This document shows positions 1-64,000 of a stretch of DNA of 64,000 nt, piece by piece. Origin of the DNA: an uncultured Candidatus Saccharibacteria bacterium (GTDB lineage Bacteria; Patescibacteriota; Minisyncoccia; Phycocordibacterales; GWA1-40-21); contig CAZIID010000001.1 in NCBI GenBank assembly GCA_964539415.1, positions 11,979 through 75,978 of the forward strand. The letters are read 5' to 3'. The notes beneath the pieces are model-generated. The model ran no database searches. It was not told where the DNA came from and saw nothing but the letters and a program-made list of their open reading frames with translations. How positions within the stretch are numbered: position 1 is the first letter of the stretch; each line of letters opens with the position of its first letter. A program made the translations under genes and the position numbers.

Positions 1-128
1 ATGTCCAATTCTCCAAACTTCTTCCAATAATTTCGTTCTAGAATCTCAAAACTATGTTTCATAAGAAACATACAGGCAATATCCTCACCAAGATCTCCTG
101 TTTCCCTATTTTTAGTCTTATCTTTCAT
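1..128 (-). CDS. YraN/UPF0102 family putative endonuclease; N-terminal part only, the 3' end lies off the window
   Basis: Reverse-strand ATG at 126-128. The translation MKDKTKNRETGDLGEDIACMFLMKHSFEILERNYWKKFGELD matches the conserved GE..A...L...G..IL.RN....GEID core of the YraN family. Confidence 0.55.
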   Translation of the reverse strand, partial: MKDKTKNRETGDLGEDIACMFLMKHSFEILERNYWKKFGELD

Positions 129-197
129 ATTTTACTCTATTTTAAGGTATTTAAAGCTTTTTTGTCAATCTTAACTATAAAAGGTTTCGTGTGTAAC

Positions 198-238
198 ATA
201 TCTCAAATAATGTTACTTAGTAACATTATTTGAGATAT
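198..238. repeat. 41-bp perfect palindrome (20-bp arms ATATCTCAAATAATGTTACT / AGTAACATTATTTGAGATAT around a single central T)
   Basis: Seen directly in the sequence. It lies upstream of the partial yraN-like gene on the minus strand. Confidence 0.8.
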
Positions 239-482
239 TAGCTGTCTTTAACCTGTTTGTCCTAAAAATAGCTATATTTATAGCCATATAATCACTAAAG
301 GACCGATAAAATAGGCTTGTTTGCGCATTGTTTCAGATTGTCTTTAATCAACATATACACATAGTTATCCACAGTTTTCCTTTAGAAAATGGCTAAAAAT
401 ATAGAAAGTGACTTTTATTATACTTTTTTGACCTTAATTTTATAGAACTGTCTCTAAAAGTAATAATAGCTAATGTCTTTAA

Positions 483-802
483 ATGTTTCGGGTGAAACAT
501 AATCAGAATTGTTCGTAAATAAAAAAGAAGGGCTTCGAACACTATACAAATATCAATGAAGCTGAAAACAGTAGGAATTTCGACCGTTACACGGTCAGTA
601 CCCCTTTCCCATTTACTCATAATCAGAATTACTCGTAAATAGGGGAAAGGGCTTCGAATCCTACACAAAAACAATAATATTGCTTTCGCGAGATATATAG
701 GACCGTGAGTACACTTTTCGACCGTTACACGGTCAGTACCCCTTTCCCATTTACTCATAATCAGAATTACTCGTAAATAGGGGAAAGGGCTTCGAATCCT
801 AC
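483..802 (+). repeat. Tandem direct repeat with about a 139-bp period: two near-identical 86-bp cores (578-664 and 717-802) plus a degenerate third copy (about 483-550). Each unit carries two hairpins and ends in GGGCTTCGAATCCTAC.
   Basis: Copies A and B are identical over about 86 bp (TTCGACCGTTACACGGTCAGTACCCCTTTCCC...GGGGAAAGGGCTTCGAATCCTAC). Each contains a GACCGT/ACGGTC hairpin and a CCCTTTCCC/GGGAAAGGG hairpin. The 121-aa ORF 393..758 is only a translation artefact of this repeat. Confidence 0.75.
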
Positions 803-870
803 TCGCGAGTGATACATATCACTCGCTTGAGAGCACAAAATAAAAACTGCCTAAGCAGTTTATATTTTGT

Positions 871-941
871 GCTCTCAGTAGGATTCGAACCTACAATAAT
901 GGTTTCGAAGACCATTGTGATATCCATTTCACTATGAGAGC
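871..941 (-). tRNA. tRNA-Arg (anticodon TCG); no CCA encoded
   Basis: The reverse complement folds as a cloverleaf: acceptor GCTCTCA/TGAGAGC, anticodon stem ATGGT/ACCAT with loop CTTCGAA, and T-arm GTAGG-TTCGAAT-CCTAC. Confidence 0.8.
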
Positions 942-1060
942 ATTTCTAATAAGTATGAGATAGGGTAATCATACGCTAAAATGATAAAAAATCAAAAGTT
1001 TGTTAATATTTTTGATTTTTAATTTTTTATATGTATAATAGTAAAGTCAAAGAAATAAAT

Positions 1061-1131
1061 GCGGGCGTGGTTTAATGGTAGAACAAGTCCTTGCCAAGGA
1101 TTGGATTCGGGTTCGATTCCCGGCGCCCGCA
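1061..1131 (+). tRNA. tRNA-Gly (anticodon GCC); no CCA encoded
   Basis: Acceptor GCGGGCG/CGCCCGC, anticodon stem AGTCC/GGATT with loop TTGCCAA, T-arm TCGGG-TTCGATT-CCCGG, discriminator A. Confidence 0.85.
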
Positions 1132-1236
1132 CTAATAAGAGAAAAAAATTTGACTGCGTGCGATAAAACAAATAGGTAGCAACTACTATCTCGCACAGAA
1201 TACTTAAATAATTTTTCTCTGATATAATATATTGAA

Positions 1237-2772
1237 ATGCTCAAAATAGATGGGGAATTCAAAAATATTCCTAAAATAATTTGGGAAACAGCACAGAAGC
1301 TTGAGAAAGCCGGTTTTGAGGCATACCTAATAGGTGGATGTGTTAGAGATATATTAATAAACAGAGCACCCAATGATTGGGATTTTACTACAAATGCTAC
1401 GCCAGATGAGATAATTGCTATTTTTGATAAGACTTTTTATGAAAACACTTACGGAACAGTTGGTGTTGTAAATGAAGACGTTTCACTAATCACAGGAGCA
1501 GACGGACAAGTAGATGAAACACTCAAGGTTATTGAAATAACACCTTATAGACTAGAAGCAGAATATTCAGACAACAGAAGACCAGATAGTGTTTCATTCA
1601 GTGAAAATCTAGAAGATGATCTAAAAAGACGTGATTTTACCGTAAATGCTATAGGACTTCACTTACACAGCTATGACGAAGCAACAGATACCTATAAAGG
1701 ACACTTGATTGACCTTTATAAAGGACAGGAAGATTTAACAAAAAAGGTAATAAGGACAGTTGGGCTACCAGAAGAAAGATTTGCAGAAGACGGCCTTAGA
1801 ATTTTGCGTGCAGTCAGAATTGCCACTCAGATTGGATTTAAAATTGAAGATAAAACGAAAGAAGCAATCATAAAATATGCGCCACTTTTGGAAAAAATAG
1901 CAAAAGAAAGAATTAGAGAAGAATTTACTAAGATAATAACATCAGACGAACCTGAAAGGGGATTGAATGCTTGTTATAAGCTTGGCGTACTCAAATACAT
2001 AATTCCAGAACTTGAAAAAACAATAAGTATAGAGCAGGGTGGGGCACATATTTATGATGTTTGGGAACATTCGCTAAAAGCTCTTCAGTGTGCAGCAGAC
2101 AAGAAATATTCGCTCGAGATTAGGCTAGCGGCTCTTTTACATGATATTGGTAAACCAAAAGCTAGACGTGCTGGTACAAACAAAGAATGGTCATTCTATG
2201 GGCATGAGGTTGTGGGAGCAAGATTTACAGAAAAAATACTCAATGATCTCAGATATCCAAAGAAAATTATAGAAAAAACGACAAAACTAGTTAGATGGCA
2301 TATGTTTTTCTCAGACACAGAACTTATAAGTCTTTCTGCAGTTAGAAGAATCATTGCTCAGGTGGGTAAAGATAATATTTGGGATCTTATGAATGTGAGA
2401 ATCTGTGACAGGGTAGGAATGGGTAAAGAAAAGGAAGATCCATATAGACTAAGGAAATATCATGCAATGATTGATGAGGCTGTAAGAGACCCTATCACTG
2501 TTGGAATGCTCAAACTTGATGGTAAACAACTTATGGAAGTACTTGGCGAGAAACCTGGACCGAAGATTGGTTTCATACTTCATGCAATGCTAGAAGACGT
2601 GCTGGATGACCCAAAGCTTAATACCGAAGAATATCTAACAAAAAGGGCAGAGGAGCTAGTAAAGATGACAGAAAAGGAATTAAAGAAGATAGGAGAAGAA
2701 GGTAAAAAGAAAAAGGAAGAAGAAAACCAAGTAGAGATTAAGGAGATAAGGAGTAAGCATAAGGTCAAATAA
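1237..2772 (+). CDS. cca: CCA-adding tRNA nucleotidyltransferase with HD domain
   Basis: Carries the N-terminal polymerase-beta nucleotidyltransferase motif (LIGGCVRDILI) and a downstream HD-domain region. It lies directly after two tRNAs that lack an encoded CCA. Confidence 0.8.
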   Translation: MLKIDGEFKNIPKIIWETAQKLEKAGFEAYLIGGCVRDILINRAPNDWDFTTNATPDEIIAIFDKTFYENTYGTVGVVNEDVSLITGADGQVDETLKVIEITPYRLEAEYSDNRRPDSVSFSENLEDDLKRRDFTVNAIGLHLHSYDEATDTYKGHLIDLYKGQEDLTKKVIRTVGLPEERFAEDGLRILRAVRIATQIGFKIEDKTKEAIIKYAPLLEKIAKERIREEFTKIITSDEPERGLNACYKLGVLKYIIPELEKTISIEQGGAHIYDVWEHSLKALQCAADKKYSLEIRLAALLHDIGKPKARRAGTNKEWSFYGHEVVGARFTEKILNDLRYPKKIIEKTTKLVRWHMFFSDTELISLSAVRRIIAQVGKDNIWDLMNVRICDRVGMGKEKEDPYRLRKYHAMIDEAVRDPITVGMLKLDGKQLMEVLGEKPGPKIGFILHAMLEDVLDDPKLNTEEYLTKRAEELVKMTEKELKKIGEEGKKKKEEENQVEIKEIRSKHKVK

Positions 2773-2808
2773 CTAGCTTTTAATAACCCTTATGATAATA
2801 TATTGATT

Positions 2809-3168
2809 ATGATAGATACAAATAAATACAAAATAATATTGGAAGCAGAATTAAAGAAAGTTGAAGGGGAACTTGGAACAGTTGCACAAAAAAATCCTAG
2901 TGTTAAAAACGACTGGCAAGCAGTTGCAACAAATCTTGAAGATGCAGATGATGAATCGGATCCAAATGATAATGCAGACAAGATAGAAGAATTTGAAACA
3001 AATGTTGCTATCACAGAAGACCTAGAAATAAGATTTACTGAAATAAAAGAGGCTTTGAAGAGAATAGAAGATGGAACCTATGGAAAATGTAGTGTTGATG
3101 GGGAAGAAATACCAGAAGAAAGACTAAACGCAAACCCAGCAGCAAAGAATTGTATAAAGCATTCATAA
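2809..3168 (+). CDS. DksA/TraR family C4-type zinc-finger protein
   Basis: Coiled-coil N-terminus followed by the C-terminal CSVDGEEIPEERLNANPAAKNC motif typical of DksA/TraR. The ORF track starts at a TTG at 2803; the ATG at 2809 is more likely. Confidence 0.55.
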   Translation: MIDTNKYKIILEAELKKVEGELGTVAQKNPSVKNDWQAVATNLEDADDESDPNDNADKIEEFETNVAITEDLEIRFTEIKEALKRIEDGTYGKCSVDGEEIPEERLNANPAAKNCIKHS

Positions 3169-3173
3169 TCTTA

Positions 3174-3199
3174 AAAAAACACCTTCGGGTGTTTTTTGT
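3174..3199 (+). terminator. Rho-independent terminator (CACC-TTCG-GGTG hairpin followed by a T-run)
   Basis: Seen directly in the sequence after the dksA-like gene. Confidence 0.6.
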
Positions 3200-3223
3200 T
3201 TTATGTGATATAATTTTCTGCAA

Positions 3224-4831
3224 ATGTCGTTTGCAAAAACTTATAGCGCGCAAACTGTTGGTCTTACCGCAAAAATTATTGATGTTGAAGTAGATCTTTC
3301 AAAAGGACTTCATTCTTTCTCCGTTGTTGGTCTTCCAGATAAAGCAGTTGAAGAATCTAAAGACAGAGTTTCTGCATCTATAAAAAACTCCGGCTATAAA
3401 TCTCCTAAAGCAAAGAACGAAAAGATAACAGTTTTTCTTGCACCTGCTGATATAAAGAAAGAAGGGCCTGCATTTGATGTCGCTATTGCCCTTGCATACC
3501 TTATCGCAAGTGATGAAATAAAATTTGATCCAGAGAAAAAACTTTTCTTGGGTGAACTTTCGCTTGATGGTAAACTCCGAAGAATAACCGGCGTGTTGCC
3601 AATAATTTCCAAAGCAAAAAATGCGGGTTTTAAACAAATATTTTTACCTAAAGAAAATGCCAGGGAAGCGGGACTCATAGAAGGTATAGAAATATATGGA
3701 GCAGGCACTTTACAAGAGATTATTGAACATATTAATGAAAAACCAGCATCCACTTCTGTCCTTCCCGCGAAGGCGGGGATCCAGAGATCGGCAAAATATA
3801 CAGCAAATGAGAAGACCATCAAAAAAATTCTTCTTCAACCAAAAACTTGTGTAGAGAAAAATTGTCTAGAAGAATATGATATTGATTTTGGAGATATCAA
3901 AGGACAGGAAACTGCAAAGAGGGGACTTGAGATTGCCGCAGCGGGTGGACACAACATCGCGATGTTTGGACCCCCAGGAACCGGAAAGACGATGCTCGCA
4001 CGTGCATTTTGTCACATATTACCTCCACTTTCTTTTGACGAACTTTTGGAAATCACTTCAATTCATTCTGTTGCAGGGATTCTAAAAGAAGATTTGATTT
4101 CAAAACCACCGATCAGGTCTCCGCATCACACATCATCTTATGTTTCACTCGTCGGAGGTGGTGCAATTCCAAAGCCCGGCGAAGTGACGCTCGCGCACAG
4201 AGGAGTATTATTCCTAGACGAATTTCCAGAGTTTGATAGGAAAGTCATAGAAGCGCTTCGTGAACCTCTTGAGGAAGGAGAGATAAGTATTTCACGTGCA
4301 AAAGGTTCACACACCTTTCCGGCAAGTTTCATTTTAATCGCCGCAATGAATCCATGCCCTTGTGGGAACTTTGGTTCAAAGAATAAAGAATGTATCTGTA
4401 AACCTACCGATTTACTTCGATATCAAAGGAAGATCTCTGGACCAATAGCAGACAGAATAGATATGTGGGTGGAAGTTTCACAGATTGATTATGATAAGCT
4501 CGGCGAGAAGAGGGAAAAGAAAGAAACACCAGAGATGCAAGGACGAGTCAGTGACGCCCGAGATATACAAAGAAAAAGATTTTTGAACGCCAGCAAAAAA
4601 ATTACGGCAAATAGCGAGATGAATTCAAAAGATGTAAACGAATTTTGCACTATCGGTGAAAAAGAAAAAGAAATTTTAAATACATCAGCAAGAAAGCTAA
4701 ATTTATCAGCGAGAGCATATCACAGAGTGTTAAAACTTGCTCGAACAATAGCAGATCTTGAAGAAAGCCCTGAGATAAAAATGCCTCATATACTTGAAGC
4801 ATTACAATATAGACCAAAGAGACAAGAATAG
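3224..4831 (+). CDS. comM: YifB/ComM family Mg-chelatase-like AAA+ ATPase
   Basis: N-terminal Lon-protease-like domain, Walker A GPPGTGKT, and the C-terminal Mg-chelatase ChlI-like region. Contains an in-frame miniature-repeat insertion at 3758-3782. Confidence 0.8.
   Translation: MSFAKTYSAQTVGLTAKIIDVEVDLSKGLHSFSVVGLPDKAVEESKDRVSASIKNSGYKSPKAKNEKITVFLAPADIKKEGPAFDVAIALAYLIASDEIKFDPEKKLFLGELSLDGKLRRITGVLPIISKAKNAGFKQIFLPKENAREAGLIEGIEIYGAGTLQEIIEHINEKPASTSVLPAKAGIQRSAKYTANEKTIKKILLQPKTCVEKNCLEEYDIDFGDIKGQETAKRGLEIAAAGGHNIAMFGPPGTGKTMLARAFCHILPPLSFDELLEITSIHSVAGILKEDLISKPPIRSPHHTSSYVSLVGGGAIPKPGEVTLAHRGVLFLDEFPEFDRKVIEALREPLEEGEISISRAKGSHTFPASFILIAAMNPCPCGNFGSKNKECICKPTDLLRYQRKISGPIADRIDMWVEVSQIDYDKLGEKREKKETPEMQGRVSDARDIQRKRFLNASKKITANSEMNSKDVNEFCTIGEKEKEILNTSARKLNLSARAYHRVLKLARTIADLEESPEIKMPHILEALQYRPKRQE
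3758..3782 (+). mobile_element. Degenerate copy of the GTCATTCCCGCGAAGGCGGGAATCC hairpin element, inserted in-frame in comM (translated ...SVLPAKAGIQ...)
   Basis: GTCCTTCCCGCGAAGGCGGGGATCC differs by 2 nt from the intergenic copies at 29929 and 48016. Confidence 0.6.
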
Positions 4832-4897
4832 TCGACCTTTATATAATCAGTAACTGACTATATAATAGTTAAGGTTTACTAATCAATAATATTACTA

Positions 4898-6244
4898 ATG
4901 AAAAACCTTTTAATAAAGACAGGAATAATTTTAGGTGGGACCGGCTTTGTGGTTTTAATAAATTTTCTATTTTTAAACTATAAAGGTGGTCTAAATGACG
5001 CAGCAAACGTGTCTCTACCAATGAATGTTAATAACAAAGTTCTCATAATTGCTGCAAATGGATATGGTTCTACAGGGTCTTTCACTGAAGCGGTTAACAA
5101 ACAACTTCAATCAGTCCAATGTGACAACATAGATAAAATATTTTACAAACTACCCCAGTCAAATAGTGCAAAGATAAATGGGCAGGCAATAAACAAAAAA
5201 ATCACTGAAACTCTCGCCAAAGATAAAAATACCAAAATTCTTGTAACCGCTCATTCGATTGCTGCTATTGGAGCGTGGAACTATAAATATTCCGGTCCAT
5301 ACACAAACAATGTCACTTATTTATTGTATGATCCACCTTACAATGCAGCTGGTTTTCTTACACCGGAATTTATCAAACTTCTTCCAAATGCCGGTTTCTT
5401 GAAATATGTCGCCAACGGAGGCGAAATAACCGCAGCAAAAAAGTCAGGGATTGCAAACTACTTCAATACCATAAAATGGACAAATGGATATAAAATGTCA
5501 GGGGTTCCGCCGTTCCGAACAGCAGCGCAGAAAAAAGCGAATCTTGAATTAGAGAGAAAACACGTTACGTTTGAAGGGACTAATAATTACACAAAGCTTG
5601 CGGATGTTTTTAATTGGGCAATTAATTATTGCCCGCGCCACATAAGTGGGGGAACACCATATACACCTTATGTCCCCCCTCCTGCACATGATAAACCCGT
5701 AATCTACCTATACCCAACACAAACCGAAAAAGTTAAGGTACAACTGGATTACAAAGGAGAGTTAGTTGTTGATTATCCTGAATACAACTATGATATGAAG
5801 GGTTGGGAAGTCACAGCTCATCCTGATGGAACAATAATAGATTCGGATGGAAAAGAATACAGTTATATATTCTGGGAGGGACTACCTAATGAGGAAATTG
5901 ATTACGATCTTTCAAAGGGGTTCATTGTAAAAGGTGAAGATACTGTAAACTTCCTACAACAAACTCTTTCAAAAATGGGTCTAATACCAAAAGAGTATAA
6001 TGAATTTATAGTTTATTGGTATCCAAAGATGAAAGACAATAAGTACAATCTAATACGTTTTGCTGATGAGGAATATACTGACATCGCACCACTTACGATT
6101 ACACCAGAACCAGATTCCATGTTAAGAGTATTCATGGTTTACAAGCCCCTCGAGGAAGCAATACAAATCCAAAAGCAGGATCTGAAAACATTCGAAAGAA
6201 AAGGATTTACGGTCATTGAGTGGGGAGGAGCTGAATTGAAATAA
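4898..6244 (+). CDS. Membrane-anchored hypothetical protein with a lipase/esterase-like N-terminal domain (AHSIA nucleophile-elbow-like motif)
   Basis: N-terminal TM helix. The TAHSIAA motif resembles the Sm-X-Ser-X-Sm elbow. No further homology recognised. Confidence 0.4.
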   Translation: MKNLLIKTGIILGGTGFVVLINFLFLNYKGGLNDAANVSLPMNVNNKVLIIAANGYGSTGSFTEAVNKQLQSVQCDNIDKIFYKLPQSNSAKINGQAINKKITETLAKDKNTKILVTAHSIAAIGAWNYKYSGPYTNNVTYLLYDPPYNAAGFLTPEFIKLLPNAGFLKYVANGGEITAAKKSGIANYFNTIKWTNGYKMSGVPPFRTAAQKKANLELERKHVTFEGTNNYTKLADVFNWAINYCPRHISGGTPYTPYVPPPAHDKPVIYLYPTQTEKVKVQLDYKGELVVDYPEYNYDMKGWEVTAHPDGTIIDSDGKEYSYIFWEGLPNEEIDYDLSKGFIVKGEDTVNFLQQTLSKMGLIPKEYNEFIVYWYPKMKDNKYNLIRFADEEYTDIAPLTITPEPDSMLRVFMVYKPLEEAIQIQKQDLKTFERKGFTVIEWGGAELK

Positions 6245-6245
6245 G

Positions 6246-6277
6246 AAAAAGCCTGAGAATTTTCTCAGGCTTTTTTG
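6246..6277. terminator. Bidirectional rho-independent terminator (GCCTGAGAA/TTCTCAGGC)
   Basis: Hairpin flanked by an A-run on one side and a T-run on the other, between convergent genes. Confidence 0.7.
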
Positions 6278-6280
6278 TTT

Positions 6281-6718
6281 TTATATTTTGATGACAGCAA
6301 TCATTTCTCTTTCATCTTCTGTATCTGGATCATCCCAAATAGGCAAAAATGTTTTTACATCCAAACTGGTTTTTCTTTTTAATCTTGGATCAGCAATATA
6401 TACTCTATTATTTTTTACTCCGTACACAACAGAGAAATGCCCTCCACCATGTCTCGTCCAATAAATTATCACCGGAATCCCTTTATCAGTTATTTTTTGT
6501 AATTCAGCGATACTTGATCCAACTTTATACTCAACTTTAAATCCTAATTTTTTTATCGCGGAGACTACTTTGTCTGTGGAACAACCTTCTCTTGTTTCAC
6601 CGATAATACCAGCAACTTCTTTTTCTGTTTTCTTTATTCCATAAAAGCCTAAAATCATTCGGAGAGATGAGGGGCCACAGAACCCTTTTGTTTGTTGAAA
6701 AAGTTTAATTTTTAACAT
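6281..6718 (-). CDS. Peptidase C39-like (papain-fold) domain protein
   Basis: Cys motif FCGPSSLRMIL and His motif GGGHFSVVYG are typical of the C39 / C39-like peptidase family. The start is set at the ATG at 6718 (MLKIK...), because the upstream TTG-initiated extension overlaps a terminator hairpin. Confidence 0.55.
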   Translation of the reverse strand: MLKIKLFQQTKGFCGPSSLRMILGFYGIKKTEKEVAGIIGETREGCSTDKVVSAIKKLGFKVEYKVGSSIAELQKITDKGIPVIIYWTRHGGGHFSVVYGVKNNRVYIADPRLKRKTSLDVKTFLPIWDDPDTEDEREMIAVIKI

Positions 6719-6749
6719 GAAGACATTATATCTTTTTGCGAGACAAACA

Positions 6750-6791
6750 AAAAGCGGGTTTTGAGGAAGCTTCCTCAAAACCCGCTTTTTT
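6750..6791 (-). terminator. Hairpin AAAAGCGGGTTTTGAGGAAGCTTCCTCAAAACCCGCTTTTTT
   Basis: Near-perfect palindrome with flanking A/T runs. Confidence 0.55.
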
Positions 6792-6794
6792 AAA

Positions 6795-6905
6795 GTTTGG
6801 AATTACCCCAGCTCCAAAAGTCATACGGCCTCGTGCTTGGTCAAAAGAGGACAGGACTATTCGTCCACGCACTCGACCTAGGTTGGAGAGGGGTTAATTT
6901 TTACA
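6795..6905 (+). ncRNA. Candidate structured RNA element; strand and identity unknown
   Basis: The 5' segment GGAATTACCCCAGCTCC can pair with the 3' segment GGAGAGGGGTTAATTT, enclosing about 80 nt. A terminator hairpin follows at 6913-6940. No known RNA family was recognised. Confidence 0.2.
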
Positions 6906-6912
6906 AGACACA

Positions 6913-6940
6913 AAAAAATCCCCATGAAGGGGATCTTTTT
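6913..6940. terminator. Rho-independent terminator (ATCCCC-ATGAA-GGGGAT with A/T flanks)
   Basis: Seen directly in the sequence, downstream of the M23 peptidase gene on the minus strand. Confidence 0.65.
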
Positions 6941-6951
6941 GTGAGTAAAAA

Positions 6952-7971
6952 TTAGAAAGGATTCTTTGCTCCACGAATCTCAAGGTGTAAGTGAGGTCCG
7001 GTAGAATTTCCGGTATTTCCTGTAAGACCTATAAGTTGGCCTTTTGTAACTCTTTGCCCTGGGGTCACATATACAGCACTTAAGTGACCATAGACAGTTT
7101 GTGAGCCATTGTAGTGTGAAATAACTATGTATTCAGCGTATCCTCCGTTCCATCCTGTAGTTTTTGCTATAACAACTTCACCGCCAGCTGCAGCAACAAG
7201 TGATGATCCAACTGGGATAGCATAGTCAACAGCATTGTATCCGTGCAAGCCTTGAGTCTTTCTTCCTCCAGAAATTGGCAACATATAATATCCAGCATAT
7301 GAAGGAACATTGTCTGTACCTTTTATAAGGGAAGTAGCACCAGTAACGGAAGTTTTTGCAGTTGAAACCTTTGATCCAGCATCTCCATCAGGAATTATAA
7401 CAGTATCTCCAATTGCTAATTTTGATGTTGAATCTAAACTGTTGAACTGCTGAATTTCAGCTAAATCACCTTTATATTTCTTAGCAATAGAACTTAATGT
7501 TTCGCCTTTTGCTACAGTGTGAATAACTCCAGAAACAGGCAATATAACAAGTTCCTGTCCTTCTTTAATTGATTTTCCGGATATATCATTTGCCCAAACA
7601 ATAGTATTTGTTGAAACACCAAACATTTTAGCAATAGAAGAAAGTGAATCTCCCTTTCTAACTATATATCTGCTAATAGTTCCATTTGTAACAGTATCAT
7701 TTATATCAGCAACAGTTCCTGATGGACCATTTTCTGACAAAAGAGCATTACCATCTACTATATTAATATCACCACCTCCAACAGAAGCGCTATTTATAGG
7801 TGATGGAGAACTTTGCAATAATGGCATAGTCTGAGAATTACCGACAATAACAGTTGCTTCCATTTTAGAATCTTTACCAGAGAAAAAGTCTGCTAAAAAT
7901 GAAAAAACACCAGCACTTGTAGTCAATGGGCTACCGACTGTCATCAAGATGGGTAGAGTAATGGCAAACAA
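6952..7971 (-). CDS. LysM-domain M23 family metallopeptidase (peptidoglycan hydrolase)
   Basis: Two LysM repeats (YIVRKGDSLSSIAKMFGVSTNTI and HTVAKGETLSSIAKKYKGDL) and the M23 HxH motif GNTGNSTGPHLHLEIR. The start may be the TTG at 7971 or the ATG at 7944. Confidence 0.8.
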   Translation of the reverse strand: MFAITLPILMTVGSPLTTSAGVFSFLADFFSGKDSKMEATVIVGNSQTMPLLQSSPSPINSASVGGGDINIVDGNALLSENGPSGTVADINDTVTNGTISRYIVRKGDSLSSIAKMFGVSTNTIVWANDISGKSIKEGQELVILPVSGVIHTVAKGETLSSIAKKYKGDLAEIQQFNSLDSTSKLAIGDTVIIPDGDAGSKVSTAKTSVTGATSLIKGTDNVPSYAGYYMLPISGGRKTQGLHGYNAVDYAIPVGSSLVAAAGGEVVIAKTTGWNGGYAEYIVISHYNGSQTVYGHLSAVYVTPGQRVTKGQLIGLTGNTGNSTGPHLHLEIRGAKNPF

Positions 7972-8194
7972 CCACTTACAATAAGTGGCTAATATTAAAG
8001 ATATTTTAGTTTCACCCCTCCTTTTTGCGTTTTTTGGGCTAACTTTGTGAGTTTTTTGTGAAATAAGCCTATTTTGTTAAGGGAATTCAAGCTGTCTGAA
8101 ACCGATATGGCTCAATAGAGCCATAAATAACAGTTTTCCGTGTTTCTGTGTACAATATCTAATGTTACCCTTTTGAAAACCATAGTCAAGAAAG

Positions 8195-8203
8195 TTATCC
8201 ACA
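8195..8203 (+). promoter_or_regulatory. Perfect DnaA-box TTATCCACA followed by AAAATGGCTAAAAATA; the same composite also occurs at 365-373 / 388-403
   Basis: Both the DnaA box and the 16-nt downstream motif are shared by two intergenic sites, at 361-405 and at 8191-8245. Confidence 0.4.
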
Positions 8204-8290
8204 CTTTATTCTCAATATACTATTAAAATGGCTAAAAATAAGGATATTTTTAAATTCTGAGCCGGCGACTTTTCATGCTATATTTACCTG

Positions 8291-10237
8291 ATGAATCATC
8301 TTGAAGGTTTAAACGAGCAACAGAAGGCGGCAGTCCTCCAAAAGGACGGCCCAATACTTATAATCGCAGGTGCCGGTGCAGGAAAAACAAAAACAATCAC
8401 ACATAGGATAATGCATTTAATAAAAGAAGGAGTCGCACCACACGAAATACTTGCTATCACTTTTACAAACAAGGCAGCAAAAGAAATGAGAGAGAGGGTA
8501 GAAAAAATAATCTCCGAAGACAACTCCCTTAACCTTCCTATAAAAAATAATGAGAGACCTTTTCTCAGTACCTTTCACTCTCTTGGAGTTCACATCATAA
8601 AAGAGAACAGTCGGCTTGTTGGAGTTTCAAGAAACTTCTCCATTATGGATAGAAGTGATTCAAAAAGAATTATCAAAGATATTCTTAAGTATCTTGATAT
8701 AGATCCGAAACAATATGAGCCTGGAAAAATAATTTCCGCTATTTCTATGGAAAAAAGCAATTTGAACTCACCTGAAAATTTTCTGGAAACTGCCGATAAA
8801 AAAGGGTATACAATGTCTTCTGTTGTAGCACGAGTTTGGCCATTATATGAAAAAAAACTTCTAGAAGAAAAAGCTTTGGACTTTGATGATTTGCTTTTGA
8901 AAGCTTACAAAATATTAAACGAGAATAAAGACGTCTTGGAACACTATCAAAATGTTTGGAAATATATTCATATAGACGAATATCAAGACACAAACAAAGT
9001 TCAATACATGACAAGCAGACTTTTGGCGCAAAAAAGTAAAAATATTTGTGTTGTGGGAGACATAGACCAAAATATTTATAGTTGGAGAGGTGCAAATATA
9101 GAAAACATTTTAAATTTTGAAAAAGACTACCCAAATGCAAAGGTTATTTTGCTTGAAGAAAATTATCGTTCAACACAGACAATTCTAAATGTTGCAAATA
9201 AAGTTATTTCAAAAAACAAGATGCGCCGTGAGAAAAATCTCTTCACAAAAAATGAAGAGGGAGAAAAAATAACTTATTGTAAAAGTCTAAATGAGAACGA
9301 AGAAGCTAGGTTTATAGCCAGAAAAGCGCAGAAGCTTATAGCAGATGGTGTTAACCCACAGGAAATGGCTGTGCTCTATAGAGCAAACTTTCAATCTCGT
9401 GTATTAGAAGAAGCTTTTATTTCAGAGAGCGTTCCTTACCAAGTCCTCGGTACAAAATTCTTTGAAAGAAAAGAAGTCAAAGATGTTTTGTGTTATCTTC
9501 GTGCCTCAATGAATCCAGAAAGTTTAAGTGATCTCAAAAGAATAATAAATATTCCTGCTCGAGGTATAGGCAAGGTTACAATGATGAAAATATTTGAAGG
9601 TAGAAAAGATTCACTCCCTGACACAATAAAAATTAAGGTGAATGATTTCTTTTCTTTATTACAGAGAATAAAAAATGAAACTGCAGAAAAAAAACCTTCT
9701 GAAATAATTAAATACATAATAAGAGAAAGTGGTTTAGAAAGAGAAATGCAAGGTGGGGGAGATGAAGACAAAGAAAGGTTAGAAAACATGCGTGAACTTG
9801 CAACTCTTGCAATAAAATATGATGTCTATCCAAAGCCTGAAGGTATAGAAAAACTTTTAGAAGAAGCTTCACTTGCAACTGACCAAGATTCTTTAGAAAA
9901 AAATGAGAAGGCAGTTAAACTTATGACTGTTCACGCATCAAAAGGACTTGAGTTTGACTATGTTTTTATCACTGGACTTGAAGAAGATCTTTTCCCTCAT
10001 CAAGCAATCGGCAAGGACGAAAAAACACCAGAAGAAATGGAAGAAGAGAGAAGACTGTTTTATGTGGCACTAACAAGAGCAAGAAAAAAGATTTTTCTTA
10101 CCTGCGCAGAAATGAGAACAATTTTCGGTTCACAACAAATGAATCTTCCATCACAATTCTTCGCGGATATTGATTCTGAATTTTTGGAAGAAGAAAACTT
10201 TGAATATCGCGAAAAAATCGTCTACCTAGAGTGGTAG
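8291..10237 (+). CDS. pcrA: UvrD/PcrA/Rep family ATP-dependent DNA helicase
   Basis: Walker A AGAGAGKTKT and the conserved SF1 helicase motifs (TFHSLG, VDEYQDTN, YRSTQ, VHASKGLEFD) are present. Confidence 0.85.
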   Translation: MNHLEGLNEQQKAAVLQKDGPILIIAGAGAGKTKTITHRIMHLIKEGVAPHEILAITFTNKAAKEMRERVEKIISEDNSLNLPIKNNERPFLSTFHSLGVHIIKENSRLVGVSRNFSIMDRSDSKRIIKDILKYLDIDPKQYEPGKIISAISMEKSNLNSPENFLETADKKGYTMSSVVARVWPLYEKKLLEEKALDFDDLLLKAYKILNENKDVLEHYQNVWKYIHIDEYQDTNKVQYMTSRLLAQKSKNICVVGDIDQNIYSWRGANIENILNFEKDYPNAKVILLEENYRSTQTILNVANKVISKNKMRREKNLFTKNEEGEKITYCKSLNENEEARFIARKAQKLIADGVNPQEMAVLYRANFQSRVLEEAFISESVPYQVLGTKFFERKEVKDVLCYLRASMNPESLSDLKRIINIPARGIGKVTMMKIFEGRKDSLPDTIKIKVNDFFSLLQRIKNETAEKKPSEIIKYIIRESGLEREMQGGGDEDKERLENMRELATLAIKYDVYPKPEGIEKLLEEASLATDQDSLEKNEKAVKLMTVHASKGLEFDYVFITGLEEDLFPHQAIGKDEKTPEEMEEERRLFYVALTRARKKIFLTCAEMRTIFGSQQMNLPSQFFADIDSEFLEEENFEYREKIVYLEW

Positions 10238-10245
10238 AATATTAT

Positions 10246-10997
10246 CCACTTGGTAGCGTCGCCACCAAGTGTTATAATCTAAAAATGGGACAAAGAAAAA
10301 CACCTTTCATAAACAATGAACTTTATCATATCTTTAATCGTGGAGTTGATAAAAAAGAAATTTTTATTGAAAAAGAAGATTACTTTCGTTTTATTGAAGA
10401 AATAAAAGAATTTAATATTGATAGACCAATAGGTAGTTTATACGAACTTTCGTTTGAAAGAAAAAAACTTGATAAAAAATCAGCATTTGGTAGCGACGCC
10501 ACCAAATTGGTTGATATTATTGCATATAATATCAATCCTAATCACTTCCATTTAATCTTAAAACAAAAAAAGATGGTGGAATCGGAAAATTTATGCAAAA
10601 AATTGGAACAGGCTATGTAAAATATTTTAATGAAAAAACTCACAGAACTGGTTCACTATTCCAAGGACCATTCAAGTCTGTTCACATTGATAGCAATGAA
10701 TATCTACTTTATTTAAGTGCTTATGTAAATTTAAACGATAAAATACATAAAATAGAAGACTCCTTTGGTTTTTCTAGTCTCCATGAGTATATTCAAGATA
10801 ACAAAGATGGAATGTGTGAAAAATCAATAATATTAGAACAATTTAGCAACAAAAAATATAATTATGAAGAGTTCTTAAATAAATCTCTACAGCAAATGAT
10901 AGAGACAAAAGAAGGTAACAAGAAGATGGAGAAGTATCTTCTGGAAAACTAACCATTGTCTACTAGCTATTTGGTAGCGTCGCTACCAAATAGCTAG
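10246..10997 (+). mobile_element. IS200/IS605-like (RAYT-like) element: Y1 HuH transposase gene flanked by palindromic TTGGTAGCGTCGC(C/T)ACCAA hairpins at 10246-10271 and 10963-10997; a third copy at 10485-10507 lies inside the gene
   Basis: The hairpins are seen directly in the sequence; the right-hand one is a perfect 35-bp palindrome. They flank a transposase whose N-terminus has the YHIFNRG motif. Confidence 0.6.
10285..10952 (+). pseudogene. IS200/IS605-family (REP-associated tyrosine transposase-like) HuH transposase, split by a frameshift in an A7 run near 10561-10572
   Basis: ORF1 has the YHIFNRG motif and the HuH motif NPNHFHLIL. ORF2, in the other frame (10593..10952), continues with KFMQKIGTGYVKYFN...GSLFQGPFKS...YLSAYVNLN (catalytic Tyr region). 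Joining the two frames requires a 1-nt slip within AAACAAAAAAAG. Confidence 0.55.
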
Positions 10998-11017
10998 TAA
11001 ATACATCAAAAACAAAC

Positions 11018-11818
11018 ATGAGTATAAAAGCTAAAAAATCATTAGGGCAAAATTTCCTCAAATCAGGGGCGATTTTAGATAAGATAATAATTGCCGGAAG
11101 CGTGGGTAAAGACGATCTAGTGCTAGAAATAGGCCCTGGAGAGGGTGCGCTCACCGAAAAATTGCTTGAAAAAGCTAAAAAAGTCATTGCTGTTGAAAAA
11201 GACGACAGACTTATTGGTGTTTTAGAGCAAAAATTCGCCAAAAACATAGAAAATGGCTCTTTTGAACTAATTCATGATGATATACTCGAATCAGACATAC
11301 AAAAATACGGCTTAAAATCTGAAGAATACAAGCTTATAGCGAACATTCCATACTATATTACTGGCCAAATTTTCAGAAAATTCCTTTCTGGACCAATTCA
11401 GCCCAATAAAATGGTAGTTTTGGTGCAAAAAGAAGTAGCTCAAAGGGCTGTTGCAAGAGATGAAAAAGAAAGTTTACTCTCTATCAGCATAAAAATCTAC
11501 GGAGAACCAAAAATGATGGGGGTAGTAGCTAGGGGGAACTTCAACCCTGTGCCAAATGTTGATTCAGCAATACTACTTGTGGACAATATTTCAAAGGACT
11601 TCTTTGCCGGTTTCACTGAAGATTCTTTTTTTGAAGTTTTAAAAGCCGGTTTTGCCCACAAAAGGAAACAAATAGCCGGAAATTTAAAAGACTTAATAAA
11701 AGACGGCGAAAAAGTAAGCACTTTGCTCAAAAAATGTGATATAGATGAAAAAAGTAGGGCAGAAGACCTAAATAAAGAAGATTGGGCAAAAATTGTGATA
11801 GAATATGGGGAAATATGA
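11018..11818 (+). CDS. rsmA: 16S rRNA (adenine1518/1519-N6)-dimethyltransferase
   Basis: SLGQNFL motif, SAM-binding LEIGPGEGALT, and overall KsgA architecture. Confidence 0.85.
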   Translation: MSIKAKKSLGQNFLKSGAILDKIIIAGSVGKDDLVLEIGPGEGALTEKLLEKAKKVIAVEKDDRLIGVLEQKFAKNIENGSFELIHDDILESDIQKYGLKSEEYKLIANIPYYITGQIFRKFLSGPIQPNKMVVLVQKEVAQRAVARDEKESLLSISIKIYGEPKMMGVVARGNFNPVPNVDSAILLVDNISKDFFAGFTEDSFFEVLKAGFAHKRKQIAGNLKDLIKDGEKVSTLLKKCDIDEKSRAEDLNKEDWAKIVIEYGEI

Positions 11819-13344
11819 ACAAAAAGTTTTATCTAATGACCTCATTTATAACTGGTTTTGCACTTATGACTGTAGAGTTGTTGGCTTCAAGAATTGTCGC
11901 GCCAATTATAGGTAGTTCTGTCTTTACTTGGACATCAGTTATAGGAACAACTCTTCTAGGTCTTTCTATTGGAAGTTATCTTGGTGGAAAATTATCGGAC
12001 AAATTTAACAATAACTGGCTTTTGCCTTTATCTTTTCTAGTTTCAAGTATTTCGGTATTTTTGATAAACTTTTTCGCAAAATCTGTAGGTTTCATAATAA
12101 ATTCCACAGATTCTATGCTTTTAATAAATTTATTTGTTTCACTGTATCTTTTTCTGCCTTCAGCCTTATTTATAGGGACCATACAACCAATCGTATTAAA
12201 GAAATACGCGGATAATATATCAAATATCGGCAAAGAATATGGTCTGTTGTCTTCATTGTGGTCTCTTGGAAGCATATTGGGGGTATTCCTTTCCGGCTTC
12301 TATTTTGTTTCAAATATAGGAAGTTTTGAGACACTAAATATGATATCTATTATTCTTTTAATATTGAGCATTGCCTTTTCTTATAAAAATAAAAGGTCTT
12401 TGACATTAAATCTAGTTATTTTGCTGATATTCTTAACAATCATATTCCTAATACCTAAAGTAAATCAAAAAAACAATAAAATTTTGTTTGAAAAAGAGAC
12501 AAACTACTACAAAATAAGGATAGTAGACAGAAACCTCCCCAAATATGGCGACACGAGGTTTCTTTTTTTAGATATAGACTCACACAATGAAATAGCAAAA
12601 GATGCAGATATAGATTCTTACACAAAAATATATCCGATATTCTCCGATATTAACGCCGATATGCAAAAAATGCTCGTAATCGGTGCTGGTGCTTATGAAA
12701 TACCTCAGTATTTAAAAGAAAATTATAAAAATTCAGATATAACCGTCTTAGAAGTTGACCCAGAGATAGAAAAAGTTGGAGAAATGTTTTTTGACTTAAA
12801 ACCGAAAGAAATCAAGACAAAGATCACTGATGCAAGGGTATTTTTCTCAAAAACAAGTCAAAAATATGACTTAATCTTTGGTGATGCTTATAATTCATTC
12901 ATTTCTGTCCCTTGGTATCTACTTACAGATCAATTTAATAAAGAAGTTTATGAAAAATTAACAGAAAATGGCATATATGCATTAAATTTTATAGGAAAAA
13001 TAGAAGGTAACGGTAGCGAATTAACAAAAAGCATTGCCACAACATTTAAAAAAACCTTTAAAAATAGCCTTATATTAAAATACGGAAATTTAGATAATTC
13101 TGTACAAAACATAGTGCTTATTGGTATTAAAGGAGAGGTAGAAATAAATTCAATTATTAACAAAATAACGAGAAATCATCCATCTCTTGCAGAAAAAATA
13201 CTTTCAAAAGAGAAAACGGACGAATTGACTTCATCAGGTCAAATCTTGACCGACAACTTTTCACCGATTGAAAAACTAATCAGCCCAATCACACAAGAAT
13301 ATTTTACTGAATACATTCGGTTCTTAGAAAAATTAAAAATATAA
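11815..13344 (+). CDS. Polytopic membrane protein fused to a spermidine synthase-like (class I SAM-dependent aminopropyltransferase-fold) domain
   Basis: About 7 N-terminal TM helices, then VIGAGAYEIP...VLEVDPEIEKVGEMFF...FGDAYNS, typical of the spermidine synthase fold. The ATG at 11815 overlaps the rsmA stop (ATGA). Confidence 0.55.
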   Translation: MNKKFYLMTSFITGFALMTVELLASRIVAPIIGSSVFTWTSVIGTTLLGLSIGSYLGGKLSDKFNNNWLLPLSFLVSSISVFLINFFAKSVGFIINSTDSMLLINLFVSLYLFLPSALFIGTIQPIVLKKYADNISNIGKEYGLLSSLWSLGSILGVFLSGFYFVSNIGSFETLNMISIILLILSIAFSYKNKRSLTLNLVILLIFLTIIFLIPKVNQKNNKILFEKETNYYKIRIVDRNLPKYGDTRFLFLDIDSHNEIAKDADIDSYTKIYPIFSDINADMQKMLVIGAGAYEIPQYLKENYKNSDITVLEVDPEIEKVGEMFFDLKPKEIKTKITDARVFFSKTSQKYDLIFGDAYNSFISVPWYLLTDQFNKEVYEKLTENGIYALNFIGKIEGNGSELTKSIATTFKKTFKNSLILKYGNLDNSVQNIVLIGIKGEVEINSIINKITRNHPSLAEKILSKEKTDELTSSGQILTDNFSPIEKLISPITQEYFTEYIRFLEKLKI

Positions 13345-13389
13345 ATTAAAAAATTTGTAATAGAATATATAAATGATATAATTTATTAA

Positions 13390-14337
13390 ATGCAAAATCT
13401 TAGACAATATCTTCCGTCAAAAAAGTTCGCTATTATTTTAATCTCTATTATTGTTGCATTAGTAATCATCTTTATAACAAAAACTTTTGTTAACATTAAA
13501 GACTCAGGCGAAGCAGAGGTAACCGCAGAAGTAAAAAAAGAAATCGCTTTGCGTGAACAATTTTTAGAAGTAGATTCAGACAACGATGGATTGAAAGATT
13601 GGGAAGAATCTTTATGGCAAACCGATCCAAAAAATCCTGACACGGACGGGGACGGCACAAGCGACGGTGCTGAAATAAAAGCTTATAGAGACCCATTGAA
13701 AGCTGGACCTAATGACGGTTTTGACCCAAAAGAAATCGCTGAAACAAAAAAAATTATAGATGAATATGAAAGTCTTAGTGTAACAGAAAAATTTTCAAGA
13801 ACCTTATTTTCTCAATATCTAGCAACACAAAAAGCAGACACTGCTATGTCAGAAAGCGACGCCAACTATCTTGTTGAGAATATGCTCGCTGACCTACCAA
13901 AAGAAACCCTAACAGATAAATATTTATCAAGTGATATTTCTGTGCTGACAGATGCGACAACTGAAGACTTAGATATTTATAGAAGTAAACTCGTGAATAT
14001 ACTTGATAAAAACTTCTGGTCATATTTCACGACTGAGATGACTATTTTCCAAAATGCAATGAGCACAGACAGCAAAGATGAACTTAAAAAATTAGACCCG
14101 ATCATTCAAAGTTATAAAGATGCATCTATCGCAGTAAGTAAATTAAAAACTCCTGAAATATTTAAAACAAATGGTGTTAATATCGCAAACTTATTATATA
14201 ATATGTCCATATCAGTTCAAGGTTTCAAAACTGTTTTTGAAGATTCTATTCCTGCACTCATGGCCTATGATAATTTTTATGTTTATTACAATCTATTAGA
14301 CAAGGAAATTGCTGAATTAAATTTATATAATAACTAA
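13390..14337 (+). CDS. Secreted/membrane-anchored hypothetical protein with a thrombospondin-type-3-like Ca-binding Asp repeat (DSDNDGLKDWEE...DPKNPDTDGDGTSDGAE); first gene of the T4SS-like operon
   Basis: N-terminal TM/signal segment and DxDxDG repeats. Confidence 0.45.
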   Translation: MQNLRQYLPSKKFAIILISIIVALVIIFITKTFVNIKDSGEAEVTAEVKKEIALREQFLEVDSDNDGLKDWEESLWQTDPKNPDTDGDGTSDGAEIKAYRDPLKAGPNDGFDPKEIAETKKIIDEYESLSVTEKFSRTLFSQYLATQKADTAMSESDANYLVENMLADLPKETLTDKYLSSDISVLTDATTEDLDIYRSKLVNILDKNFWSYFTTEMTIFQNAMSTDSKDELKKLDPIIQSYKDASIAVSKLKTPEIFKTNGVNIANLLYNMSISVQGFKTVFEDSIPALMAYDNFYVYYNLLDKEIAELNLYNN

Positions 14338-14338
14338 T

Positions 14339-15994
14339 ATGTCAAAAAATATTGCAAAAAAAATCTTCTCCTTACTTCTTATCGTTTCTATAATTTCTCC
14401 GACCATTTTCCTTGCAATACCGCAAAAGACGGAAGCTATAACAGTTATAGATGTGAAGCAATTTGCAATTCAAGTCTATTCTGAAGGCAAAAAGATGTTA
14501 GTTAAAGTTATATTACAACAACTTACACAACAAATAGTAAATTGGATAGACAGCGGTTTTGACGGAAACCCAGCTTTCATTCAAAATCCTTCTGGTTTTT
14601 TGACTTCCGTGGCAGACCAGACTATTGGAGAATTTATTTTTAATGAAGAGGGATTAAAATTTTTGTGTGATCCATTTAAAATTCAAATACAACTTGCTTT
14701 GGGCTTGCAGTATCAGCCTTTCAAAGCAAAAGTTAACTGTACTTTATCAGATATTCTTACAAATACCGAGAATGCTTATAATGATTTTGTTGGTGGTGAC
14801 TTTATAAATGGAGGAGGGTGGGACTCTTGGTTTAGTCTTACAACAAACCCTGCAAATTCTCCCCAAGGAGCATTTCTTATAGCAAAAAGCGAGCTTGACG
14901 CAAGAATAGTAACATCACAAGAAAACTCTGACAGAGAGGTTGGTTGGGGACAAGGATCTTTATCCTTACAAAAGTGTACAGAAACTGAATATGAAGTTTC
15001 CAAAGATGGAACTAAAAAAGAAATAGGTAAAAATAGTTTTACTGGAAATCCTTTTTATAAAGAGGCTGACTATCAAACAAAAAATGACGACGAATCGTCT
15101 GCAGGACGAGGATGGGCAAAAGTTTCTTCAGCAGATGATTTCACCTATAAAGCAAAAGAAACAAAGTGTGCCGTAACAACACCGGGACAAATTATTGTTG
15201 AAAAATTTAGATTCTCAGATACCTCTTTTATAAGGACAATGGAGCTTGAAAGTGTTATGGGTGAATCTATAAATGCAATTGGTTCTGCTCTTGTGAATCA
15301 ACTTACTAAACAGCTTATGGCACAAGTCCAAGGTATGGCATCGGGAATCCTTGGAAATAAAAATGATGCTCCAGACTACAAGAAACAAGTTGAAGAGCAA
15401 CTTAAGCTTCTAGAAGAACAGCAAAATTCTCAAATAAACTCTGGAGGAACAAATAACGGCACTAATACAACTGACAATCTTTCAAATACAAGAAATCAAG
15501 CAATCTCGGCAATAAATAACCAACTAGAGATAGAAAATAACTATATTCAAGTCCGATCAGATGCAAAGACATTACTTGAAAACACAAGCGACGCATACAC
15601 AAATGCAAGAATCTGTGTAAATAGATTGGGTGGAACAGAAGCAGTAATAAGATCCACAATGTTTACCGACAGAATAAACATAATTCAAGGAAATATGACT
15701 GGGCCGGTCATTGGTGGTCAAGTTGTAAATATAAAAACCATTACTGAACAAAACGCAGTTGCAAGATCAAACAAAGATCAGCTTAATTCAAGAAAAGATA
15801 CTATCCCTTCTGCAACAAGTATACAAAATATCAACTCTGCAATATCTGGAATAACATCTGCTCCATTTCACGCTCAATCTGATATAAAAGAAAATCTCTT
15901 TACGACGAAAGTTGAAGATTGGGTCAAACAAGAGATATCAAGTTATGCTTCGCCAGACAAACCCTGCTCATTTACTTTTGATTCTTTGAAATAA
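14339..15994 (+). CDS. Secreted hypothetical protein (signal peptide), part of the T4SS-like operon
   Basis: N-terminal signal peptide. A 1-nt gap separates it from the previous gene. No recognisable domain. Confidence 0.4.
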   Translation: MSKNIAKKIFSLLLIVSIISPTIFLAIPQKTEAITVIDVKQFAIQVYSEGKKMLVKVILQQLTQQIVNWIDSGFDGNPAFIQNPSGFLTSVADQTIGEFIFNEEGLKFLCDPFKIQIQLALGLQYQPFKAKVNCTLSDILTNTENAYNDFVGGDFINGGGWDSWFSLTTNPANSPQGAFLIAKSELDARIVTSQENSDREVGWGQGSLSLQKCTETEYEVSKDGTKKEIGKNSFTGNPFYKEADYQTKNDDESSAGRGWAKVSSADDFTYKAKETKCAVTTPGQIIVEKFRFSDTSFIRTMELESVMGESINAIGSALVNQLTKQLMAQVQGMASGILGNKNDAPDYKKQVEEQLKLLEEQQNSQINSGGTNNGTNTTDNLSNTRNQAISAINNQLEIENNYIQVRSDAKTLLENTSDAYTNARICVNRLGGTEAVIRSTMFTDRINIIQGNMTGPVIGGQVVNIKTITEQNAVARSNKDQLNSRKDTIPSATSIQNINSAISGITSAPFHAQSDIKENLFTTKVEDWVKQEISSYASPDKPCSFTFDSLK

Positions 15995-16038
15995 GATTTA
16001 AGCAGAATTTAGTTGTGTGTTATAATTAGTTGCAAATA

Positions 16039-18543
16039 ATGCCAAGGAAGTTTTTTAAAATAATTTTTTCCGTATTTATCTTAATCACGGTTTTTAACTT
16101 TGCCCCATTTTCTGAAAAAGGGGAGGGGTTTGGTATTAAAAAATTAAATGCACAATCAACAGATTTGGGTAATGTTCCTTTTCAATATACAGCACCGAAC
16201 CCAATCAACGACTCAAATAGCGGGATACCGAATACTACGACACCTGCAAACACAAATACACAAACTCCACCAGCAACAGACCAAACTGTAAATACAACAA
16301 ACCCTAAGACGCCAGCAACCACAAATCCGAATACAGCAAATGTTGATAATAACCTTGCAAATAATCCTGCTTATAATACCCAGAATACAACCCAAGTAGG
16401 AAAAACAAACACAACTTATAAGGCTGCACCAACAGAAAAAAGTATTCAACAAATAAAGAATGAAATCGAACAAAAAAACCTTGAAATAACAAGACTTGGT
16501 GCAAATAAAGCAAGCGCATTAGAAATACAAAAAGCTCAGGCTGAGAGGACTGCCCTTCAAGCTGAACTTGCAAAAGCAGAAGAAAAGAATGTTGAAGCAG
16601 GTAAAAAGTGCAGCGATGGTTTTTTTGGAGCAATATGGTGTTCAGCAAAAGAGGCCGTCTCTGTTATTTTTGAAGGTCCTTTGGGAATTCTTTATTTAAT
16701 CATAAACGGTTTACTTTTACTAATCCAACACCTTGCTCAATGGATTTTCCAAATCGTAGCATCAGTTTTGGACTTTGCCATAATATTTTCAATTAATATA
16801 TCAACATATATTTCTCCTATGACTGATAGTATTGATACAACATGGGCTCTAATAAGAGATGTTTTTAATGTCATTTTTGTATTTCTACTACTTTATATAT
16901 CAATAAAAACAATTATTGGGACATCTATCACAACAACAAAACAAATGCTGGGTAGTATTGTTTTAGCAGCTGTTCTTGTTAATTTCAGTATGTTTATTAC
17001 AAAGACATTAATAGATGTAAGCAACCTTATTTCTCTAACACTATATAACAAAGTGACTATAGGTGGTAGTGTCGCTACATATTTTATGCAAGTCACAGGA
17101 ATTACCGAAACATTAAATTCTCCTGTAGTAGGAGGAGGAATAAATTCCATAATTTTTAACTCCACAAATGCAGCCCTTCTAATTATCGCCATCTGGGCAT
17201 TTGGAACCATGGCAATGCTTTTTTTGGTAAGAGGTGCTTTGTTTATTATATTAATAGTAACATCACCTGTTGCTATTGCTGGTTCTTTATTACCAATGAC
17301 TAAAGAATACAGCACAAAATGGTGGGACGCCTTGAACAGTCAACTTTTAGTAGCACCAATCTTTTTTATTTTCTTACTATTAACATTCAAATTTGCAGTC
17401 GGATTAAAAAGTGTACAAATGCCAATAGTGGCAAACAGTGTTGATATGAGCCCAATTTTTAAATATGGATTAATAATTACTATTTTAATAATAGGTACAA
17501 ACATAACAAAAAAGACCTCTGGAGCAGCTGGTCAGATGCTGACAAATATAGCAAAAACAGGAATGGGTATGGCTCTAGGCCTTGCAACTGGAGGGGCAGC
17601 TCTTGCAGGAAGTGCTCTTATTGGAGGTGCAGCTTCGAGAATTATGAGCCCAGACAGAATTGCAAAATTAAAAGAAAGAACCTTACAAGGTGGTATTGGA
17701 GGACAAATCGCCTCTCTACAACTTAAGGTTGGAGAAGCTGCAAAGAAAGGAACATATGATGTCAGAAACACTGGTTTGGGCCAATACACACAGAAAAAGA
17801 CTGGACTTAATTTAGGAACTGGTAACAAAACATCATACTCATCTAGAACTGAGGCTGAAGTTAAAGCAAAAACAGAAAAATTAAAGCTTGCAGATGAGAT
17901 AGTTCAAGACAAAGCGAAAGCTTATGCAAGAACCATCCCTGAAGAAGATCTCAAGACAAAGAGAGAAGGAGATGTTAAAAAGAAAGAAGATAAGATTAAA
18001 GAAAAACATGAAGGGGAAAACCTCAGACTATCAAGAAGAGAGGCTGATATTTCAGACAAAGCCGCGGCAGAATTAAGAAAGACAGCTGAAGAAGCTAGAA
18101 AAGCTACAGAAAAAGCAAGTCAAGATTATAAAGATAACGATGCAAAGAAAAAAGCTGAAATAGATAGAATAGAGGAAGAAAAGAAACGCAAACTTCAAGA
18201 AGTGGTTGAGGATGAAAAGAGAAAGAAAGCCGACCTAGAACAAGACAAAAAAGACCTTGCAGAAAAACAGAAAGAAGAGAAAAAGAAAAATGATGAAGAA
18301 ATTGAAATAATAGAGAGTGACGGTCAATATGCAAATGAAAGAGAAGCAATAAAAGCTGATTTCATAAAAGGAAAAGTAGGAGGAGGAGATAATCTAAATC
18401 TTGAAGCACAAAAACAAAAAAGCTCTTACGCAGAAAGTGTCTCAGCTAGACCATGGCATAAAAAATTATTATCATCAGCACATTATAGAAGAGAAGTAGC
18501 TGAACAAATTAGAGATGCAGCTAGACCTAAAAAAGACAAATGA
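16039..18543 (+). CDS. VirB6/TrbL-like polytopic inner-membrane protein with a T/N/P-rich N-terminal low-complexity region and a K/E-rich coiled-coil C-terminus
   Basis: Signal/TM segment, T-N-P-rich stretch, at least 6 predicted TM helices in the central region, and a charged C-terminal tail. It lies immediately upstream of VirB4-like and PrgI-like genes. The ORF track starts at a TTG at 16030; the ATG at 16039 is more likely. Confidence 0.45.
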   Translation: MPRKFFKIIFSVFILITVFNFAPFSEKGEGFGIKKLNAQSTDLGNVPFQYTAPNPINDSNSGIPNTTTPANTNTQTPPATDQTVNTTNPKTPATTNPNTANVDNNLANNPAYNTQNTTQVGKTNTTYKAAPTEKSIQQIKNEIEQKNLEITRLGANKASALEIQKAQAERTALQAELAKAEEKNVEAGKKCSDGFFGAIWCSAKEAVSVIFEGPLGILYLIINGLLLLIQHLAQWIFQIVASVLDFAIIFSINISTYISPMTDSIDTTWALIRDVFNVIFVFLLLYISIKTIIGTSITTTKQMLGSIVLAAVLVNFSMFITKTLIDVSNLISLTLYNKVTIGGSVATYFMQVTGITETLNSPVVGGGINSIIFNSTNAALLIIAIWAFGTMAMLFLVRGALFIILIVTSPVAIAGSLLPMTKEYSTKWWDALNSQLLVAPIFFIFLLLTFKFAVGLKSVQMPIVANSVDMSPIFKYGLIITILIIGTNITKKTSGAAGQMLTNIAKTGMGMALGLATGGAALAGSALIGGAASRIMSPDRIAKLKERTLQGGIGGQIASLQLKVGEAAKKGTYDVRNTGLGQYTQKKTGLNLGTGNKTSYSSRTEAEVKAKTEKLKLADEIVQDKAKAYARTIPEEDLKTKREGDVKKKEDKIKEKHEGENLRLSRREADISDKAAAELRKTAEEARKATEKASQDYKDNDAKKKAEIDRIEEEKKRKLQEVVEDEKRKKADLEQDKKDLAEKQKEEKKKNDEEIEIIESDGQYANEREAIKADFIKGKVGGGDNLNLEAQKQKSSYAESVSARPWHKKLLSSAHYRREVAEQIRDAARPKKDK

Positions 18544-19226
18544 ACGAAGAATTCAAAAAAATAATAGAAGAGAGAAAAAAGTCTTTACCAGAAGACATTA
18601 ATACTGCTATTGATTCAATAGATCTTGATTCAGCTCTTGCAGAAATAACAAAAAGGAACAACCTCCTTATAGATCAATCTGGATTATTATTCGCAGAAAT
18701 AACCCTTGCTTTGTATGGTATTGAACCACTATCTTCTCTTGTTTCAAATCTATCTAGAGAGCTTAGTATTTCTACTGACAAAGCAAACAAAATAGCTAAA
18801 GACGCAGACGATTTAATTTTTAGGGATATTAGAGCTAATTTAAAAGAACTGAATCGTCTTGAGGATGAAATAGAACAAGAAAAAAACATTAAACAAGGAG
18901 GGCTGTCTCGTGAACAAGTCTTAGATGAAATAGAAAACCCTCAAAAAGCAAGGCCTTCTGGCGACACAAGAACCAACGAGATTGAAATAAATTTACCGAT
19001 GAATACTCCGGAAAATGATATCATCATAAATAAAGTTGCTTTACCACAAAAAACAGATGGTATTACAGTAACAAATTCAGTTTCAGAGAAAAAAGAAATA
19101 GAAAATATTCTTGAAGCAAATTTAAACAGAACAGTTAGCTTACCAAAAGAACAAAAGATAGTTGAAGAAAAAACAAAGCTACCACAAAAGGGGAGCAGTG
19201 ACCCATACAGAGAGCCGATTGAATAA
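18540..19226 (+). CDS. Hypothetical coiled-coil protein; translationally coupled (ATGA overlap) to the VirB6-like gene
   Basis: Continuous ORF with a 4-nt overlap on the upstream gene. Confidence 0.4.
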   Translation: MNEEFKKIIEERKKSLPEDINTAIDSIDLDSALAEITKRNNLLIDQSGLLFAEITLALYGIEPLSSLVSNLSRELSISTDKANKIAKDADDLIFRDIRANLKELNRLEDEIEQEKNIKQGGLSREQVLDEIENPQKARPSGDTRTNEIEINLPMNTPENDIIINKVALPQKTDGITVTNSVSEKKEIENILEANLNRTVSLPKEQKIVEEKTKLPQKGSSDPYREPIE

Positions 19227-19230
19227 AATA

Positions 19231-19277
19231 AGATGGTTTGCTTCGTCGCTTTACTCCTCGCAAAGACGGAGGGTAAA
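19231..19277. mobile_element. Miniature repeat unit (AGATGGTTTGCTTCG...CTCGCAAAGACGGAGGG), one member of a family recurring in the window
   Basis: The AGATGGTTTGCTTCG and CTCGCAAAGAC motifs also occur at 25185-25212. Their reverse complements occur at 41210-41280. CTCGCAAAGAC occurs again at 47871-47881. Confidence 0.5.
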
Positions 19278-19292
19278 AAGAAATAAAACAGT

Positions 19293-19730
19293 ATGCAACA
19301 ATATCAAGTTCCACAATTTATAGAAGTTGAAGACAAGATTTTTGGGCCTTTAACACTCAAACAATTCATCTACATAGTAGGTGCTGCTGGTTTATCTTTC
19401 TTAATTTATAGATTTATACCTTATTCTTTTATATCTTTTCCTATAATATTTGCTGTTATAGCACTCGGACTAGCTCTTGCGTTCTACAAGGTAAATAACA
19501 GGTCTTTTATCTTTATGATGGAATCAGCTTTTTATTACTATATTGGTAGCAAATTATATATTTGGAAGAAAAAAGAAAAAACACCAGAAAGAAAAGCAGT
19601 AATGCAACCAAAAACAGCTAACACAGTATATGTTCCAAGATTAACCGAAAGTAAACTACGAAATCTTACTTGGAGCTTGGATATAAATGAAAAGATTGAT
19701 TCAACAAAAGGAAGACCCTCAGTGAAATAA
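19293..19730 (+). CDS. PrgI-family / VirB3-like small membrane protein
   Basis: N-terminus MQQYQVPQFIEVEDKIFGPLTLKQFIYIVGAAGLSFLIY followed by two TM helices, matching the PrgI-family pattern found beside VirB4 in Gram-positive-type T4SS. Confidence 0.5.
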   Translation: MQQYQVPQFIEVEDKIFGPLTLKQFIYIVGAAGLSFLIYRFIPYSFISFPIIFAVIALGLALAFYKVNNRSFIFMMESAFYYYIGSKLYIWKKKEKTPERKAVMQPKTANTVYVPRLTESKLRNLTWSLDINEKIDSTKGRPSVK

Positions 19731-19796
19731 CAGAACAAATTTCACAAGGTAGAAATAAATTACACTTTAATTATTTTGTAGTGTATAATATTAGAA

Positions 19797-20444
19797 ATGG
19801 CGACATCAAACGCTAAGGCGACACAAGATTTTATACCAGTAAAAGAAGTTAGGGATGGCATCATGGTTCTCAAAGATGGTTCATTGAGAGCTATCGTGAT
19901 GGTATCTTCTCTTAACTTTGCTCTAAAATCTCCAGACGAACAAGATGCTATTATTTATCAATTCCAAAACTTTCTAAACTCTTTGGATTTCTCTGTTCAG
20001 ATATGTATTCAATCAAGAGAACTTGATATAAGACCTTATATAGCACTACTTGAAGAGAGACTAAAAAACGAGCTGAATGAACTACTCAGAATGCAAATAA
20101 AAGAATATGTTCAATTCGTCAGAGCTTTCGTAGAACAGTCAAACATAATGACAAAAACATTCTTCACTGTCATTCCATACTCACCAAGTTTTATAAACCA
20201 AGGTTCATCACCATTTTCAAAATTTTCTGGAAGTTCATCAAACAAAGAAAAACAAACAAAAGAACAAGAACAAAATAGACTTTTTGAAGAGAGCAGAACA
20301 CAGTTAGAGCAGAGGACAAGTGTCGTTCAACAAGGACTTACAAGATGTGGATTAACAAGTATTCAGCTTGGTACAGATGAAATGGTAGAGCTTTTATATA
20401 AAACATTTAATCCAGGAGATATGGGTAAGCCTGCAGTTCAATAA
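19797..20444 (+). CDS. T4SS-associated protein resembling the extreme N-terminal region of VirB4/TraC (DFIPVKEVRDGIMVLKDGSLRAIV...); possibly the split-off 5' part of virB4
   Basis: Its stop lies 4 nt before the VirB4-like ORF start, in a different frame. The combined length (215 + 606 aa) equals that of a typical VirB4. Confidence 0.4.
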   Translation: MATSNAKATQDFIPVKEVRDGIMVLKDGSLRAIVMVSSLNFALKSPDEQDAIIYQFQNFLNSLDFSVQICIQSRELDIRPYIALLEERLKNELNELLRMQIKEYVQFVRAFVEQSNIMTKTFFTVIPYSPSFINQGSSPFSKFSGSSSNKEKQTKEQEQNRLFEESRTQLEQRTSVVQQGLTRCGLTSIQLGTDEMVELLYKTFNPGDMGKPAVQ

Positions 20445-20448
20445 AAAT

Positions 20449-22269
20449 ATGGGTATATTTGATTTTTTAAAAAACAATAAAGAAAAAGAACAGGAATTAA
20501 CATCTTTTTTACCGCATGAAATATATCAGGCTGGTGTACTTGAATTACAAGATGTTATCGCACCTTCTGCACTTAAAATAACACCAAATGAACTAAATCT
20601 CGGGGAAAAGATAGTAAAAACTTTCTTCGTTATTTCATATCCAAGATTTTTAGCACAAAGCTGGTTTGCTCCTATTATAAATCTAGACAAAATTTTTAAT
20701 GTTTCTATTTTCATACACCCGCTAGATACAACACAAATATTAAAACAGTTTCAAAAGAAAGTTGCAGAAGTTCAAAGCCAAATAAATACAAGAGAGAAAA
20801 AGGGTTTAGTTAGAGATCCACAGCTTGATATTGCTTATCAAGATCTAGAATCACTTAGAGATAACCTCCAGCAAGCCCAAGAAAAGCTTTTTGATACAGC
20901 TATTTATATTTCTATATATGGAAATACAGAAGAAGAAGTAAACAAACTTGAAGCAGAAATAAAATCAATCCTTGAATCAAAAATGATTTATGTAAAACCT
21001 GCACTTTTCCAACAAGAACAAGGCTACAAGAGCGTTCTACCTATAGCAACAGATGAATTAAAAGTATATTCCAAGCTCAATTCTTCACCACTTTCAAGTA
21101 TTTTCCCATTCGTTTCTTTTGACCTCACACAAGACAAGGGAATACTCTATGGTATAAACAGACACAATTCAGGTCTTGTTTTATTTGATAGATTTTCTCT
21201 AGAAAACTACAACTCTATTACTTTTGCAAAATCTGGATCAGGTAAATCATATATGTTAAAGCTTGAGATTCTTAGAAGTTTGATGTTTGACATAGACGTT
21301 ATGGTAATAGACCCCGAAAAAGAATATGAGTTCTTGGCAGAAGCCACAGGCGGAAAATCTTTCAATATTTCTTTAAACTCAAATAGCAATATTAACCCTT
21401 TTGACCTTCCAACACCTAGGGAAGATGAGTCTACGTCAGATGTTCTAAGATCAAACATTATAAACCTCGTTGGTTTGTTTAGAATAATGTTGGGCGGATT
21501 AAGTGCAGAAGAAGACTCTATTATTGACCAAGCTGTAGCAGAAACTTATGCCTTAAAGGATATTACCCCCGACTCAGATTTTTCAAACATTGAACCACCA
21601 CTACTTTCAGATTTTGAGCTTGTTCTTTCTGGTATGCAAGGCGCAGAAAGTCTTGTCCAAAAACTTTCTAAATATACTAGAGGAACATGGTCAGGTTTCT
21701 TAAATAGACCAACAAACGTAGATATCAACCACAAATTTATAGTATTTTCTATAAGAGATATGGAAGATGAGCTTAAACCCGTCGCGATGTATCTTGTTAC
21801 CAGATATATTTGGAATGCTGTAAGAAGAAACTTAAAGAAAAGACTGCTTGTTGTGGATGAGGCTTGGTGGATGATGAAATCAGAAGATACAGCTTCTTTC
21901 TTATACAGTATGGCAAAAAGAGGAAGAAAATATTTCTTGGCTCTTGCTACAATAACGCAAGACGTTGATGATTTCTTAAAATCTCCTTATGGACAGCCGA
22001 TTGTAGCAAACTCTTCAATTCAAATTCTTCTCAAACAATCTCCGTCTGTTGTAGACAATCTACAAAAAGTATTTAATCTTACCGATGAAGAAAAATATCT
22101 TCTACTTGAATCTAATGTGGGGGAGGGAATATTCTTCGTAGGACAAAAACACATTGCGATAAAGGTTACAGCTTCATACACTGAAGATCAGATCATAACT
22201 TCAGATCCATCCCAAATACTCGCTATTAAAAAGGCCAAAGAAGAACTCAGAAGCTCAACTGGTTTATAA
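20449..22269 (+). CDS. virB4: VirB4/TrbE/TraC-family type IV secretion ATPase
   Basis: Walker A FAKSGSGKSYMLK, Walker B LLVVDEAWWMM, and the conserved C-terminal ATPase region. Confidence 0.75.
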   Translation: MGIFDFLKNNKEKEQELTSFLPHEIYQAGVLELQDVIAPSALKITPNELNLGEKIVKTFFVISYPRFLAQSWFAPIINLDKIFNVSIFIHPLDTTQILKQFQKKVAEVQSQINTREKKGLVRDPQLDIAYQDLESLRDNLQQAQEKLFDTAIYISIYGNTEEEVNKLEAEIKSILESKMIYVKPALFQQEQGYKSVLPIATDELKVYSKLNSSPLSSIFPFVSFDLTQDKGILYGINRHNSGLVLFDRFSLENYNSITFAKSGSGKSYMLKLEILRSLMFDIDVMVIDPEKEYEFLAEATGGKSFNISLNSNSNINPFDLPTPREDESTSDVLRSNIINLVGLFRIMLGGLSAEEDSIIDQAVAETYALKDITPDSDFSNIEPPLLSDFELVLSGMQGAESLVQKLSKYTRGTWSGFLNRPTNVDINHKFIVFSIRDMEDELKPVAMYLVTRYIWNAVRRNLKKRLLVVDEAWWMMKSEDTASFLYSMAKRGRKYFLALATITQDVDDFLKSPYGQPIVANSSIQILLKQSPSVVDNLQKVFNLTDEEKYLLLESNVGEGIFFVGQKHIAIKVTASYTEDQIITSDPSQILAIKKAKEELRSSTGL

Positions 22270-22309
22270 TAACTTTTTGAAAAAAACAATCCGTGTTATA
22301 ATTTTAAGA

Positions 22310-23317
22310 ATGATTTTAGGTAAAATCAAAAAACTTTTAAGTATATCTTTTGCTTTAGTGTTCTTTTTAACATTTAGTTTTTCAACGAATGTTTTTTCTC
22401 AATCCAGCTCAATATATAATCCCAAAATATCAATAAGCCCATCAAATCCAAAATATGGTCAAGATGTTACTGTTTCTGTAAGCTTAATTTCTATAAATAT
22501 AGACAGTGCAAATATCCTTTGGCAAGTAAACGGAGTTACAAAAAAACAGGGAACAGGTGAGAAAACTTTTTCTTTCAAGACCGACAGCACAGGAAAAACT
22601 TCTTTGGTAAAAGTAATAATTACAGAATCAGATGGAACAACCTATGAAAACAGCTACGAAATAGCACCTTCAGAAGTTGATCTTATAATAGAACCTCTAT
22701 CTTTTGTTCCTCCATTTTATAAAGGTAAATCAGCCTTTGTTCCACAAGGAAGTGCAAAAATCGTTGCTATTACAAATATTCTTTCAGATGGAACTAAAAT
22801 TTCAAATAACAACTTAATTTTTAAATGGAAAAAGAATGGAATGGTCTTATCCGATAGCTCTGGACGAGGAAAAAATACTCTCATAGTAAATGGCTCTGTG
22901 CCAATCAAAGATATAAATATAGAATTAGAAGTCTCCAATTCAACCTCAAAAGTTGTTGGTTCAAATAGTATTATTCTTACGCCATACAATACAAAAGTAG
23001 CTTTGTATGAAAACAATGCTCTATACGGAAAACTTTTCAATAAAGAACTTACAGGATATATAAATATTGGGACTCAAGAAGAATTTTTAATCGCAGCATA
23101 TCCTATGTTTTTCAATATAACAGATGAAACTGGTGATGAAATTACATACAAATGGTCTGTGGGGAATAAAAGCACAGCAACAGATGGAGATGTAAATACC
23201 TTATTGCTAAGACAAGTAGGGAATGTAGGTAATTCTTCAATTTCATTAAAAGTAGATGGTGTTTCAAGAATATTTCAGTATGGTTCAAGTGGTTTTAGTT
23301 TAATGTTTGGAGAATAA
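22310..23317 (+). CDS. Secreted/membrane-anchored hypothetical protein of the T4SS-like operon
   Basis: Signal/TM N-terminus and a beta-rich sequence. The ATG at 22310 lies 7 nt after TGTTATAAT; the ORF track begins at a TTG at 22277. Confidence 0.4.
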   Translation: MILGKIKKLLSISFALVFFLTFSFSTNVFSQSSSIYNPKISISPSNPKYGQDVTVSVSLISINIDSANILWQVNGVTKKQGTGEKTFSFKTDSTGKTSLVKVIITESDGTTYENSYEIAPSEVDLIIEPLSFVPPFYKGKSAFVPQGSAKIVAITNILSDGTKISNNNLIFKWKKNGMVLSDSSGRGKNTLIVNGSVPIKDINIELEVSNSTSKVVGSNSIILTPYNTKVALYENNALYGKLFNKELTGYINIGTQEEFLIAAYPMFFNITDETGDEITYKWSVGNKSTATDGDVNTLLLRQVGNVGNSSISLKVDGVSRIFQYGSSGFSLMFGE

Positions 23318-23338
23318 TTATTAATTTAGAATAAAAAA

Positions 23339-23728
23339 ATGTTAAATTCCCTAATTAAAAGAAAAAACCTAGTAAAAAAGACTTTTTCTATTTTAAGTAT
23401 GTTAATAGCCTTACCTTCAATTATCTACGCAGAAGCTGTGAATTTTGTACCTTTAGAAACAAGTTCTCCTTGGGCCAAAAGCATTGACCCAAATAAACCA
23501 GCAGAATTCTTCCAAAGTGTTTTTAATACTGGTCTTGCTATCGCTGCCACACTTGCAGTTGTGATGATTATGTATGGAGGCGTAAAATATATGACAACAG
23601 ATGCATGGAATAACAAAGAAGAAGCGAAGGAAATCATTCAAAACGCCGTATATGGTCTAGTTCTTGCTTTGGTTTCTTACTTAATACTTTACACAATAAA
23701 CCCAGACATATTAAATGTTAGACTATAA
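23339..23728 (+). CDS. TrbC/VirB2-like pilin
   Basis: 129 aa: a signal peptide, a first hydrophobic helix (LAIAATLAVVMIMYGG), a short charged loop, and a second hydrophobic helix (AVYGLVLALVSYLILY). This architecture is typical of VirB2/TrbC pilins. Confidence 0.45.
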   Translation: MLNSLIKRKNLVKKTFSILSMLIALPSIIYAEAVNFVPLETSSPWAKSIDPNKPAEFFQSVFNTGLAIAATLAVVMIMYGGVKYMTTDAWNNKEEAKEIIQNAVYGLVLALVSYLILYTINPDILNVRL

Positions 23729-23843
23729 TAAGTACTTGTCCCGTTGTAAATTCAGCTGATACAAGTAAAATAAAAGGGCAAGATTGTTTAAGATAATAAA
23801 TAAGATTAAAAAAAATTATGAGGATTAAAATTTTACAACTGGG

Positions 23844-25091
23844 ATGAACATATCAAAAAAATCAGCCATAATATTAATACTTGGAGCAGTAATACTTCTT
23901 ATTGGTTTATTTTTATATTTTTATTTATCTCCAACTAAAACAAACACAACAAACACTGTAGCGACTTCCACAAAAAACGTTTCTTTTGGTGATACATCCA
24001 AAACTAACAATGAAATACCGACAGATACCACAAAAACCGGCACGACAACCCAAGTAAGTTCAAATAGACCAGCAGAAACATTAAGACAAATATTTTCTGA
24101 ACCAACTTCAGGTTCTATTGTTTATACAAAAAACAAAGACACAGTAGCAAGATTTGTAGAAAGAAGTAATGGTAATGTGTATGAAGTAAAAAGAAACTCT
24201 TCTGAAACTATAAGATTGACCAATACTACTATCCCAAAAATTCAAGAAGCTATCTGGGACAAAGGTGGTAATGATATTCTTTTTAGATATCTAAATGAAA
24301 GTAGGGGAGATCAGATAGAAACATTTGCTGGAAAAATAAAACTTTCAACCTCAACTTCAAATGAATTCTTTGGTGAAATACTCGGGACTTTTTTGCCTGC
24401 TAAACTTCTTCAAGTTACAACAAACCCTTCTTCCGGTAAGATTGCTTATATTCAGAACAAGATAAACAACGACGGAACATATATTTATATATCAAATACC
24501 AATGGTTCAAATAAGGTTCAATTGGCAGATATACCACTTTCTGAGGTATCAATATCTTGGCCAAAAGAAAACACAATCGCCTTAATTACTAAACCCTCAT
24601 CAAGATACGCAGGATTCTTATACTTTATAAATACACAAGAAGGTGTTTTAAGAAAGGTTATCGGGGATGTTTGGGGTCTTAATGCTTTAGTAAATTCACA
24701 AGCAAATAAAGTTGTATACTCAAAAACATCAAGAAACGAACCTGTAATAAATTTTTATGATATGACTACAGGAGAAGACACGAGCCTCCAAATAAAAACC
24801 CTTGCAGATAAATGTGTGTGGGGAAAGAAAGATACAGAGGTTATATTCTGCGCTGTGCCAAATACAATACCAGCGGGGGATTATCCTGACAGTTGGTATC
24901 AAGGAAAAACTTTTTTCAATGATAATATCTGGAAAATTAATTTAGAGACTGGACAAAGCACAATGATACGCGATATAGCTTCAGATGGGCTCTCCATAGA
25001 CGCTATGAGCCTCGCCATAAGTGATAAAGACGACTTCTTAGTGTTTACTAATAAAAAAGATTTGTCGCTCTGGGGATTGATTATAGAGTAA
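23844..25091 (+). CDS. Secreted protein with TolB/PD40-like beta-propeller repeats; last gene of the T4SS-like operon
   Basis: N-terminal TM/signal segment, a T/N-rich linker, and PD40-like repeats (IAYIQNKINNDGTYIYISNTNGSNKVQLADIP). Confidence 0.4.
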   Translation: MNISKKSAIILILGAVILLIGLFLYFYLSPTKTNTTNTVATSTKNVSFGDTSKTNNEIPTDTTKTGTTTQVSSNRPAETLRQIFSEPTSGSIVYTKNKDTVARFVERSNGNVYEVKRNSSETIRLTNTTIPKIQEAIWDKGGNDILFRYLNESRGDQIETFAGKIKLSTSTSNEFFGEILGTFLPAKLLQVTTNPSSGKIAYIQNKINNDGTYIYISNTNGSNKVQLADIPLSEVSISWPKENTIALITKPSSRYAGFLYFINTQEGVLRKVIGDVWGLNALVNSQANKVVYSKTSRNEPVINFYDMTTGEDTSLQIKTLADKCVWGKKDTEVIFCAVPNTIPAGDYPDSWYQGKTFFNDNIWKINLETGQSTMIRDIASDGLSIDAMSLAISDKDDFLVFTNKKDLSLWGLIIE

Positions 25092-25105
25092 AGTTTTAAA
25101 TTAAT

Positions 25106-25145
25106 AAAAATACCTCAGCGTAGAGCGCACGAGGTATTTTTATTT
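25106..25145. terminator. Bidirectional terminator (AAAATACCTC...GAGGTATTTT hairpin)
   Basis: 10-bp perfect stem with A/T flanks, between convergent genes. Confidence 0.7.
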
Positions 25146-25146
25146 C

Positions 25147-25214
25147 CGTCATTGCGAGGAGGTCTTCCGACGTGGCAATCCAGAGATGGTTTGCTTCGCT
25201 TTCGCTCGCAAAGA
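25147..25214. mobile_element. Composite miniature repeat (GTCATTGCGAGG...CGTGGCAATCC + AGATGGTTTGCTTCG...CTCGCAAAGAC)
   Basis: Shares both sub-units with the copies at 19231, 41210, 47853-47935 and 51676. Confidence 0.5.
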
Positions 25215-25248
25215 CAAAATATTACCCGATACTTTGTATTGGGTAATA

Positions 25249-25713
25249 CTAGGATTTAACGTATTTTATAACCACCCTTCTTTCTTTTCCTTCACCTGTT
25301 GATTCTGTTTTTATACCACTTTCTTTTCCAAGTAAATCGTGAACCACGAGCCTTTCATATGATGACATCGGCTCCATTTCTATATCTGATTTCAAATCTC
25401 TTGCTCTATTAGCTAATATTAAGGCTTTATTCTTTAGTCTATCAACAATACTAGACTGATAATCATTTACATCAACAGAAAAAGTCTTTGAATCATCCAT
25501 TTCCACTCCTTTCATTACCATTTTCTTGATTATATGGCTAAGTGAAAAGAAAGTTTCTCCTCGATCACCAATTAATATGCCAGATTCTGATGTTCTTATG
25601 ATAAAAACAGTCCTTTTAGTAATCTCATCTTCTTTGATATCTACACTTCTAAAAGAAACACCCATTTTAGCCAATAAATCAGATATTAAAGCTTTAATTT
25701 GTTCATTGTTCAT
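25249..25713 (-). CDS. jag: Jag/SpoIIIJ-associated protein (KH + R3H RNA-binding domains)
   Basis: C-terminal R3H motif (SYERLVVHDLLG). Position immediately downstream of yidC. Confidence 0.7.
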   Translation of the reverse strand: MNNEQIKALISDLLAKMGVSFRSVDIKEDEITKRTVFIIRTSESGILIGDRGETFFSLSHIIKKMVMKGVEMDDSKTFSVDVNDYQSSIVDRLKNKALILANRARDLKSDIEMEPMSSYERLVVHDLLGKESGIKTESTGEGKERRVVIKYVKS

Positions 25714-25714
25714 A

Positions 25715-26446
25715 TTATTGTTTTTTGAGCTTATTAGCCATTAAGACTTCTTGGATAACTGAAAAAATATTGCTTGTTATCAAATACAAAGATACAACAA
25801 TAGGGAAGCTTCTTGCAACTATAAAAATCATAAAAGGCATAACGTATTTCATTTGGGAAGTCATACTTTTAGACAATTCGTCTTTAAAGCTTGGTTTTTG
25901 GCCATCTTTTACAACTGGTTTAGGTGTTTTATTTGAAGATAAGCTTATCTGTAAGAACTGAGTAAGTGCAGCAACGAGGGCTATAAGAGTACTTTTACCA
26001 GCAACGTCTATACCAAAGAAAAACATATTTATATTTTCAGGAACTTTCACAAAAGAATACAATAGATCAAGATTAATTTGTGGTAGACCACCTTTTAGAA
26101 AAATGGCATACAAAGCCCAAAGTATTGGAAGTTGAATAATTAAAAGCAAAATACCAGAAAATGGATTTATCCCTCTGGTTTTATAAACCTCCATGATTTT
26201 CTGAGCTTGAACTTGTTTATCGTCTTTATATTTATCTTTTATCTCATCTAATTCAGGTTCTATTTTTTTCATCTCAAGCTGAGTTCTGACAGACTTCTGA
26301 GAAATAGGGAATAGTATAAAACGAACAAGAATTGTGAATAAAATCACCGCGACACCGACGTTTATCCAAGGAATATAAGCCAAAAAGACTACAAGACCGT
26401 TGTACAAAGGTTTATAAAATATTGCATTGTATAGAAAGCTAAACAT
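25715..26446 (-). CDS. yidC: Membrane protein insertase YidC/Oxa1 family (short form)
   Basis: Conserved insertase core with 5 TM helices. Sits in the rnpA-yidC-jag arrangement. The ATG at 26446 is used here; the ORF track starts at a TTG at 26455. Confidence 0.75.
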   Translation of the reverse strand: MFSFLYNAIFYKPLYNGLVVFLAYIPWINVGVAVILFTILVRFILFPISQKSVRTQLEMKKIEPELDEIKDKYKDDKQVQAQKIMEVYKTRGINPFSGILLLIIQLPILWALYAIFLKGGLPQINLDLLYSFVKVPENINMFFFGIDVAGKSTLIALVAALTQFLQISLSSNKTPKPVVKDGQKPSFKDELSKSMTSQMKYVMPFMIFIVARSFPIVVSLYLITSNIFSVIQEVLMANKLKKQ

Positions 26447-26492
26447 TGTCCTCAAATTCTATACGAAAAGAATCCAAAACTCAAGGAAAAGT

Positions 26493-26819
26493 TTATTTTA
26501 AAACACAAACTTCTACCTGTTGCTTTATTTCTGGTATATCTGTGCTAATAAAAGTAGTTTTAACAAAAAAAGCAAAGTCGGTCTGTTCTTTAAATTTACT
26601 CTTATCCATCTTATCTAAAATCGCCCAAAGCCTTCTTTTTAACAAATGTCTTTGTACTGAGGTTTTTGCAACCTTTTTACCCACAACAACCACAAAACGG
26701 CTATTTTTAAAACTATTTGCCATACTTTTAACATAAAAAAACTTAAAATTAGGCCCTTTGCCAAATTTTACTACTTTTTCCATATATTCCTTAGGAATTC
26801 TATATTTTTGAGCTAACAT
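26493..26819 (-). CDS. rnpA: Ribonuclease P protein component
   Basis: Basic protein with FVVVVGKKVAKTSVQRHLLKRRL. Located between rpmH and yidC. Confidence 0.75.
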   Translation of the reverse strand: MLAQKYRIPKEYMEKVVKFGKGPNFKFFYVKSMANSFKNSRFVVVVGKKVAKTSVQRHLLKRRLWAILDKMDKSKFKEQTDFAFFVKTTFISTDIPEIKQQVEVCVLK

Positions 26820-26863
26820 ATGTATATTATAACAAAAAAGAGGCTTAGAGCCCCTTTTTATAT

Positions 26864-27001
26864 TTAAACTGTTGAAAGTCTCTTTCTACCTTTCTGTCTT
26901 CTCTTCTTTAAGACTCTTTTACCATAAGCGGTTCTTGTTCTTGAAAGAAAGCCATGCTTTTTGGCTCTTTTTCTTTTTTTAGGTTGATATGTTTGTGACA
27001 T
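26864..27001 (-). CDS. rpmH: 50S ribosomal protein L34
   Basis: The reverse-strand translation [45 protein letters not shown] matches the L34 consensus. Not present in the supplied ORF track because it is shorter than 60 aa. Confidence 0.85.
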
Positions 27002-27255
27002 AAAGAGAGTATAAATCAAAATACATAAATTGTAAAGCTGATTTTAGCTTTTTCTGTTGACCACAAAACAAAAAAGAATAGGGGATTGGGGCAGTGCAAA
27101 ACAGAGCCTAAGTATATAAAAAATGGTGTAATGAAAAAAATCTTGAAGTATATGTATATACATATATAATAGTAATCAACTTATTCACAGGTTATAAACA
27201 AAAAATATTTTTATTAACATCTTGAACAACTTATAATCTTAACTGTAGATAAATT

Positions 27256-28593
27256 ATGTCTGACAATAAAACACTTTGGGAAAATGTCTTAACGCAAATG
27301 GAGCTTTCTATGTCGAAGGCGAATTTTAGTATGTGGTTTAAAGATACATATGTTCAAAAACAAGATGATGGAACAGTTTTTTTAGCTGTACCAAACGTTT
27401 TTGTAAAAGATTGGCTAATAAACAAATACCACAAAGATATATTAAAAAATCTCAGAGAGTTTGGTGAGCATATTAGAGCTGTAGAATACATAGTAGCCAA
27501 AGATGAGAGTAAGAAGCCTCAAATGGTTGTAAATAACTGTACACACACAGAACTTCCTTTAAATGACTTCTACATAAACAAGGAAGACAATCTCAATCCT
27601 AAGTACACATTTGATACTTTTGTTGTTGGCCCATTCAACGAACTTGCACACGCAGCATCTCAAGCAATATTAAAAAAGATTGTTATTTATAATCCATTTT
27701 TCGTTTATGGAAGCACTGGTCACGGAAAAACACACCTTATACAGGCACTTGGCAATCATTTTAAAAATACAGACTCAAATAAAAAGATCTTTTATATGAC
27801 CTCAGAAAAGTTTGTTAATGATTATCTAAATTCATTAAGTAATGGAACAATAAATGCTTTTAAAGAAAAATACAGAAAATATGATGTTTTAATCATAGAC
27901 GATATTCAATTCCTATCAAAGAAAGATAAGTCACAAGAAGAATTCTTCCATTTATTCAATAGCTTCCACGAAAACGGCAAGCAACTAATCTTCTCATCTG
28001 ATAAGCACCCAAACTTTATTCCTGACATTGAAGACAGAATTAAATCTAGATTTAATGCTGGTATGATAGTAGAAATTCAAAAACCAGATTTTGAATCAAG
28101 AATTCAGATATTTAAAAAGAAATCTGCAATGATAAATCTAGTTATTTCAAATGAAGTGATTGAATACTTGGCTTCTTCTGTAGAGGGGAACATAAGAGAG
28201 CTTGAAGGAATACTCAATATAATAATGTGTCAGACACAACTCAAACAAAGAGATCTAAACATTACAGAAATAAAGGAATTGTTAAAAAACAGTGGAAAAC
28301 CAAAGAAAACATTTTCAATTAAAGAAATAATAAAAACAATTGCTGATTTTTACGCAATTGAAGAGGATGAAATATACGAAAAAGGAAGAAAAAAGGAAGT
28401 TATAAAACCAAGACAGGTTATTATGTATATTCTTAGAGAAGATTTTGATATTTCTTTCCCATCTATCGGAGAAAAGGTAGGTAATAGAGATCACTCCACA
28501 GTTATTCACTCTTACGAGAAGATAAAAAATGATATGAAAGTAGACAATAATTTATTACAGGAGATAACACAAATAAGATCAATGTTGAAATAG
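27256..28593 (+). CDS. dnaA: Chromosomal replication initiator protein DnaA
   Basis: AAA+ Walker A GSTGHGKTHL, and the C-terminal DnaA-box-binding domain with the DnaA signature. Confidence 0.9.
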   Translation: MSDNKTLWENVLTQMELSMSKANFSMWFKDTYVQKQDDGTVFLAVPNVFVKDWLINKYHKDILKNLREFGEHIRAVEYIVAKDESKKPQMVVNNCTHTELPLNDFYINKEDNLNPKYTFDTFVVGPFNELAHAASQAILKKIVIYNPFFVYGSTGHGKTHLIQALGNHFKNTDSNKKIFYMTSEKFVNDYLNSLSNGTINAFKEKYRKYDVLIIDDIQFLSKKDKSQEEFFHLFNSFHENGKQLIFSSDKHPNFIPDIEDRIKSRFNAGMIVEIQKPDFESRIQIFKKKSAMINLVISNEVIEYLASSVEGNIRELEGILNIIMCQTQLKQRDLNITEIKELLKNSGKPKKTFSIKEIIKTIADFYAIEEDEIYEKGRKKEVIKPRQVIMYILREDFDISFPSIGEKVGNRDHSTVIHSYEKIKNDMKVDNNLLQEITQIRSMLK

Positions 28594-28808
28594 TATAGAT
28601 AACTTGTGGATAATCAAAAAATAACCTGTTAATAATATATTGATAAATAAACAGATAATTTTAAACAGTTAGTTATAAACAAAAATATAAACATAGAAAA
28701 AATATAAAAAAATATTTTATGCTTATAAAATAAGGATTAAATAGTTATAAACATATACACACATATAATATTAATAATAGGTTTTTAATAGAAAATAAAT
28801 AAAATACT
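28594..28808. promoter_or_regulatory. Candidate oriC: AT-rich dnaA-dnaN spacer with a perfect DnaA box TGTGGATAA (28605-28613) and several degenerate boxes (TATAGATAA, TTATAAACA x2, TGATAAATA)
   Basis: DnaA boxes seen directly in the sequence. Gene orientation switches across the rpmH/dnaA divergence. Confidence 0.55.
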
Positions 28809-29909
28809 ATGAAATTAGAATCTGTAAAAGATAAATTGAATGTAGCAGTCTCAAAGGCAGGGAGAATAACAAGTAAAAATCTTACATTACCTGTACTTTC
28901 TTGTTTACTTTTAGAGACAAATAAAAATTTTCTAAAGATAAAAGCCACTAACTTAGATTTAGGAGTTGAAATAATGATACCGGTCAAAACAGAGATTGAA
29001 GGTGTTGTAGCAGTTCCTGCACAAGTTATAAACAATTTTTTAAATAATTTAGAGGAAGATAAAAGTGTTTTTATAGAAAAGAAAGAAAATACACTAGAAA
29101 TAAGATCAGAAAGTAGTGTTGCAGAAATAAAGACATTTCCTATAGATGATTTTCCAACAATCCCTTCTGTTGATAATGGTAAAACATTTAAAATACAAGC
29201 TAAGGACTTTTTAAAGGGAATAAGAGCTGTTATCTATAGTTCTTCAACATCAACTGTTAAACCTGAACTTTCAAGTGTCTATATATACTCAGAAGAAGAA
29301 TATCTTGTTTTTGTTGCCACAGATTCTTTCCGTCTTGCAGAGAAAAAAGTTAAAATTAAAAAAACAGCTGATTTTGGAGGAATATTGCTACCTTATAAAA
29401 ATGCCTCAGATATTATTAAACTTTTTGAAGATATAGATGATGAACTTGAAATAAAAGTTTCAAAAAACCAACTTTCTGTTTTTTATAGTGGTTTGTATGT
29501 TGTGTCACGCGTTATTGATGGGGTGTTTCCAGATTACAAACAAATAATTCCAAAAGAAACAAAAACTCAGGTTATTGTTTTGAAACAAGATATTATAAAT
29601 TCTCTTAAATTATCAAATATTTTTTCTGATAGCTTTAATCAGATAAATTTAAAAGTTTTACCAAGTAAAAGAATTTTTCAAGCAAAAACAAAAAATCTAG
29701 ATGTTGGAGAAAATATAAATCAGATAGAGGCAACAACAGAAGGGGAGGATATAGAAATAAACTTTAATCATAGATATATTACAGATTGTCTTTCTTCTAT
29801 AGACTCTGATAGTGTATTTTTAACTTTTAATGGTATGGCTAAGCCACTTGTAATAAAAGGTGTATCTGATAAGAGTTTTACGTATTTGGTGATGCCGATG
29901 AATAGGTGA
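28809..29909 (+). CDS. dnaN: DNA polymerase III beta sliding clamp
   Basis: Three-domain beta-clamp-like sequence located directly after dnaA. Confidence 0.85.
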   Translation: MKLESVKDKLNVAVSKAGRITSKNLTLPVLSCLLLETNKNFLKIKATNLDLGVEIMIPVKTEIEGVVAVPAQVINNFLNNLEEDKSVFIEKKENTLEIRSESSVAEIKTFPIDDFPTIPSVDNGKTFKIQAKDFLKGIRAVIYSSSTSTVKPELSSVYIYSEEEYLVFVATDSFRLAEKKVKIKKTADFGGILLPYKNASDIIKLFEDIDDELEIKVSKNQLSVFYSGLYVVSRVIDGVFPDYKQIIPKETKTQVIVLKQDIINSLKLSNIFSDSFNQINLKVLPSKRIFQAKTKNLDVGENINQIEATTEGEDIEINFNHRYITDCLSSIDSDSVFLTFNGMAKPLVIKGVSDKSFTYLVMPMNR

Positions 29910-29928
29910 TTATTCTCTGTGTCATTCC

Positions 29929-29995
29929 CGCGAAGGCGGGAATCCAGGTTTAATCTAATATAGTCCTGGATCCCAGATCGAGTCTGGGATGACAG
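29929..29995. mobile_element. Miniature inverted-repeat element with TGTCATTCCC / GGGATGACA-like ends
   Basis: TGTCATTCCCGCGAAGGCGGGAATCCAGG...CCTGGATCCCAGATCGAGTCTGGGATGACAG. Its reverse complement matches 47936-48043, which carries an extra nested 40-bp insert. Confidence 0.65.
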
Positions 29996-30064
29996 AAAAA
30001 ACAAAAAGGATTTTCAAGATAAAAAATTGTTCCATTAAGTTTTTATTTTATTTACACTGTTTTT

Positions 30065-30319
30065 ATGTTTAATATATCTAACTACTTAGAAAAATTTAAA
30101 ACACTTTATTCGAATAATCTTTATTTAAAAGATACGATTGTTAAAGTTGTAAAAGAAATAACAGGTATTGAAGTTGATAAAGAAAAAATTAACTACAAAA
30201 ATGGTATTTTAATACTTAATCTAAAACCAATTCAGAAAAGCGAACTTTTTCTGAAAAAAAGTTCGCTTTTAAAGAAGTTTGATGAAGTGATGCCCAACAA
30301 AATAATAGACTTAAGGTGA
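30065..30319 (+). CDS. DUF721 / DciA-like small protein
   Basis: 84 aa with IVKVVKEITGIEVDKEKINYKNGILILNLKPIQKSELFL, matching the DUF721 pattern (G..A..T.P....G.L.I.V.S..W..EL). Located next to dnaN. Confidence 0.5.
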   Translation: MFNISNYLEKFKTLYSNNLYLKDTIVKVVKEITGIEVDKEKINYKNGILILNLKPIQKSELFLKKSSLLKKFDEVMPNKIIDLR

Positions 30320-32824
30320 TTAATTAACCTTAAAGTTTATGGAACTTTCGTTTTTATTAAACAATCCATCAAATCCAACGACTCTTATTATGTTTTCTTG
30401 TTTGAGATTGTCTGTTTGGCTTGGAATAAAAGATATAGAGTATGGGGCATTGTATGCTGAACCTATAAAATTATCATTAAGATAGAAATCCGCTTTCAAA
30501 GGGAAGCTTGTGTTTAGTATTTGTGCGGAGACTGTAATTTTTTGATCTTTATCATAAGAGACACCATTTGCTGGGGAAGTAATAATTATATTTGGTCTAG
30601 TAGCTGATGTGTGAACAGAGTCAGTTCCAGACGGCTTAATATTTGCCGGTATATTTTGTGTTCTTAACCATTCTTGAACAGAGAATTCCCAAGATGCAAA
30701 TTGTGAATCGTTCTCAGGGTTTGTTGGAACTGGGCCTGTTGGATTATTTTTGTCTACCCAATAAAGTATTGAATGTGGATTTACTACAGATTTTTCTTCT
30801 CTTGTTTCACTTGGAGTATATTCTGTCGCAAGTAGTCCTGATATTTTATCTACGATATAAGTTTCATTACCTTGCCAGAAACCTCTAAGCACAGGTTTTA
30901 AGTCTTTACTTATTTCGGAGGGTTTTTTAAATGGGTTACTTGGGTATACGGAAAAAGTTTGTTTAATGAATTCATTCCAAAGAGGGGAGACGATATAACC
31001 AGCAACTTTTTTATCCATAGGAGTGTTGTCGTTATTTCCAACCCATGCACCAACAACAAGATCTGGTGTATAACCAACGATCCAAGCATCTTTGTAGTCG
31101 TTTGTTGTTCCTGTTTTCACTGCTACTTGTCTATCTGAAAAATATAGAGATGAGTGAGCTCCAAACACAGGTGCTCTAGCTGCGTCGTCTGAAAGAACAT
31201 CAGAAATCGTAAGGGCAATATCTTCAGGTAAAACTGAGTTTTCTTTTTGTTCAAATTTTTCAATTACCTTACCGCTTGAATCTTCGATAGAGAGAATGCT
31301 TGCATAAGGGTTTCTTGCTCCACTGTTTGCAAAAACTCCATAAGCGCTCGTCATATCAAGTAGAGAAACTTCTCCACCTCCAAGAACGAGTGTTAAACCA
31401 TAAGTGTCTGCATTTGAAAGTGTGGTTATTCCCATAGACTTTGCTGTTTGCAGAGAATCTTTAATACCAGCAAGGTATAGTAATTTAACAGAAGGCACGT
31501 TCCTTGACTGTGCTAGGGCGCTTCTAAGGGATATTGGGCCAACGTATGTGCCTGTATAATTTACAGGAGCATAACAAGTTGAAGATCTATTGTTTCCAGG
31601 AAGAGTTATTGGACCTATTGGGCTACAACTTGAGTTGAATTCTGTTGGTAAATCAAAAAGTACAGTATCTGGAGTGTATCCTTTTTCAAAAGCTGTCGCA
31701 TAGACAAAAGGTTTGAATGTTGATCCTGGTTGTCTTTCTGCGATTGCGATATTAAAGTTTCCATCTATTTCTGCATCAAAATAATCACGAGATCCTACCA
31801 TTACCAAAATTTGTCCAGTTTTTGGATCGATAGCAACAAGGGAAGCGTTCTCAGCGTTATAAGCCTTGCTGTTTTCTAAGGCTTTTCTTTTTACAATTTC
31901 CTCAGCTTTTTGCTGGAGATTGTAGTCTAGAGTTGTTATAACTTTGTATCCATTTTCCTCTACCGCTCTTTCGCCATATTTTTCTATCAAATACTGCCTT
32001 ACAAATTCCACAAAATGCGGAGCGGAGATACCATATTTTTCTTTTGGTTTGAATTCAATTACTTCTTTTTTTGCAGCGTCGTATTCATCTTTGGTAATAA
32101 AATTCTTTTCTAACATTTTCTGTAGAACAAGATTTTTTCTATTATCCAAAGCTTGTTTATTGTTGCCATAAGGTGAGAAAAAAGTCGGAGCCTGAGGTAT
32201 TGCTGCAAGATAAGCGGATTCTGCGATGGACAGATCATCAGAGCTTTTTCCAAAGAAAGCTTTACTTGCTTCTTCTACTCCATACAAGTTTCCTCCATAA
32301 GGTGTTTCATTTAAATAGAGAGATAAGATTTCTTCTTTTGAAATTGTTCTTTCAATTTTTAATGATAAATATATTTCTTTGAGTTTTCTTGAGATTGTTT
32401 TGTCTTGCGTTAGTAAAGAATTTTTTACAACTTGCTGAGTGATTGTCGAACCTCCTTGTCCGTAGCTTCCACTAGAAAAGTTGGCAAGAGTAGCTCTTAT
32501 GAGAGATGTTATTTTTATACCGTGGTGTTCATAAAAATCTGCGTCTTCAATGGCAACGGCGGCGTTTTTAATATTCTTTGAAATTGTTTCAAAGGGGACA
32601 ACTGTTCTTTTTATGTCTTGGTGAATATTATAGAGCAGGATTTTCCCAGTTCTATCGTATATTTTTGTAGATTGTGAGACTTTTCTGTCCTCAAAAGATG
32701 AAAGATCCGGTAGTTTGAATGTTGAAACCCACATTGCTGTAGCGCCTAAAACCAATAGCACACAAATTATAGCTAAAATAAACAGTTTCTTATATAATTT
32801 TTTTATTTTCGTCTTTGTTTTCAT
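30320..32824 (-). CDS. Class A penicillin-binding protein (glycosyltransferase + transpeptidase) with C-terminal Ig-like extensions
   Basis: GT51 motifs (EDADFYEHHGI, GGSTITQQ). Transpeptidase motifs STFKP, SRN and KTGT. Confidence 0.85.
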   Translation of the reverse strand: MKTKTKIKKLYKKLFILAIICVLLVLGATAMWVSTFKLPDLSSFEDRKVSQSTKIYDRTGKILLYNIHQDIKRTVVPFETISKNIKNAAVAIEDADFYEHHGIKITSLIRATLANFSSGSYGQGGSTITQQVVKNSLLTQDKTISRKLKEIYLSLKIERTISKEEILSLYLNETPYGGNLYGVEEASKAFFGKSSDDLSIAESAYLAAIPQAPTFFSPYGNNKQALDNRKNLVLQKMLEKNFITKDEYDAAKKEVIEFKPKEKYGISAPHFVEFVRQYLIEKYGERAVEENGYKVITTLDYNLQQKAEEIVKRKALENSKAYNAENASLVAIDPKTGQILVMVGSRDYFDAEIDGNFNIAIAERQPGSTFKPFVYATAFEKGYTPDTVLFDLPTEFNSSCSPIGPITLPGNNRSSTCYAPVNYTGTYVGPISLRSALAQSRNVPSVKLLYLAGIKDSLQTAKSMGITTLSNADTYGLTLVLGGGEVSLLDMTSAYGVFANSGARNPYASILSIEDSSGKVIEKFEQKENSVLPEDIALTISDVLSDDAARAPVFGAHSSLYFSDRQVAVKTGTTNDYKDAWIVGYTPDLVVGAWVGNNDNTPMDKKVAGYIVSPLWNEFIKQTFSVYPSNPFKKPSEISKDLKPVLRGFWQGNETYIVDKISGLLATEYTPSETREEKSVVNPHSILYWVDKNNPTGPVPTNPENDSQFASWEFSVQEWLRTQNIPANIKPSGTDSVHTSATRPNIIITSPANGVSYDKDQKITVSAQILNTSFPLKADFYLNDNFIGSAYNAPYSISFIPSQTDNLKQENIIRVVGFDGLFNKNESSINFKVN

Positions 32825-32863
32825 GACATTTAAAAGTATAGCATTTTGTGGTAAATTTTATAG

Positions 32864-33346
32864 ATGAAGATAATTTCAATTGATCCAGGGTACGAAAGAG
32901 TAGGGGTAGCGATTATAGAAAAAACAGGGTCAAAGGAAGAACTTATTTTTTCTGATTGTATACAAACATCTGCAAAGATTGAACATTCAAAAAGACTTCT
33001 TGCAGTTGGACAGGAAGTGGCTTCTCTTATAGAGAAATATCAGCCATCTGTTTTGGCAACTGAAAGTTTGTTTTTTAAAAATAATCAAAAGACTGCGATG
33101 AAAGTTTCTGAGGCAAGAGGGGTTGTAATTTATGAGGCACAAAAAGCTGGATTGAAGATTTTTGAATACACACCACTGCAAATAAAGATTGCGACTACTG
33201 GTTATGGTAAGAGTGAAAAGAATCAGGTTATGGAAATGGTAAAACGTCTTATCAAAATAAATAAAACTATTAAATATGATGATGAGTATGACGCTATCGC
33301 TGTCGGTTTAACTTTTTTTGCTACGGATTCAAATAGGGTTAAGTAA
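32864..33346 (+). CDS. ruvC: Crossover junction endodeoxyribonuclease RuvC
   Basis: MKIISIDPGYERVGVAI N-terminus and the conserved catalytic acidic residues of RuvC. Confidence 0.8.
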   Translation: MKIISIDPGYERVGVAIIEKTGSKEELIFSDCIQTSAKIEHSKRLLAVGQEVASLIEKYQPSVLATESLFFKNNQKTAMKVSEARGVVIYEAQKAGLKIFEYTPLQIKIATTGYGKSEKNQVMEMVKRLIKINKTIKYDDEYDAIAVGLTFFATDSNRVK

Positions 33347-33347
33347 C

Positions 33348-33377
33348 AAAAAACTCGCTTGAGTGCGAGTTTTTTTG
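33348..33377. terminator. Rho-independent terminator (CTCGC-TTGAGTG-CGAG with a T-run)
   Basis: Seen directly in the sequence. Confidence 0.65.
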
Positions 33378-33382
33378 TTTTT

Positions 33383-33577
33383 TTAAAAGTTGTCTAAACC
33401 GTCTGTACTCATCATACCTAGAAAATCATCTTCCTCGTCCTCTTCTTCAAGAGTCTCTTCTTCATCAACTCCAATCTCTTCATCAAAAGCTTCTAAAACA
33501 TCATCGGAGATAGGGCCTTTTGCCTTTTCTTCTCCTCCTTCTTCACCGTCTTTTAAATCTTTATCGTCGTCACTCAT
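33383..33577 (-). CDS. Small highly acidic hypothetical protein (64 aa, D/E-rich)
   Basis: ATG start, bounded by terminators on both sides. No homology recognised. Confidence 0.3.
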   Translation of the reverse strand: MSDDDKDLKDGEEGGEEKAKGPISDDVLEAFDEEIGVDEEETLEEEDEEDDFLGMMSTDGLDNF

Positions 33578-33782
33578 TTTATTATTAATAATTATTTTTA
33601 ATTTTATGCTTTTGAAAGCATTTTTATATATTGTCTAAAATTTTAGAATAAATGCAAATGTTTTAAACTGTGGATAAGTCCAACCTCTTTTTTCTTATAA
33701 CTTATATCAAAATTCTTACACTTTTCTTATATGCTAAACTGAGTTTGCCATCATAAACTAAATAAAATAACTGTCAAGCATA

Positions 33783-33817
33783 AAAACAACCTATATTTTT
33801 TATAGGTTGTTTTTTTG
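33783..33817. terminator. Rho-independent terminator (AACAACCTATA-TTTTT-TATAGGTTGTT)
   Basis: Seen directly in the sequence, downstream of the YebC-family gene on the minus strand. Confidence 0.65.
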
Positions 33818-33857
33818 TCTTTCTTTGGACTTTAGACTTTAGGCTTTTGACTAATTT

Positions 33858-34388
33858 TTATTCTGCATTCGTATAAACTTCCTGTACATCCTCGTTGTTT
33901 TCTAAATCCTCAATAAGCTTTTCTAGTTTTGGACTATCTTCTTCAGTGACAGCCACAGTGCTTTTTGGTATCCATCCTTCGTTTGTTTTTTCAAATGCCC
34001 ATGAAGCACTTCCAGGGGAGGCAAGAGAAGTGCCATTTTCAGACAAAATATGTTTAATTTCTCCTGCCGCTCTGTTCCTGCTATCTGTAAGAACTTCAAC
34101 CATAATAGCACAACCTCCTGGCCCATAAGCTTCGTAGACTATAGACTCCATTTCTTTTGCATCAGCACTTGTCGCTTTTTTGATGGCTCTCTCTATTGTG
34201 TCGTTTGGCATATCATAAGATCTTGCTTTTTCTATTGCGGCCCTTAGTCCTGGAGAGTTTGTGTCACCGTTGGCTTTTTTTGCTTCAGTTTGAATAAGCT
34301 TTCCGAGTTTAGTAAAAGCTGAGCCTTTTTGGGTATCATTTTTTGCTTTTAATCTTTTTATTTTTGAAAATTTGTTATGTCCTGACAT
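33858..34388 (-). CDS. YebC/PmpR family DNA-binding regulator (short, 176 aa)
   Basis: N-terminus MSGHNKFSKIKRLKAKNDTQKGSAFTKLGKLI is the YebC signature. Confidence 0.7.
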   Translation of the reverse strand: MSGHNKFSKIKRLKAKNDTQKGSAFTKLGKLIQTEAKKANGDTNSPGLRAAIEKARSYDMPNDTIERAIKKATSADAKEMESIVYEAYGPGGCAIMVEVLTDSRNRAAGEIKHILSENGTSLASPGSASWAFEKTNEGWIPKSTVAVTEEDSPKLEKLIEDLENNEDVQEVYTNAE

Positions 34389-34787
34389 GGTAGATTTTTT
34401 TAATGAGTAAAACGAATTTAAAAAATCACCACCCTGTGAAATGCCAGGCTCTTGCCGGCATATTTCACTGGGGTCGGATTTCTTATCCCCACTATACTAC
34501 TTTGAAAATTATTTTTCAATAAAAAACCCTCCCCAGCCAATCTTAGGATAATCGCATTAAAAATAAGGCGACTGGCTGGGGAGGTAGAAAGTGTGGAGTC
34601 ACAAATGTAGACAATTAATGTCAAAGCGTTATCTTAAAAGGTACGCCACCTTGTTTTGCATGCCATAGCTATCCAAACTTTTCAAATCTCAAAAGAACTG
34701 TGTTCATATAATATCAAACCAAGGGAAACAGGCAAGATGGAAAGTGGATAACTTTTTTTAAAAACACTTTATGATATAATTTATAGT

Positions 34788-37700
34788 ATGATGAGCAAAA
34801 AATTCTTTCTTTATTTCATTTTTTTTCTAGTTTTACCTCTTACAACTGCTTTAACGACAAACGCTAGCACTCTTTATTTTAAGGATATTAGTGAAACCCC
34901 TGATTTTGCTTGGGATACGGTTGCAAATTGGTGGACTGATGCAGAGGCAACAATACCCGCTGCAGCCTTACCGTTAAATGGTGACGTTGTTAATATTGAA
35001 AGCAATTTAACTGCTGGCCCATCTATCCCTGTAAGTTTGAGCGTAATAGTGGTAAATAATGTTCTTTACGACGTTGTTTTCACAGGGGCTTCCGGCCCTG
35101 CTATCTTTAATGGTGCCTGTGGTAACGCTGGAACCGTTGATGGTAATGCCGAATTTAATAATGGTAGTAATAATTATGGCACTGTTACGGGGGATGCAAT
35201 TTTTAGTGCAGAATCAAAGAATAATAATGCGGCTCTAGTACAAGGGAATGCAATCTTTTGGGGGACATCGAAAAACCAAGGAACTGTAACTGGGTATGCT
35301 ACTTTTTTTGACTCGTCAATAAACGATCTAGGATCAGTCGGTGGAACCGGAACTTTCAATAATAGTTCAAGTAACAACGGAACAGTGATAGGCGCTGCTT
35401 ATTTTTATGGTAGCTCTATAAGTGAACAGGGGAGTTACTCCGCTGATGTAAATTTTTATGATAGTTCCTATAATAATGCTAGTACAATAACAAGTGCAAC
35501 TTTTAATGGAAGTTCGCGTAATGATATTAATGGAACAATTGGTACTGCTGTTTTTAATGACACGTCTATTAATAATGGAAGTATTAGCATATTAGCAACT
35601 TTCAATGGTAATTCATTAAACACCGGGACTGTTGCCTCGAGTGATTTTTATGGTAGTTCATATAATGATTATAGTGGAAATGTCACTACTGCTACATTCA
35701 ATAACACATCTTTTAATAATTATGGAACAGTTGGCACTGCAATTTTTAATGATTCCTCATTTAACGATGGGTCAGTATCTACTGCTACATTTAATAGTAC
35801 ATCATACAATAATAATGGGACTGTTGAGAATGCGACTTTTAGTGGTCAAGCATATAACGCCGGCACTGTCACCTTTTCTTATGGCACAATGTTTAGAAAT
35901 GATGCTGCAGTTACTACAAATAATGGGACAATTACGACAAACATTGGTTCGATTTCCGGAAATGATGGCACGGTCACTACTAACTCGGGAACAATTGGAG
36001 CACAAAATAATATCGTGGAGACAAACAATGGGACAATTGAAAGTAATAATAATTTTGGTTTTATTACTACAAATAATGGAACTGTCACTATAAACAGTGG
36101 ATCAGTTACGACAAATAGTAATACAGGATCTATACCGGAGATTATTGGAGTGGTAGAAACAAATAATGGTTCAATAGGTCAAACATATAATGGATCTTCG
36201 GTGACTGACAACTATGGAACTGTTTCAAATAATAATGGTGGAACTATAACAAACAATTATGGCACTGTTACAGACAATAGTACTGGAAGTGTCTCAAATA
36301 ACTACGGAACCATAGTCTTAAATGGAAATATAGTAAGTACTAATATGGAGACTGGTATAATTCAAACCAATAGTGCTGGTTCAATATCAGACAATATCGC
36401 TGGTGGCGTTGTTGGTACCAACGACGGATATATATATGGAGGTATATATACAACTTTTGTAGTTAATGATAATGGATATATTGAAGGCGGTTCCTTCTGC
36501 CAATCCCAAGCTGAAACAGGTGGCACCATCAACGCAGGCACCTTCAGCATCTCTAACTCACGCTGTTACAACGCAGCTCCAGGTATATCCATCTCCCCCA
36601 CAAATCTTTCAGTCCTAAATTCTTGGACTCCAGGTCTCTCTTTCGCAACATCAACATCATGTAGCTACAAGATAGACAGTGGTAATTATGTATCACTAAA
36701 CTGTGCATCTCCTTCAATACCTGCACCATCAAACTTTCCACACTTACTGACCATAGTAGCTGAAAACCAGTACAGAACAGCAACATCAACACTCTCTTTC
36801 ATCTACTCCACACTACTCGGCATCTTCACCGGCAGTCTCACCCCATACGCAGTGCCAGCACCTACATACCACACTCTCACAGACATATACAATGTAATCA
36901 TGTCAGGTACACCATCTACTGCAGGAAATCACACACTCTCAACATCACAAACGCCGAACGCAACAACAGGTCACTCAACAAGTGAGATATATGTAAGACT
37001 TGCAAACCTTATAGACGCATCAACTATCAAACCAGGAATCACTTACCTTGGTGTTACAGGAGGAGGAGAGACACCAGATCCAATTGATCTGCCAACATCA
37101 TCTCTTACACCAACAGGGACACCAAATGACAGAACAGGTTTTTCTCTTGAAGATATATACCAACTTGTAAAGAACAATGTCAGAGTCACCTCATCAACAC
37201 ACAGTACCTCAACTTCAGCACATCCTACAGCAACTACCACTCACTCAATTGAAGATGTTTATAGAACACTGACAGCTCTTGTACAGCCGGGGAATATATT
37301 ACTTGGAGATAGTTATTTGGGAGTGGAGGGGGCGTATGTCCCCATGGAAGGTCTAGCTATCCAATACAGGATGAATGATAATACAGCAAGCACTGTTGTT
37401 GTTGATACTTCTGATAATGCAATAAATGCATCTTCCTCACGAAACACTTCTTTGATACATACTGACTCTGGTAATCCGCCATCGCTAAACGGAGCATTTG
37501 CTTTTAATGGCACATCCGATGGAGTTACAGTTCTTGATTCTGCAACTTTTACTAATAATTTTACTATTGCTTTCTGGTATTACGCAGATAGTGATTCAAC
37601 TGGAACTAGAAGCCTATACTGGATTCATGTCCCTGGTTACAATAACTATTTCTCACAATTATCTATGGCACATAACTTAAATGTTTATGGATGGTCAAAT

Positions 37701-38012
37701 TATGATGGAACTAATAATCCATACAATAACAGTATTCCAACAGCTTCTTTGGGTGCTTGGCATTTTGTTGTTGTCGAAAGAAATCTGGCAACTTCTAAGA
37801 TGTCTCTTTATATTGATAATGTAAGTGTCGGAGAATTTGTTGATACAACGATCGGTACTGAACCAGTATACAATGAGCTTTATATAGGCAGAGATGCAGG
37901 CCCAGGATATTTAAAAGGTAAAATGGATGATTTCCGTGTATACGACAGAGTCTTAACAACAGATGAAAAATCTCAGTTGTATAATTCTGGGCTCGGAAAT
38001 GAACTAATATAA
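34788..38012 (+). CDS. Giant secreted surface protein: signal peptide, N/S/T-rich beta-helix-like pseudo-repeats (FNNSS.NNGTV), a conserved central module, and a C-terminal LamG/concanavalin-A-like lectin domain
   Basis: Signal peptide, long repetitive region, and C-terminus (GAWHFVVVERNLATSKMSLYIDNVSVGEF...KGKMDDFRVYDRVLT) typical of LamG-like jelly-roll domains. Paralog of the gene at 42462..45302. Confidence 0.6.
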   Translation: MMSKKFFLYFIFFLVLPLTTALTTNASTLYFKDISETPDFAWDTVANWWTDAEATIPAAALPLNGDVVNIESNLTAGPSIPVSLSVIVVNNVLYDVVFTGASGPAIFNGACGNAGTVDGNAEFNNGSNNYGTVTGDAIFSAESKNNNAALVQGNAIFWGTSKNQGTVTGYATFFDSSINDLGSVGGTGTFNNSSSNNGTVIGAAYFYGSSISEQGSYSADVNFYDSSYNNASTITSATFNGSSRNDINGTIGTAVFNDTSINNGSISILATFNGNSLNTGTVASSDFYGSSYNDYSGNVTTATFNNTSFNNYGTVGTAIFNDSSFNDGSVSTATFNSTSYNNNGTVENATFSGQAYNAGTVTFSYGTMFRNDAAVTTNNGTITTNIGSISGNDGTVTTNSGTIGAQNNIVETNNGTIESNNNFGFITTNNGTVTINSGSVTTNSNTGSIPEIIGVVETNNGSIGQTYNGSSVTDNYGTVSNNNGGTITNNYGTVTDNSTGSVSNNYGTIVLNGNIVSTNMETGIIQTNSAGSISDNIAGGVVGTNDGYIYGGIYTTFVVNDNGYIEGGSFCQSQAETGGTINAGTFSISNSRCYNAAPGISISPTNLSVLNSWTPGLSFATSTSCSYKIDSGNYVSLNCASPSIPAPSNFPHLLTIVAENQYRTATSTLSFIYSTLLGIFTGSLTPYAVPAPTYHTLTDIYNVIMSGTPSTAGNHTLSTSQTPNATTGHSTSEIYVRLANLIDASTIKPGITYLGVTGGGETPDPIDLPTSSLTPTGTPNDRTGFSLEDIYQLVKNNVRVTSSTHSTSTSAHPTATTTHSIEDVYRTLTALVQPGNILLGDSYLGVEGAYVPMEGLAIQYRMNDNTASTVVVDTSDNAINASSSRNTSLIHTDSGNPPSLNGAFAFNGTSDGVTVLDSATFTNNFTIAFWYYADSDSTGTRSLYWIHVPGYNNYFSQLSMAHNLNVYGWSNYDGTNNPYNNSIPTASLGAWHFVVVERNLATSKMSLYIDNVSVGEFVDTTIGTEPVYNELYIGRDAGPGYLKGKMDDFRVYDRVLTTDEKSQLYNSGLGNELI

Positions 38013-38030
38013 TAGTCGATGCCTAAAATT

Positions 38031-38058
38031 TAAAAACCACACCAGAAGGTGTGGTTTT
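38031..38058. terminator. Bidirectional terminator (CCACACC-AGAA-GGTGTGG)
   Basis: Seen directly in the sequence, between convergent genes. Confidence 0.7.
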
Positions 38059-39098
38059 TATAATAGTTTGCCAGAACCCTTTATGTTCAAATGTCTTTTT
38101 GCTCTTTCTGTTATAACTCTCCCTCTCGAAGTTCTTTCTATAAAACCAAGTTGTAGTAGATATGGTTCGTAGACATCTTCTATTGTGGCTTGCTCTTCTG
38201 ATAGGGCAGCGGCGAGTGTGTTTAGCCCCACTGGGCCACCATTAAATTTTTCTTCCATCACTTTTAGTAATGTTCTGTCTGCTTGAGTAAGTCCGACTTC
38301 ATCTATACAAAGCAAGTCTAAAGCCTCATCTACCATCTTTTTGGAAAGCTTTTCACCTCGCACTTGAGCCATATCACGACATCTTTTCAGTAAATAATTT
38401 GCAGTTCTTGGGGTAAACCTGCTTCTAACTGCTATTTCTTTTATGGCCTCCTCATCTATTTCAACATCAAGTATTTTTGCAGACCTTTTTACTATTTGTC
38501 CTATTTCTTCATTTGTATAAAATTCTAGTTTGAAAACTCCTCCAGAAAATCTTGAACGTAGTGGAGCAGAGAGAAGAGCGATTCGTGTTGTCGCTGCGAT
38601 AAGTGTAAAAGGTGGAAGCTCAAGCTGTATGGTTCGAGCTGATGGACCTTTACCGATAATAATATCAAGTGAGCCCGACTCCATAGCGGGGTAGAGAACT
38701 TCTTCTATTGCTTTGTTGAGTCTGTGTATCTCGTCAATAAATAAAATATCGTTAGGAGCTAGGTTTGTAAGAATAGATGCCAAATCACCAACTTTTTCTA
38801 TGGCTGGTCCTGATGTTATTTTTATTTGAGCGTTAGTTTCTTTTGCTATAAGGTGTGCGAGAGTCGTTTTTCCAAGTCCAGGTGGGCCGTAAAATAAAAT
38901 ATGTTCTGGTGTGTGATTCCTTTGTTTGGCTGCAGTAAGTAAAATATGAAGATTATCTTTGATGTTTTTTTGACCTATGTATTCATTCCAAGAGGAAGGT
39001 CTAAGGGTCTGGTCTAAATGAGTGGTGTCTGTGCTTTCACGGCTTAAAACCTCATCATTTTCACAGGATTCTTTTTTAATGTTATTTTTGCTTGACAT
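38058..39098 (-). CDS. ruvB: Holliday junction branch-migration helicase RuvB
   Basis: Walker [12 protein letters not shown], sensor and arginine-finger regions, and the C-terminal winged helix. Confidence 0.9.
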
Positions 39099-39452
39099 AA
39101 TTCCATTTTATGCTATACTCTTATTAGAGCCTAACGAGAAGGCTTTTTTCATTCCTTTTACGTAGTGTTTGCAAAAATATTATTGTTCAGGTTGTAAATC
39201 TCTAAACAATTATGCTCGAAAGAGTTTACGAGTTTTTTTTCAAGGACATTTTGGTTCTATTTCTTCGGAAATTTTGCTGAGGTTATCCTTAAAGACTAAT
39301 TTAACTTTTTACCGCCAGGTTTAAAGTATTGTTTAGAGATTTATGTCTTGAACTAAAATCACCGCTTTGTGGCCCCGCCATAAGGCGGTGATTTATTCTT
39401 ATATTATTCTGACAAAAAACTTTTGCAACTGTTGAAAACCTTTAAGACACAT

Positions 39453-41135
39453 TTAATCTTCTGATTCAAGGTCTATCACACGGGAGAGTTCATCGAAGGT
39501 GCTTACACCTTTCAAAACTTTTAATGTTCCGTCTTGTCTCATATCTAAAATATTTTGTGGGAGAGCTGCTTTTTTTATATCTCTGTCACTTGGGTTTGAA
39601 ACGATAGCTTCTGTTACTTCTTTTGTTGTAAGTATGGCTTCACATATAGCTACTCTTCCTTTGTATCCAGTGTTGTGACATTTTTCACAACCTTTTGATT
39701 CCCAAACTTTTTCCATTTGAACTCCTTCAATATATGTTTTGTCTGTAATACCTTCTATGATTTTTTTTACAAGTTCTTTTTCTTTTTCATCCATCACTCT
39801 TTCTTGCCTACAAGACAAACAAAGTTTTCTTATAAGTCTTTGCGCCATTGTAATATTTACAGCGGAAGAAATAATTTTAGGATTTACTTTAAGATCTATA
39901 AGGCGGGGGAAGGCACCAGCTGCACTATTTGTGTGAAGTGTTGAAAAAACTAAGTGACCTGTAAGTGCTGAGTTGATCGCGATGGCCGCTGTTTCTGTGT
40001 CACGGATTTCTCCCACCATAATAACGTCTGGATCTTGTCGCAGTGCTGCTCGAAGTCCTGAAAGAAAAGTATATCCCTTTTCTTCTTCAACTTGCGTTTG
40101 AACAACTCCAGGAAGATGGTATTCAATCGGGTCTTCAATCGTGATAATTTTTATTTCAGAAGAAAAGATTTTTCTCATAAAGGCATATAAGGTAGTGGTT
40201 TTACCAGAACCTGTAGGACCAGTGATAAGAAGCATACCGTTTGGCTTTTGGATTTGTTCAAGCAAAATATCTAGAGTTCTTTTTTCTATACCAAGCTCTT
40301 CGAGGGGAACAGAAATAGATTTTGGATTGAGGATTCTCATAACCACGGATTCGTTGTAAGCACCAGGTAATATGGATGTTCTTATTTGAATATCATTTTC
40401 TTGAATCTCTACGCTAAATCTTCCGTCTTGAGATTCACTTATGACGTTAAGTTTTAAACCAGAGAGAAGTTTAATTCTTGAAAGGAGAAGTTTATATGTT
40501 GGTTTATCAAATTGGGTTATGTTTAAAAGGACTCCATCAAGTCTGTATCTCATTCGGATAAATTCTTCTTCGGGCTCTATGTGAATATCAGAAGCTTTTA
40601 GAGCGAGTGCTCCAGCAAGCATGATTTCTAATATTTTTGAAATTCGGTATGTTTGTTTTATTCCCATCAATCCTTCTACTTTTGTTTGGACATCTTGGAT
40701 TGATTTAATTTCACTTATAAGTGTCGTGACGCTTTCGTTTGCAATATCAAAAGTTCCTGCTCGGCTTGCTGATGAGCCAGATATTTCACTGTATCTTCCC
40801 CAAGCTTTTTCTAAACTCGCTGTGGAGACTACACTAAGAGTAGGGAAGTAATTGTCTTCTTCAAGTTTTTTGATTACTTGAGCGGTTTTGTCGGCACCAG
40901 GTGCAAGAACTGCCACTTGGATTCTCCTGTCTGTTATATCAAATACGGCAACCTTTGTGTCACGAGCTGTTTCTTCGGGTAATAGTCTAAGTGCTTCTGA
41001 GTTAATAGCAACAGGCCCAAGATCAAGATAGTTTAAACCATATCTAACAGCAAGAATTTTGGCGACTTCCTCTTCTTCTTTCGCTCTAAGTTCTGCTATA
41101 CGAGCTTTTTGTTTTTCTTCATCAAATTGGACCAT
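39453..41135 (-). CDS. GspE/PilB-family secretion or pilus-assembly ATPase (stand-alone paralog)
   Basis: Walker A GPTGSGKTTT, Asp and His boxes, and the C-terminal tetracysteine motif (CLSC...CEKC). Confidence 0.8.
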   Translation of the reverse strand: MVQFDEEKQKARIAELRAKEEEEVAKILAVRYGLNYLDLGPVAINSEALRLLPEETARDTKVAVFDITDRRIQVAVLAPGADKTAQVIKKLEEDNYFPTLSVVSTASLEKAWGRYSEISGSSASRAGTFDIANESVTTLISEIKSIQDVQTKVEGLMGIKQTYRISKILEIMLAGALALKASDIHIEPEEEFIRMRYRLDGVLLNITQFDKPTYKLLLSRIKLLSGLKLNVISESQDGRFSVEIQENDIQIRTSILPGAYNESVVMRILNPKSISVPLEELGIEKRTLDILLEQIQKPNGMLLITGPTGSGKTTTLYAFMRKIFSSEIKIITIEDPIEYHLPGVVQTQVEEEKGYTFLSGLRAALRQDPDVIMVGEIRDTETAAIAINSALTGHLVFSTLHTNSAAGAFPRLIDLKVNPKIISSAVNITMAQRLIRKLCLSCRQERVMDEKEKELVKKIIEGITDKTYIEGVQMEKVWESKGCEKCHNTGYKGRVAICEAILTTKEVTEAIVSNPSDRDIKKAALPQNILDMRQDGTLKVLKGVSTFDELSRVIDLESED

Positions 41136-41168
41136 ACTGTGCTTGATTATATCATAGAAGTTCTCTAG

Positions 41169-41209
41169 GTGTCACATTTTTGAAAAATAGTTTCAAAAAT
41201 GTGACACCT
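41169..41209. repeat. Perfect 18-bp-arm palindrome GGTGTCACATTTTTGAAA...TTTCAAAAATGTGACACC in a divergent promoter region
   Basis: Seen directly in the sequence. Confidence 0.7.
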
Positions 41210-41320
41210 TGTCTTTGCGAGAAGCGAAGCGTTTACCCCGTGAAATTTCTTTGTATTTCATTGGGGACGAAGCAAACCAGTTTTAAGATGGATTACTTCG
41301 GAAGGTCTTGCAGAGACAAA
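41210..41320. mobile_element. Miniature repeat in reverse orientation (GTCTTTGCGAG...CGAAGCAAACCAG) carrying a nested approximately 45-bp GTTTACCCCGTGAAATTTC...GGGGA insert
   Basis: Reverse complement of the 19231/25185 unit. The nested insert matches 47951-47990. Confidence 0.55.
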
Positions 41321-41458
41321 TAAAAAAAGAAGATTGTTGGTAGTTGCTTTTTATAACTATATATGGTATAATACTAGTAGGTTAATAAAGTACATAAAAA
41401 GCCTAAAAACAGTGTTTTTGGCTTAAAATATCAAAAATCAAAAAGAAGGAGTGGTAAG

Positions 41459-41848
41459 ATGAAGAAAGTAGTTGTTGGTCTGTTTGGTTTTCTTGTGGTT
41501 CTGGTACTTCTCTCTGTGTGTGGTTGTGAAGAAACAGACGCCCACAAGAACAGCGACAGTAACAGAGACAATTATTACGGCAACAACGATTCTGGCAGAA
41601 GTATCACTGTCAGAGTTGAGAATCAGTCGCCTTACGATATCATTGTTTACAAAGGTGACTCTCGTTATGCAACACTTGAATCTGGTGCTGGGGTTAGCGT
41701 ATATGCTTACCTAGTTTCGGATCAAGAGTTGTCGGTCGCTGTTTCCACACCAGTCTTTGGTGTTAGGAAAAATTTTGATAGGTATGACTCTTATTCCAAC
41801 TTTGTAGTCTATGAAAGTGATTACAGTGTGGAGTCTGAACAATATTGA
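41459..41848 (+). CDS. Putative lipoprotein (signal peptide with a lipobox-like Cys)
   Basis: LLSVCGCEE after a hydrophobic signal segment. Confidence 0.45.
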   Translation: MKKVVVGLFGFLVVLVLLSVCGCEETDAHKNSDSNRDNYYGNNDSGRSITVRVENQSPYDIIVYKGDSRYATLESGAGVSVYAYLVSDQELSVAVSTPVFGVRKNFDRYDSYSNFVVYESDYSVESEQY

Positions 41849-41906
41849 AGTAGCATTTTTGCCCGGGGAGAAACTAGTTTTCTCTTCGGGCATTTTTTGT
41901 TAGTAT

Positions 41907-42347
41907 ATGAGGATGATAATCACAAGTAAGAGTGTAGAACAGACAGGAGAGGTAGCCAAGGAGTTTTTACAGAAAGTATCTCACGGTGTATATACCGGAG
42001 CTCTTGTTGTTGGTCTTTATGGGGATTTGGGTTCTGGAAAGACTACTTTTACTCAGGCGTTTGCAAAACATTTGGGAATCACCAACAATATTACTAGTCC
42101 AACTTTTGTTATAGAGAAGATTTACAAGATTGAAAATAGTCCATTTGAAAATCTTATTCATATTGATGCATACAGACTAGAAAATTCTAAAGAACTTTCA
42201 ATGCTTTCTTGGCAGGAGCAGGTAACGAATCCTAAAAACCTTATTCTCATAGAATGGCCAGAAAGGGTAGTTGATATCTTGCCAGAAAATCACGCGAAAA
42301 TTATGTTTAAGTTTATTTCTGAAACTGAAAGGGAAATCGAGATTTAA
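41907..42347 (+). CDS. tsaE: tRNA threonylcarbamoyladenosine biosynthesis protein TsaE
   Basis: P-loop GDLGSGKTTF and the typical length of about 150 aa. Confidence 0.75.
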   Translation: MRMIITSKSVEQTGEVAKEFLQKVSHGVYTGALVVGLYGDLGSGKTTFTQAFAKHLGITNNITSPTFVIEKIYKIENSPFENLIHIDAYRLENSKELSMLSWQEQVTNPKNLILIEWPERVVDILPENHAKIMFKFISETEREIEI

Positions 42348-42364
42348 AAATAAGAAGGACATGA

Positions 42365-42407
42365 AAAAAGAGGATTTTGCAAAGCAAAATCCTCTTTTGT
42401 TTTTTTT
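42365..42407 (+). terminator. Rho-independent terminator (AGAGGATTTTGC-AAA-GCAAAATCCTCT followed by T8)
   Basis: Seen directly in the sequence. Confidence 0.7.
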
Positions 42408-42461
42408 GAAAAAACCATGATATAATAAACTCAATTAATTAATAACTACAAGACTTATTAA

Positions 42462-45302
42462 ATGAAAAAACAAAACAAAATAATCTTTTCTTTTCTAGTT
42501 TCTATCATCCTATTTTTGGGATTTAGTTTTTCAAATACTTATGCCGCTACTTTGTATTTTAATAATAACACAGGAGATGGTACTTGGGATACTTCTGAAA
42601 ATTGGTGGAGCGATGTATCAATGCAGACCCCCGCTGGATCAATTCCAAGTAATGGAGACGCTGTCTACATTGCCGCAGATATTTGCACAGGACCATCTCA
42701 GACTGTAAATCTGGACCATGTATATGTGGCTGATGAAAGTACTGGAGGAGGAAACTTTACTGTTAATTTGTCGAATGCTGTGAGTGATGTCACTTTTAAT
42801 AATGGTTCCTATAATTACTACGGCAGCGCGATTACTGGAAATGTTACTTTTACCGGCAGTTCTTATCCATTTAATCCTATAAGCCAAGACTTCTTCTACG
42901 GAGGCTCTGTGACTGGTTCAGTAACCTTTACGGCAGACAATGTCACTTTTACTATCGGGGATGGCCAATACTGGAATATGGACACTTCTTCGTGGATTTT
43001 TACAGGAGTAGGTACACCAACGTGGATTTTTAATGGAGGAACTTTAAACAGTACAACTATTAATGGTAATGCTATTTTTAATTTTGGTTCTTATAGTTAT
43101 TCTTCGAAAGTGGATGGTAATGCTACATTTACTGGAACTTCATATTCAAATGATCCGACAGGAGTTGATATGCAAGTTAATGGTTCGGGTGTTACTGGAA
43201 CCGTAACCTTCACCGGGGATAATGTAACTTTTTCAGTCAGTAACTTTGTATGGCAGACTGAGGCGTCATCATGGATTTTTACAGGAGAAGGGACACCCAC
43301 CTGGACCTTTGAAAGTGGGTCAGATTTAAATTATGGAACGATACATGGTAATGCCGTTTTTAAGGCTGGTTCAATTTTTAGTTACGGAACCGTAGTAGGT
43401 GATGTCACTTTTTACGGAAGTTCACAAAATGGAAATAGAATAGAAGGTAGTGCGATCTTTAATGGAAGTTCATATTTAAACGACCCGACAAGGGATCCCA
43501 ATGTGGGAAGTTCGGCGGGAATCACCGGGACAGTTACTTTTACAGGGAATAATGTCACTTTTACATTAGAAAGTGAGCATACTTGGGATTCGGACACATC
43601 ATCATGGATTTTTACAGGTAGTGGTGCTCCTCTATTAATAAACGAAAGTTCGATAAATGGCGGAACTTTTTTTATCCCGATTAGAAATGATAACACTATA
43701 GAAGGTGGAATATTTCATGGTTCGATAACAAATAATAATTATATATATAATGGCAGTTTTTATTCCCTCGTAACAAACAATGGAACAATTTACGGTGGAT
43801 CATTTTGTCAGTCTCAGGCCGAAACAGGCGGTTCAATAGAGGATTATAACGGAGTTACTTTTGGAATAAGCAACCCTCTCTGTTACAACACTCCCACTTC
43901 CATCATTGTTAATTCTCCAACAAATCTTTCCGTCCTTTCTTCGTGGTCCCCATCAATCTCTTTCACTGGCTCTCCAACAACGTGTAAATATAAAATGGAC
44001 AGTGATGACTATGTAACACTTGATTGTAATTCCATGTCTATTCCTACACCAACTGAGTGGCCACACTTACTTACTGTGACAGCAGAAAGTCCATATGGTG
44101 GATCTACTTCAACAATCTCTTTTATCTTCTCTACTCTACTTGGTAATTTCACAGGTTCTCTCTCACCAATCGCATTACCTGCACCAACTCACCACACACT
44201 TGGAGACATATACAACGTAATAGTAGAGGGAACACCATCAGAGACAAATGATCATACTCTCTCAACTACTACAACTCCTACAGCAACCACCACACACTCA
44301 ACAAGTGAGATATACGCACGTCTTGCAAACCTTATTGATGCATCAACTATCAAATCAGGAGTAACATACCTTGGTGTCACAGGAGGAGGAGAGACACCAG
44401 AGCCAATTGAGATTATACCAACATCACTTACACCACTTCTCACACCAAATGACAGAACAGGTTTCTCTCTTGAAGATATATACCAACTCGTAAAGAACAA
44501 TGTAAGAGTTACTTCATCAACTCATGATATTACAAACTCGTCCACTGTCGGTCTAACTCAACATTCTATTGAAGATATCTATAGAACTCTTACTGCTCTG
44601 ATACAGCCGGGGAATGTTTTACTTGGAGAGAGTTATTTGGGGGTGGAGGGAGCTTATGATCCAAGACCGATTGCACAGTGGAAGATGAATGATAATGCTG
44701 GGTCTACAACAGTCCTAGACAGTTCAGGAAATGGACTTGACGGAACTGCAATACAGAATACGAGTGTTATTCATGCGACGGGTGTTGTGGGCGGGGCGTT
44801 GAGTTTTGATGGTGTGAGTGACACTGTATCAATAAATAATTTTACTATGGATGCAGATTGGTCAATTGATGGTTGGATTAAACCGACGATTAATCAAGTT
44901 GGTGCGATAATTTCACAATCAACTGATAGTAATAACAATGCGGTCATATTTCTCCAAGGTGCCAATAATGGAGAACTAACATTTTATGTTAATTCAGAGG
45001 GAAATAACGTCGTAAACGTTGCTTCTGCTGGAGGATTTAATTTGAATGAGTGGAAGCATTTTGTTTTAGCTTATGATGGAATTGATTATCATTTTTATAT
45101 TAATGGTGTTGAAGGGACTACTGTGTATAATAATGCTCAGTCGTGGGGTAGTTATAGTGGAAACTTGGTTCTAGGACATCGTGATATGGATGATAGTTAC
45201 TATTTTGGTGGTTTAATGGACGATGTAAGAGTCTATAACAGAGCTTTATCACAAGAAGAAATCAGTGCACTCTATAATTCAGGTAACGGAACAGAGAATT
45301 AA
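42462..45302 (+). CDS. Giant secreted surface protein; paralog of the gene at 34788..38012 (beta-helix-like repeats, conserved central module, LamG-like C-terminal domain)
   Basis: Shares the N-terminal ATLYF...W.T..NWW.D motif, the approximately 285-aa central module and the LamG-like C-terminus (WKHFVLAYDGIDYHFYINGVEG...LMDDVRVYNRALS). Confidence 0.6.
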   Translation: MKKQNKIIFSFLVSIILFLGFSFSNTYAATLYFNNNTGDGTWDTSENWWSDVSMQTPAGSIPSNGDAVYIAADICTGPSQTVNLDHVYVADESTGGGNFTVNLSNAVSDVTFNNGSYNYYGSAITGNVTFTGSSYPFNPISQDFFYGGSVTGSVTFTADNVTFTIGDGQYWNMDTSSWIFTGVGTPTWIFNGGTLNSTTINGNAIFNFGSYSYSSKVDGNATFTGTSYSNDPTGVDMQVNGSGVTGTVTFTGDNVTFSVSNFVWQTEASSWIFTGEGTPTWTFESGSDLNYGTIHGNAVFKAGSIFSYGTVVGDVTFYGSSQNGNRIEGSAIFNGSSYLNDPTRDPNVGSSAGITGTVTFTGNNVTFTLESEHTWDSDTSSWIFTGSGAPLLINESSINGGTFFIPIRNDNTIEGGIFHGSITNNNYIYNGSFYSLVTNNGTIYGGSFCQSQAETGGSIEDYNGVTFGISNPLCYNTPTSIIVNSPTNLSVLSSWSPSISFTGSPTTCKYKMDSDDYVTLDCNSMSIPTPTEWPHLLTVTAESPYGGSTSTISFIFSTLLGNFTGSLSPIALPAPTHHTLGDIYNVIVEGTPSETNDHTLSTTTTPTATTTHSTSEIYARLANLIDASTIKSGVTYLGVTGGGETPEPIEIIPTSLTPLLTPNDRTGFSLEDIYQLVKNNVRVTSSTHDITNSSTVGLTQHSIEDIYRTLTALIQPGNVLLGESYLGVEGAYDPRPIAQWKMNDNAGSTTVLDSSGNGLDGTAIQNTSVIHATGVVGGALSFDGVSDTVSINNFTMDADWSIDGWIKPTINQVGAIISQSTDSNNNAVIFLQGANNGELTFYVNSEGNNVVNVASAGGFNLNEWKHFVLAYDGIDYHFYINGVEGTTVYNNAQSWGSYSGNLVLGHRDMDDSYYFGGLMDDVRVYNRALSQEEISALYNSGNGTEN

Positions 45303-45311
45303 AATATCTTT

Positions 45312-45350
45312 AAAACACCCCACAGGAAGCTCTGTTTTTCTGTGGGGTAT
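45312..45350 (+). terminator. Rho-independent terminator (CCCCACAG...CTGTGGGG)
   Basis: Seen directly in the sequence. Confidence 0.65.
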
Positions 45351-45379
45351 TTTTCTTTTAGTTTGTTATAATACCTAAT

Positions 45380-47782
45380 ATGGCAGATAAAAAAGAGAAC
45401 AAAAAACTAGTACTACTCGATGTTCATGCAATCATCCATCGCGCATATCACGCACTTCCTGATTTTGCGACTAGTAAGGGAGAACCAACCGGTGCGCTTT
45501 ATGGTCTCTCGACAATGTTGCTTAAAATTATCTCTGACATAAAACCAGACTACATTGTCGCGTGTTATGACTTACCAAAACCGACTTATAGGCATGAGGC
45601 TTATAAAGACTACAAAGCTGGTAGAGCAAAAGCAGATGATGAACTCGTATCACAGCTTAAAAAGTCATACGACATTTTTAAAGCTTTTGATATTCCAGTT
45701 TATTCAAAAGAAGGTTTTGAAGCTGATGATATGATAGGAACGATCGTTGAACAAGGTAAGAAAGATAAAAACCTAGATATTGTTATTGCTTCGGGAGATA
45801 TGGACACTCTCCAACTTGTAGAAGGGGATAAAGTGAAAGTATATACACTTAAGAAGGGGATTAAAGATACGATTGTCTATAACGAAAAAGCAGTTGAAGA
45901 AAGATTTGGTTTTTCAGCAAGACTTTTGCCAGACTATAAAGGGCTTCGTGGTGACCCATCTGATAATATTATCGGCATAAAAGGAATTGGTGAAAAGACA
46001 GCGAGTGAACTAATACAGAAATTTGGTTCAATTGAAGAAATATATAAAACACTCAAAAAAGATAGAAAGAAACTTTTGGATGCTGGGGTGAAAGAACGAA
46101 TCGTTGGACTTCTTGAAACAAATGAAGAGGAGGCTCTATTCTCAAAAATGCTTGGAACTATAAGGCGAGATGCACCAATAGATTTTGTATTGCCAGAAAA
46201 AACATGGAAAGAAGGATTGGATTTTGAAAAAATAAATAATGTCTGGGTAGAACTTGAGTTTAGAACGTTAGGTTCAAGGCTTAAAACTGTACTAGGTGAA
46301 AAAGTTTCAATTGATGTTGATAACTCAGATGATTTGGTGGCGACGCTACCAAATAAAGAGAGCTTGGGAGCCTCGCTTCCAAGTGAGAAAATTGCTGAAC
46401 TTTCTGTAATACTCTGGTTAATTAACTCTACAATCACAACTCCTAAACTTGAAGATATATATAATTTTACAAAGACAAAAGATGGAGTTTCTGCGGAGAA
46501 GATTTTGTTGGATGAGATAAAAAATAAGGGGCTTTCTGAAGTTTGGGAAAAAATTGAAAAGCCGTTACTTCCAATAATAGTAGAAATGAAAGTGAATGGA
46601 ATAAAAGTAGATTCAAATGCACTCGTAGCACTTTCAAAAGAGTATCATGAAAAACTGTCTGAGCTTGAAAGAAAAATCTGGGAATTGTCTGGTGTAGTTT
46701 TTAATATAAATTCTCCAAAACAGCTTGGTGAAGTTTTGTTTACAAAGCTTGGACTAAAGCCAAAGAATCAAAAGAAGACAAGTAGTGGAGCAATGTCTAC
46801 AAAAGAATCTGAACTAGAAAAAATGCGTGATTTACATCCTGTGATACCTTTTATTTTTGAACATAGAGAATTACAAAAACTTCTTTCTACTTATATAGAT
46901 GTAATACCAAGTCTACTAGACGAAAAACAGAGACTTCATGCAACTTTCTTGCAAGCAGGAACAACGACAGGAAGAATGGCATCAAGTGAGCCAAATTTGC
47001 AAAACATTCCGATTAGAAGTGATCTAGGTAAAAATATAAGGAAGGCATTTATTGCAGAGAAAGGTTTTAAACTTGTTGCTTTTGATTATTCACAAGTTGA
47101 ACTGAGAATTGCGGCTTTTCTTTCTGGTGATAAAAAACTTATAGATATTTTTAAAAAAGGGGAAGATGTTCATACTGCTGTAGCCTCTGAAGTTTTTAAT
47201 GTTCCACTTGATGCTGTAGATAAAGAAATGAGAAGAAGAGCAAAGATAATAAACTTTGGAATAATGTATGGAATGGGAGTAAACGCATTGAAACAAAATC
47301 TAGGTACTGACAGAAAAGAAGCACAGATATTTTATGATGAATATTTTAAAAAGTTTGAAGGATTAGCAAAATATCTTGATAACACAAAAGCAAATGCACA
47401 AAGAAAAGGGTATACGGAAACATTTTTTGGTAGAAGAAGATATTTTGAAGGTTTACAATCTAAGTTGCCTTTTATAAAGGCGATGGCAGAGAGGATGGCT
47501 ATCAATGCGCCAATTCAAGGTACAGAAGCCGACTTAGTGAAACTTGCGATGGTTGAGGTGGATAAATATTTGGAAGGGCAAAAATTGAAAAATAAGGTGA
47601 AGATACTTTTGCAGGTTCATGATGAACTAGTTTATGAAATTTCAGAAGATGTTATCGGAACAGTTGTAAATAATATTAAAAAAATAATGGAAGGTCTGAT
47701 TCCGCCAGAAAAAGTATCAGGAATTGTATGTAAAACAACCATTGAAGTGGGGGATAACTGGCTAGAAATGGAGGAGATTTAG
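45380..47782 (+). CDS. polA: DNA polymerase I (5'-3' exonuclease + polymerase domains; no obvious 3'-5' exonuclease)
   Basis: N-terminal FEN-like 5' nuclease domain. Polymerase motifs A (DYSQVELRI), B (RRRAKIINFGIMYG) and C (QVHDEL). At 800 aa it is too short to include a proofreading domain. Confidence 0.85.
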   Translation: MADKKENKKLVLLDVHAIIHRAYHALPDFATSKGEPTGALYGLSTMLLKIISDIKPDYIVACYDLPKPTYRHEAYKDYKAGRAKADDELVSQLKKSYDIFKAFDIPVYSKEGFEADDMIGTIVEQGKKDKNLDIVIASGDMDTLQLVEGDKVKVYTLKKGIKDTIVYNEKAVEERFGFSARLLPDYKGLRGDPSDNIIGIKGIGEKTASELIQKFGSIEEIYKTLKKDRKKLLDAGVKERIVGLLETNEEEALFSKMLGTIRRDAPIDFVLPEKTWKEGLDFEKINNVWVELEFRTLGSRLKTVLGEKVSIDVDNSDDLVATLPNKESLGASLPSEKIAELSVILWLINSTITTPKLEDIYNFTKTKDGVSAEKILLDEIKNKGLSEVWEKIEKPLLPIIVEMKVNGIKVDSNALVALSKEYHEKLSELERKIWELSGVVFNINSPKQLGEVLFTKLGLKPKNQKKTSSGAMSTKESELEKMRDLHPVIPFIFEHRELQKLLSTYIDVIPSLLDEKQRLHATFLQAGTTTGRMASSEPNLQNIPIRSDLGKNIRKAFIAEKGFKLVAFDYSQVELRIAAFLSGDKKLIDIFKKGEDVHTAVASEVFNVPLDAVDKEMRRRAKIINFGIMYGMGVNALKQNLGTDRKEAQIFYDEYFKKFEGLAKYLDNTKANAQRKGYTETFFGRRRYFEGLQSKLPFIKAMAERMAINAPIQGTEADLVKLAMVEVDKYLEGQKLKNKVKILLQVHDELVYEISEDVIGTVVNNIKKIMEGLIPPEKVSGIVCKTTIEVGDNWLEMEEI
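46332..46354. mobile_element. REP-like hairpin ATTTGGTGGCGACGCTACCAAAT embedded in-frame in the polA inter-domain linker (translated DLVATLPNK)
   Basis: Same palindrome family as the hairpins flanking the RAYT-like transposase at 10246, 10485 and 10963. Confidence 0.6.
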
Positions 47783-47812
47783 AAAGCTAAAATAGTATAA
47801 GAAATTAGTATA

Positions 47813-48043
47813 AGCCTGCCTGCGCAGGCAGGTATGAGAAAGAACTGGATTGCCACGTTCGGAATACCTCACTCGCAAAGACGGAGCAGGGCTTCTTCTG
47901 TCATTGCGAGCGAAGCGTGGCAATCCATCTTCTCTGTCATCCCAGACTTGTTTACTCCGTGAAATTTCATAGTATTTCAACTGGGGATCTGGGATCCAGG
48001 ATTTTATCAACAAACTTTGGATTCCCGCTTGCGCGGGAATGAC
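47813..48043. mobile_element. Cluster of nested miniature inverted-repeat elements (CCTGCCTGCGCAGGCAGG palindrome; GGATTGCCACG...CGTGGCAATCC; TGTCATCCCAGAC...[45-bp insert]...ATCTGGGATCCAGG...GGATTCCCGCTTGCGCGGGAATGACA)
   Basis: Segment 47936-48043 is the reverse complement of 29929-29995 plus an inserted unit that is also found at 41228-41270. Confidence 0.65.
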
Positions 48044-48051
48044 AAAAAATA

Positions 48052-48110
48052 AATTAAAAAACCGAGGTTAAACCTTTCTACAGACTTAAGGTTTAACCTC
48101 GGTTTTTTTG
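48052..48110. terminator. Bidirectional terminator (ACCGAGGTTAAACCT...AGGTTTAACCTCGGT with A/T flanks)
   Basis: 15-bp perfect stem between convergent polA and tig. Confidence 0.7.
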
Positions 48111-48116
48111 TTCAGA

Positions 48117-49181
48117 CTAATTTTTCTGTGCTTCTAGAAAATCAAACACCATTTTGTTTATTAGATTTGATTCAACGTAAATTCTCACTCTGTCTATGGA
48201 AGCATCTTTGTATTGTTCCATAAGATGTTTAACTTCTGTTTCTACTTCTTCTTTTTTGGCTTCAATTTTTTCTGTGATTGCGATGTTGTGAACAATAACT
48301 TGTAGCTTAGCTCTTTTTTCAGCATCATCAGCCCATTCTTTTCTCAATTCTTCCCAAGTCTTTTTGATATGTTTTAGATAGTCTTCTGGTTTCATGCCCA
48401 TTCTTGTGATGTCATCTTCGAACTGAGCTTGCATTTTGTTGAGTTCACTCAACACAAGAGCTTTTGGCATTTCTATTTTTGATTCTTTGATTATCTCTTC
48501 AATAATAGTAAGTTTTTTCTTATCTTGAGCCTTTTGCTCTTTTTCTTTCATTATTCCTTCTTTTATTTTATCTCTAAAATCTGCAATTGTTTTAAAATCA
48601 CCAAGTTTTTTAACAAACTCTTCATTTACTTCTGGCAGATCAAGCTTTTCTTCTTCAGAATGTTTTTCACCTTCTTTATGGGTATGGTTTTGTCTTGCCC
48701 ACATAGCTCTTATTTCTTCTACAGTTTCATCTATTTGTTTTTCTTCTACTGTAATCTTTTCTGGAGTCTTTCCATTTTCTTTTACTGCAATTTTTTTGTA
48801 ATCGCCAAGTTTTACTTCTGGCATTGTTGCAACACGAACCTTGAACTCAAGAGGGGAGCCAATAGCAATCTTTGATATGGAAACATCCGGTCTGCCGACA
48901 AAATTCGGAGCTTTCTCAGCTATTATTTCCATCGCACAGTCATTTATAGCAAGCTCTAGTGCCTCTTCAAGAAGCCCTAGCTCACCAATTTTTTCTAAAA
49001 GCATTTTTTCTGGAACAAAGCCTTTTCTAAAGCCTGGCATTTCTGCTACTTCTTTCATTCTCTTGAGGGCCTTGTCTTTATAAGGTTTAATATCAGCTTC
49101 TTGTATTTCTACAGTTATTTCAACTTCACAATCTGGGAGTTTCTTGCTGTCCTTTATCTCGTATATTTTTTTGTTTGTCAT
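48117..49181 (-). CDS. tig: Trigger factor lacking the central PPIase domain
   Basis: N-terminal ribosome-binding domain with the MPGFRKGFVP signature, the linker, then C-terminal domain motifs (LPEVNEEFVKKLG). About 100 aa corresponding to the FKBP domain are absent. Confidence 0.65.
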   Translation of the reverse strand: MTNKKIYEIKDSKKLPDCEVEITVEIQEADIKPYKDKALKRMKEVAEMPGFRKGFVPEKMLLEKIGELGLLEEALELAINDCAMEIIAEKAPNFVGRPDVSISKIAIGSPLEFKVRVATMPEVKLGDYKKIAVKENGKTPEKITVEEKQIDETVEEIRAMWARQNHTHKEGEKHSEEEKLDLPEVNEEFVKKLGDFKTIADFRDKIKEGIMKEKEQKAQDKKKLTIIEEIIKESKIEMPKALVLSELNKMQAQFEDDITRMGMKPEDYLKHIKKTWEELRKEWADDAEKRAKLQVIVHNIAITEKIEAKKEEVETEVKHLMEQYKDASIDRVRIYVESNLINKMVFDFLEAQKN

Positions 49182-49234
49182 CCCAAGAGTCTATACGAAA
49201 ATGAGCAAAAATGCAAAAATAATTTGAGTATATA

Positions 49235-49262
49235 AAAAACACCGCGATTGGCGGTGTTTTTA
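49235..49262. terminator. Terminator (AACACCGC-GATT-GGCGGTGTT)
   Basis: Seen directly in the sequence. Confidence 0.65.
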
Positions 49263-49283
49263 AATTGAATATTTGAGTGCCCT

Positions 49284-49529
49284 TCAGAGCGAGTTTATTT
49301 CCGCATCCAACTTATTTATATCCATTGATTTTGAATCCAATTCAATGGTTTTTATATCGTCAGCTTCATTGTTTATTTCTTGTAGGACAGTTGCTTGTTT
49401 CTCCACATTTATTTTTGATGTGAACATATAGAAAGCGCCAAAAAGTAGAACCACCATAACAATCAACGTACCCCAAAGTGCACCAGCTCCTCCTTTTGTT
49501 TGATTGTTTGTTGTTTCTTCTTTATTCAT
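49284..49529 (-). CDS. Small single-TM hypothetical protein
   Basis: 81 aa with one TM helix. It overlaps the stop of the upstream gene by 8 nt and is followed by a terminator. Confidence 0.35.
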   Translation of the reverse strand: MNKEETTNNQTKGGAGALWGTLIVMVVLLFGAFYMFTSKINVEKQATVLQEINNEADDIKTIELDSKSMDINKLDAEINSL

Positions 49530-50151
49530 CCTGATTTATATTATCTGTTGTTGAACTTGTGCTTATTTCTTCATCTATTTTGGTATCTTCTGGACCTTTT
49601 ATGGATGATATTACTTCCGTTATGGAAGCTTGTGCAACCTTAATAGCTTCTTTTGTATTTTTTGTTTGTTCTTTAACTGCTTCTATACTTTCTTTTTTTG
49701 AATTTTTATTAAAATTGTCTGGAATAGTATCGGTCAATTTTACTAGTTCATTTTTTGCTAAAATAATATCTGAGTTTGCTTTTTCTAAAAGAACTTTTGC
49801 TTCTGCTATATCATCACCAGCTATTTCAGTTTTTTCTATTCTTGAACTTACTCTTCTTGATAGGTTTTCTAGGTTTCTAATAGCAACTTCAAAATTTTTG
49901 AGTGTCTTTGTTTTTAAGCTTTCTTCTTCAACTTTCTGGAACTTTTGAATAATAGATTTTAACAAGCTAACTTTTTCTTCTTTTTTGTTTTCTACGGCCT
50001 GTTTCTTAACTTCTACTTGTTCAATTTTTGCTTTTATTTCTTCTTTTTTTGCAGAAATAACGTCCTTTTTGTTGTTTAAGGTTTCTGCGTTAGCGAATGT
50101 ATTGAAACATAGTGTGAGTGCTAGTATTGATGTAAATATTGTTGTTTTCAT
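49522..50151 (-). CDS. Secreted coiled-coil hypothetical protein
   Basis: Signal peptide MKTTIFTSILALTLCFNTFANA. The upstream in-frame extension overlaps the nusA terminator hairpin, so the start is set at 50151. Confidence 0.4.
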   Translation of the reverse strand: MKTTIFTSILALTLCFNTFANAETLNNKKDVISAKKEEIKAKIEQVEVKKQAVENKKEEKVSLLKSIIQKFQKVEEESLKTKTLKNFEVAIRNLENLSRRVSSRIEKTEIAGDDIAEAKVLLEKANSDIILAKNELVKLTDTIPDNFNKNSKKESIEAVKEQTKNTKEAIKVAQASITEVISSIKGPEDTKIDEEISTSSTTDNINQDE

Positions 50152-50178
50152 AACAAAATAACTATAACACAGACTAAA

Positions 50179-50220
50179 GACAAATACAAAAACCGCCAGT
50201 TGGCGGTTTTTGTATTTGTC
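50179..50220 (-). terminator. Terminator (GACAAATACAAAAACCGCCAG-TTGG-CGGTTTTTGTATTTGTC)
   Basis: Long perfect hairpin downstream of nusA. Confidence 0.7.
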
Positions 50221-50230
50221 TTTTTTGGAA

Positions 50231-51421
50231 TTATTTTCCTGTCTCTTCTTCCTCAACAACTTCTTCAACGTATTCTCCTTCAATTGCGACGATATCTATT
50301 TTCCAACCAGTTAGTTTTGCTGCGAGGCGAACGTTTTGTCCTCCTTTTCCGATAGCAAGCGATTGCTGATCTTCTGCAACTTCAACAACTGCTTTCTTTT
50401 CTGTATTATTAACTGAAACAGAAAGTATTCTTGCAGGGGACAGGGAATCCTCAATAAACTTTGCAGGATCTTCTGACCAGGGAATAATATCTATCTTTTC
50501 TCCAGCAAGTTCACTCATAACAGTAGAAACTCTAACTCCACGTTGTCCTACCATAGAACCAACTGGGTCAATATGTTCATCTTTTGAAGACACTGCAATC
50601 TTTGATCTTGATCCAGCCTCTCTTGCAATAGCTTTTATTTCAACTACTCCACCAGCGATCTCAGGAGCTTCTGTTTTGAATAACTCTTCTAAGAATTTTG
50701 GATGTGAACGAGAAAGTCTCAAAAATACGCCTTTAGGTGTCTCTTCAACTCTGTAAAGGTAACCTTTGATTCTTTCACCTGGCTTATATTTTTCACCTGG
50801 GAGCTGTTCTTCAAAAGGAAGTATCGCTGTAGCTCTACCCATATCAACAAAAAGATTTCCTCTTTCTAATCTTTGAACAGTACCAGAAACAATTTCTCCT
50901 TCTTTTTCTCCATATTCTTTGAATACAGAAACTTTTTCTGCTTCTCTGATTTTTTGGATAATAACTTGTTTTGCTGTTTGGGCTGCGATTCTTCCATAGT
51001 CGCTCTTTTCTTCAAGAGGGAAGACAAGCTCTTCACCAAGCTCTACACCTTTTTTGATTTTCTTAGCGTCTTCTAAAAAGATGTGATGTTCAGGATTGTA
51101 ATATACTGGCTTGTTTGGATCATCTTCAACTCTTTCTTCTACATTAAACTTTTCTCTCTTTTGTTCTCTTTCTGGTTTCTCTTCAACTGCTTCACGAATA
51201 ATAACGTTGTCTTTATCAACAACGATTTTTACTTGGAAGAATTCTGCTTTACCAGAATTTAGATCAAGTTTTGCTTTTATTATTTGTCCTCTCTTTCCGT
51301 ATTCTTTTTTATAGGCAGTAGCCAAAGCCATTTCAATAGCTTCAAACATTTTTTCTTTTGGAATACCTCTCTCTTGTTCCATTTGCTCTATAACCGAATT
51401 TATTACTTTTAGGTCTAACAT
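50231..51421 (-). CDS. nusA: Transcription termination/antitermination factor NusA
   Basis: N-terminal domain MLDLKVINSVIEQMEQERGIPKEKMFEAIEMALATAYKK, an S1 domain, and two KH domains (AVSSKDEHIDPVGSMVGQRG...LAIGKGGQNVRLAAKLTGW). Confidence 0.85.
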   Translation of the reverse strand: MLDLKVINSVIEQMEQERGIPKEKMFEAIEMALATAYKKEYGKRGQIIKAKLDLNSGKAEFFQVKIVVDKDNVIIREAVEEKPEREQKREKFNVEERVEDDPNKPVYYNPEHHIFLEDAKKIKKGVELGEELVFPLEEKSDYGRIAAQTAKQVIIQKIREAEKVSVFKEYGEKEGEIVSGTVQRLERGNLFVDMGRATAILPFEEQLPGEKYKPGERIKGYLYRVEETPKGVFLRLSRSHPKFLEELFKTEAPEIAGGVVEIKAIAREAGSRSKIAVSSKDEHIDPVGSMVGQRGVRVSTVMSELAGEKIDIIPWSEDPAKFIEDSLSPARILSVSVNNTEKKAVVEVAEDQQSLAIGKGGQNVRLAAKLTGWKIDIVAIEGEYVEEVVEEEETGK

Positions 51422-51840
51422 ATTGTTTTTTATAATTTTTTTAAAAAAATAAGCTCGCTTTCGGCGAACTAACAGTATTACTATTATATACCTAATGACT
51501 TTTAAAGTCAATATCCACAGTAAAAGTGTATATATTTAGCCGTTTTAAGTAGTTTTACATAGGCTAAGCCTATGTAGACAGGAAAAGTGGTCAACGTGCC
51601 ACGTTGGCCACTTTATTATAAAATATTACAACACACATAATCGAATACCAAGGTCCGACCTTGGTAGGTACTCTCGTCATTGCGAGTGAGGTGTGGCAAA
51701 CCAGTTCTTCCTTATACTCATACCCCAGTAGTAGAAGAATCAGAATTCTTCACTACAGGGCAGGCTAATATTTATACTATTTTCAACTTATCCACCCTCT
51801 CAATTTGCAATCCAAACATTATCTTATATAATATACTCAT

Positions 51841-52554
51841 ATGAATACTAAACTCAAAACTCTTTCTTATATCATCGGCGCATCACTTGTAATCGGAGGC
51901 GTAGTTCTTGCGGGTTCACTTACACCAACAGTCGTAGATACAAACACCACCTCAATGGTTACTCTACAAGACCTATGGAACAAAACCCAAGACTTCACTT
52001 ACTCCACATCTTCTTCTCCTCGTTATGTATCAACTTCATCTTCTCCTCTTGCATCCTTCAGATCATTACAAGATGTTTGGGACTCTCTTACTGAAAATCC
52101 TATAACATCAAACATTATACTTACTGGTAATACAGTGCTCGGTGTGGAGGGGAGTGCTACTGCTGGGGCTCCGGCTCTTGTTTGGTCTAATATTGCACCT
52201 ACTCGACTTTGTTGGGATGCTTCTGATTTTTCAAGTGAAGCTAATTGTTCTATTGATGGTTGGACAGCTGAGGGTTATGGTGCACTAGAATATTGTGAGA
52301 ATCTTGTAGAGGGTGGGTCAAGTAATTGGAGATTGCCATCAATCACTGAACTTTTAGCTGGTTTATCAGGACAAGTTTTAGAGGTCCCTGCTACAGTAAG
52401 TGGTTTTGATGAGATGCTTACTTATTATTGGGCTGCTGCTTATCCATATACTCCAATTCATGCTTATAGAGCTACCAGTAACCAAACTATGACTCAAGTA
52501 ACAGCTGATTATACAACTAAAGGTGTGAGACACGCTGTTCGTTGTGTCCGATAA
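51841..52554 (+). CDS. Secreted protein with a DUF1566 (Lcl C-terminal-like) domain
   Basis: N-terminal TM/signal segment and the WRLPSITELLAGL motif characteristic of DUF1566. Confidence 0.45.
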   Translation: MNTKLKTLSYIIGASLVIGGVVLAGSLTPTVVDTNTTSMVTLQDLWNKTQDFTYSTSSSPRYVSTSSSPLASFRSLQDVWDSLTENPITSNIILTGNTVLGVEGSATAGAPALVWSNIAPTRLCWDASDFSSEANCSIDGWTAEGYGALEYCENLVEGGSSNWRLPSITELLAGLSGQVLEVPATVSGFDEMLTYYWAAAYPYTPIHAYRATSNQTMTQVTADYTTKGVRHAVRCVR

Positions 52555-52575
52555 TATTTATCAAACTATTTAATT

Positions 52576-52609
52576 AAAATCAGCGCGCGGTACTCCGCGC
52601 GCTGATTTT
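52576..52609 (+). terminator. Terminator (AAAATCAGCGCGCGG-TACT-CCGCGCGCTGATTTT)
   Basis: Seen directly in the sequence. Confidence 0.7.
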
Positions 52610-52671
52610 GTTTCTCTTTGTTCTATTCTTTTTTACACAATTTTATTTCTTTTATGATATAATTTTATCAA

Positions 52672-54432
52672 ATGCATCTTGAGAAAAATAAATTAAGAGA
52701 GTTTATTTTGGATTCTGGTCTTATAACAAGAACAGAGTATGACAAGGCTGAATCTGACGCCAAAAAAGATAAGAACGGTGAGACTGCCGAAAAGATTTTA
52801 GTTAGTTCTGGAAAAATAACTGAAGATGACTTGAGAAGAGCCAATGCTTACGTCTTCGGTATTCCTTTTGTTGATTTAAAAAGTCAAAAGATTGATTTTT
52901 CTGTTCTTTCTTTAATTCCTGAGCCTGTTGCAAGAAAAAATAACATTATCGCTTTCAAGAAAAATGAAGATTCTTTGGAAGTCGCAATGCTTGATACCCA
53001 AGACCTCGCTTCTATTGAATTTATAAAAAAGAAAGTTGGTTTAAAAATATTACCGAGACTCACAGATCTTGAATCTATAAAAAGTGCGATACTTCAATAT
53101 CAAAAAAGTTTGAAAGCAGAGTTCGGGGATATGATTCAAAAAGACGCCCTTGTTATCAAAGATTTTGGTAACAATGTTATTACTGACGAATCTTCTGAGG
53201 GAGCACTGAAGAAAATGGCAGAGGATCTTCCGGTTGTTCGTGTTGTAGAAACACTTTTGAAACATGCTATTTTACAGAATGCGTCAGATATTCATATAGA
53301 ATGTTTAGAAAATAGTGTGCTTATTAGATATAGAATAGACGGCATACTTCACGACGCTATGATTTTGCCCAAAAATTCTGCGACAGGTATTATTGCAAGA
53401 ATTAAAGTTTTATCAAACCTAAAGCTTGATGAAAAGAGATTACCTCAAGACGGAAGATTTAAGATAGATTTGAATGCTGAAAAAGTTTCTTTTAGAGTCT
53501 CTATTATTCCTACAAACTACGGTGAGAAGGCGGTTATGAGACTTTTGAGAGAAAATGTTGCTGGCTACACACTTGAAAGTATTGGTTTTCACGGTGAATC
53601 ACTTGAGGCGGTTTATGAAGCAACAAGACAAGCAAATGGAATGATCCTAACCACAGGTCCGACTGGTTCAGGTAAGACAACAACTTTGTATTCCATTCTT
53701 GAAATATTAAATACTCCATATGTGAATATATCAACCATTGAAGATCCTATTGAATATCAAGTTCAGAGAATTAATCAAACGCAAGTAAAGCCAGAGATTG
53801 GATTTTCTTTTTCAAATGGACTCAGATCACTTGTAAGGCAAGATCCAGATATTATTATGGTGGGGGAAATTAGAGATAATGAGACGGCTGCTATTTCTGT
53901 AAACGCTGCACTTACTGGCCACCTTGTTTTATCAACTTTGCACACGAATAGCGCTGCTGGAGCAATACCTAGACTTATGGATATGAAGGTGGAACCATTT
54001 TTATTGATTTCAACACTTAGAATTGTTTTGGCACAAAGACTTGTTAGGAAACTTTGTAAAATAAAAGAGAAATATTTTTTAACAAAAGCAGAAATCGCCA
54101 CTATTGCTAAGAATGTTGATTTAAATAGAGTTTTGGAATTCCTTAAAAAAGAAAAAATAATAGGACCAAAAGATGACTGGGAGAAAATTCCTTTTTACAG
54201 ACCAAAAATTTCCGAAGAATCTAAAGACGGTTTTAAGGGTAGGGTAGGAATTCACGAGGTATTAAAAGTATCTTCTGCTATTAAAGATATTATTATTAAA
54301 GGTGGAACTACAGAAACGATAGAAGAGCAAGCAAAAAAAGAGGGTATGATGACAATGATTGAAGACGGTATTTTTAAAGCAACTCAAGGTTTAACGACAC
54401 TTGAGGAGGTATTGAGAGTTGTTAGTGAGTAA
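52672..54432 (+). CDS. pilB: Type IV pilus assembly ATPase PilB (GspE family)
   Basis: Walker A GPTGSGKTTT and the GspE N-terminal domains. First gene of the pilus locus. Confidence 0.8.
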   Translation: MHLEKNKLREFILDSGLITRTEYDKAESDAKKDKNGETAEKILVSSGKITEDDLRRANAYVFGIPFVDLKSQKIDFSVLSLIPEPVARKNNIIAFKKNEDSLEVAMLDTQDLASIEFIKKKVGLKILPRLTDLESIKSAILQYQKSLKAEFGDMIQKDALVIKDFGNNVITDESSEGALKKMAEDLPVVRVVETLLKHAILQNASDIHIECLENSVLIRYRIDGILHDAMILPKNSATGIIARIKVLSNLKLDEKRLPQDGRFKIDLNAEKVSFRVSIIPTNYGEKAVMRLLRENVAGYTLESIGFHGESLEAVYEATRQANGMILTTGPTGSGKTTTLYSILEILNTPYVNISTIEDPIEYQVQRINQTQVKPEIGFSFSNGLRSLVRQDPDIIMVGEIRDNETAAISVNAALTGHLVLSTLHTNSAAGAIPRLMDMKVEPFLLISTLRIVLAQRLVRKLCKIKEKYFLTKAEIATIAKNVDLNRVLEFLKKEKIIGPKDDWEKIPFYRPKISEESKDGFKGRVGIHEVLKVSSAIKDIIIKGGTTETIEEQAKKEGMMTMIEDGIFKATQGLTTLEEVLRVVSE

Positions 54433-54572
54433 TTGTGAATTATTAATCTAATAGGATTTATCCTGTTAGAAATTGCGATTAGTAGTATAAAAAATATTTG
54501 TTTTATAAGGTTGTTGTATAATTTAAAATGTTGTGGGTTACGAAATCAAAATCGCACTCTACTTCTAATAGG

Positions 54573-55787
54573 ATGAAATATAAATTTAACGCAATAAAAA
54601 AGAACGGTGAGAGATATTCTGGGTTTAGAGACTCTGCTGATAAATTTTCTTTATATGCAGATCTGAAGATAGAAGGGGATACTCTCATTAGTGCTACCGC
54701 AGTGGATAAAAAAGATAATGTTTTTTTTCAGAATATTACTGTTTATTTAGAAAGTATAGGCGAACAAAAAAAAATCTTTTTTGCAAAAAATCTTGGAGCC
54801 ATGCTTGAATCGGGACTTGCTTTAGCTCGAGCTCTTACTGTTATGGAAAAGCAGATAGAAAATAAAAATTTTAAAGCACTTGTTTCTTCTATGAATGATG
54901 ATATTAAGAAAGGTGAGACACTCAGTGAATCTTCAAGAAAACATCCTAGTGTATTCTCGAGTCTTTTTGTTTCTATGGTAAAAGCTGGAGAAGAAAGCGG
55001 AAATCTAGCCGGATCACTAAAGATAGTTGGTGAACAAATGGATTCTTCTTATAAACTAAAGAAAAAGATTCAGGGGGCTCTCATATATCCAGCTGTTATA
55101 TTAATTTTAATGATTGCAATTGGTGTTTTGATGATGGTGTATGTTGTTCCAAGCCTTAGTGCTACTTTTTCAGATTTAAGTGTTGAACTCCCAGCAATGA
55201 CAAAGGCTATAGTTTTTTTAAGTGATTTTTTAAAAAATAATATCCTTGTAAGTCTTGCGGTAATTATCGTCGTAGCTTTGTCTGTTTATTTTTTCTCTTT
55301 AAGCAAGACAGGCAAAAAGTTTTTTGATTTTGTTTCTATAAAAACTCCTGTTATTTCACCGATTGTAAAAGAAGTAAATTCTGCCAGAACAGCGAGAACT
55401 CTTTCATCTCTTTTGTCTTCAGGTGTTCCTTTTGCTGAAGCAATACTTATAACAAGTGAAGTTGTGCAGAATCATTATTTTAGAGAAGTTTTAGATCATG
55501 CAAGACTTGGTGTAGAGAAAGGCGAACCTATGTCAAAGTTTTTTATTGATAATTCAAATCTGTATCCAGTTTTTGTTGGCGAGATGATGGCCGTAGGAGA
55601 GGAGACTGGAAATATTTCTGGAATGCTTATGGAGACTGCTGAATTTTATGAAAATTCTGTAGATCAGAAAACAAAAGATATGTCTACGATTATAGAACCT
55701 GTGCTTATGATTATTATCGGTATAGCTGTAGGTATATTTGCTTTCTCTATGATAACTCCAATATATTCTCTAATGGATAAAATATGA
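54573..55787 (+). CDS. pilC: Type IV pilus inner-membrane platform protein PilC (GspF family)
   Basis: Duplicated GspF domain with 3 TM segments. Start set at MKYKFNAIKKNGE, where AGGA lies 5 nt upstream of the ATG. Confidence 0.75.
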   Translation: MKYKFNAIKKNGERYSGFRDSADKFSLYADLKIEGDTLISATAVDKKDNVFFQNITVYLESIGEQKKIFFAKNLGAMLESGLALARALTVMEKQIENKNFKALVSSMNDDIKKGETLSESSRKHPSVFSSLFVSMVKAGEESGNLAGSLKIVGEQMDSSYKLKKKIQGALIYPAVILILMIAIGVLMMVYVVPSLSATFSDLSVELPAMTKAIVFLSDFLKNNILVSLAVIIVVALSVYFFSLSKTGKKFFDFVSIKTPVISPIVKEVNSARTARTLSSLLSSGVPFAEAILITSEVVQNHYFREVLDHARLGVEKGEPMSKFFIDNSNLYPVFVGEMMAVGEETGNISGMLMETAEFYENSVDQKTKDMSTIIEPVLMIIIGIAVGIFAFSMITPIYSLMDKI

Positions 55788-56263
55788 TCCACACTTTAAA
55801 GACAAAATTTATTTCTGGATTTTCTCTCGGAGAGGTTCTCATCACTTTAGCGATAATATCTATCGTTTCTTCTATTGCTGTAACCGCTTTTAAAGGAATG
55901 AATGAAAGACAGGTTTTAGACAAAAGCATACTTTCAGTAATGAGTATCATAAATGAGACCAGATCATCTTCACTTTCTTCTAAAGACTCTAGTGATCATG
56001 GTGTCTATATAGAAGAAGGAAAAATAACTTCTTTTATTGGTTCAAATTATAGTCCGACAGATTCTAAAAATGTAATTTATGATTTGAATAGTTTGGTAAG
56101 AGTATCATCGTCTGTCCCAAAGACAATTGTTTTTAAAAGGACAACTGGAATTTTATTTCAAAATAGTCCGATTGTCGTAAATGTATCTTTGAAAAAAGAT
56201 GTAAATGCGAGTTCGTCTATTATTGTTTTTCCGACAGGAATAATTCAAAAAAATGCGCTTTAG
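55784..56263 (+). CDS. Prepilin-type N-terminal cleavage/methylation domain protein (pilin/pseudopilin)
   Basis: SGFSLGEVLITLAIISIVSSIAV class III signal sequence. Confidence 0.7.
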   Translation: MIHTLKTKFISGFSLGEVLITLAIISIVSSIAVTAFKGMNERQVLDKSILSVMSIINETRSSSLSSKDSSDHGVYIEEGKITSFIGSNYSPTDSKNVIYDLNSLVRVSSSVPKTIVFKRTTGILFQNSPIVVNVSLKKDVNASSSIIVFPTGIIQKNAL

Positions 56264-56738
56264 AAATTACAAAAAAGGCATAGGTCTTGTGGAAGTAATA
56301 GTAGCTGTTTTTATATTGACTATTGTTTTGAGTTCACTTTTTACAATCAACAACCTTTATTTAAAATCTTCTCTTGGTAATATCAAATCAACTAAAGGGG
56401 CATATTTGGCAAGCGAAGCAGTAGAAGCTGTAAAGACGATTAGAGATTCTGGTTGGAGTAATATAGTAAATATTGCCAATAATACAGATTACTATCTTTA
56501 CTTTAACAACGAGACTTCAGTTTGGGTTGCGACTTCTTCTATTCAAGCTATAGATGGTTTTTCAAGAAAATTTAAAATAAATAATGTATATAGAGATGCA
56601 AGCGGAGATATTTCAAATGCTGGAACGGTTGATCCAAATACAAAAAAACTAGAAACTTTTGTTTCTTGGCACGCTTCATCTGGCCAGATTGTAGAAAAAA
56701 GTCTGATTACTTACATTTCTAATATTTTTGAAGATTAA
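56253..56738 (+). CDS. Prepilin-type pseudopilin
   Basis: KGIGLVEVIVAVFILTIVLSSLF N-terminal motif. Confidence 0.65.
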   Translation: MRFRNYKKGIGLVEVIVAVFILTIVLSSLFTINNLYLKSSLGNIKSTKGAYLASEAVEAVKTIRDSGWSNIVNIANNTDYYLYFNNETSVWVATSSIQAIDGFSRKFKINNVYRDASGDISNAGTVDPNTKKLETFVSWHASSGQIVEKSLITYISNIFED

Positions 56739-57268
56739 TGAAAAAAACAGAGATAAAAAAGAATGCTTTTTTTAAGTCGAAGTCTACTTCCGGCTTTTCT
56801 TTGATTGAAATGTTAGTTTATTTGGCACTCATGACCATGATTTCTGTGGTGATTGTTCAATCTATTGTTGTGGTTTTAAAATCTAACAAAGAATCATTTA
56901 ATAATAATGTTATAGAAAATTCAGCAGTCTCTGTATTTGAAAGAATAAAAAGGGAAACAAGAAGGGCGAAAGAAGTGGATCTTGTAGGGAGCAATCTGAC
57001 CAATGGTCAACTGCAAATGAATGTTATACAGCCTGATGATAGTATTTCTAATATAAAAATATCTTTGGCAGGAAATGGTGCAGTAAATATATATGAAACA
57101 GGGGTTCTTTCTGGACCTCTAACAATATCTGGAGCAGAAGTTACAACTTTGATTTTTAAACAGATAAAAAGTGGAAAATCTGAGGCGATAAGAACAGAAA
57201 TGACAATTAAAAGTGGAATAAAATCAGAAACTTTTTATTCTACTGAAATATTGAGAGGTTCATATTAA
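56738..57268 (+). CDS. Prepilin-type pseudopilin
   Basis: SGFSLIEMLVYLALMTMISVVIV N-terminal motif. Confidence 0.65.
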   Translation: MKKTEIKKNAFFKSKSTSGFSLIEMLVYLALMTMISVVIVQSIVVVLKSNKESFNNNVIENSAVSVFERIKRETRRAKEVDLVGSNLTNGQLQMNVIQPDDSISNIKISLAGNGAVNIYETGVLSGPLTISGAEVTTLIFKQIKSGKSEAIRTEMTIKSGIKSETFYSTEILRGSY

Positions 57269-57273
57269 AAAAA

Positions 57274-59076
57274 ATGTTAAAAAAAATCAGTAAAAAAAGA
57301 GGTCAGGTAATGCTTGTAACGACGTTATTTTTTATGTCTTTTTCTTTGATTGTTTCTGCTGGGCTTATAATGCCAATTGTAAAACAACTAAAAGTTTCTG
57401 CTAATGCTTGGAAGTCTATGGAAAGTTATTATACAGCCGAAGCCGGGGTAGAGGACATTACATACAGAGTAAAAAGTGGCAAAGATTATAATACTACAGA
57501 AGCGATGGCTATCGGTGATTTTACGGTTGAAACGACTTTAGAAAATACCATAGATGGAATTACAATCACTTCAACTGGGGTTTCTGGAGGACACGAAAAA
57601 ATTATTGAAACCAAGGTTGTGGAAAGTGAAGGTGTATCTTTTGTTTACGGGATACAATCTGGTAAAGGAGGAATACTCTTTCAAAGTAGTGCGGGTGTTA
57701 TAGGAAATGTATATTCAAATGGAGATATTATTTCTCAAAATTCGGGTGCTTTTATAACCGGCTCAGCATATGTTGCAAATAGCCCAGATTTGATTGCAGA
57801 CCAGTCAAATGCACTTCCTAGTACTCCAACAAATTCAGTTATATTTGGTAATGCAGACACTTCGCAAGATTTTGCTCAGAGTTTTAAAGTTTCTACCTCT
57901 TCGTCAATAACTCAAGTTAATTTATTTTTAAAACAGATTGGTTCACCTGCTGATGCCACAGTGAAGATTGTTAGAGACGTTTCTGGTAGTCCAAGTGTAA
58001 ATACCTCAGACATATTAACTTCTGGAACTCTTTATTCATCTTTGGTTACAAATACTTTTGGTTGGATAGAAATACCATTTTCATCCGAACCCGTTCTCGT
58101 GCCAAATACTTTGTATTGGATATTTATAGACGCGTCGACTGGTTCAGCAAGTAAAAACTATACGATAGGGGCGAATATAGATAGTAATTATACTAATGGC
58201 CAATCTAAAACAAGTGTTGTTGGTAAAAAAACTTTTTCTTGGAGTTCACCTACTGGTTATGACGCATATTTTAAAATATATCTTGGTGGAGAATTTGGTA
58301 AAATTGTTGGCGTTAATGAATGGAATAAATTTAATATTGGAACAGAAGGGGTAGGGAACGTTCACGCACATACAGTAAACTATGTAAATGCATCTGGCTT
58401 TATTAGATGTAAATCAGATTATAAAAATAATAAAGTTTGTGATACTTCTTTTGATGATCCAACACCAACACCTTTTCCTATTTCAGATGGAAATATAGAA
58501 GATTGGAAAGAAAAAGCTGCTCAAGGTGGTGTTTTTGTCGGAAATTACAATACTCTAGGTTATGGAACATCTACTCTTCCTTATGGAAAAATTGTTGGCA
58601 ACCTTACAATCTCTGGAGGACATATATTAACTCTTAATAAAATGCTTTGGGTTACAGGTAATATTATTATGGAGGGTAGTTCAAAAATAGTATTGTCTTC
58701 TTCTTTTGGTAATAAAGGTGGAATCATAGTTACTGATGGTAGAGTAGTTATCCCTGGAAGTTGTCTTGCAAATGGAAATGGAAATCCTGGTAGTTATATT
58801 ATGTTGGTTAGCACGAGTAATTGTTCTGGAGAGGCAACTTGTGGTGGAGAATATGCTGTTAGGATTAGTGGATCTGGAGGCGCAATTATTTTAAATGCTC
58901 AAAAAGGGACAATATATTTTGAAGGAAGTGCAAGTGCAAAAGAAGCTACTGCAAATAAGATTATTCTTGCTGGTGGGGGTACAAGAATTTATTATGAAAG
59001 CGGTTTAATAAATCCAAACTTTGTAGATGGTCCATCAGGAGGTTTTGATATCACAAGTTGGAAAGAAGTTGAATAG
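57274..59076 (+). CDS. PilX-like large minor pilin / pilus tip-associated protein
   Basis: N-terminus KKRGQVMLVTTLFFMSFSLIVSAGLIMP...YYTAEAGVED resembles the PilX N-terminal domain. Followed by a large beta-rich domain. Confidence 0.45.
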   Translation: MLKKISKKRGQVMLVTTLFFMSFSLIVSAGLIMPIVKQLKVSANAWKSMESYYTAEAGVEDITYRVKSGKDYNTTEAMAIGDFTVETTLENTIDGITITSTGVSGGHEKIIETKVVESEGVSFVYGIQSGKGGILFQSSAGVIGNVYSNGDIISQNSGAFITGSAYVANSPDLIADQSNALPSTPTNSVIFGNADTSQDFAQSFKVSTSSSITQVNLFLKQIGSPADATVKIVRDVSGSPSVNTSDILTSGTLYSSLVTNTFGWIEIPFSSEPVLVPNTLYWIFIDASTGSASKNYTIGANIDSNYTNGQSKTSVVGKKTFSWSSPTGYDAYFKIYLGGEFGKIVGVNEWNKFNIGTEGVGNVHAHTVNYVNASGFIRCKSDYKNNKVCDTSFDDPTPTPFPISDGNIEDWKEKAAQGGVFVGNYNTLGYGTSTLPYGKIVGNLTISGGHILTLNKMLWVTGNIIMEGSSKIVLSSSFGNKGGIIVTDGRVVIPGSCLANGNGNPGSYIMLVSTSNCSGEATCGGEYAVRISGSGGAIILNAQKGTIYFEGSASAKEATANKIILAGGGTRIYYESGLINPNFVDGPSGGFDITSWKEVE

Positions 59077-59158
59077 GGGGGGTGATTAATTTTAAATTAA
59101 ATAAAAAAGTTAGTTATACGTGCAATAAAAACTAATTTAGTTTATAATTTGAATAAAT

Positions 59159-60316
59159 ATGAATAAAGAAACTGGTAAAAGTTTTGTTGTGAATATCACT
59201 GCAGGATCTATTGTAAAGGCTGTGTTGGTAGTTTTGGGTGTTGCATTTTTGTTCTATATTAAAGACATTGCTCTTGTTGTTCTAACTGCTGTTGTGCTTG
59301 CATCTGCTGTTGAGCCTTTTATTTTATGGTGCGGTAAATACAAAATAAACAGATTGGTTTCGGTTATAGTTGCTTATATAGCATTGTTTGTTGTTTTTGC
59401 TGGATTATTTTATATGTTTATCCCAACTCTTTTAGAAGACGCTTCAACATTACTTTCATCTGTACCGAAACAATTAGAATCTCTTGATCTTTGGAATCCA
59501 CTTGCTATATCTTCAGAAAAAGTGGCTTCATCACAAAAGATTATTCAAGGTCTTTCTGATACAGTTCAATCTCCGTCGGTCCTCTCTTCTGTTACACAAA
59601 GTGCTGGAGATACCACAAGTAACGTGAGTTCTGGTTTGGGTTCACTTATAGGAAATATTAAAACAATTTTATCTGGATTTTCTAGTGGGTTTGTCAGCTC
59701 TCTCAGCTCTGTGTTTGGAGGATTATTTTCTTTCATCTTAATTGTTGTCTTGTCTTTTTATTTTACTGTGCAAGAAGATGGAGTTGCAAAGTTTTTGAGT
59801 TTTATTACTCCAGTAGACAAAGAAGCTTATGTCGTTGGTCTTTGGAAAAGATCGCAAAAAAAGATCGGTTCTTGGATGCAAGGTCAGTTGTTACTCGCGA
59901 TCCTTGTTGGAGTTCTTGTGTATTTAGGTTTGACTATTTTGGGTGTTAAGAATGCGATACTTCTTGCTGTCCTTGCTGGAGTGCTTGAAATTATTCCTCT
60001 TTTTGGACCGATTGTTGCTTCGATACCAGCGATACTTACTGCTTTTGGAGATGGTGGAATAACAGCAGCACTTCTTGTTGTTGGTTTATACATCATAATC
60101 CAGCAATTTGAAAATCATCTTATTTATCCACTTGTTGTTCAGAAGATTGTTGGTATTTCCCCGATACTTGTTATTTTGGCACTTATTATTGGTGCAAAAT
60201 TTGCAGGATTCTTGGGAATTGTTCTATCTGTGCCTATATCAGCAACACTTATGGAATTCTTGGATGATCTTCAAAGAAGGAAACATCTCTTGCAAAATTG
60301 TGAGAATAAGAGTTAA
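59159..60316 (+). CDS. AI-2E family transporter (UPF0118/PerM-like)
   Basis: 8 TM helices with the conserved C-terminal LEIIPLFGPIVASIPAIL region. Confidence 0.7.
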   Translation: MNKETGKSFVVNITAGSIVKAVLVVLGVAFLFYIKDIALVVLTAVVLASAVEPFILWCGKYKINRLVSVIVAYIALFVVFAGLFYMFIPTLLEDASTLLSSVPKQLESLDLWNPLAISSEKVASSQKIIQGLSDTVQSPSVLSSVTQSAGDTTSNVSSGLGSLIGNIKTILSGFSSGFVSSLSSVFGGLFSFILIVVLSFYFTVQEDGVAKFLSFITPVDKEAYVVGLWKRSQKKIGSWMQGQLLLAILVGVLVYLGLTILGVKNAILLAVLAGVLEIIPLFGPIVASIPAILTAFGDGGITAALLVVGLYIIIQQFENHLIYPLVVQKIVGISPILVILALIIGAKFAGFLGIVLSVPISATLMEFLDDLQRRKHLLQNCENKS

Positions 60317-60325
60317 TATCTAATA

Positions 60326-61771
60326 ATGAATAAAAAACCTTTCTATATAACAACGACTCTGCCGTATGTAAATTCAGAGCCTCATATAGGTTTTGCTGTT
60401 GAGATTGTTAGAGCAGATATAATTGCGAGGTATAAAAAACTTCAAGGTTTTGAGGTATTTTTTAATACCGGAACAGACGAACACGGTTTAAAAATTTATA
60501 GAAAGGCCATAGAGAAAGGATTAACACCAAAACAGACTGTTGATAATTTTGTTCAGCCTTTTAAAGAACTCCTTCCTGTTCTTGGGATAAGCGAAGATGT
60601 AAAATTCGTAAGAACTACCGATGAACACCACATAATGGCAGCACAAGAATTTTGGAAAATTTGTGATAGGAATGGTTTTATATATAAAAAGAATTATAAA
60701 GTAAAATATTGTGTCGGTTGTGAACTTGAGAAGTCTGATTCAGATCTTGTAAATGGTAAGTGTCCTGATCATCCAAATCTAGAAATTGAAACGATAGATG
60801 AAGAGAACTATTTTTTTAAGTTTTCGTTTTTTCAAGAAAAACTTTTGGAACTTTATGAAAAAAGAACAGATTTCGTTGTGCCAGATTATAGATTAAAAGA
60901 AATTAATACTTTTGTTAAAAGTGGTCTATCTGATTTTAGTATTTCAAGATTGAAAGTCAAAATGCCTTGGGGGATAGAAGTTCCTGGAAATCCAGAGCAA
61001 GTTATGTATGTTTGGTTTGATGCTTTGGTAAACTATATTTCAACTTTAGGTTGGCCAGATGATATGGGCTCTTTCGGTAAATGGTGGAATGAGACGGGGG
61101 GTGCACTTCAATATTGTGGCAAAGACAATCTTCGTCAGCAATCAGCTATGTGGCAAGCAATGCTTATGGCAGCAAACATTTCTCCTTCAAAACAAATAGT
61201 GATTGATGGTTTTGTTACCGGTGCTGGTGGTATTAAGATGAGCAAGAGTCTTGGAAACGTAGTAAGTCCAGTAGACCTCGTGCGTGACTATGGAACAGAA
61301 GCACTCAGATATTATGTGACAAGAGAAGTACATCCTTTTGAAGATACACCTTTTACGCTAGATTCATTTAAGGCTGCTTACAACGCAAACTTGGCAAATG
61401 GTCTTGGAAACTTGGTGAATAGGATTATGAAAATGGCGGAAGATAACCTATCTGGTCCAGTTGCAGTTTTAGAGACAGGTTTTTCTGATGATTTTATTGC
61501 TGCAATGGAAAAGTTTAATATTCAGGAAGCAACAGATATTATTTGGAAAAAGATTACGACTCTTGATGCAAAGATTCAAGAAACTCAACCATTCAAACTT
61601 GTAAAAACAGACACCGAAGCAGGGAAGAAAATAATTAGAGAGTTAGTAGAGGGGTTGTATGAGGTAAAATGTTTGCTTGAACCAATAATGCCAGAAACTT
61701 CTAGAGCAATAGAAAATGCAGTAAAACAAAACAAGAAACCGGTAACACCTTTGTTTTTGCGTAAAGATTAA
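60326..61771 (+). CDS. metG: Methionine--tRNA ligase (short form without C-terminal tRNA-binding extension)
   Basis: Class I motifs: HIGFAV (HIGH-like) and KMSKS. A Zn-knuckle with CVGCE...CPDH. Confidence 0.85.
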   Translation: MNKKPFYITTTLPYVNSEPHIGFAVEIVRADIIARYKKLQGFEVFFNTGTDEHGLKIYRKAIEKGLTPKQTVDNFVQPFKELLPVLGISEDVKFVRTTDEHHIMAAQEFWKICDRNGFIYKKNYKVKYCVGCELEKSDSDLVNGKCPDHPNLEIETIDEENYFFKFSFFQEKLLELYEKRTDFVVPDYRLKEINTFVKSGLSDFSISRLKVKMPWGIEVPGNPEQVMYVWFDALVNYISTLGWPDDMGSFGKWWNETGGALQYCGKDNLRQQSAMWQAMLMAANISPSKQIVIDGFVTGAGGIKMSKSLGNVVSPVDLVRDYGTEALRYYVTREVHPFEDTPFTLDSFKAAYNANLANGLGNLVNRIMKMAEDNLSGPVAVLETGFSDDFIAAMEKFNIQEATDIIWKKITTLDAKIQETQPFKLVKTDTEAGKKIIRELVEGLYEVKCLLEPIMPETSRAIENAVKQNKKPVTPLFLRKD

Positions 61772-61772
61772 A

Positions 61773-61803
61773 AAACCGGTCTCACTTTCGTGAGTACCGG
61801 TTA
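61773..61803 (+). terminator. Terminator (AACCGGTCTCAC-TTTC-GTGAGTACCGGTT)
   Basis: Seen directly in the sequence. Confidence 0.6.
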
Positions 61804-62136
61804 TGTTGTTACTTTTTCTTCTTTTAGGTTTAGAGGTTTAGTTCGTTTTTTCTTGATGAACTTCCTGATAAACCACCTTACTATTGAGTGCCTGAAAGAG
61901 CCGAGTTTTATTTTTTTATTTATTTTGTTGGCTTTTTCAATCAACCTCTCCATAAACCCAATCTTCACGCCATAATATTTACGGAGGAGAAGATAAATAA
62001 CAATGAGAGTTTCTGTCACAAGAAGCCTCCTTTCCTTGATTATATTAGGTTTTTTCGTTTAAGAACTATCTCTACCGGGCACATTATACTTTCTTTTTAA
62101 CTTTATACAATCATTTATGTGCTGTATAATATTTTT

Positions 62137-62922
62137 ATGAAATACATGGATATACATTCTCATCTTGGTTTTGAAGATTATGGAAAAGACTTAGATGAAG
62201 TAATAAAGAGAATGAAAGATGCGGAAGTTGGTACTATTGCTGTGGGCGCGGATTTTAAAAGTTCTGAGGATGCAGTAAAGGTTGCAATAGAAAATGAAAA
62301 TATTTGGGCTTGTATAGGACAGCATCCAAATGAGAAAAAGGATGAAGTTTTTGATGAATCAAAATATGAAGATCTTGTAATAAATCCAAAGGTTGTGGCG
62401 ATAGGAGAGTGTGGACTGGACTATTTTGTAAACTCTAAAGATAAAAGTGAAGGAAAAAGTATTTCAGAAGAAGAGAAAGACAGACAGAAAAAACTTTTTA
62501 TACAGCAAATTGAGTTTGCAATAAAACATAATAAACCGCTAATGCTTCATATTCGTGATGCTCATGATGATGCGTATGAAATCCTTAAGGATTATAAAGG
62601 AAAGGTAAAAGGAGACTTACACTTCTTTACTTCAAACCTCTCTAATGCAAAAAAGTTTATAGAACTTGGTTTTACTATTTCTTTTCCAGGAATTATTACC
62701 TATATTCGAGACTTTGATAAAGTTATAAAAGGGATACCGCTTGAGATGATACACGCTGAGACGGATGCTCCTTTTGCTTCACCTGCGCCTCATAGGGGAA
62801 AGAGAAATGAGCCAGCCTATGTAATAGAAGTTGTTAAAAAAATAGCTGAAATTAGAGGGGAAGATATTGAGAAAGTTACAATACAGCTTATAGAAAATTT
62901 TAAAAAACTTTTTGGTATTTAA
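62137..62922 (+). CDS. tatD: TatD family metal-dependent hydrolase/DNase
   Basis: MDIHSHL N-terminal metal-binding motif and conserved His/Asp/Glu positions. The ORF track starts at a GTG at 62119; the ATG at 62137 lies 6 nt after a TATAAT. Confidence 0.75.
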   Translation: MKYMDIHSHLGFEDYGKDLDEVIKRMKDAEVGTIAVGADFKSSEDAVKVAIENENIWACIGQHPNEKKDEVFDESKYEDLVINPKVVAIGECGLDYFVNSKDKSEGKSISEEEKDRQKKLFIQQIEFAIKHNKPLMLHIRDAHDDAYEILKDYKGKVKGDLHFFTSNLSNAKKFIELGFTISFPGIITYIRDFDKVIKGIPLEMIHAETDAPFASPAPHRGKRNEPAYVIEVVKKIAEIRGEDIEKVTIQLIENFKKLFGI

Positions 62923-62956
62923 TGATTTTTTAATGTTTTTGTTGTAGTATTAAGAA

Positions 62957-63844
62957 ATGGAACCAAAAATATTAAAAACATTACCAAGCGCTGATTATGA
63001 ACTAATAGACAGCGGTGAAGAAGAAAAACTTGAAAGATATGGTAAATACATATTAAGAAGACCTGATCCACAGGCTCTTTGGAGTAAAAATTTAGCAGAA
63101 ACTGAATGGAAGAAAGCTGATGGAACTTTTTTTACAGACGAGTTAAGAAAGGGTTGGAAGAAGAAAGATGGAATGTTAGGTGAATGGCAAATATCTTTTG
63201 GTAACTTAGTTTTTAATATAAAACCAGGCGCTTTTAAACATACTGGTGTTTTTCCAGAACAAGAGATGAATTGGAAATTCATCCAGGCCAAAATAGAAAG
63301 TGAAAAGTCAAAAGATAGAACAGAGCCTATCAAGATTCTAAATTTATTTGGATACACTGGAGGTGCGACCCTTGCAGCACTTTCTGCTGGGGCAGAAGTG
63401 ACCCATGTAGACGGATCAAAAGCTACAGTGGAGTGGGCAAAAGAAAATGCTGTGTCTTCTGATTTAGACAAAAAACCTGTGAGATGGATTATCGATGATG
63501 CACGAAAATTTGTAATGAGAGAAATAAAAAGAGAAGCCAAGTATGACGGAATAATAATGGACCCACCTTCTTTTGGTAGGGGAGGAAAAGGCGAACTCTG
63601 GAAAATTGAAGAAAACTTTTTACCACTTATAGAGCAATGTTCAAAAATACTTTCAGACAATCCACTTTTCTTTTTGATAAACGGATATGCAGCTGGATAT
63701 TCTTCACAGGCATACTTCAATGCATTAAAACCAATAATGGAAAAATACAAAGGAGTCTTTGAAATTGGTGAACTTACAATAGAAGAAAAAACCTCAAAAA
63801 GGCTTTTACCTTGCGGTATTTTTGTTAGGTGGTCTAAAAATTAG
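62957..63844 (+). CDS. Class I SAM-dependent methyltransferase (RlmI/RlmK-like rRNA methyltransferase fold)
   Basis: LNLFGYTGGATLAALSAGAEVTHVDGSKATVEWAKENA is a SAM-binding fold motif. The N-terminal region is PUA-like. Confidence 0.5.
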   Translation: MEPKILKTLPSADYELIDSGEEEKLERYGKYILRRPDPQALWSKNLAETEWKKADGTFFTDELRKGWKKKDGMLGEWQISFGNLVFNIKPGAFKHTGVFPEQEMNWKFIQAKIESEKSKDRTEPIKILNLFGYTGGATLAALSAGAEVTHVDGSKATVEWAKENAVSSDLDKKPVRWIIDDARKFVMREIKREAKYDGIIMDPPSFGRGGKGELWKIEENFLPLIEQCSKILSDNPLFFLINGYAAGYSSQAYFNALKPIMEKYKGVFEIGELTIEEKTSKRLLPCGIFVRWSKN

Positions 63845-64000
63845 GCTGGTGGTATAATTGATCTATTACTAGTATGAGCCGTCAGAACGATCGGCTATAA
63901 TATTTTTTTTTATGAATGAAGAAATGAAAACATGTTGGGTTAATCACAAGCAAAAAATGGGAATGGTTATATTGCCATTGGTGATAATTTTGGGTGTTTG

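What the first reader, a model, noticed from the sequence alone, without database searches (positions are those of the whole stretch)
46332..46354. Transposase-cognate REP-like hairpin sits in-frame inside polA
The same 23-bp palindrome family that flanks the RAYT-like gene occurs within the linker between the 5' nuclease and polymerase domains of polA. There it is translated as DLVATLPNK without breaking the frame. A second coding copy lies inside the transposase gene itself (GSDATK). In-frame insertion of palindromic elements in protein linkers is reminiscent of Rickettsia palindromic elements, and suggests an active or recently active hairpin-mobilising system.
Basis: seen in the sequence. 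Interest (0 to 1): 0.5.

Follow-up and report, generated by a model that had tools for sequence, protein, structure and literature searches.

The report
Transposase-type hairpins inside polA linker
Two short DNA hairpins, of the kind recognised by a domesticated transposase encoded 35 kb away, sit in frame in the floppy linker of DNA polymerase I in a tiny CPR bacterium; this kind of event is already known from Rickettsia and proteobacteria, but this transposase gene is unusual because it carries the same hairpins inside its own coding sequence.

Summary
ATTTGGTGGCGACGCTACCAAAT (46332-46354) lies in frame in polA (D318-K326). It belongs to the palindrome family found at a Y1/HUH RAYT-like gene at 10285-10952, with copies upstream, inside the ORF and downstream. 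Both fall in a predicted disordered linker. The nearest relative (90% PolA identity) shares both hairpins. The next relatives (84%) lack them. PolAs at 72-73% identity carry family hairpins in the same linker, one in another reading frame, so acquisition is recurrent.

The copy inside the transposase ORF is not an accident. Six of six RAYT loci have hairpins in the promoter, at one or two fixed loops inside the ORF, and after the stop codon. Stems differ between genomes but match within a genome. Copy number is low, so this is not a classical high-copy REP. The RAYT is frameshifted (A7) in 7 of 8 assemblies of this organism and intact (A8) in one.

In-frame REPs in polA linkers are already published for proteobacteria, so the polA part is a new member of a known kind. 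The RAYT cassette architecture is a new variant. Mobilisation is inferred, not shown.

The parts
45380..47782 (+). polA (DNA polymerase I, 800 aa; 5'-nuclease plus polymerase domains, reduced middle region)
   Evidence: ORF. Pfam 5_3_exonuc_N, 5_3_exonuc and DNA_pol_A. NCBIfam PRK05755 scores 813 bits.
46298..46384 (+). Hypervariable, predicted disordered interdomain linker (about residues 307-335) that holds both hairpins
   Evidence: The orthologue alignment is unalignable and length-variable here. pLDDT is below 50 for residues 307-331.
46332..46354 (+). polA hairpin 1 (the finding): ATTTGGTGGCG-A-CGCTACCAAAT, core 46334-46352, encodes L319-N325. It is the same type as the hairpins at the window's RAYT gene.
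   Evidence: It folds as a hairpin on the + strand. It lies in a 37-nt run (46325-46361) that is identical to the sister genome, although the gene as a whole is 83.5% identical.
46362..46384 (+). polA hairpin 2: GCTTGGGAGC-CTC-GCTTCCAAGT, core 46364-46382, encodes L329-S335.
   Evidence: The homologous hairpin is perfect in L001 and is present at the same linker position in L074 and L075 (72% PolA identity).
10248..10270 (+). Upstream RAYT hairpin ACTTGGTAGCG-T-CGCCACCAAGT, which overlaps the promoter-like site of the RAYT gene
   Evidence: The best promoter-like match in the region is TTGGTA, 17 nt, TG-n-TATAAT (10250-10278), with the ATG 7 nt later. The same layout is seen in L007, L009 and L010.
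10285..10952 (+). RAYT-like Y1 (HUH) transposase gene, split by a 1-nt frameshift in this assembly
   Evidence: Two ORFs. The merged 222-aa product hits PF01797 at 27.7 bits against a cut-off of 23. Homologues are single ORFs of 210-225 aa. The model's best PDB match is 4ER8_A, TnpA_REP.
10485..10507 (+). In-ORF hairpin at conserved 'site 1' of the RAYT gene (F-G-S-D-A-T-K), in the loop before the HUH strand
   Evidence: It lies in the low-confidence loop at residues 62-75 of the model.
10565..10571 (+). A7 tract that causes the frameshift (CAA AAA AAG). An A8 allele restores the ORF.
   Evidence: Seven other assemblies of the same organism are identical across the locus except at this tract. 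Six have A7, and L080 has A8 and is called as one 240-aa Y1_Tnp ORF.
10961..10999 (+). Downstream RAYT hairpin, core 10971-10989, extended to a perfect 18-bp stem with a 3-nt loop
   Evidence: DNA fold of -17.9 kcal/mol, z = -9.6.
8291..10237 (+). pcrA/uvrD-type helicase, the conserved left neighbour of the RAYT cassette
   Evidence: The order pcrA-RAYT-ksgA is shared by L007 and L009. The site is empty in L084.
11018..11818 (+). ksgA/rsmA, the conserved right neighbour of the RAYT cassette

Best explanation
The 23-bp palindrome in polA is one of two tandem copies of a roughly 21-nt hairpin module, A-Y-TTGG-N5-N-N5'-CCAA-R-T. This module is the cognate single-strand DNA hairpin of a single-copy RAYT-like Y1 (HUH) transposase encoded between pcrA and ksgA.

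Shown here:
- The module family is tied to this gene family. In every locus examined, copies sit in the gene's promoter, at one or two fixed loops inside its ORF, and just after its stop codon.
- Stems differ between genomes but match within a genome.
- Extra copies occur in frame in disordered or loop segments of housekeeping proteins: the polA linker in several lineages and a KsgA loop in two.

Inferred:
- The Y1 enzyme, acting on single-stranded DNA as TnpA_REP and IS200/IS605 TnpA do, pasted the modules there.
- They survive because the unit spans 7 codons, has no obligatory stop codon in any frame, and landed in a structurally permissive segment.
- Hairpin 2 (TTGGAAGC type) is an old insertion. 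Hairpin 1 matches the present RAYT hairpins and is a later addition next to it. Both predate the split from the nearest sequenced relative.
- Retention of pairing (only G.T-type deviations, and a 37-nt invariant block) suggests the DNA or RNA structure is still under constraint, most simply as a binding site for the RAYT protein.
For: - Family and chance: 5 copies in the window against 0.05 expected. Across 244 kb of CPR loci there are 24 against 0.74 expected, and all but two lie at RAYT genes or in polA linkers.
- Enzyme: PF01797 is hit above its cut-off. HUH and Tyr are invariant. The best fold match is TnpA_REP bound to a REP hairpin, 4ER8_A, E = 1.6e-7.
- Cassette architecture holds in 6 of 6 loci.
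- Covariation: 98.5% of cells are paired, 5 of 10 pairs have compensatory changes, and the score is 0.447 against 0.182 in shuffles (0 of 500 reach it).
- Protein-level covariation: the middle three residues of the site-1 and site-2 heptapeptides are 83% identical within a protein and 25% between proteins. Residues 3 and 5 have reverse-complement-compatible codons in 116 of 132 cases against 65.6 in shuffles.
- polA: both hairpins are shared with L001 and absent from L002 and L005. Hairpin 2 is present in L074 and L075. An independent perfect hairpin sits in another frame in L076.
- L001 has an additional clean 33-nt (11-aa) palindromic insertion in a 5'-nuclease loop, unique among 34 orthologues.
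- KsgA loop insertions occur in P0283 and P0316.
- The linker is predicted disordered.
- Precedent: in-frame REPs in DNA polymerase I and other repair genes (PMC3733652). TnpA_REP processes single-stranded REPs in vitro (PMC8266576).
Against: - No transposition event or enzyme activity was observed. Everything about mobilisation is inferred by analogy.
- Copy number is very low. Outside the RAYT cassette only polA carries copies in 64 kb. Exact-pattern scans of 185,579 species genomes and of the JGI metagenomes returned only the sister genome's polA copy plus unrelated hits.
- The RAYT is frameshifted in 7 of 8 assemblies.
- One relative (L002/L007) has an intact RAYT but no polA hairpins.
- Independent hits on the same polA linker and the same KsgA loop could reflect targeting or selection for a function rather than passive tolerance.
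- The G.T position favours the + strand in the polA copies but the - strand in the RAYT upstream and in-ORF copies. This is unexplained.
Confidence: 0.68

Rival explanations
1. The polA hairpins are exapted functional elements rather than tolerated passengers. Under this reading the RAYT-type hairpin in the polA linker is selected, either as a RAYT binding or nicking site that couples the enzyme to Pol I expression, or as an mRNA structure that pauses translation between the two Pol I domains. That would explain why it recurs and is conserved.
For: - Hairpin 2's stem is retained across PolAs that are only 72% identical, while the surrounding linker is unalignable.
- Hairpin 1 sits in a 37-nt invariant block where third-codon positions elsewhere in the gene are 63% identical.
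- There are at least three independent acquisitions in the same linker, in two reading frames.
- Both polA hairpins have their G.T position on the sense strand.
- Di Nocera 2013 notes that intragenic REPs are concentrated in replication and repair genes, and that these are sometimes the only REP-carrying ORFs in a species.
Against: - The close relatives L002 and L005 do without any hairpin. One of them keeps an intact RAYT.
- KsgA carries the same kind of insert in two genomes, so polA is not unique.
- No terminator-like or promoter-like signal accompanies the polA hairpins.
- The sample of loci is biased towards polA.
Confidence: 0.2
2. The palindromes are double-stranded operator sites for a dimeric DNA-binding regulator, possibly unrelated to the Y1 protein. 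Their symmetry would then reflect two-fold protein symmetry, not hairpin formation.
For: - The upstream copy overlaps the -35 and spacer of the RAYT promoter-like site in 4 of 5 loci.
- Palindromic covariation alone cannot separate hairpin pairing from a symmetric duplex site.
Against: - All 7 departures from perfect symmetry in 20 copies are G.T or A.C (transition) positions, as expected for strand pairing.
- Copies lie inside ORFs and after the stop codon, where an operator has no obvious role.
- The adjacent gene encodes a fold whose closest solved relative is crystallised on a single-stranded REP hairpin.
- Stems change between genomes together with the RAYT gene.
Confidence: 0.06
3. The match is coincidental or protein-driven. 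Under this reading DLVATLPNK is an ordinary linker peptide whose DNA happens to be palindromic.
For: The linker is compositionally unconstrained, so odd sequences can drift in.
Against: - Zero matches in 100 shuffles.
- The palindrome is identical in type to three copies at the RAYT gene.
- A second family hairpin lies 30 nt away.
- Different reading frames are used in different lineages (LVATLPN, LEALLPS, LGGDASK), which argues against a peptide-level cause.
Confidence: 0.02

Closest known systems
REPtrons: RAYT / TnpA_REP genes with flanking REPs (Nunvar 2010, PMC2817692; Messing 2012, PDB 4ER8; Corneloup 2021, PMC8266576; Bertels 2017, PMC5581495)
   Same: - A single Y1 HUH enzyme gene is bracketed by its own short palindromes.
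- The gene behaves like a housekeeping gene: the order pcrA-RAYT-ksgA is conserved in three genomes.
- Palindrome stems co-evolve with the enzyme.
- The best structural match is TnpA_REP.
   Different: - Cognate hairpins also sit inside the ORF at one or two fixed loops, and in the promoter.
- Copy number elsewhere is very low, not the tens to hundreds typical of REPs and REPINs.
- There is no conserved GTAG or CGTC head. The conserved feet are TTGG/CCAA instead.
- The protein reaches only 21.4 bits on the NCBIfam REP_Tyr_transpos model (cut-off 80), and a profile of the family finds no PDB sequence.
- The hosts are CPR/Patescibacteria.
Intragenic REPs in replication and repair genes (Di Nocera et al. 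2013, PMC3733652)
   Same: - REP-type palindromes are inserted in frame in DNA polymerase I, UvrD, UvrA and similar genes.
- R. palustris RPE_4821 Pol I carries a REP dimer at aa 338-367, which is the same interdomain region.
- These are sometimes the only ORFs with REPs in a genome.
   Different: Those are GTAG- or CGTC-tagged REPs of REP-rich proteobacteria, usually dimers encoding 20-30 aa. Here the inserts are two separate 7-codon units of a TTGG/CCAA family in a small, low-GC CPR genome with few copies.
Rickettsia palindromic elements (RPEs; cited in PMC3733652 as its refs 13 and 14)
   Same: Palindromic repeats are inserted in frame into genes that stay functional, typically at surface or loop positions.
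   Different: RPEs are much longer (roughly 100-150 bp, from memory), are numerous, and have no identified cognate transposase. There is no sequence relationship.
IS200/IS605 insertion sequences (IS608 and ISDra2 TnpA; PDB 2VJV, 2XM3)
   Same: They share the Y1 HUH fold (Foldseek E of 2e-5 to 1e-4). They use sub-terminal hairpins recognised as single-stranded DNA. Precise excision is a family property, and L084 shows a clean empty site.
   Different: Here there is no tnpB, no multicopy whole elements and a syntenic chromosomal position. The hairpins are near-perfect palindromes and are present inside the gene.

Membership tests
RAYT / TnpA_REP (REPtron) | Y1 HUH nuclease fold with the HUH motif and a catalytic Tyr | tested here: met
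   PF01797 scores 27.7 bits against a cut-off of 23 on the merged protein. H87, H89 and Y147 are invariant in 29 homologues. The AlphaFold model (pLDDT 82) has 4ER8_A as its top hit at E = 1.6e-7, followed by IS608 and ISDra2 TnpA.
RAYT / TnpA_REP (REPtron) | Reaches the curated sequence model for REP-associated tyrosine transposases | tested here: not met
   NCBIfam NF047646 REP_Tyr_transpos scores 21.4 bits against a cut-off of 80. A profile of alignment A2 finds no PDB sequence at E <= 1.
RAYT / TnpA_REP (REPtron) | Gene flanked on both sides by cognate palindromes, classically in inverted orientation | tested here: met
   Flanking copies are present in all 6 loci. The downstream loop is the reverse complement of the upstream loop in L007, L009 and L011. 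In the window the centre base is the same in both copies.
RAYT / TnpA_REP (REPtron) | Single copy, vertically inherited, housekeeping-like | tested here: inconclusive
   There is one copy in 64 kb. The pcrA-RAYT-ksgA synteny holds in the window, L007 and L009. The gene sits at other positions in L010 and L011 and is absent from the syntenic site in L084. No whole genome was available.
RAYT / TnpA_REP (REPtron) | Cognate palindromes dispersed at high copy number (REP/REPIN population) | tested here: not met
   The window has 5 copies in 64 kb, 3 of them at the gene. The RAYT-locus flanks have no further clear copies; L011 has one weak singleton at 13874, consistent with chance. The sister genome has a single exact-pattern match. 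The metagenome scan found none related. Caveat: no complete genome of the window organism was scanned.
RAYT / TnpA_REP (REPtron) | Conserved GTAG (or CGTC) head next to the palindrome | tested here: not met
   GTAG and CGTC occur inside the window's stem only. The relatives' stems (GGAGGC, GGCGTC, GGAAGT) lack them. The invariant bases are TTGG/CCAA.
In-frame intragenic palindromic elements (intragenic REPs / RPE-like) | The palindrome belongs to a repeat family with other copies in the same genome | tested here: met
In-frame intragenic palindromic elements (intragenic REPs / RPE-like) | The host ORF stays intact and close orthologues lack the inserted residues | tested here: met
   The 800-aa ORF keeps all its domains. 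P0002 and P0003 are 7 codons shorter at this point. There are clean analogous cases: an 11-aa insert in L001 polA and 7-9-aa inserts in KsgA.
In-frame intragenic palindromic elements (intragenic REPs / RPE-like) | The insert lies in a surface loop or linker | tested here: met
   pLDDT is 22-26 for residues 311-330. The L001 insert falls in the loop at residues 127-131, between H115-126 and E132-137.
Rickettsia palindromic elements proper | Sequence membership in an RPE family | not tested
   No RPE sequences were compared. The length (21-23 nt against about 100-150 nt, from memory) and the host make membership implausible. Only the behaviour is shared.
IS200/IS605 autonomous insertion sequence | The whole element is multicopy or mobile, often with tnpB | tested here: not met
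   There is a single syntenic copy, no tnpB next to it, and no hits in viral contigs.

The most novel reading that the evidence does not exclude
In CPR bacteria a RAYT-like Y1 enzyme and its hairpin form a compact, domesticated, self-referential system. The gene carries its own recognition hairpin in its promoter, in one or two fixed loops inside the ORF, and at its 3' end. All copies are kept identical within a genome and change in concert between genomes. The few extra copies are placed, or kept, in selected housekeeping genes such as the Pol I linker, where they function, for example as enzyme docking or nicking sites linked to lagging-strand processing. An A7/A8 tract would switch the enzyme off and on. 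This would be a RAYT system that works without a REP population.
Probability: 0.2. Interest if true: 0.8.

Novelty: new variant of a known kind. Interest (0 to 1): 0.58.

Why it matters
What RAYTs do, and how REPs are copied, has been an open question since 2010. The classical systems are hard to dissect because they carry hundreds of REP copies. This system is minimal: one enzyme gene, three or four hairpins on the gene itself, and a handful of dispersed copies. The hairpin sequences co-vary strictly with the gene. Several insertions can be dated, with old-type and current-type hairpins side by side in polA, a clean lineage-specific insert in the sister genome, and an empty RAYT site in another relative. 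That makes questions about recognition, copy replacement and autoregulation directly testable. It also shows that 7-codon hairpin modules contribute to protein-length variation in CPR housekeeping genes. This matters for annotation and for alignment-based phylogeny. The polA insertion alone is an expected extension of a published phenomenon.

Tried and rejected
- Genome-wide count through public collections. The exact pattern TTGGTRGCGWCGCYACCAA was scanned in genome contigs (28 stretches) and metagenome contigs (34). Apart from the sister genome's polA, all hits are unrelated organisms, mostly high-GC coding sequence plus a separate Gastranaerophilales element.
- RAYT relatives in viral contigs: none found.
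- Known RNA families: Rfam gathering scan of the window finds only two tRNAs.
- Terminator or internal promoter at the polA hairpins: none found.
- Programmed -1 frameshift at A_AAA_AAG as a family feature: rejected. Homologues are single ORFs, and an A8 allele of the same organism is intact. Slippage at the A tract is not excluded.
- 'polA is the unique target': weakened. Two KsgA homologues carry the same kind of insert.
- 'The in-ORF RAYT copy is a recent insertion': rejected by the conserved position and the within-protein covariation.
- PDB sequence search with the family profile: no hit. Only the fold search links the family to TnpA_REP.
Full report
**1. The observation**

Positions 46332-46354 read ATTTGGTGGCGACGCTACCAAAT. 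This is a palindrome with one G.T position. It lies inside an 800-aa ORF, 45380..47782. That ORF is DNA polymerase I: Pfam places 5'-3' exonuclease domains at residues 9-275 and DNA_pol_A at 414-796, and NCBIfam PRK05755 scores 813 bits. In frame the palindrome encodes D318-L-V-A-T-L-P-N-K326.

At up to 3 mismatches the 23-mer has three more sites, at 10248-10270, 10485-10507 and 10969-10991. None is expected by chance.

It is TTGGGAGC-CTC-GCTTCCAA at 46364-46382, 30 nt downstream in the same reading frame (L329-S335). On the + strand the two polA copies fold as two adjacent hairpins (-13.2 kcal/mol, z = -3.9).

The organism is a low-GC (34%) CPR/Paceibacteria-like bacterium, judged from the names on the closest PolA homologues.

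**2. The gene the hairpins belong to**

An ORF pair lies between a pcrA/uvrD helicase gene (8291-10237) and ksgA (11018-11818). The pair spans 10285-10620 and 10593-10952. Joined across a single missing A in a CAAAAAAAG tract, it gives a 222-aa protein.

- That protein hits Pfam Y1_Tnp (PF01797) at 27.7 bits, above the cut-off of 23.
- It reaches only 21.4 bits on the curated NCBIfam REP_Tyr_transpos model, whose cut-off is 80.
- More than 2,000 homologues exist. All are single ORFs of about 210-225 aa, several are labelled 'REP element-mobilizing transposase RayT' by JGI, and most come from CPR MAGs.
- The HUH histidines and the Tyr are invariant.
- An AlphaFold model (pLDDT 82) has the E. 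coli TnpA_REP-REP hairpin complex 4ER8_A as its best PDB match (E = 1.6e-7). IS608 and ISDra2 TnpA follow.
- A sequence profile of the family finds nothing in the PDB. The family is therefore a distant RAYT-like branch.

**3. The cassette architecture (the main new point)**

I looked at the DNA of five homologous loci plus the window. Every one has the same layout:

- one hairpin 16-24 nt before the ATG;
- one hairpin inside the ORF at about codon 60 (site 1), just before the HUH strand;
- in L010 and L011, a second in-ORF hairpin at about codon 150 (site 2), after the Tyr helix;
- one hairpin 4-19 nt after the stop codon.

The stem differs between genomes:

| Locus | Hairpin |
|---|---|
| window | TTGGTAGCG.CGCTACCAA |
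| L007 | TTGGAGGCCTCGCCTCCAA |
| L010 | TTGGCGTCCAGGACGCCAA |
| L011 | TTGGAAGTTCAACTTCCAA |
| L009 | TTGATAAGCCAGGCTTATCAA |

Within a genome all copies agree. On 20 aligned copies, 98.5% of cells pair and 5 of 10 pairs show compensatory changes. The covariation score is 0.447 against 0.182 in shuffles, and none of 500 shuffles reaches it. All departures from symmetry are G.T or A.C positions.

The protein sequences say the same thing. Of the 120 closest homologues, 82 have a heptapeptide [LFIVM]-G-x-x-x-[SPTA]-[KN] at site 1, 50 have it at site 2, and 41 have both. The three variable residues are 83% identical between the two sites of one protein and 25% identical between proteins. Residues 3 and 5 have reverse-complement-compatible codons in 116 of 132 cases, against 65.6 in shuffles (maximum 80).

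It is not an accidental hit. In the model both sites are loops.

The upstream copy coincides with the best promoter-like site. Its 5' foot, TTGGnn, serves as the -35 element. A 17-nt spacer and an extended -10 (TG-n-TAnnnT) follow, and the ATG comes 6-8 nt later. This layout is seen in 4 of 5 loci. It suggests autoregulation and a leaderless mRNA; both are inferences.

**4. Is the polA palindrome an insertion?**

The segment between LEFRTLG and LWL is the most variable part of PolA. It is unalignable between clades and varies in length. It is predicted to be disordered, with pLDDT of 22-26 for residues 311-330.

- The nearest relative (P0001/L001, 90% aa and 83.5% nt identity) has both hairpins. 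Hairpin 1 lies in a 37-nt invariant run (46325-46361), although third-codon positions of the gene are only 63% identical. Hairpin 2 is a perfect palindrome in L001.
- The next relatives (P0002/L002 and P0003/L005, 84%) lack both hairpins and are 7 codons shorter.
- More distant PolAs (L074 and L075, 72%) keep a hairpin-2-type element at the homologous position: TTGGAAGCTCGACTTCCAA and TTGGAAGCTCGGCTTTCAA, each followed by the same GTGAGAAA.
- L076 (73%) has a perfect TTGGAGGCGACGCCTCCAA at another place in the linker and in another frame, encoding SLGGDASKL.
- Further candidates at the protein level are P0021 (LGSSASK), P0031 and P0032 (LGGDISK), and P0042 and P0045 (LEARLPS).

The linker has therefore acquired family hairpins several times. 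Hairpin 2 is of the TTGGAAGC type, which is the cognate type (LGS.ASK) of many related RAYTs. Hairpin 1 is of the type now present at the window's own RAYT. I read this as an old insertion and a younger one side by side.

Two further cases show that frame-preserving palindromic insertions do happen in these genomes. L001's polA has a clean, lineage-specific net insertion of 33 nt (11 aa). It is a perfect 40-nt palindrome, CTCCGACGCTTTGGTCGGAG|CTCCGACCAAAGCGTCGGAG, in a 5'-nuclease loop, and it is unique among 34 orthologues. Two KsgA homologues (P0283 with LGSPASK; P0316 with LGGDTSK, on the same 295-kb contig as L076) carry 7-9-aa inserts at one loop that back-translate to perfect family palindromes.

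**5. How common are the hairpins?**

Not very. Across 244 kb of CPR DNA (the window plus ten loci) there are 24 family hairpins against 0.74 expected. L009's three copies, whose palindrome is 21 nt, are additional to this count. Of the 24, 14 lie at RAYT genes and 8 in polA linkers. The remaining 2 are weak singletons.

The exact-pattern scans of the species-genome collection and of the JGI metagenomes returned only the sister genome's polA copy plus unrelated sequences. A classical high-copy REP or REPIN population is therefore not supported by the data I could reach. I could not scan a complete genome of the window organism.

**6. State of the enzyme**

Through a 100%-identical KsgA, the same organism was found in seven other assemblies (L077-L083). 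Their pcrA-RAYT-ksgA region is identical to the window's except at the A tract. Six have A7 (frameshifted, as in the window). One (L080) has A8 and is called as a single 240-aa Y1_Tnp ORF. This could be homopolymer phase variation, a very recent mutation, or an assembly artefact. It does mean the gene is not an old pseudogene.

In a relative at 86% KsgA identity (L084, from the same sample as polA locus L006), the pcrA stop codon overlaps the ksgA start (TAATG). There is no RAYT and no hairpin, so the site is empty. That genome's polA also has no hairpins. L002/L007 has an intact RAYT but no polA hairpins.

**7. Mechanism**

Shown:
- family membership of the polA hairpins;
- in-frame placement in a disordered linker;
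- their phylogenetic distribution;
- co-variation of hairpin and gene;
- the Y1 fold of the enzyme.

Inferred from the biochemistry of TnpA_REP and IS200/IS605 TnpA (PMC8266576; PDB 4ER8):
- The Y1 enzyme recognises the folded single strand and cuts and joins it. This pastes or replaces hairpin units.
- The unit spans 7 codons and has no obligatory stop codon in any frame, so insertions into permissive loops survive.
- The in-ORF and promoter copies give the enzyme sites on its own gene. These could serve autoregulation, or act as protected master copies that keep all copies identical.

Retention of pairing in polA hairpins over long divergence hints at continuing constraint. I cannot say whether that constraint is RAYT binding, an mRNA structure, or something else.

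Unexplained: the G.T position favours the + strand in the polA copies but the - strand in the RAYT upstream and in-ORF copies. GC skew is positive on the + strand throughout the window.

**8. Comparison with what is known**

In-frame palindromic repeats in genes are established. Examples are the Rickettsia RPEs and the intragenic GTAG/CGTC REPs of proteobacteria. The latter are concentrated in replication and repair genes and include a REP dimer at aa 338-367 of R. palustris DNA polymerase I (PMC3733652). The polA finding is therefore a new member of a known kind, in a new phylum-level lineage.

Several features are not described in the RAYT/REP papers I read (PMC2817692, PMC5581495, PMC3733652, PMC8266576):
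- a RAYT-like gene with cognate hairpins at fixed positions inside its own ORF and in its promoter;
- strict within-genome identity of those copies;
- very low dispersed copy number.

No paper in the library links RAYTs or REPs with CPR bacteria. I rate the whole as a new variant of a known kind.

**9. Verdict**

- Observation: confirmed.
The cognate in-frame hairpin and the RPE-like behaviour hold. 'Recently active' and 'second incidental coding copy' do not hold as stated.
- Interest: 0.58. The polA part is moderate. The RAYT cassette architecture is the more valuable lead.

Noticed in passing
window 10565-10571; L077-L083: The RAYT gene is interrupted only by an A7 tract (CAA AAA AAG, which is formally an A_AAA_AAG -1 slippery heptamer in the right frame). 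Of seven other assemblies of the same organism, six have A7 and one (L080) has A8 with an intact 240-aa ORF. Nothing else differs over 820 nt. The cause could be phase variation, slippage rescue or an assembly artefact.
   Followed up: partly
L001 3191-3230 (polA of the sister genome): A perfect 40-nt palindrome, CTCCGACGCTTTGGTCGGAG|CTCCGACCAAAGCGTCGGAG, adds a net 33 nt (11 aa, RLRRFGRSSDQSVGE region) in a loop of the 5'-nuclease domain. It is unique among 34 PolA orthologues. Its core, TTGGTCGGAGCTCCGACCAA, resembles the family but is 20 nt long.
   Followed up: partly
P0283 aa 202-208; P0316 aa 200-206 (KsgA homologues; P0316 is on the same 295-kb contig as L076): Two KsgA proteins carry 7-9-aa inserts (PLGSPASKW, SLGGDTSKL) at the same loop. 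Both back-translate to perfect TTGG-N11-CCAA palindromes of different stem types. This means either independent hits on one loop, or one old insert whose stem was later updated. No DNA was available.
   Followed up: partly
L084 5120-5140: Empty site: in a relative with 86% KsgA identity the pcrA stop and ksgA start overlap (TGG TAATG). No RAYT cassette or hairpin remnant is present. That genome's polA (L006, identical protein to L005's P0003) also lacks hairpins.
   Followed up: partly
window 578-664 and 716-802: A perfect 87-nt direct repeat, spaced 138 nt, with a long internal hairpin and a tRNA-like 3' end (GGGCTTCGAATCCTAC). It lies next to tRNA-Arg (869-941, - strand) and tRNA-Gly (1061-1132, + strand). 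Neither ARAGORN nor Rfam calls it.
   Followed up: no
window 36928-37338 and 44251-44658: Two segments of 274 nt and 97 nt are 82-85% identical. They are the C-terminal parts of two paralogous large repeat-rich surface-type proteins. One of them (42462-45302) lies immediately upstream of polA.
   Followed up: no
PolA linker of other clades (e.g. P0004, P0006, P0008, P0010, P0082, P0087): Many orthologues have a short N-[TE]-G-L-F-[AG] motif in the same linker. It looks like a beta-clamp-binding motif (from memory only). The window's clade lacks it and has the hairpin-coded peptides instead.
   Followed up: no
L012, L013, L018, L033, L036, L045, L060: The identical 19-mer TTGGTAGCG(A/T)CGCTACCAA, with conserved flanks (cttgc...gtccctcc), recurs in several Gastranaerophilales MAGs. 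It appears twice, 212 nt apart, in L013. This is an unrelated repeated or conserved element.
   Followed up: no
L076 13938-15321: A bAvd-like gene plus a reverse transcriptase (a DGR-like pair) lies 1.5 kb downstream of polA in a related CPR genome.
   Followed up: no
window 10250-10268, 10487-10505 versus 46334-46352, 46364-46382: Strand asymmetry: the single non-Watson-Crick position is G.T on the - strand in the RAYT upstream and in-ORF copies, but G.T on the + strand in both polA copies. GC skew is positive on the + strand along the whole window.
   Followed up: partly

What the first reader, a model, noticed from the sequence alone, without database searches (positions are those of the whole stretch)
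47813..48043. Nested miniature inverted-repeat element family at seven or more loci, one in-frame inside comM
Several short palindromic modules recur in different combinations and orientations at 3758, 19231, 25147, 29929, 41210, 47813 and 51676. The modules are GTCATTCCCGCGAAGGCGGGAATCC, GTCATTGCGAGCGAAGCGTGGCAATCC, AGATGGTTTGCTTCG...CTCGCAAAGAC, GTCATCCCAGAC/GTCTGGGATGAC and a 45-bp GTTTACYCCGTGAAATTTC...GGGGA unit. Segment 29929-29995 is the reverse complement of 47936-48043, except that the latter contains the 45-bp unit as a nested insertion. The same nested unit is inserted into the 41210 copy. The ends resemble TGTCATYCCC terminal inverted repeats. A degenerate 25-bp copy lies in-frame in comM, adding ...SVLPAKAGIQ... 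to the protein. Most copies are next to terminators or divergent promoters.
Basis: seen in the sequence. Interest (0 to 1): 0.55.

Follow-up and report, generated by a model that had tools for sequence, protein, structure and literature searches.

The report
Ssn-type hairpin repeats in a CPR bacterium
The repeats are real and vary between related genomes, but they belong to a recently described class of oriented DNA hairpins (NTS/SRM) that flank small GIY-YIG "Ssn" single-strand nuclease genes, seen here in an ultra-small Patescibacteria genome, so this is a new example of a known kind of element.

Summary
Seven loci in the window, six intergenic and one in-frame in comM, hold about 15 short modules. 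All are built as (T/C)GTC-AT-stem-loop-stem-AT-CC(A)G.

Module A (29920-29947) fits the published Neisseria NTS consensus at 27 of 28 positions. A covariance model built only from hairpins that flank Ssn-like GIY-YIG genes in other genomes recovers both A copies, the comM copy and module D (E 5e-12 to 2e-6). It recovers the B modules only marginally, through their flanks, and the C modules not at all.

The modules occur as tail-to-tail inverted pairs, and these 70-115 bp composites are the repeated units. A 35-36 nt hairpin (E) is inserted precisely, without target duplication, into the loops of two host modules.

Orthologous spacers in related genomes are empty or hold a different composite, so the elements are gained and lost. 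No target-site duplication was found. No ssn gene lies in the 82.6 kb of this genome that could be read. However, 22 of 25 Patescibacteria ssn-like loci, three of them Paceibacterota, carry the same modules.

Verdict: these are NTS/SRM-class repeats, a new member of a known kind. "MITE" describes their form only. Interest is modest.

The parts
3757..3784 (+). Degenerate A-type (NTS-like) module TGTCCTTCCCGCGAAGGCGGGGATCCAG, in frame in the comM linker (..SVLPAKAGIQ..)
   Evidence: Covariance model R1 gives 32.7 bits, E 2.4e-7. It fits the NTS consensus at 25 of 28 positions. The same site is occupied in relative L250 and is absent in L251, L252 and the ~73%-identity orthologs.
19231..19267 (-). 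Single C module (GTCTTTGCGAGGAGTAAAGCGACGAAGCAAACCATCT on the - strand), in a 66-nt spacer between two + strand genes
25148..25215 (.). Tail-to-tail composite of B(+) 25148-25181 and C(-) 25184-25215, lying between convergent genes
   Evidence: R1 scores the B module at 16.6 bits, E 0.019, through its flanks only. A second copy, about 90% identical by eye (not computed), lies in the same genome at L342:8368-8440.
29920..29996 (.). Tail-to-tail composite of A(+) 29920-29947 (TGTCATTCCCGCGAAGGCGGGAATCCAG) and D(-) 29968-29993, separated by a 16-nt spacer, downstream of dnaN
   Evidence: the only strict hit to the SRM search pattern; shuffles give 0.05; z -4.2 and -3.0. R1 gives 48.1 bits for A and 29.4 bits for D.
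41211..41317 (.). Composite of C(+) 41211-41278 and a degenerate C'(-) 41286-41317, between the divergent pilB-like gene and orf129
   Evidence: The whole composite is absent from the orthologous spacer of L004.
41232..41266 (+). Nested 35-nt E hairpin (TTTACCCCGTGAAAT..ATTTCATTGGGG), inserted between G^A in the loop of the C module
   Evidence: One search shows the un-nested C copy reads ..AAGCG^ACGAAGC.. at this point. Searches give the fold and the match to the other E copy. No target duplication.
47783..47882 (-). B(-) module 47847-47882 plus a 'TTATACT-repeat' tail 47783-47846 that reaches the polA stop codon. The tail carries a nested GC hairpin CCTGCCTGCGCAGGCAGG at 47815-47832.
   Evidence: The same B-plus-tail composite, without the GC hairpin, lies at L004:5648-5720, a non-orthologous site.
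47900..47926 (+). B(+) module GTCATTGCGAGCGAAGCGTGGCAATCC
   Evidence: It differs by 2 nt from the commonest B variant found in unrelated contigs. R1 gives 12.8 bits, E 0.26.
47936..48043 (.). Tail-to-tail composite of D(+) 47936-47997 and A(-) 48019-48043. It is homologous to 29920-29996 in the opposite orientation.
   Evidence: R1 gives 44.9 bits for the A module. The composite is also found in four metagenome contigs in other genomic contexts.
47951..47986 (+). Nested 36-nt E hairpin, inserted between G^A of the D loop (CTTG^A)
   Evidence: (un-nested D loops read CTTGA or CTCGA). Un-nested E copies occur in the same genome (L343, around 17622) and in relative L006.
51676..51795 (+). B(+) module 51676-51702 plus a tail that holds a 46-nt hairpin (51722-51767) and ends in TTATACTATTTT, between the divergent nusA and an Lcl_C-domain gene
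   Evidence: Absent from the nusA-pilB spacers of L004 and L006.

Best explanation
The seven loci hold clusters of short, oriented hairpin repeats of the NTS/SRM class. Each module reads 5'-(T/C)GTC | AT-stem-loop-stem-AT | CC(A)G-3'.

In Neisseria, a ~95-aa GIY-YIG nuclease, SsnA, binds this motif only as single-stranded DNA and cuts just upstream of the palindrome. The motif flanks ssn genes as motif(+)-ssn-motif(-). The window holds the gene-less form of that cassette: tail-to-tail inverted pairs of 70-115 bp. These pairs behave as the copied unit, are gained and lost between close relatives, leave no target-site duplication, and tolerate or attract further small hairpins in their loops.

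Shown here:
- Sequence and structure membership of the A and D modules and of the comM copy.
- Presence/absence polymorphism, and occupation of one spacer by different composites in different genomes.
- Tight linkage of the same modules to Ssn-like genes in Patescibacteria, including Paceibacterota.

Inferred:
- This genome encodes, or recently encoded, an Ssn-family nuclease outside the window that recognises A and D whenever the DNA is single-stranded, for example during replication or after uptake of transforming DNA.
- That enzyme, or host ssDNA repair acting at the hairpins, is responsible for their spread.
- As in Neisseria, cutting of incoming single strands at these intergenic sites would shorten recombination tracts. 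This organism carries comM and a type IV pilus cluster.

The B and C modules share only the GTCAT...ATCCA flanks. They may answer to a different, unidentified partner.
For: 1. The NTS consensus is CGTCATTCCCGCGMAVGCGGGAATCYRG, and the published SRM search pattern comes from PMC11893778. Window 29920-29947 fits the consensus at 27 of 28 positions and is the only hit to the SRM pattern, against 0.05 expected.

2. I reproduced the motif-ssn-motif architecture in five unrelated contigs and in Patescibacteria MAGs of 31% GC.

3. Among the 80 best genomic relatives of a Patescibacteria Ssn-like protein, 72 have a GTC-hairpin-CC module within 200 nt and 46 have one on both sides. Modules upstream lie on the gene's strand 61:17, and modules downstream lie on the opposite strand 67:13. 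Module density is 4.9 per kb next to the gene against 0.12 per kb elsewhere. Of the 25 CPR loci, 22 carry modules within 350 nt of the gene. The Paceibacterota locus L268 carries a 25-mer identical to window 29921-29945.

4. Covariance model R1, built only from those foreign ssn-flanking hairpins, scores the window copies at 48.1, 44.9, 32.7 (comM) and 29.4 (D) bits, with E from 5e-12 to 2e-6.

5. Roughly 35 of about 150 ssn-flanking modules have loops of 22-51 nt, so nested inserts are a family trait.

6. Variability:
- The polA-tig, dnaN, pilB and nusA spacers of relatives lack the elements.
- The spacer after the UPF0102 gene is empty in two relatives, holds an A'/A pair in a third, and holds a B/C composite in the window's own genome.
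- Relatives carry R1 hits at other sites.
Against: - No Ssn-like ORF was found in the window, in 18.6 kb of flanking sequence of the same genome, or in about 170 kb from close relatives.
- B and C, the most numerous modules here, fail the SRM pattern. R1 scores B at E 0.019-0.26 and does not find C. A B-type module lies next to only 1 of 80 ssn-like genes. B and C fold weakly.
- Membership of the CPR proteins in the cd10448 family rests on size, the Pfam GIY-YIG domain and shared architecture. It was not tested by comparison with Neisseria SsnA.
- Nobody has shown that Ssn mobilises these repeats, even in Neisseria.
- The effect on transformation is extrapolated from a single organism.
Confidence: 0.72

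Rival explanations
1. These are classical MITEs: deletion derivatives of a DDE-transposase insertion sequence, mobilised in trans through their terminal inverted repeats and leaving target-site duplications.
For: The composites are 70-115 bp, non-coding and end in inverted TCTGTCAT / ATGACAGA. They occur as whole-unit copies at several sites and are polymorphic between relatives.
Against: No direct repeat flanks any composite or the nested E unit, from reading the flanks. Single modules also occur alone (19231, 51676, comM). No IS with matching ends was seen. Each 'TIR' is itself a complete hairpin that recurs in many phyla and flanks GIY-YIG genes.
Confidence: 0.06
2. These are REP/BIME elements mobilised by the IS200/IS605-like Y1 (RAYT-like) transposase whose gene lies at window 10231-10952.
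For: The window holds a RAYT-like gene. Its intact ortholog, L252:15311-15982, hits Pfam Y1_Tnp at 29.3 bits and NCBIfam REP_Tyr_transpos weakly. Insertion of hairpin DNA without target-site duplication, and mosaic clusters in alternating orientation, are typical of REP/BIME.
Against: That gene is flanked by a different palindrome, TTGGTAGCGWCGCYACCAA, which contains the REP-type GTAG. It is not flanked by any of modules A-E. The gene is frameshifted here, and also in an independent assembly. A and D are linked to GIY-YIG genes in 72 of 80 loci.
Confidence: 0.1
3. B and C, and perhaps E, form a separate hairpin family with its own unidentified protein partner. They merely share insertion sites with the Ssn-type A and D modules. 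This partly rivals the best explanation and partly refines it.
For: B and C fail the SRM pattern and the R1 model core. A B-type module is adjacent to only 1 of 80 ssn-like genes. B-type pairs are abundant on their own in contigs of 30-74% GC and in Novosphingobium, Methylobacterium and cyanobacterial replicons.
Against: B and C share the GTCAT..ATCCAG flanks, which Chenal et al. found to matter for cutting (the three bases 5' of the palindrome) and for binding (the C just 3' of it). A B-like copy lies about 70-95 nt upstream of ssn in two Patescibacteria loci. B is found paired only with B/C-type modules, in the same tail-to-tail geometry as the A/D pairs.
Confidence: 0.35
4. They are conserved functional sites, either transcription terminators or operator-like binding sites, rather than mobile DNA.
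For: All intergenic copies lie at gene ends or between divergent promoters (and reading). A and D are stable hairpins.
Against: They are absent from the orthologous spacers of relatives. No T-run follows the stems, and separate terminator hairpins lie beside them, for example 48056-48108 and 41167-41209. One copy lies inside a coding region. Rfam gives only sub-threshold noise.
Confidence: 0.04

Closest known systems
NTS / SRM repeats with SsnA GIY-YIG ssDNA nucleases (Chenal et al., Nat Commun 2025, PMC11893778)
   Same: The 28-nt motif is nearly identical (27 of 28 positions). It is an oriented hairpin with a conserved GTC on the 5' side and C on the 3' side. Copies are numerous and mostly intergenic. 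Inverted copies bracket small GIY-YIG genes in relatives. The repeats form clusters.
   Different: No ssn gene was seen in the part of this genome that could be read. The host is a Patescibacteria (Paceibacterota) genome, a group not mentioned in the main text of that paper. Stem variants (D) and the flank-only relatives B and C fall outside the published SRM pattern. The hairpin-in-loop nesting and the in-frame genic copy are not described there.
Neisseria dRS3 repeats and intergenic mosaic elements (NIMEs)
   Same: Two copies meet the dRS3 core ATTCCC-N8-GGGAAT exactly. The modules form mosaic arrays in intergenic DNA.
   Different: The phylum is different. The 50-150 bp RS units between dRS3 pairs were not seen here. 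The link to phage integration was not examined.
REP/BIME elements with RAYT transposases
   Same: Short extragenic palindromes in alternating orientation that form mosaics, with no target-site duplication and presumably single-strand DNA chemistry.
   Different: The 5' signature is GTCAT rather than GT[AG]G. The RAYT-like gene in this window carries its own, different palindrome.
Rickettsia palindromic elements (RPEs)
   Same: Palindromic repeats that also insert in frame into housekeeping genes, adding a short peptide in a tolerant region (review PMC10969869). According to Chenal et al., Rickettsia is among the genomes richest in SRMs.
   Different: RPEs are about 100-150 bp, whereas the genic copy here is a single 25-28 nt module. 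My recollection that RPE ends resemble the B module could not be tested with these tools.
Prokaryotic MITEs (for example Correia elements, ERIC)
   Same: Size, inverted ends, non-coding nature, dispersal and presence/absence polymorphism.
   Different: No target-site duplication and no parent IS. The ends are self-contained hairpins shared across phyla.

Membership tests
NTS/SRM (Ssn-related motif) repeats | Sequence fits the NTS consensus CGTCATTCCCGCGMAVGCGGGAATCYRG, or the SRM pattern HGTCWYN(0-2)YYVSBRHN(0-5)WNVSBRGN(0-2)RNCYNB | tested here: met
   29920-29947 fits at 27 of 28 positions and is a strict hit to the SRM pattern, against 0.05 expected. 48018-48046 fits at 26 of 28 and the comM copy at 25 of 28. 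B, C and D do not match the pattern.
NTS/SRM (Ssn-related motif) repeats | Matches a sequence-plus-structure profile of hairpins that flank ssn-like genes | tested here: met
   Model R1 was built from 102 foreign ssn-flanking modules. It scores the A copies at 48.1 and 44.9 bits, the comM copy at 32.7 and D at 29.4, with E no higher than 2e-6. B is marginal (E 0.019 and 0.26) and C is not found.
NTS/SRM (Ssn-related motif) repeats | Forms a hairpin as a single strand, with oriented non-palindromic flanks | tested here: met
   A and D have 8-bp perfect stems and z-scores of -3.0 to -4.9. B and C have only 5-6 bp stems and z near 0. The GTC and CC flanks are invariant in the profile alignment.
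NTS/SRM (Ssn-related motif) repeats | A cd10448-type small GIY-YIG (ssn) gene in the same genome, typically bracketed by the motif | tested here: inconclusive
   None was found in the 64 kb window plus 18.6 kb of the same genome, or in about 170 kb of relatives. In contrast, 22 of 25 CPR ssn-like loci, including three Paceibacterota loci, carry the modules. The rest of the genome could not be read.
NTS/SRM (Ssn-related motif) repeats | Bound and cut by the cognate Ssn only as single-stranded DNA | not testable with these tools
   Needs biochemistry.
Classical MITE | Target-site duplication flanking the element | tested here: not met
   The flanks of both D/A composites, both B/C composites, L341 and both nested E units show no direct repeat.
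Classical MITE | Terminal inverted repeats shared with an autonomous IS | tested here: inconclusive
   Inverted ends are present. No IS with those ends was found in any sequence read. The only gene-bearing relative is the motif-ssn-motif cassette.
REP/RAYT | The repeats flank the RAYT gene and carry a 5' GT[AG]G | tested here: not met
   The RAYT-like gene at 10231-10952 is flanked by TTGGTAGCGWCGCYACCAA, not by modules A-E.
Neisseria dRS3 | ATTCCC-N8-GGGAAT | tested here: met
   Two exact matches, at 29924 and 48021, against 0.11 expected.
Rickettsia palindromic elements | Sequence homology to an RPE family (RPE-1 to RPE-10) | not tested
   No Rickettsia RPE sequences were available. The resemblance is from memory only.

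The most novel reading that the evidence does not exclude
The modules form a self-assembling, self-nesting system of mobile DNA hairpins. In this reading an Ssn-type GIY-YIG nuclease cuts single-stranded DNA at one hairpin, and the released hairpin, or pair of hairpins, is re-joined without target duplication into exposed single-stranded sites. Such sites would include the loops of other hairpins and tolerant linkers of genes such as comM. That would make Ssn the engine of a new, GIY-YIG-based transposition pathway. In naturally competent, DNA-scavenging Patescibacteria it would also provide a way to mark and fragment incoming DNA.
Probability: 0.15. Interest if true: 0.7.

Novelty: new member of a known kind. 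Interest (0 to 1): 0.35.

Why it matters
The finding places the NTS/SRM-Ssn system, so far characterised experimentally mainly in Neisseria, in the Candidate Phyla Radiation. These organisms have tiny genomes and are thought to depend on DNA uptake.

It also offers clean natural examples that bear on how these repeats spread:
- One spacer is occupied by different composites in sister genomes.
- Hairpins are inserted precisely, without target duplication, into the loops of other hairpins.
- One copy is tolerated in frame in a competence gene.

For annotation, it explains the spurious 'VIPAKAGIQ'-type ORFs and the variable linkers.

Tried and rejected
- Rfam: the gathering-threshold scan of the whole window found only two tRNAs. 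The E-value scan of 47700-48150 gave sub-threshold noise.
- GIY-YIG gene in the window: a six-frame pattern scan and Pfam scans of small ORFs next to the modules found none.
- Generic 'GTC-stem-CC' hairpin scan of the window: too noisy with one mismatch allowed, so I replaced it with the covariance model.
- Search for a protein partner of the B modules: clustering ORFs next to 119 B-bearing viral contigs gave only phage structural genes. Genes bracketed by B pairs were also phage genes.
- Full-text searches for B-type sequences or their peptide translations: no papers.
- PDB and NCBIfam searches with the Ssn-like proteins: nothing informative.
- Supplementary tables of the Ssn paper: not held.
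- C-type pattern in viral contigs: no hits.
- Metagenome scan for the D/A composite: only 4 hits, none next to an ssn gene.
- Target-site duplications from filled-versus-empty site comparisons: the spacers are too diverged at 83-90% protein identity to define exact junctions.

Full report
**Source of the window**

The window has about 34% GC. It comes from a metagenome-assembled Patescibacteria genome. Its DNA polymerase I is found on JGI contigs. The best named homologs of polA and comM are from 'Candidatus Paceibacterota'. The closest relatives available have 90%, 84% and 83% PolA identity. They are L008/L251 (GCA_964416925.1), L004/L250, and L006/L252.

**The observation**

GTCWTTGCGAG occurs 7 times against 0.02 expected. 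ATTCCC-N8-GGGAAT occurs twice against 0.11 expected. A blastn-short search with all modules found no further locus in the window.

Read on a common strand, all modules share one plan: (T/C)GTC, then AT-stem-loop-stem-AT, then CC(A)G.

- A is GTCATTCCCGCGAAGGCGGGAATCC, at 29921 on the + strand and 48019 on the - strand, with a degenerate copy at 3758.
- D is GTCATCCCAGA-loop-TCTGGGATCC, at 29968 (-) and 47936 (+).

As single-stranded DNA, A and D form perfect 8-bp stems with z-scores of -3 to -4.9. B and C have only a 5-6 bp outer stem and fold no better than shuffled sequence.

**Architecture**

The modules sit mostly in tail-to-tail inverted pairs:

- B→←C at 25148-25215
- A→←D at 29920-29996
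- C→←C' at 41211-41317
- D→←A at 47936-48043

The pair, spacer included, is the repeated unit. 47933-48046 is the reverse complement of 29920-29996 apart from one insert. The B/C pair recurs, about 90% identical by eye, 0.3 kb beyond the window start (L342:8368-8440).

A third composite joins a B module to a tail of TTATACT repeats. It occurs at 47783-47882 (-), at 51676-51795 (+), and at a non-orthologous site in relative L004.

Three nested insertions are visible:

- A 36-nt E hairpin at 47951-47986 lies in the D loop. Un-nested D loops read CTTGA or CTCGA, and the insert lies at CTTG^A.
- A 35-nt E copy at 41232-41266 lies in a C loop. The un-nested copy reads AAGCG^ACGAAGC.
- A 17-18 nt GC hairpin at 47815-47832 lies in the composite tail.

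None of these has a target-site duplication. Un-nested E copies occur in the same genome (L343, around 17622), in relative L006, and in unrelated contigs.

**Identity**

A full-text search for the motif led to Chenal et al. 2025 (PMC11893778). They define the Neisseria Transformation Sequence, CGTCATTCCCGCGMAVGCGGGAATCYRG, which contains the older dRS3 repeat. They generalise it as Ssn-related motifs (SRM). They also show that the ~95-aa GIY-YIG protein SsnA binds the hairpin only as ssDNA and cuts just upstream of it. The three bases 5' of the palindrome matter for cutting, and the C just 3' of it matters for binding. ssn genes are typically bracketed by the motif, and SsnA lowers transformation by NTS-bearing DNA.

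Window 29920-29947 fits the NTS consensus at 27 of 28 positions. It is the only hit to the SRM pattern in the window, against 0.05 expected.

I checked the link independently in four steps.

- The exact A motif saturates a scan of viral-collection contigs whose GC ranges from 32% to 72%. In five of those contigs it lies immediately 5' of a ~95-aa GIY-YIG ORF, with an inverted copy immediately 3'.
- A consensus query found real homologs, including two from Patescibacteria MAGs. On those contigs (31% GC) the gene is embedded in a mosaic of A modules, modules with other stems (ATTATCGGGC, ATTCCCAAC), and a B-like copy.
- A scan of one genome per species with that Patescibacteria protein gave more than 549 relatives. 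Of the best 80, 25 are CPR (Paceibacterota, Parcubacteria, Taylor-, Nomura-, Portnoy-, Moran- and Saccharibacteria, among others). Of the 80, 72 have a GTC-hairpin-CC module within 200 nt and 46 have one on both sides. The orientation bias is strong: upstream modules lie on the gene's strand 61:17, and downstream modules on the opposite strand 67:13. Density is 41-fold higher next to the gene than elsewhere. The Paceibacterota locus L268 carries the identical 25-mer found at window 29921.
- A covariance model (R1) built only from 102 of these foreign flanking hairpins retrieves both A copies (48.1 and 44.9 bits), the comM copy (32.7 bits) and D (29.4 bits), all with E no higher than 2e-6. It retrieves two B copies only through their flanks (E 0.019 and 0.26) and no C copy.

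Roughly 35 of about 150 ssn-flanking modules have loops of 22-51 nt. Nesting is therefore a general property of the family.

**Mobility**

In relatives, the polA-tig spacer is 62 nt (L004) or holds unrelated sequence (L006, L008). The tig terminator is conserved while the modules are absent. The dnaN, pilB and nusA spacers of L004 and L006 also lack the modules.

The clearest case is the spacer after the UPF0102 gene, which can be anchored by a hairpin conserved in all four genomes. It is empty in L252 and L251. It holds an A'→←A pair in L250. It holds the B→←C composite in the window's own genome.

Relatives carry R1 hits at other positions. The D/A composite also occurs in four metagenome contigs in unrelated contexts.

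**The comM copy**

The copy lies in the linker between the ChlI/Lon-like N-domain (aa 21-145) and the AAA+ domain (aa 221-425). This linker varies widely in length and sequence among 18 orthologs.

The module is present at the same codon position in L250 (GTCATCCCCGCGAAGGCGGGGAACC, giving VIPAKAGNQ). It is absent from L251, L252 and all ~73%-identity orthologs, which have unrelated sequence of different length there. It is thus an in-frame hairpin in a tolerant linker that is now decaying, of the kind known from Rickettsia palindromic elements.

**What is not settled**

- No Ssn-like gene lies in the window, in 18.6 kb of adjoining sequence, or in about 170 kb from close relatives. The rest of the genome was out of reach.
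- B and C, the commonest modules here, are only flank-level relatives of the SRM profile. They are rarely next to ssn-like genes (1 of 80).
- B-type modules are very widespread in their own right. They saturated the viral scan across 30-74% GC, usually as tail-to-tail pairs 19-32 nt apart. They also occur in Novosphingobium, Methylobacterium and cyanobacterial replicons. I found no partner protein for them.
- Whether Ssn itself moves the repeats is unknown, even in Neisseria.

**Rival explanations**

- Classical MITE: no target-site duplication, no parent IS, and the 'TIRs' are autonomous hairpins.
- REP/RAYT: the window does hold a frameshifted Y1/RAYT-like gene (10231-10952). It is flanked by its own, different palindrome, TTGGTAGCGWCGCYACCAA.
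- Terminators or operators: the modules are not conserved at orthologous sites, have no T-run, and lie beside separate terminators.

**Verdict**

The best description is NTS/SRM-class hairpin repeats arranged as gene-less, MITE-like inverted pairs with hairpin-in-loop nesting, in a Paceibacterota genome. This is a new member of a kind described in 2025. It is of modest interest, with a small chance that the nesting and the insertion without target duplication point to a GIY-YIG-driven ssDNA transposition pathway.

Noticed in passing
window 10231-10952, with palindromes at 10250-10268, 10487-10505 and 10971-10989: A frameshifted IS200/IS605-type Y1 (RAYT-like) transposase gene. It is 72-81% identical to an intact 223-aa ortholog at L252:15311-15982 (Pfam Y1_Tnp 29.3 bits). 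Perfect palindromes TTGGTAGCGWCGCYACCAA flank it on both sides, and a third copy lies inside its own coding sequence. The frameshift is also present in an independent assembly (L342). This is a second hairpin-repeat system, separate from the finding.
   Followed up: partly
window 46334-46352 (inside polA): A fourth copy of the RAYT-type palindrome lies in frame in the hypervariable linker of DNA polymerase I, encoding ..DDLVATLPNK... It is shared only with the closest relative (P0001). More distant orthologs have a gap or unrelated sequence there. It is a second case of a hairpin repeat tolerated inside a housekeeping gene.
   Followed up: partly
L250:5967-6040 and 6460-6533; L342:8368-8440: The UPF0102 (YraN-like predicted endonuclease) gene is bracketed by SRM-type pairs on both sides in relative L250. 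In the window's own genome a B/C composite follows it. The downstream spacer is empty in two other relatives.
   Followed up: partly
window 486-802: There are three related ~60-87 nt units. Two of them (578-664 and 716-802) are 100% identical. They contain a hairpin around CATAATCAGAATT and end in a tRNA T-arm-like GGCTTCGAATCC. They lie just upstream of tRNA-Arg (869-941) and overlap a called 121-aa ORF with no Pfam hit.
   Followed up: no
window 34788-38012 and 42462-45302: Two large paralogous genes for surface-type proteins (Laminin_G_3 domain in the second) share a 274-nt block at 82% identity and many internal Asn/Thr-rich repeats (families D1-D17).
   Followed up: no
window 25249-29909: The gene order is jag/khpB-like (R3H+KH domains) and neighbouring genes on the - strand, followed by dnaA (27256-28593) and dnaN (28809-29909) on the + strand. 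This suggests that the replication origin lies near 26.9-27.2 kb. The modules show no strand bias around it, because they occur in inverted pairs.
   Followed up: no
window 51722-51767; L341:4714-4758: A 46-nt hairpin, CCCCAGTAGTAGAAGAATCAGAATTCTTCACTACAGGGCAGG, inside the tail of the B composite recurs at 87% identity in a relative's contig. This is another small hairpin family that occupies the position held by the GC hairpin in the 47815 copy.
   Followed up: no
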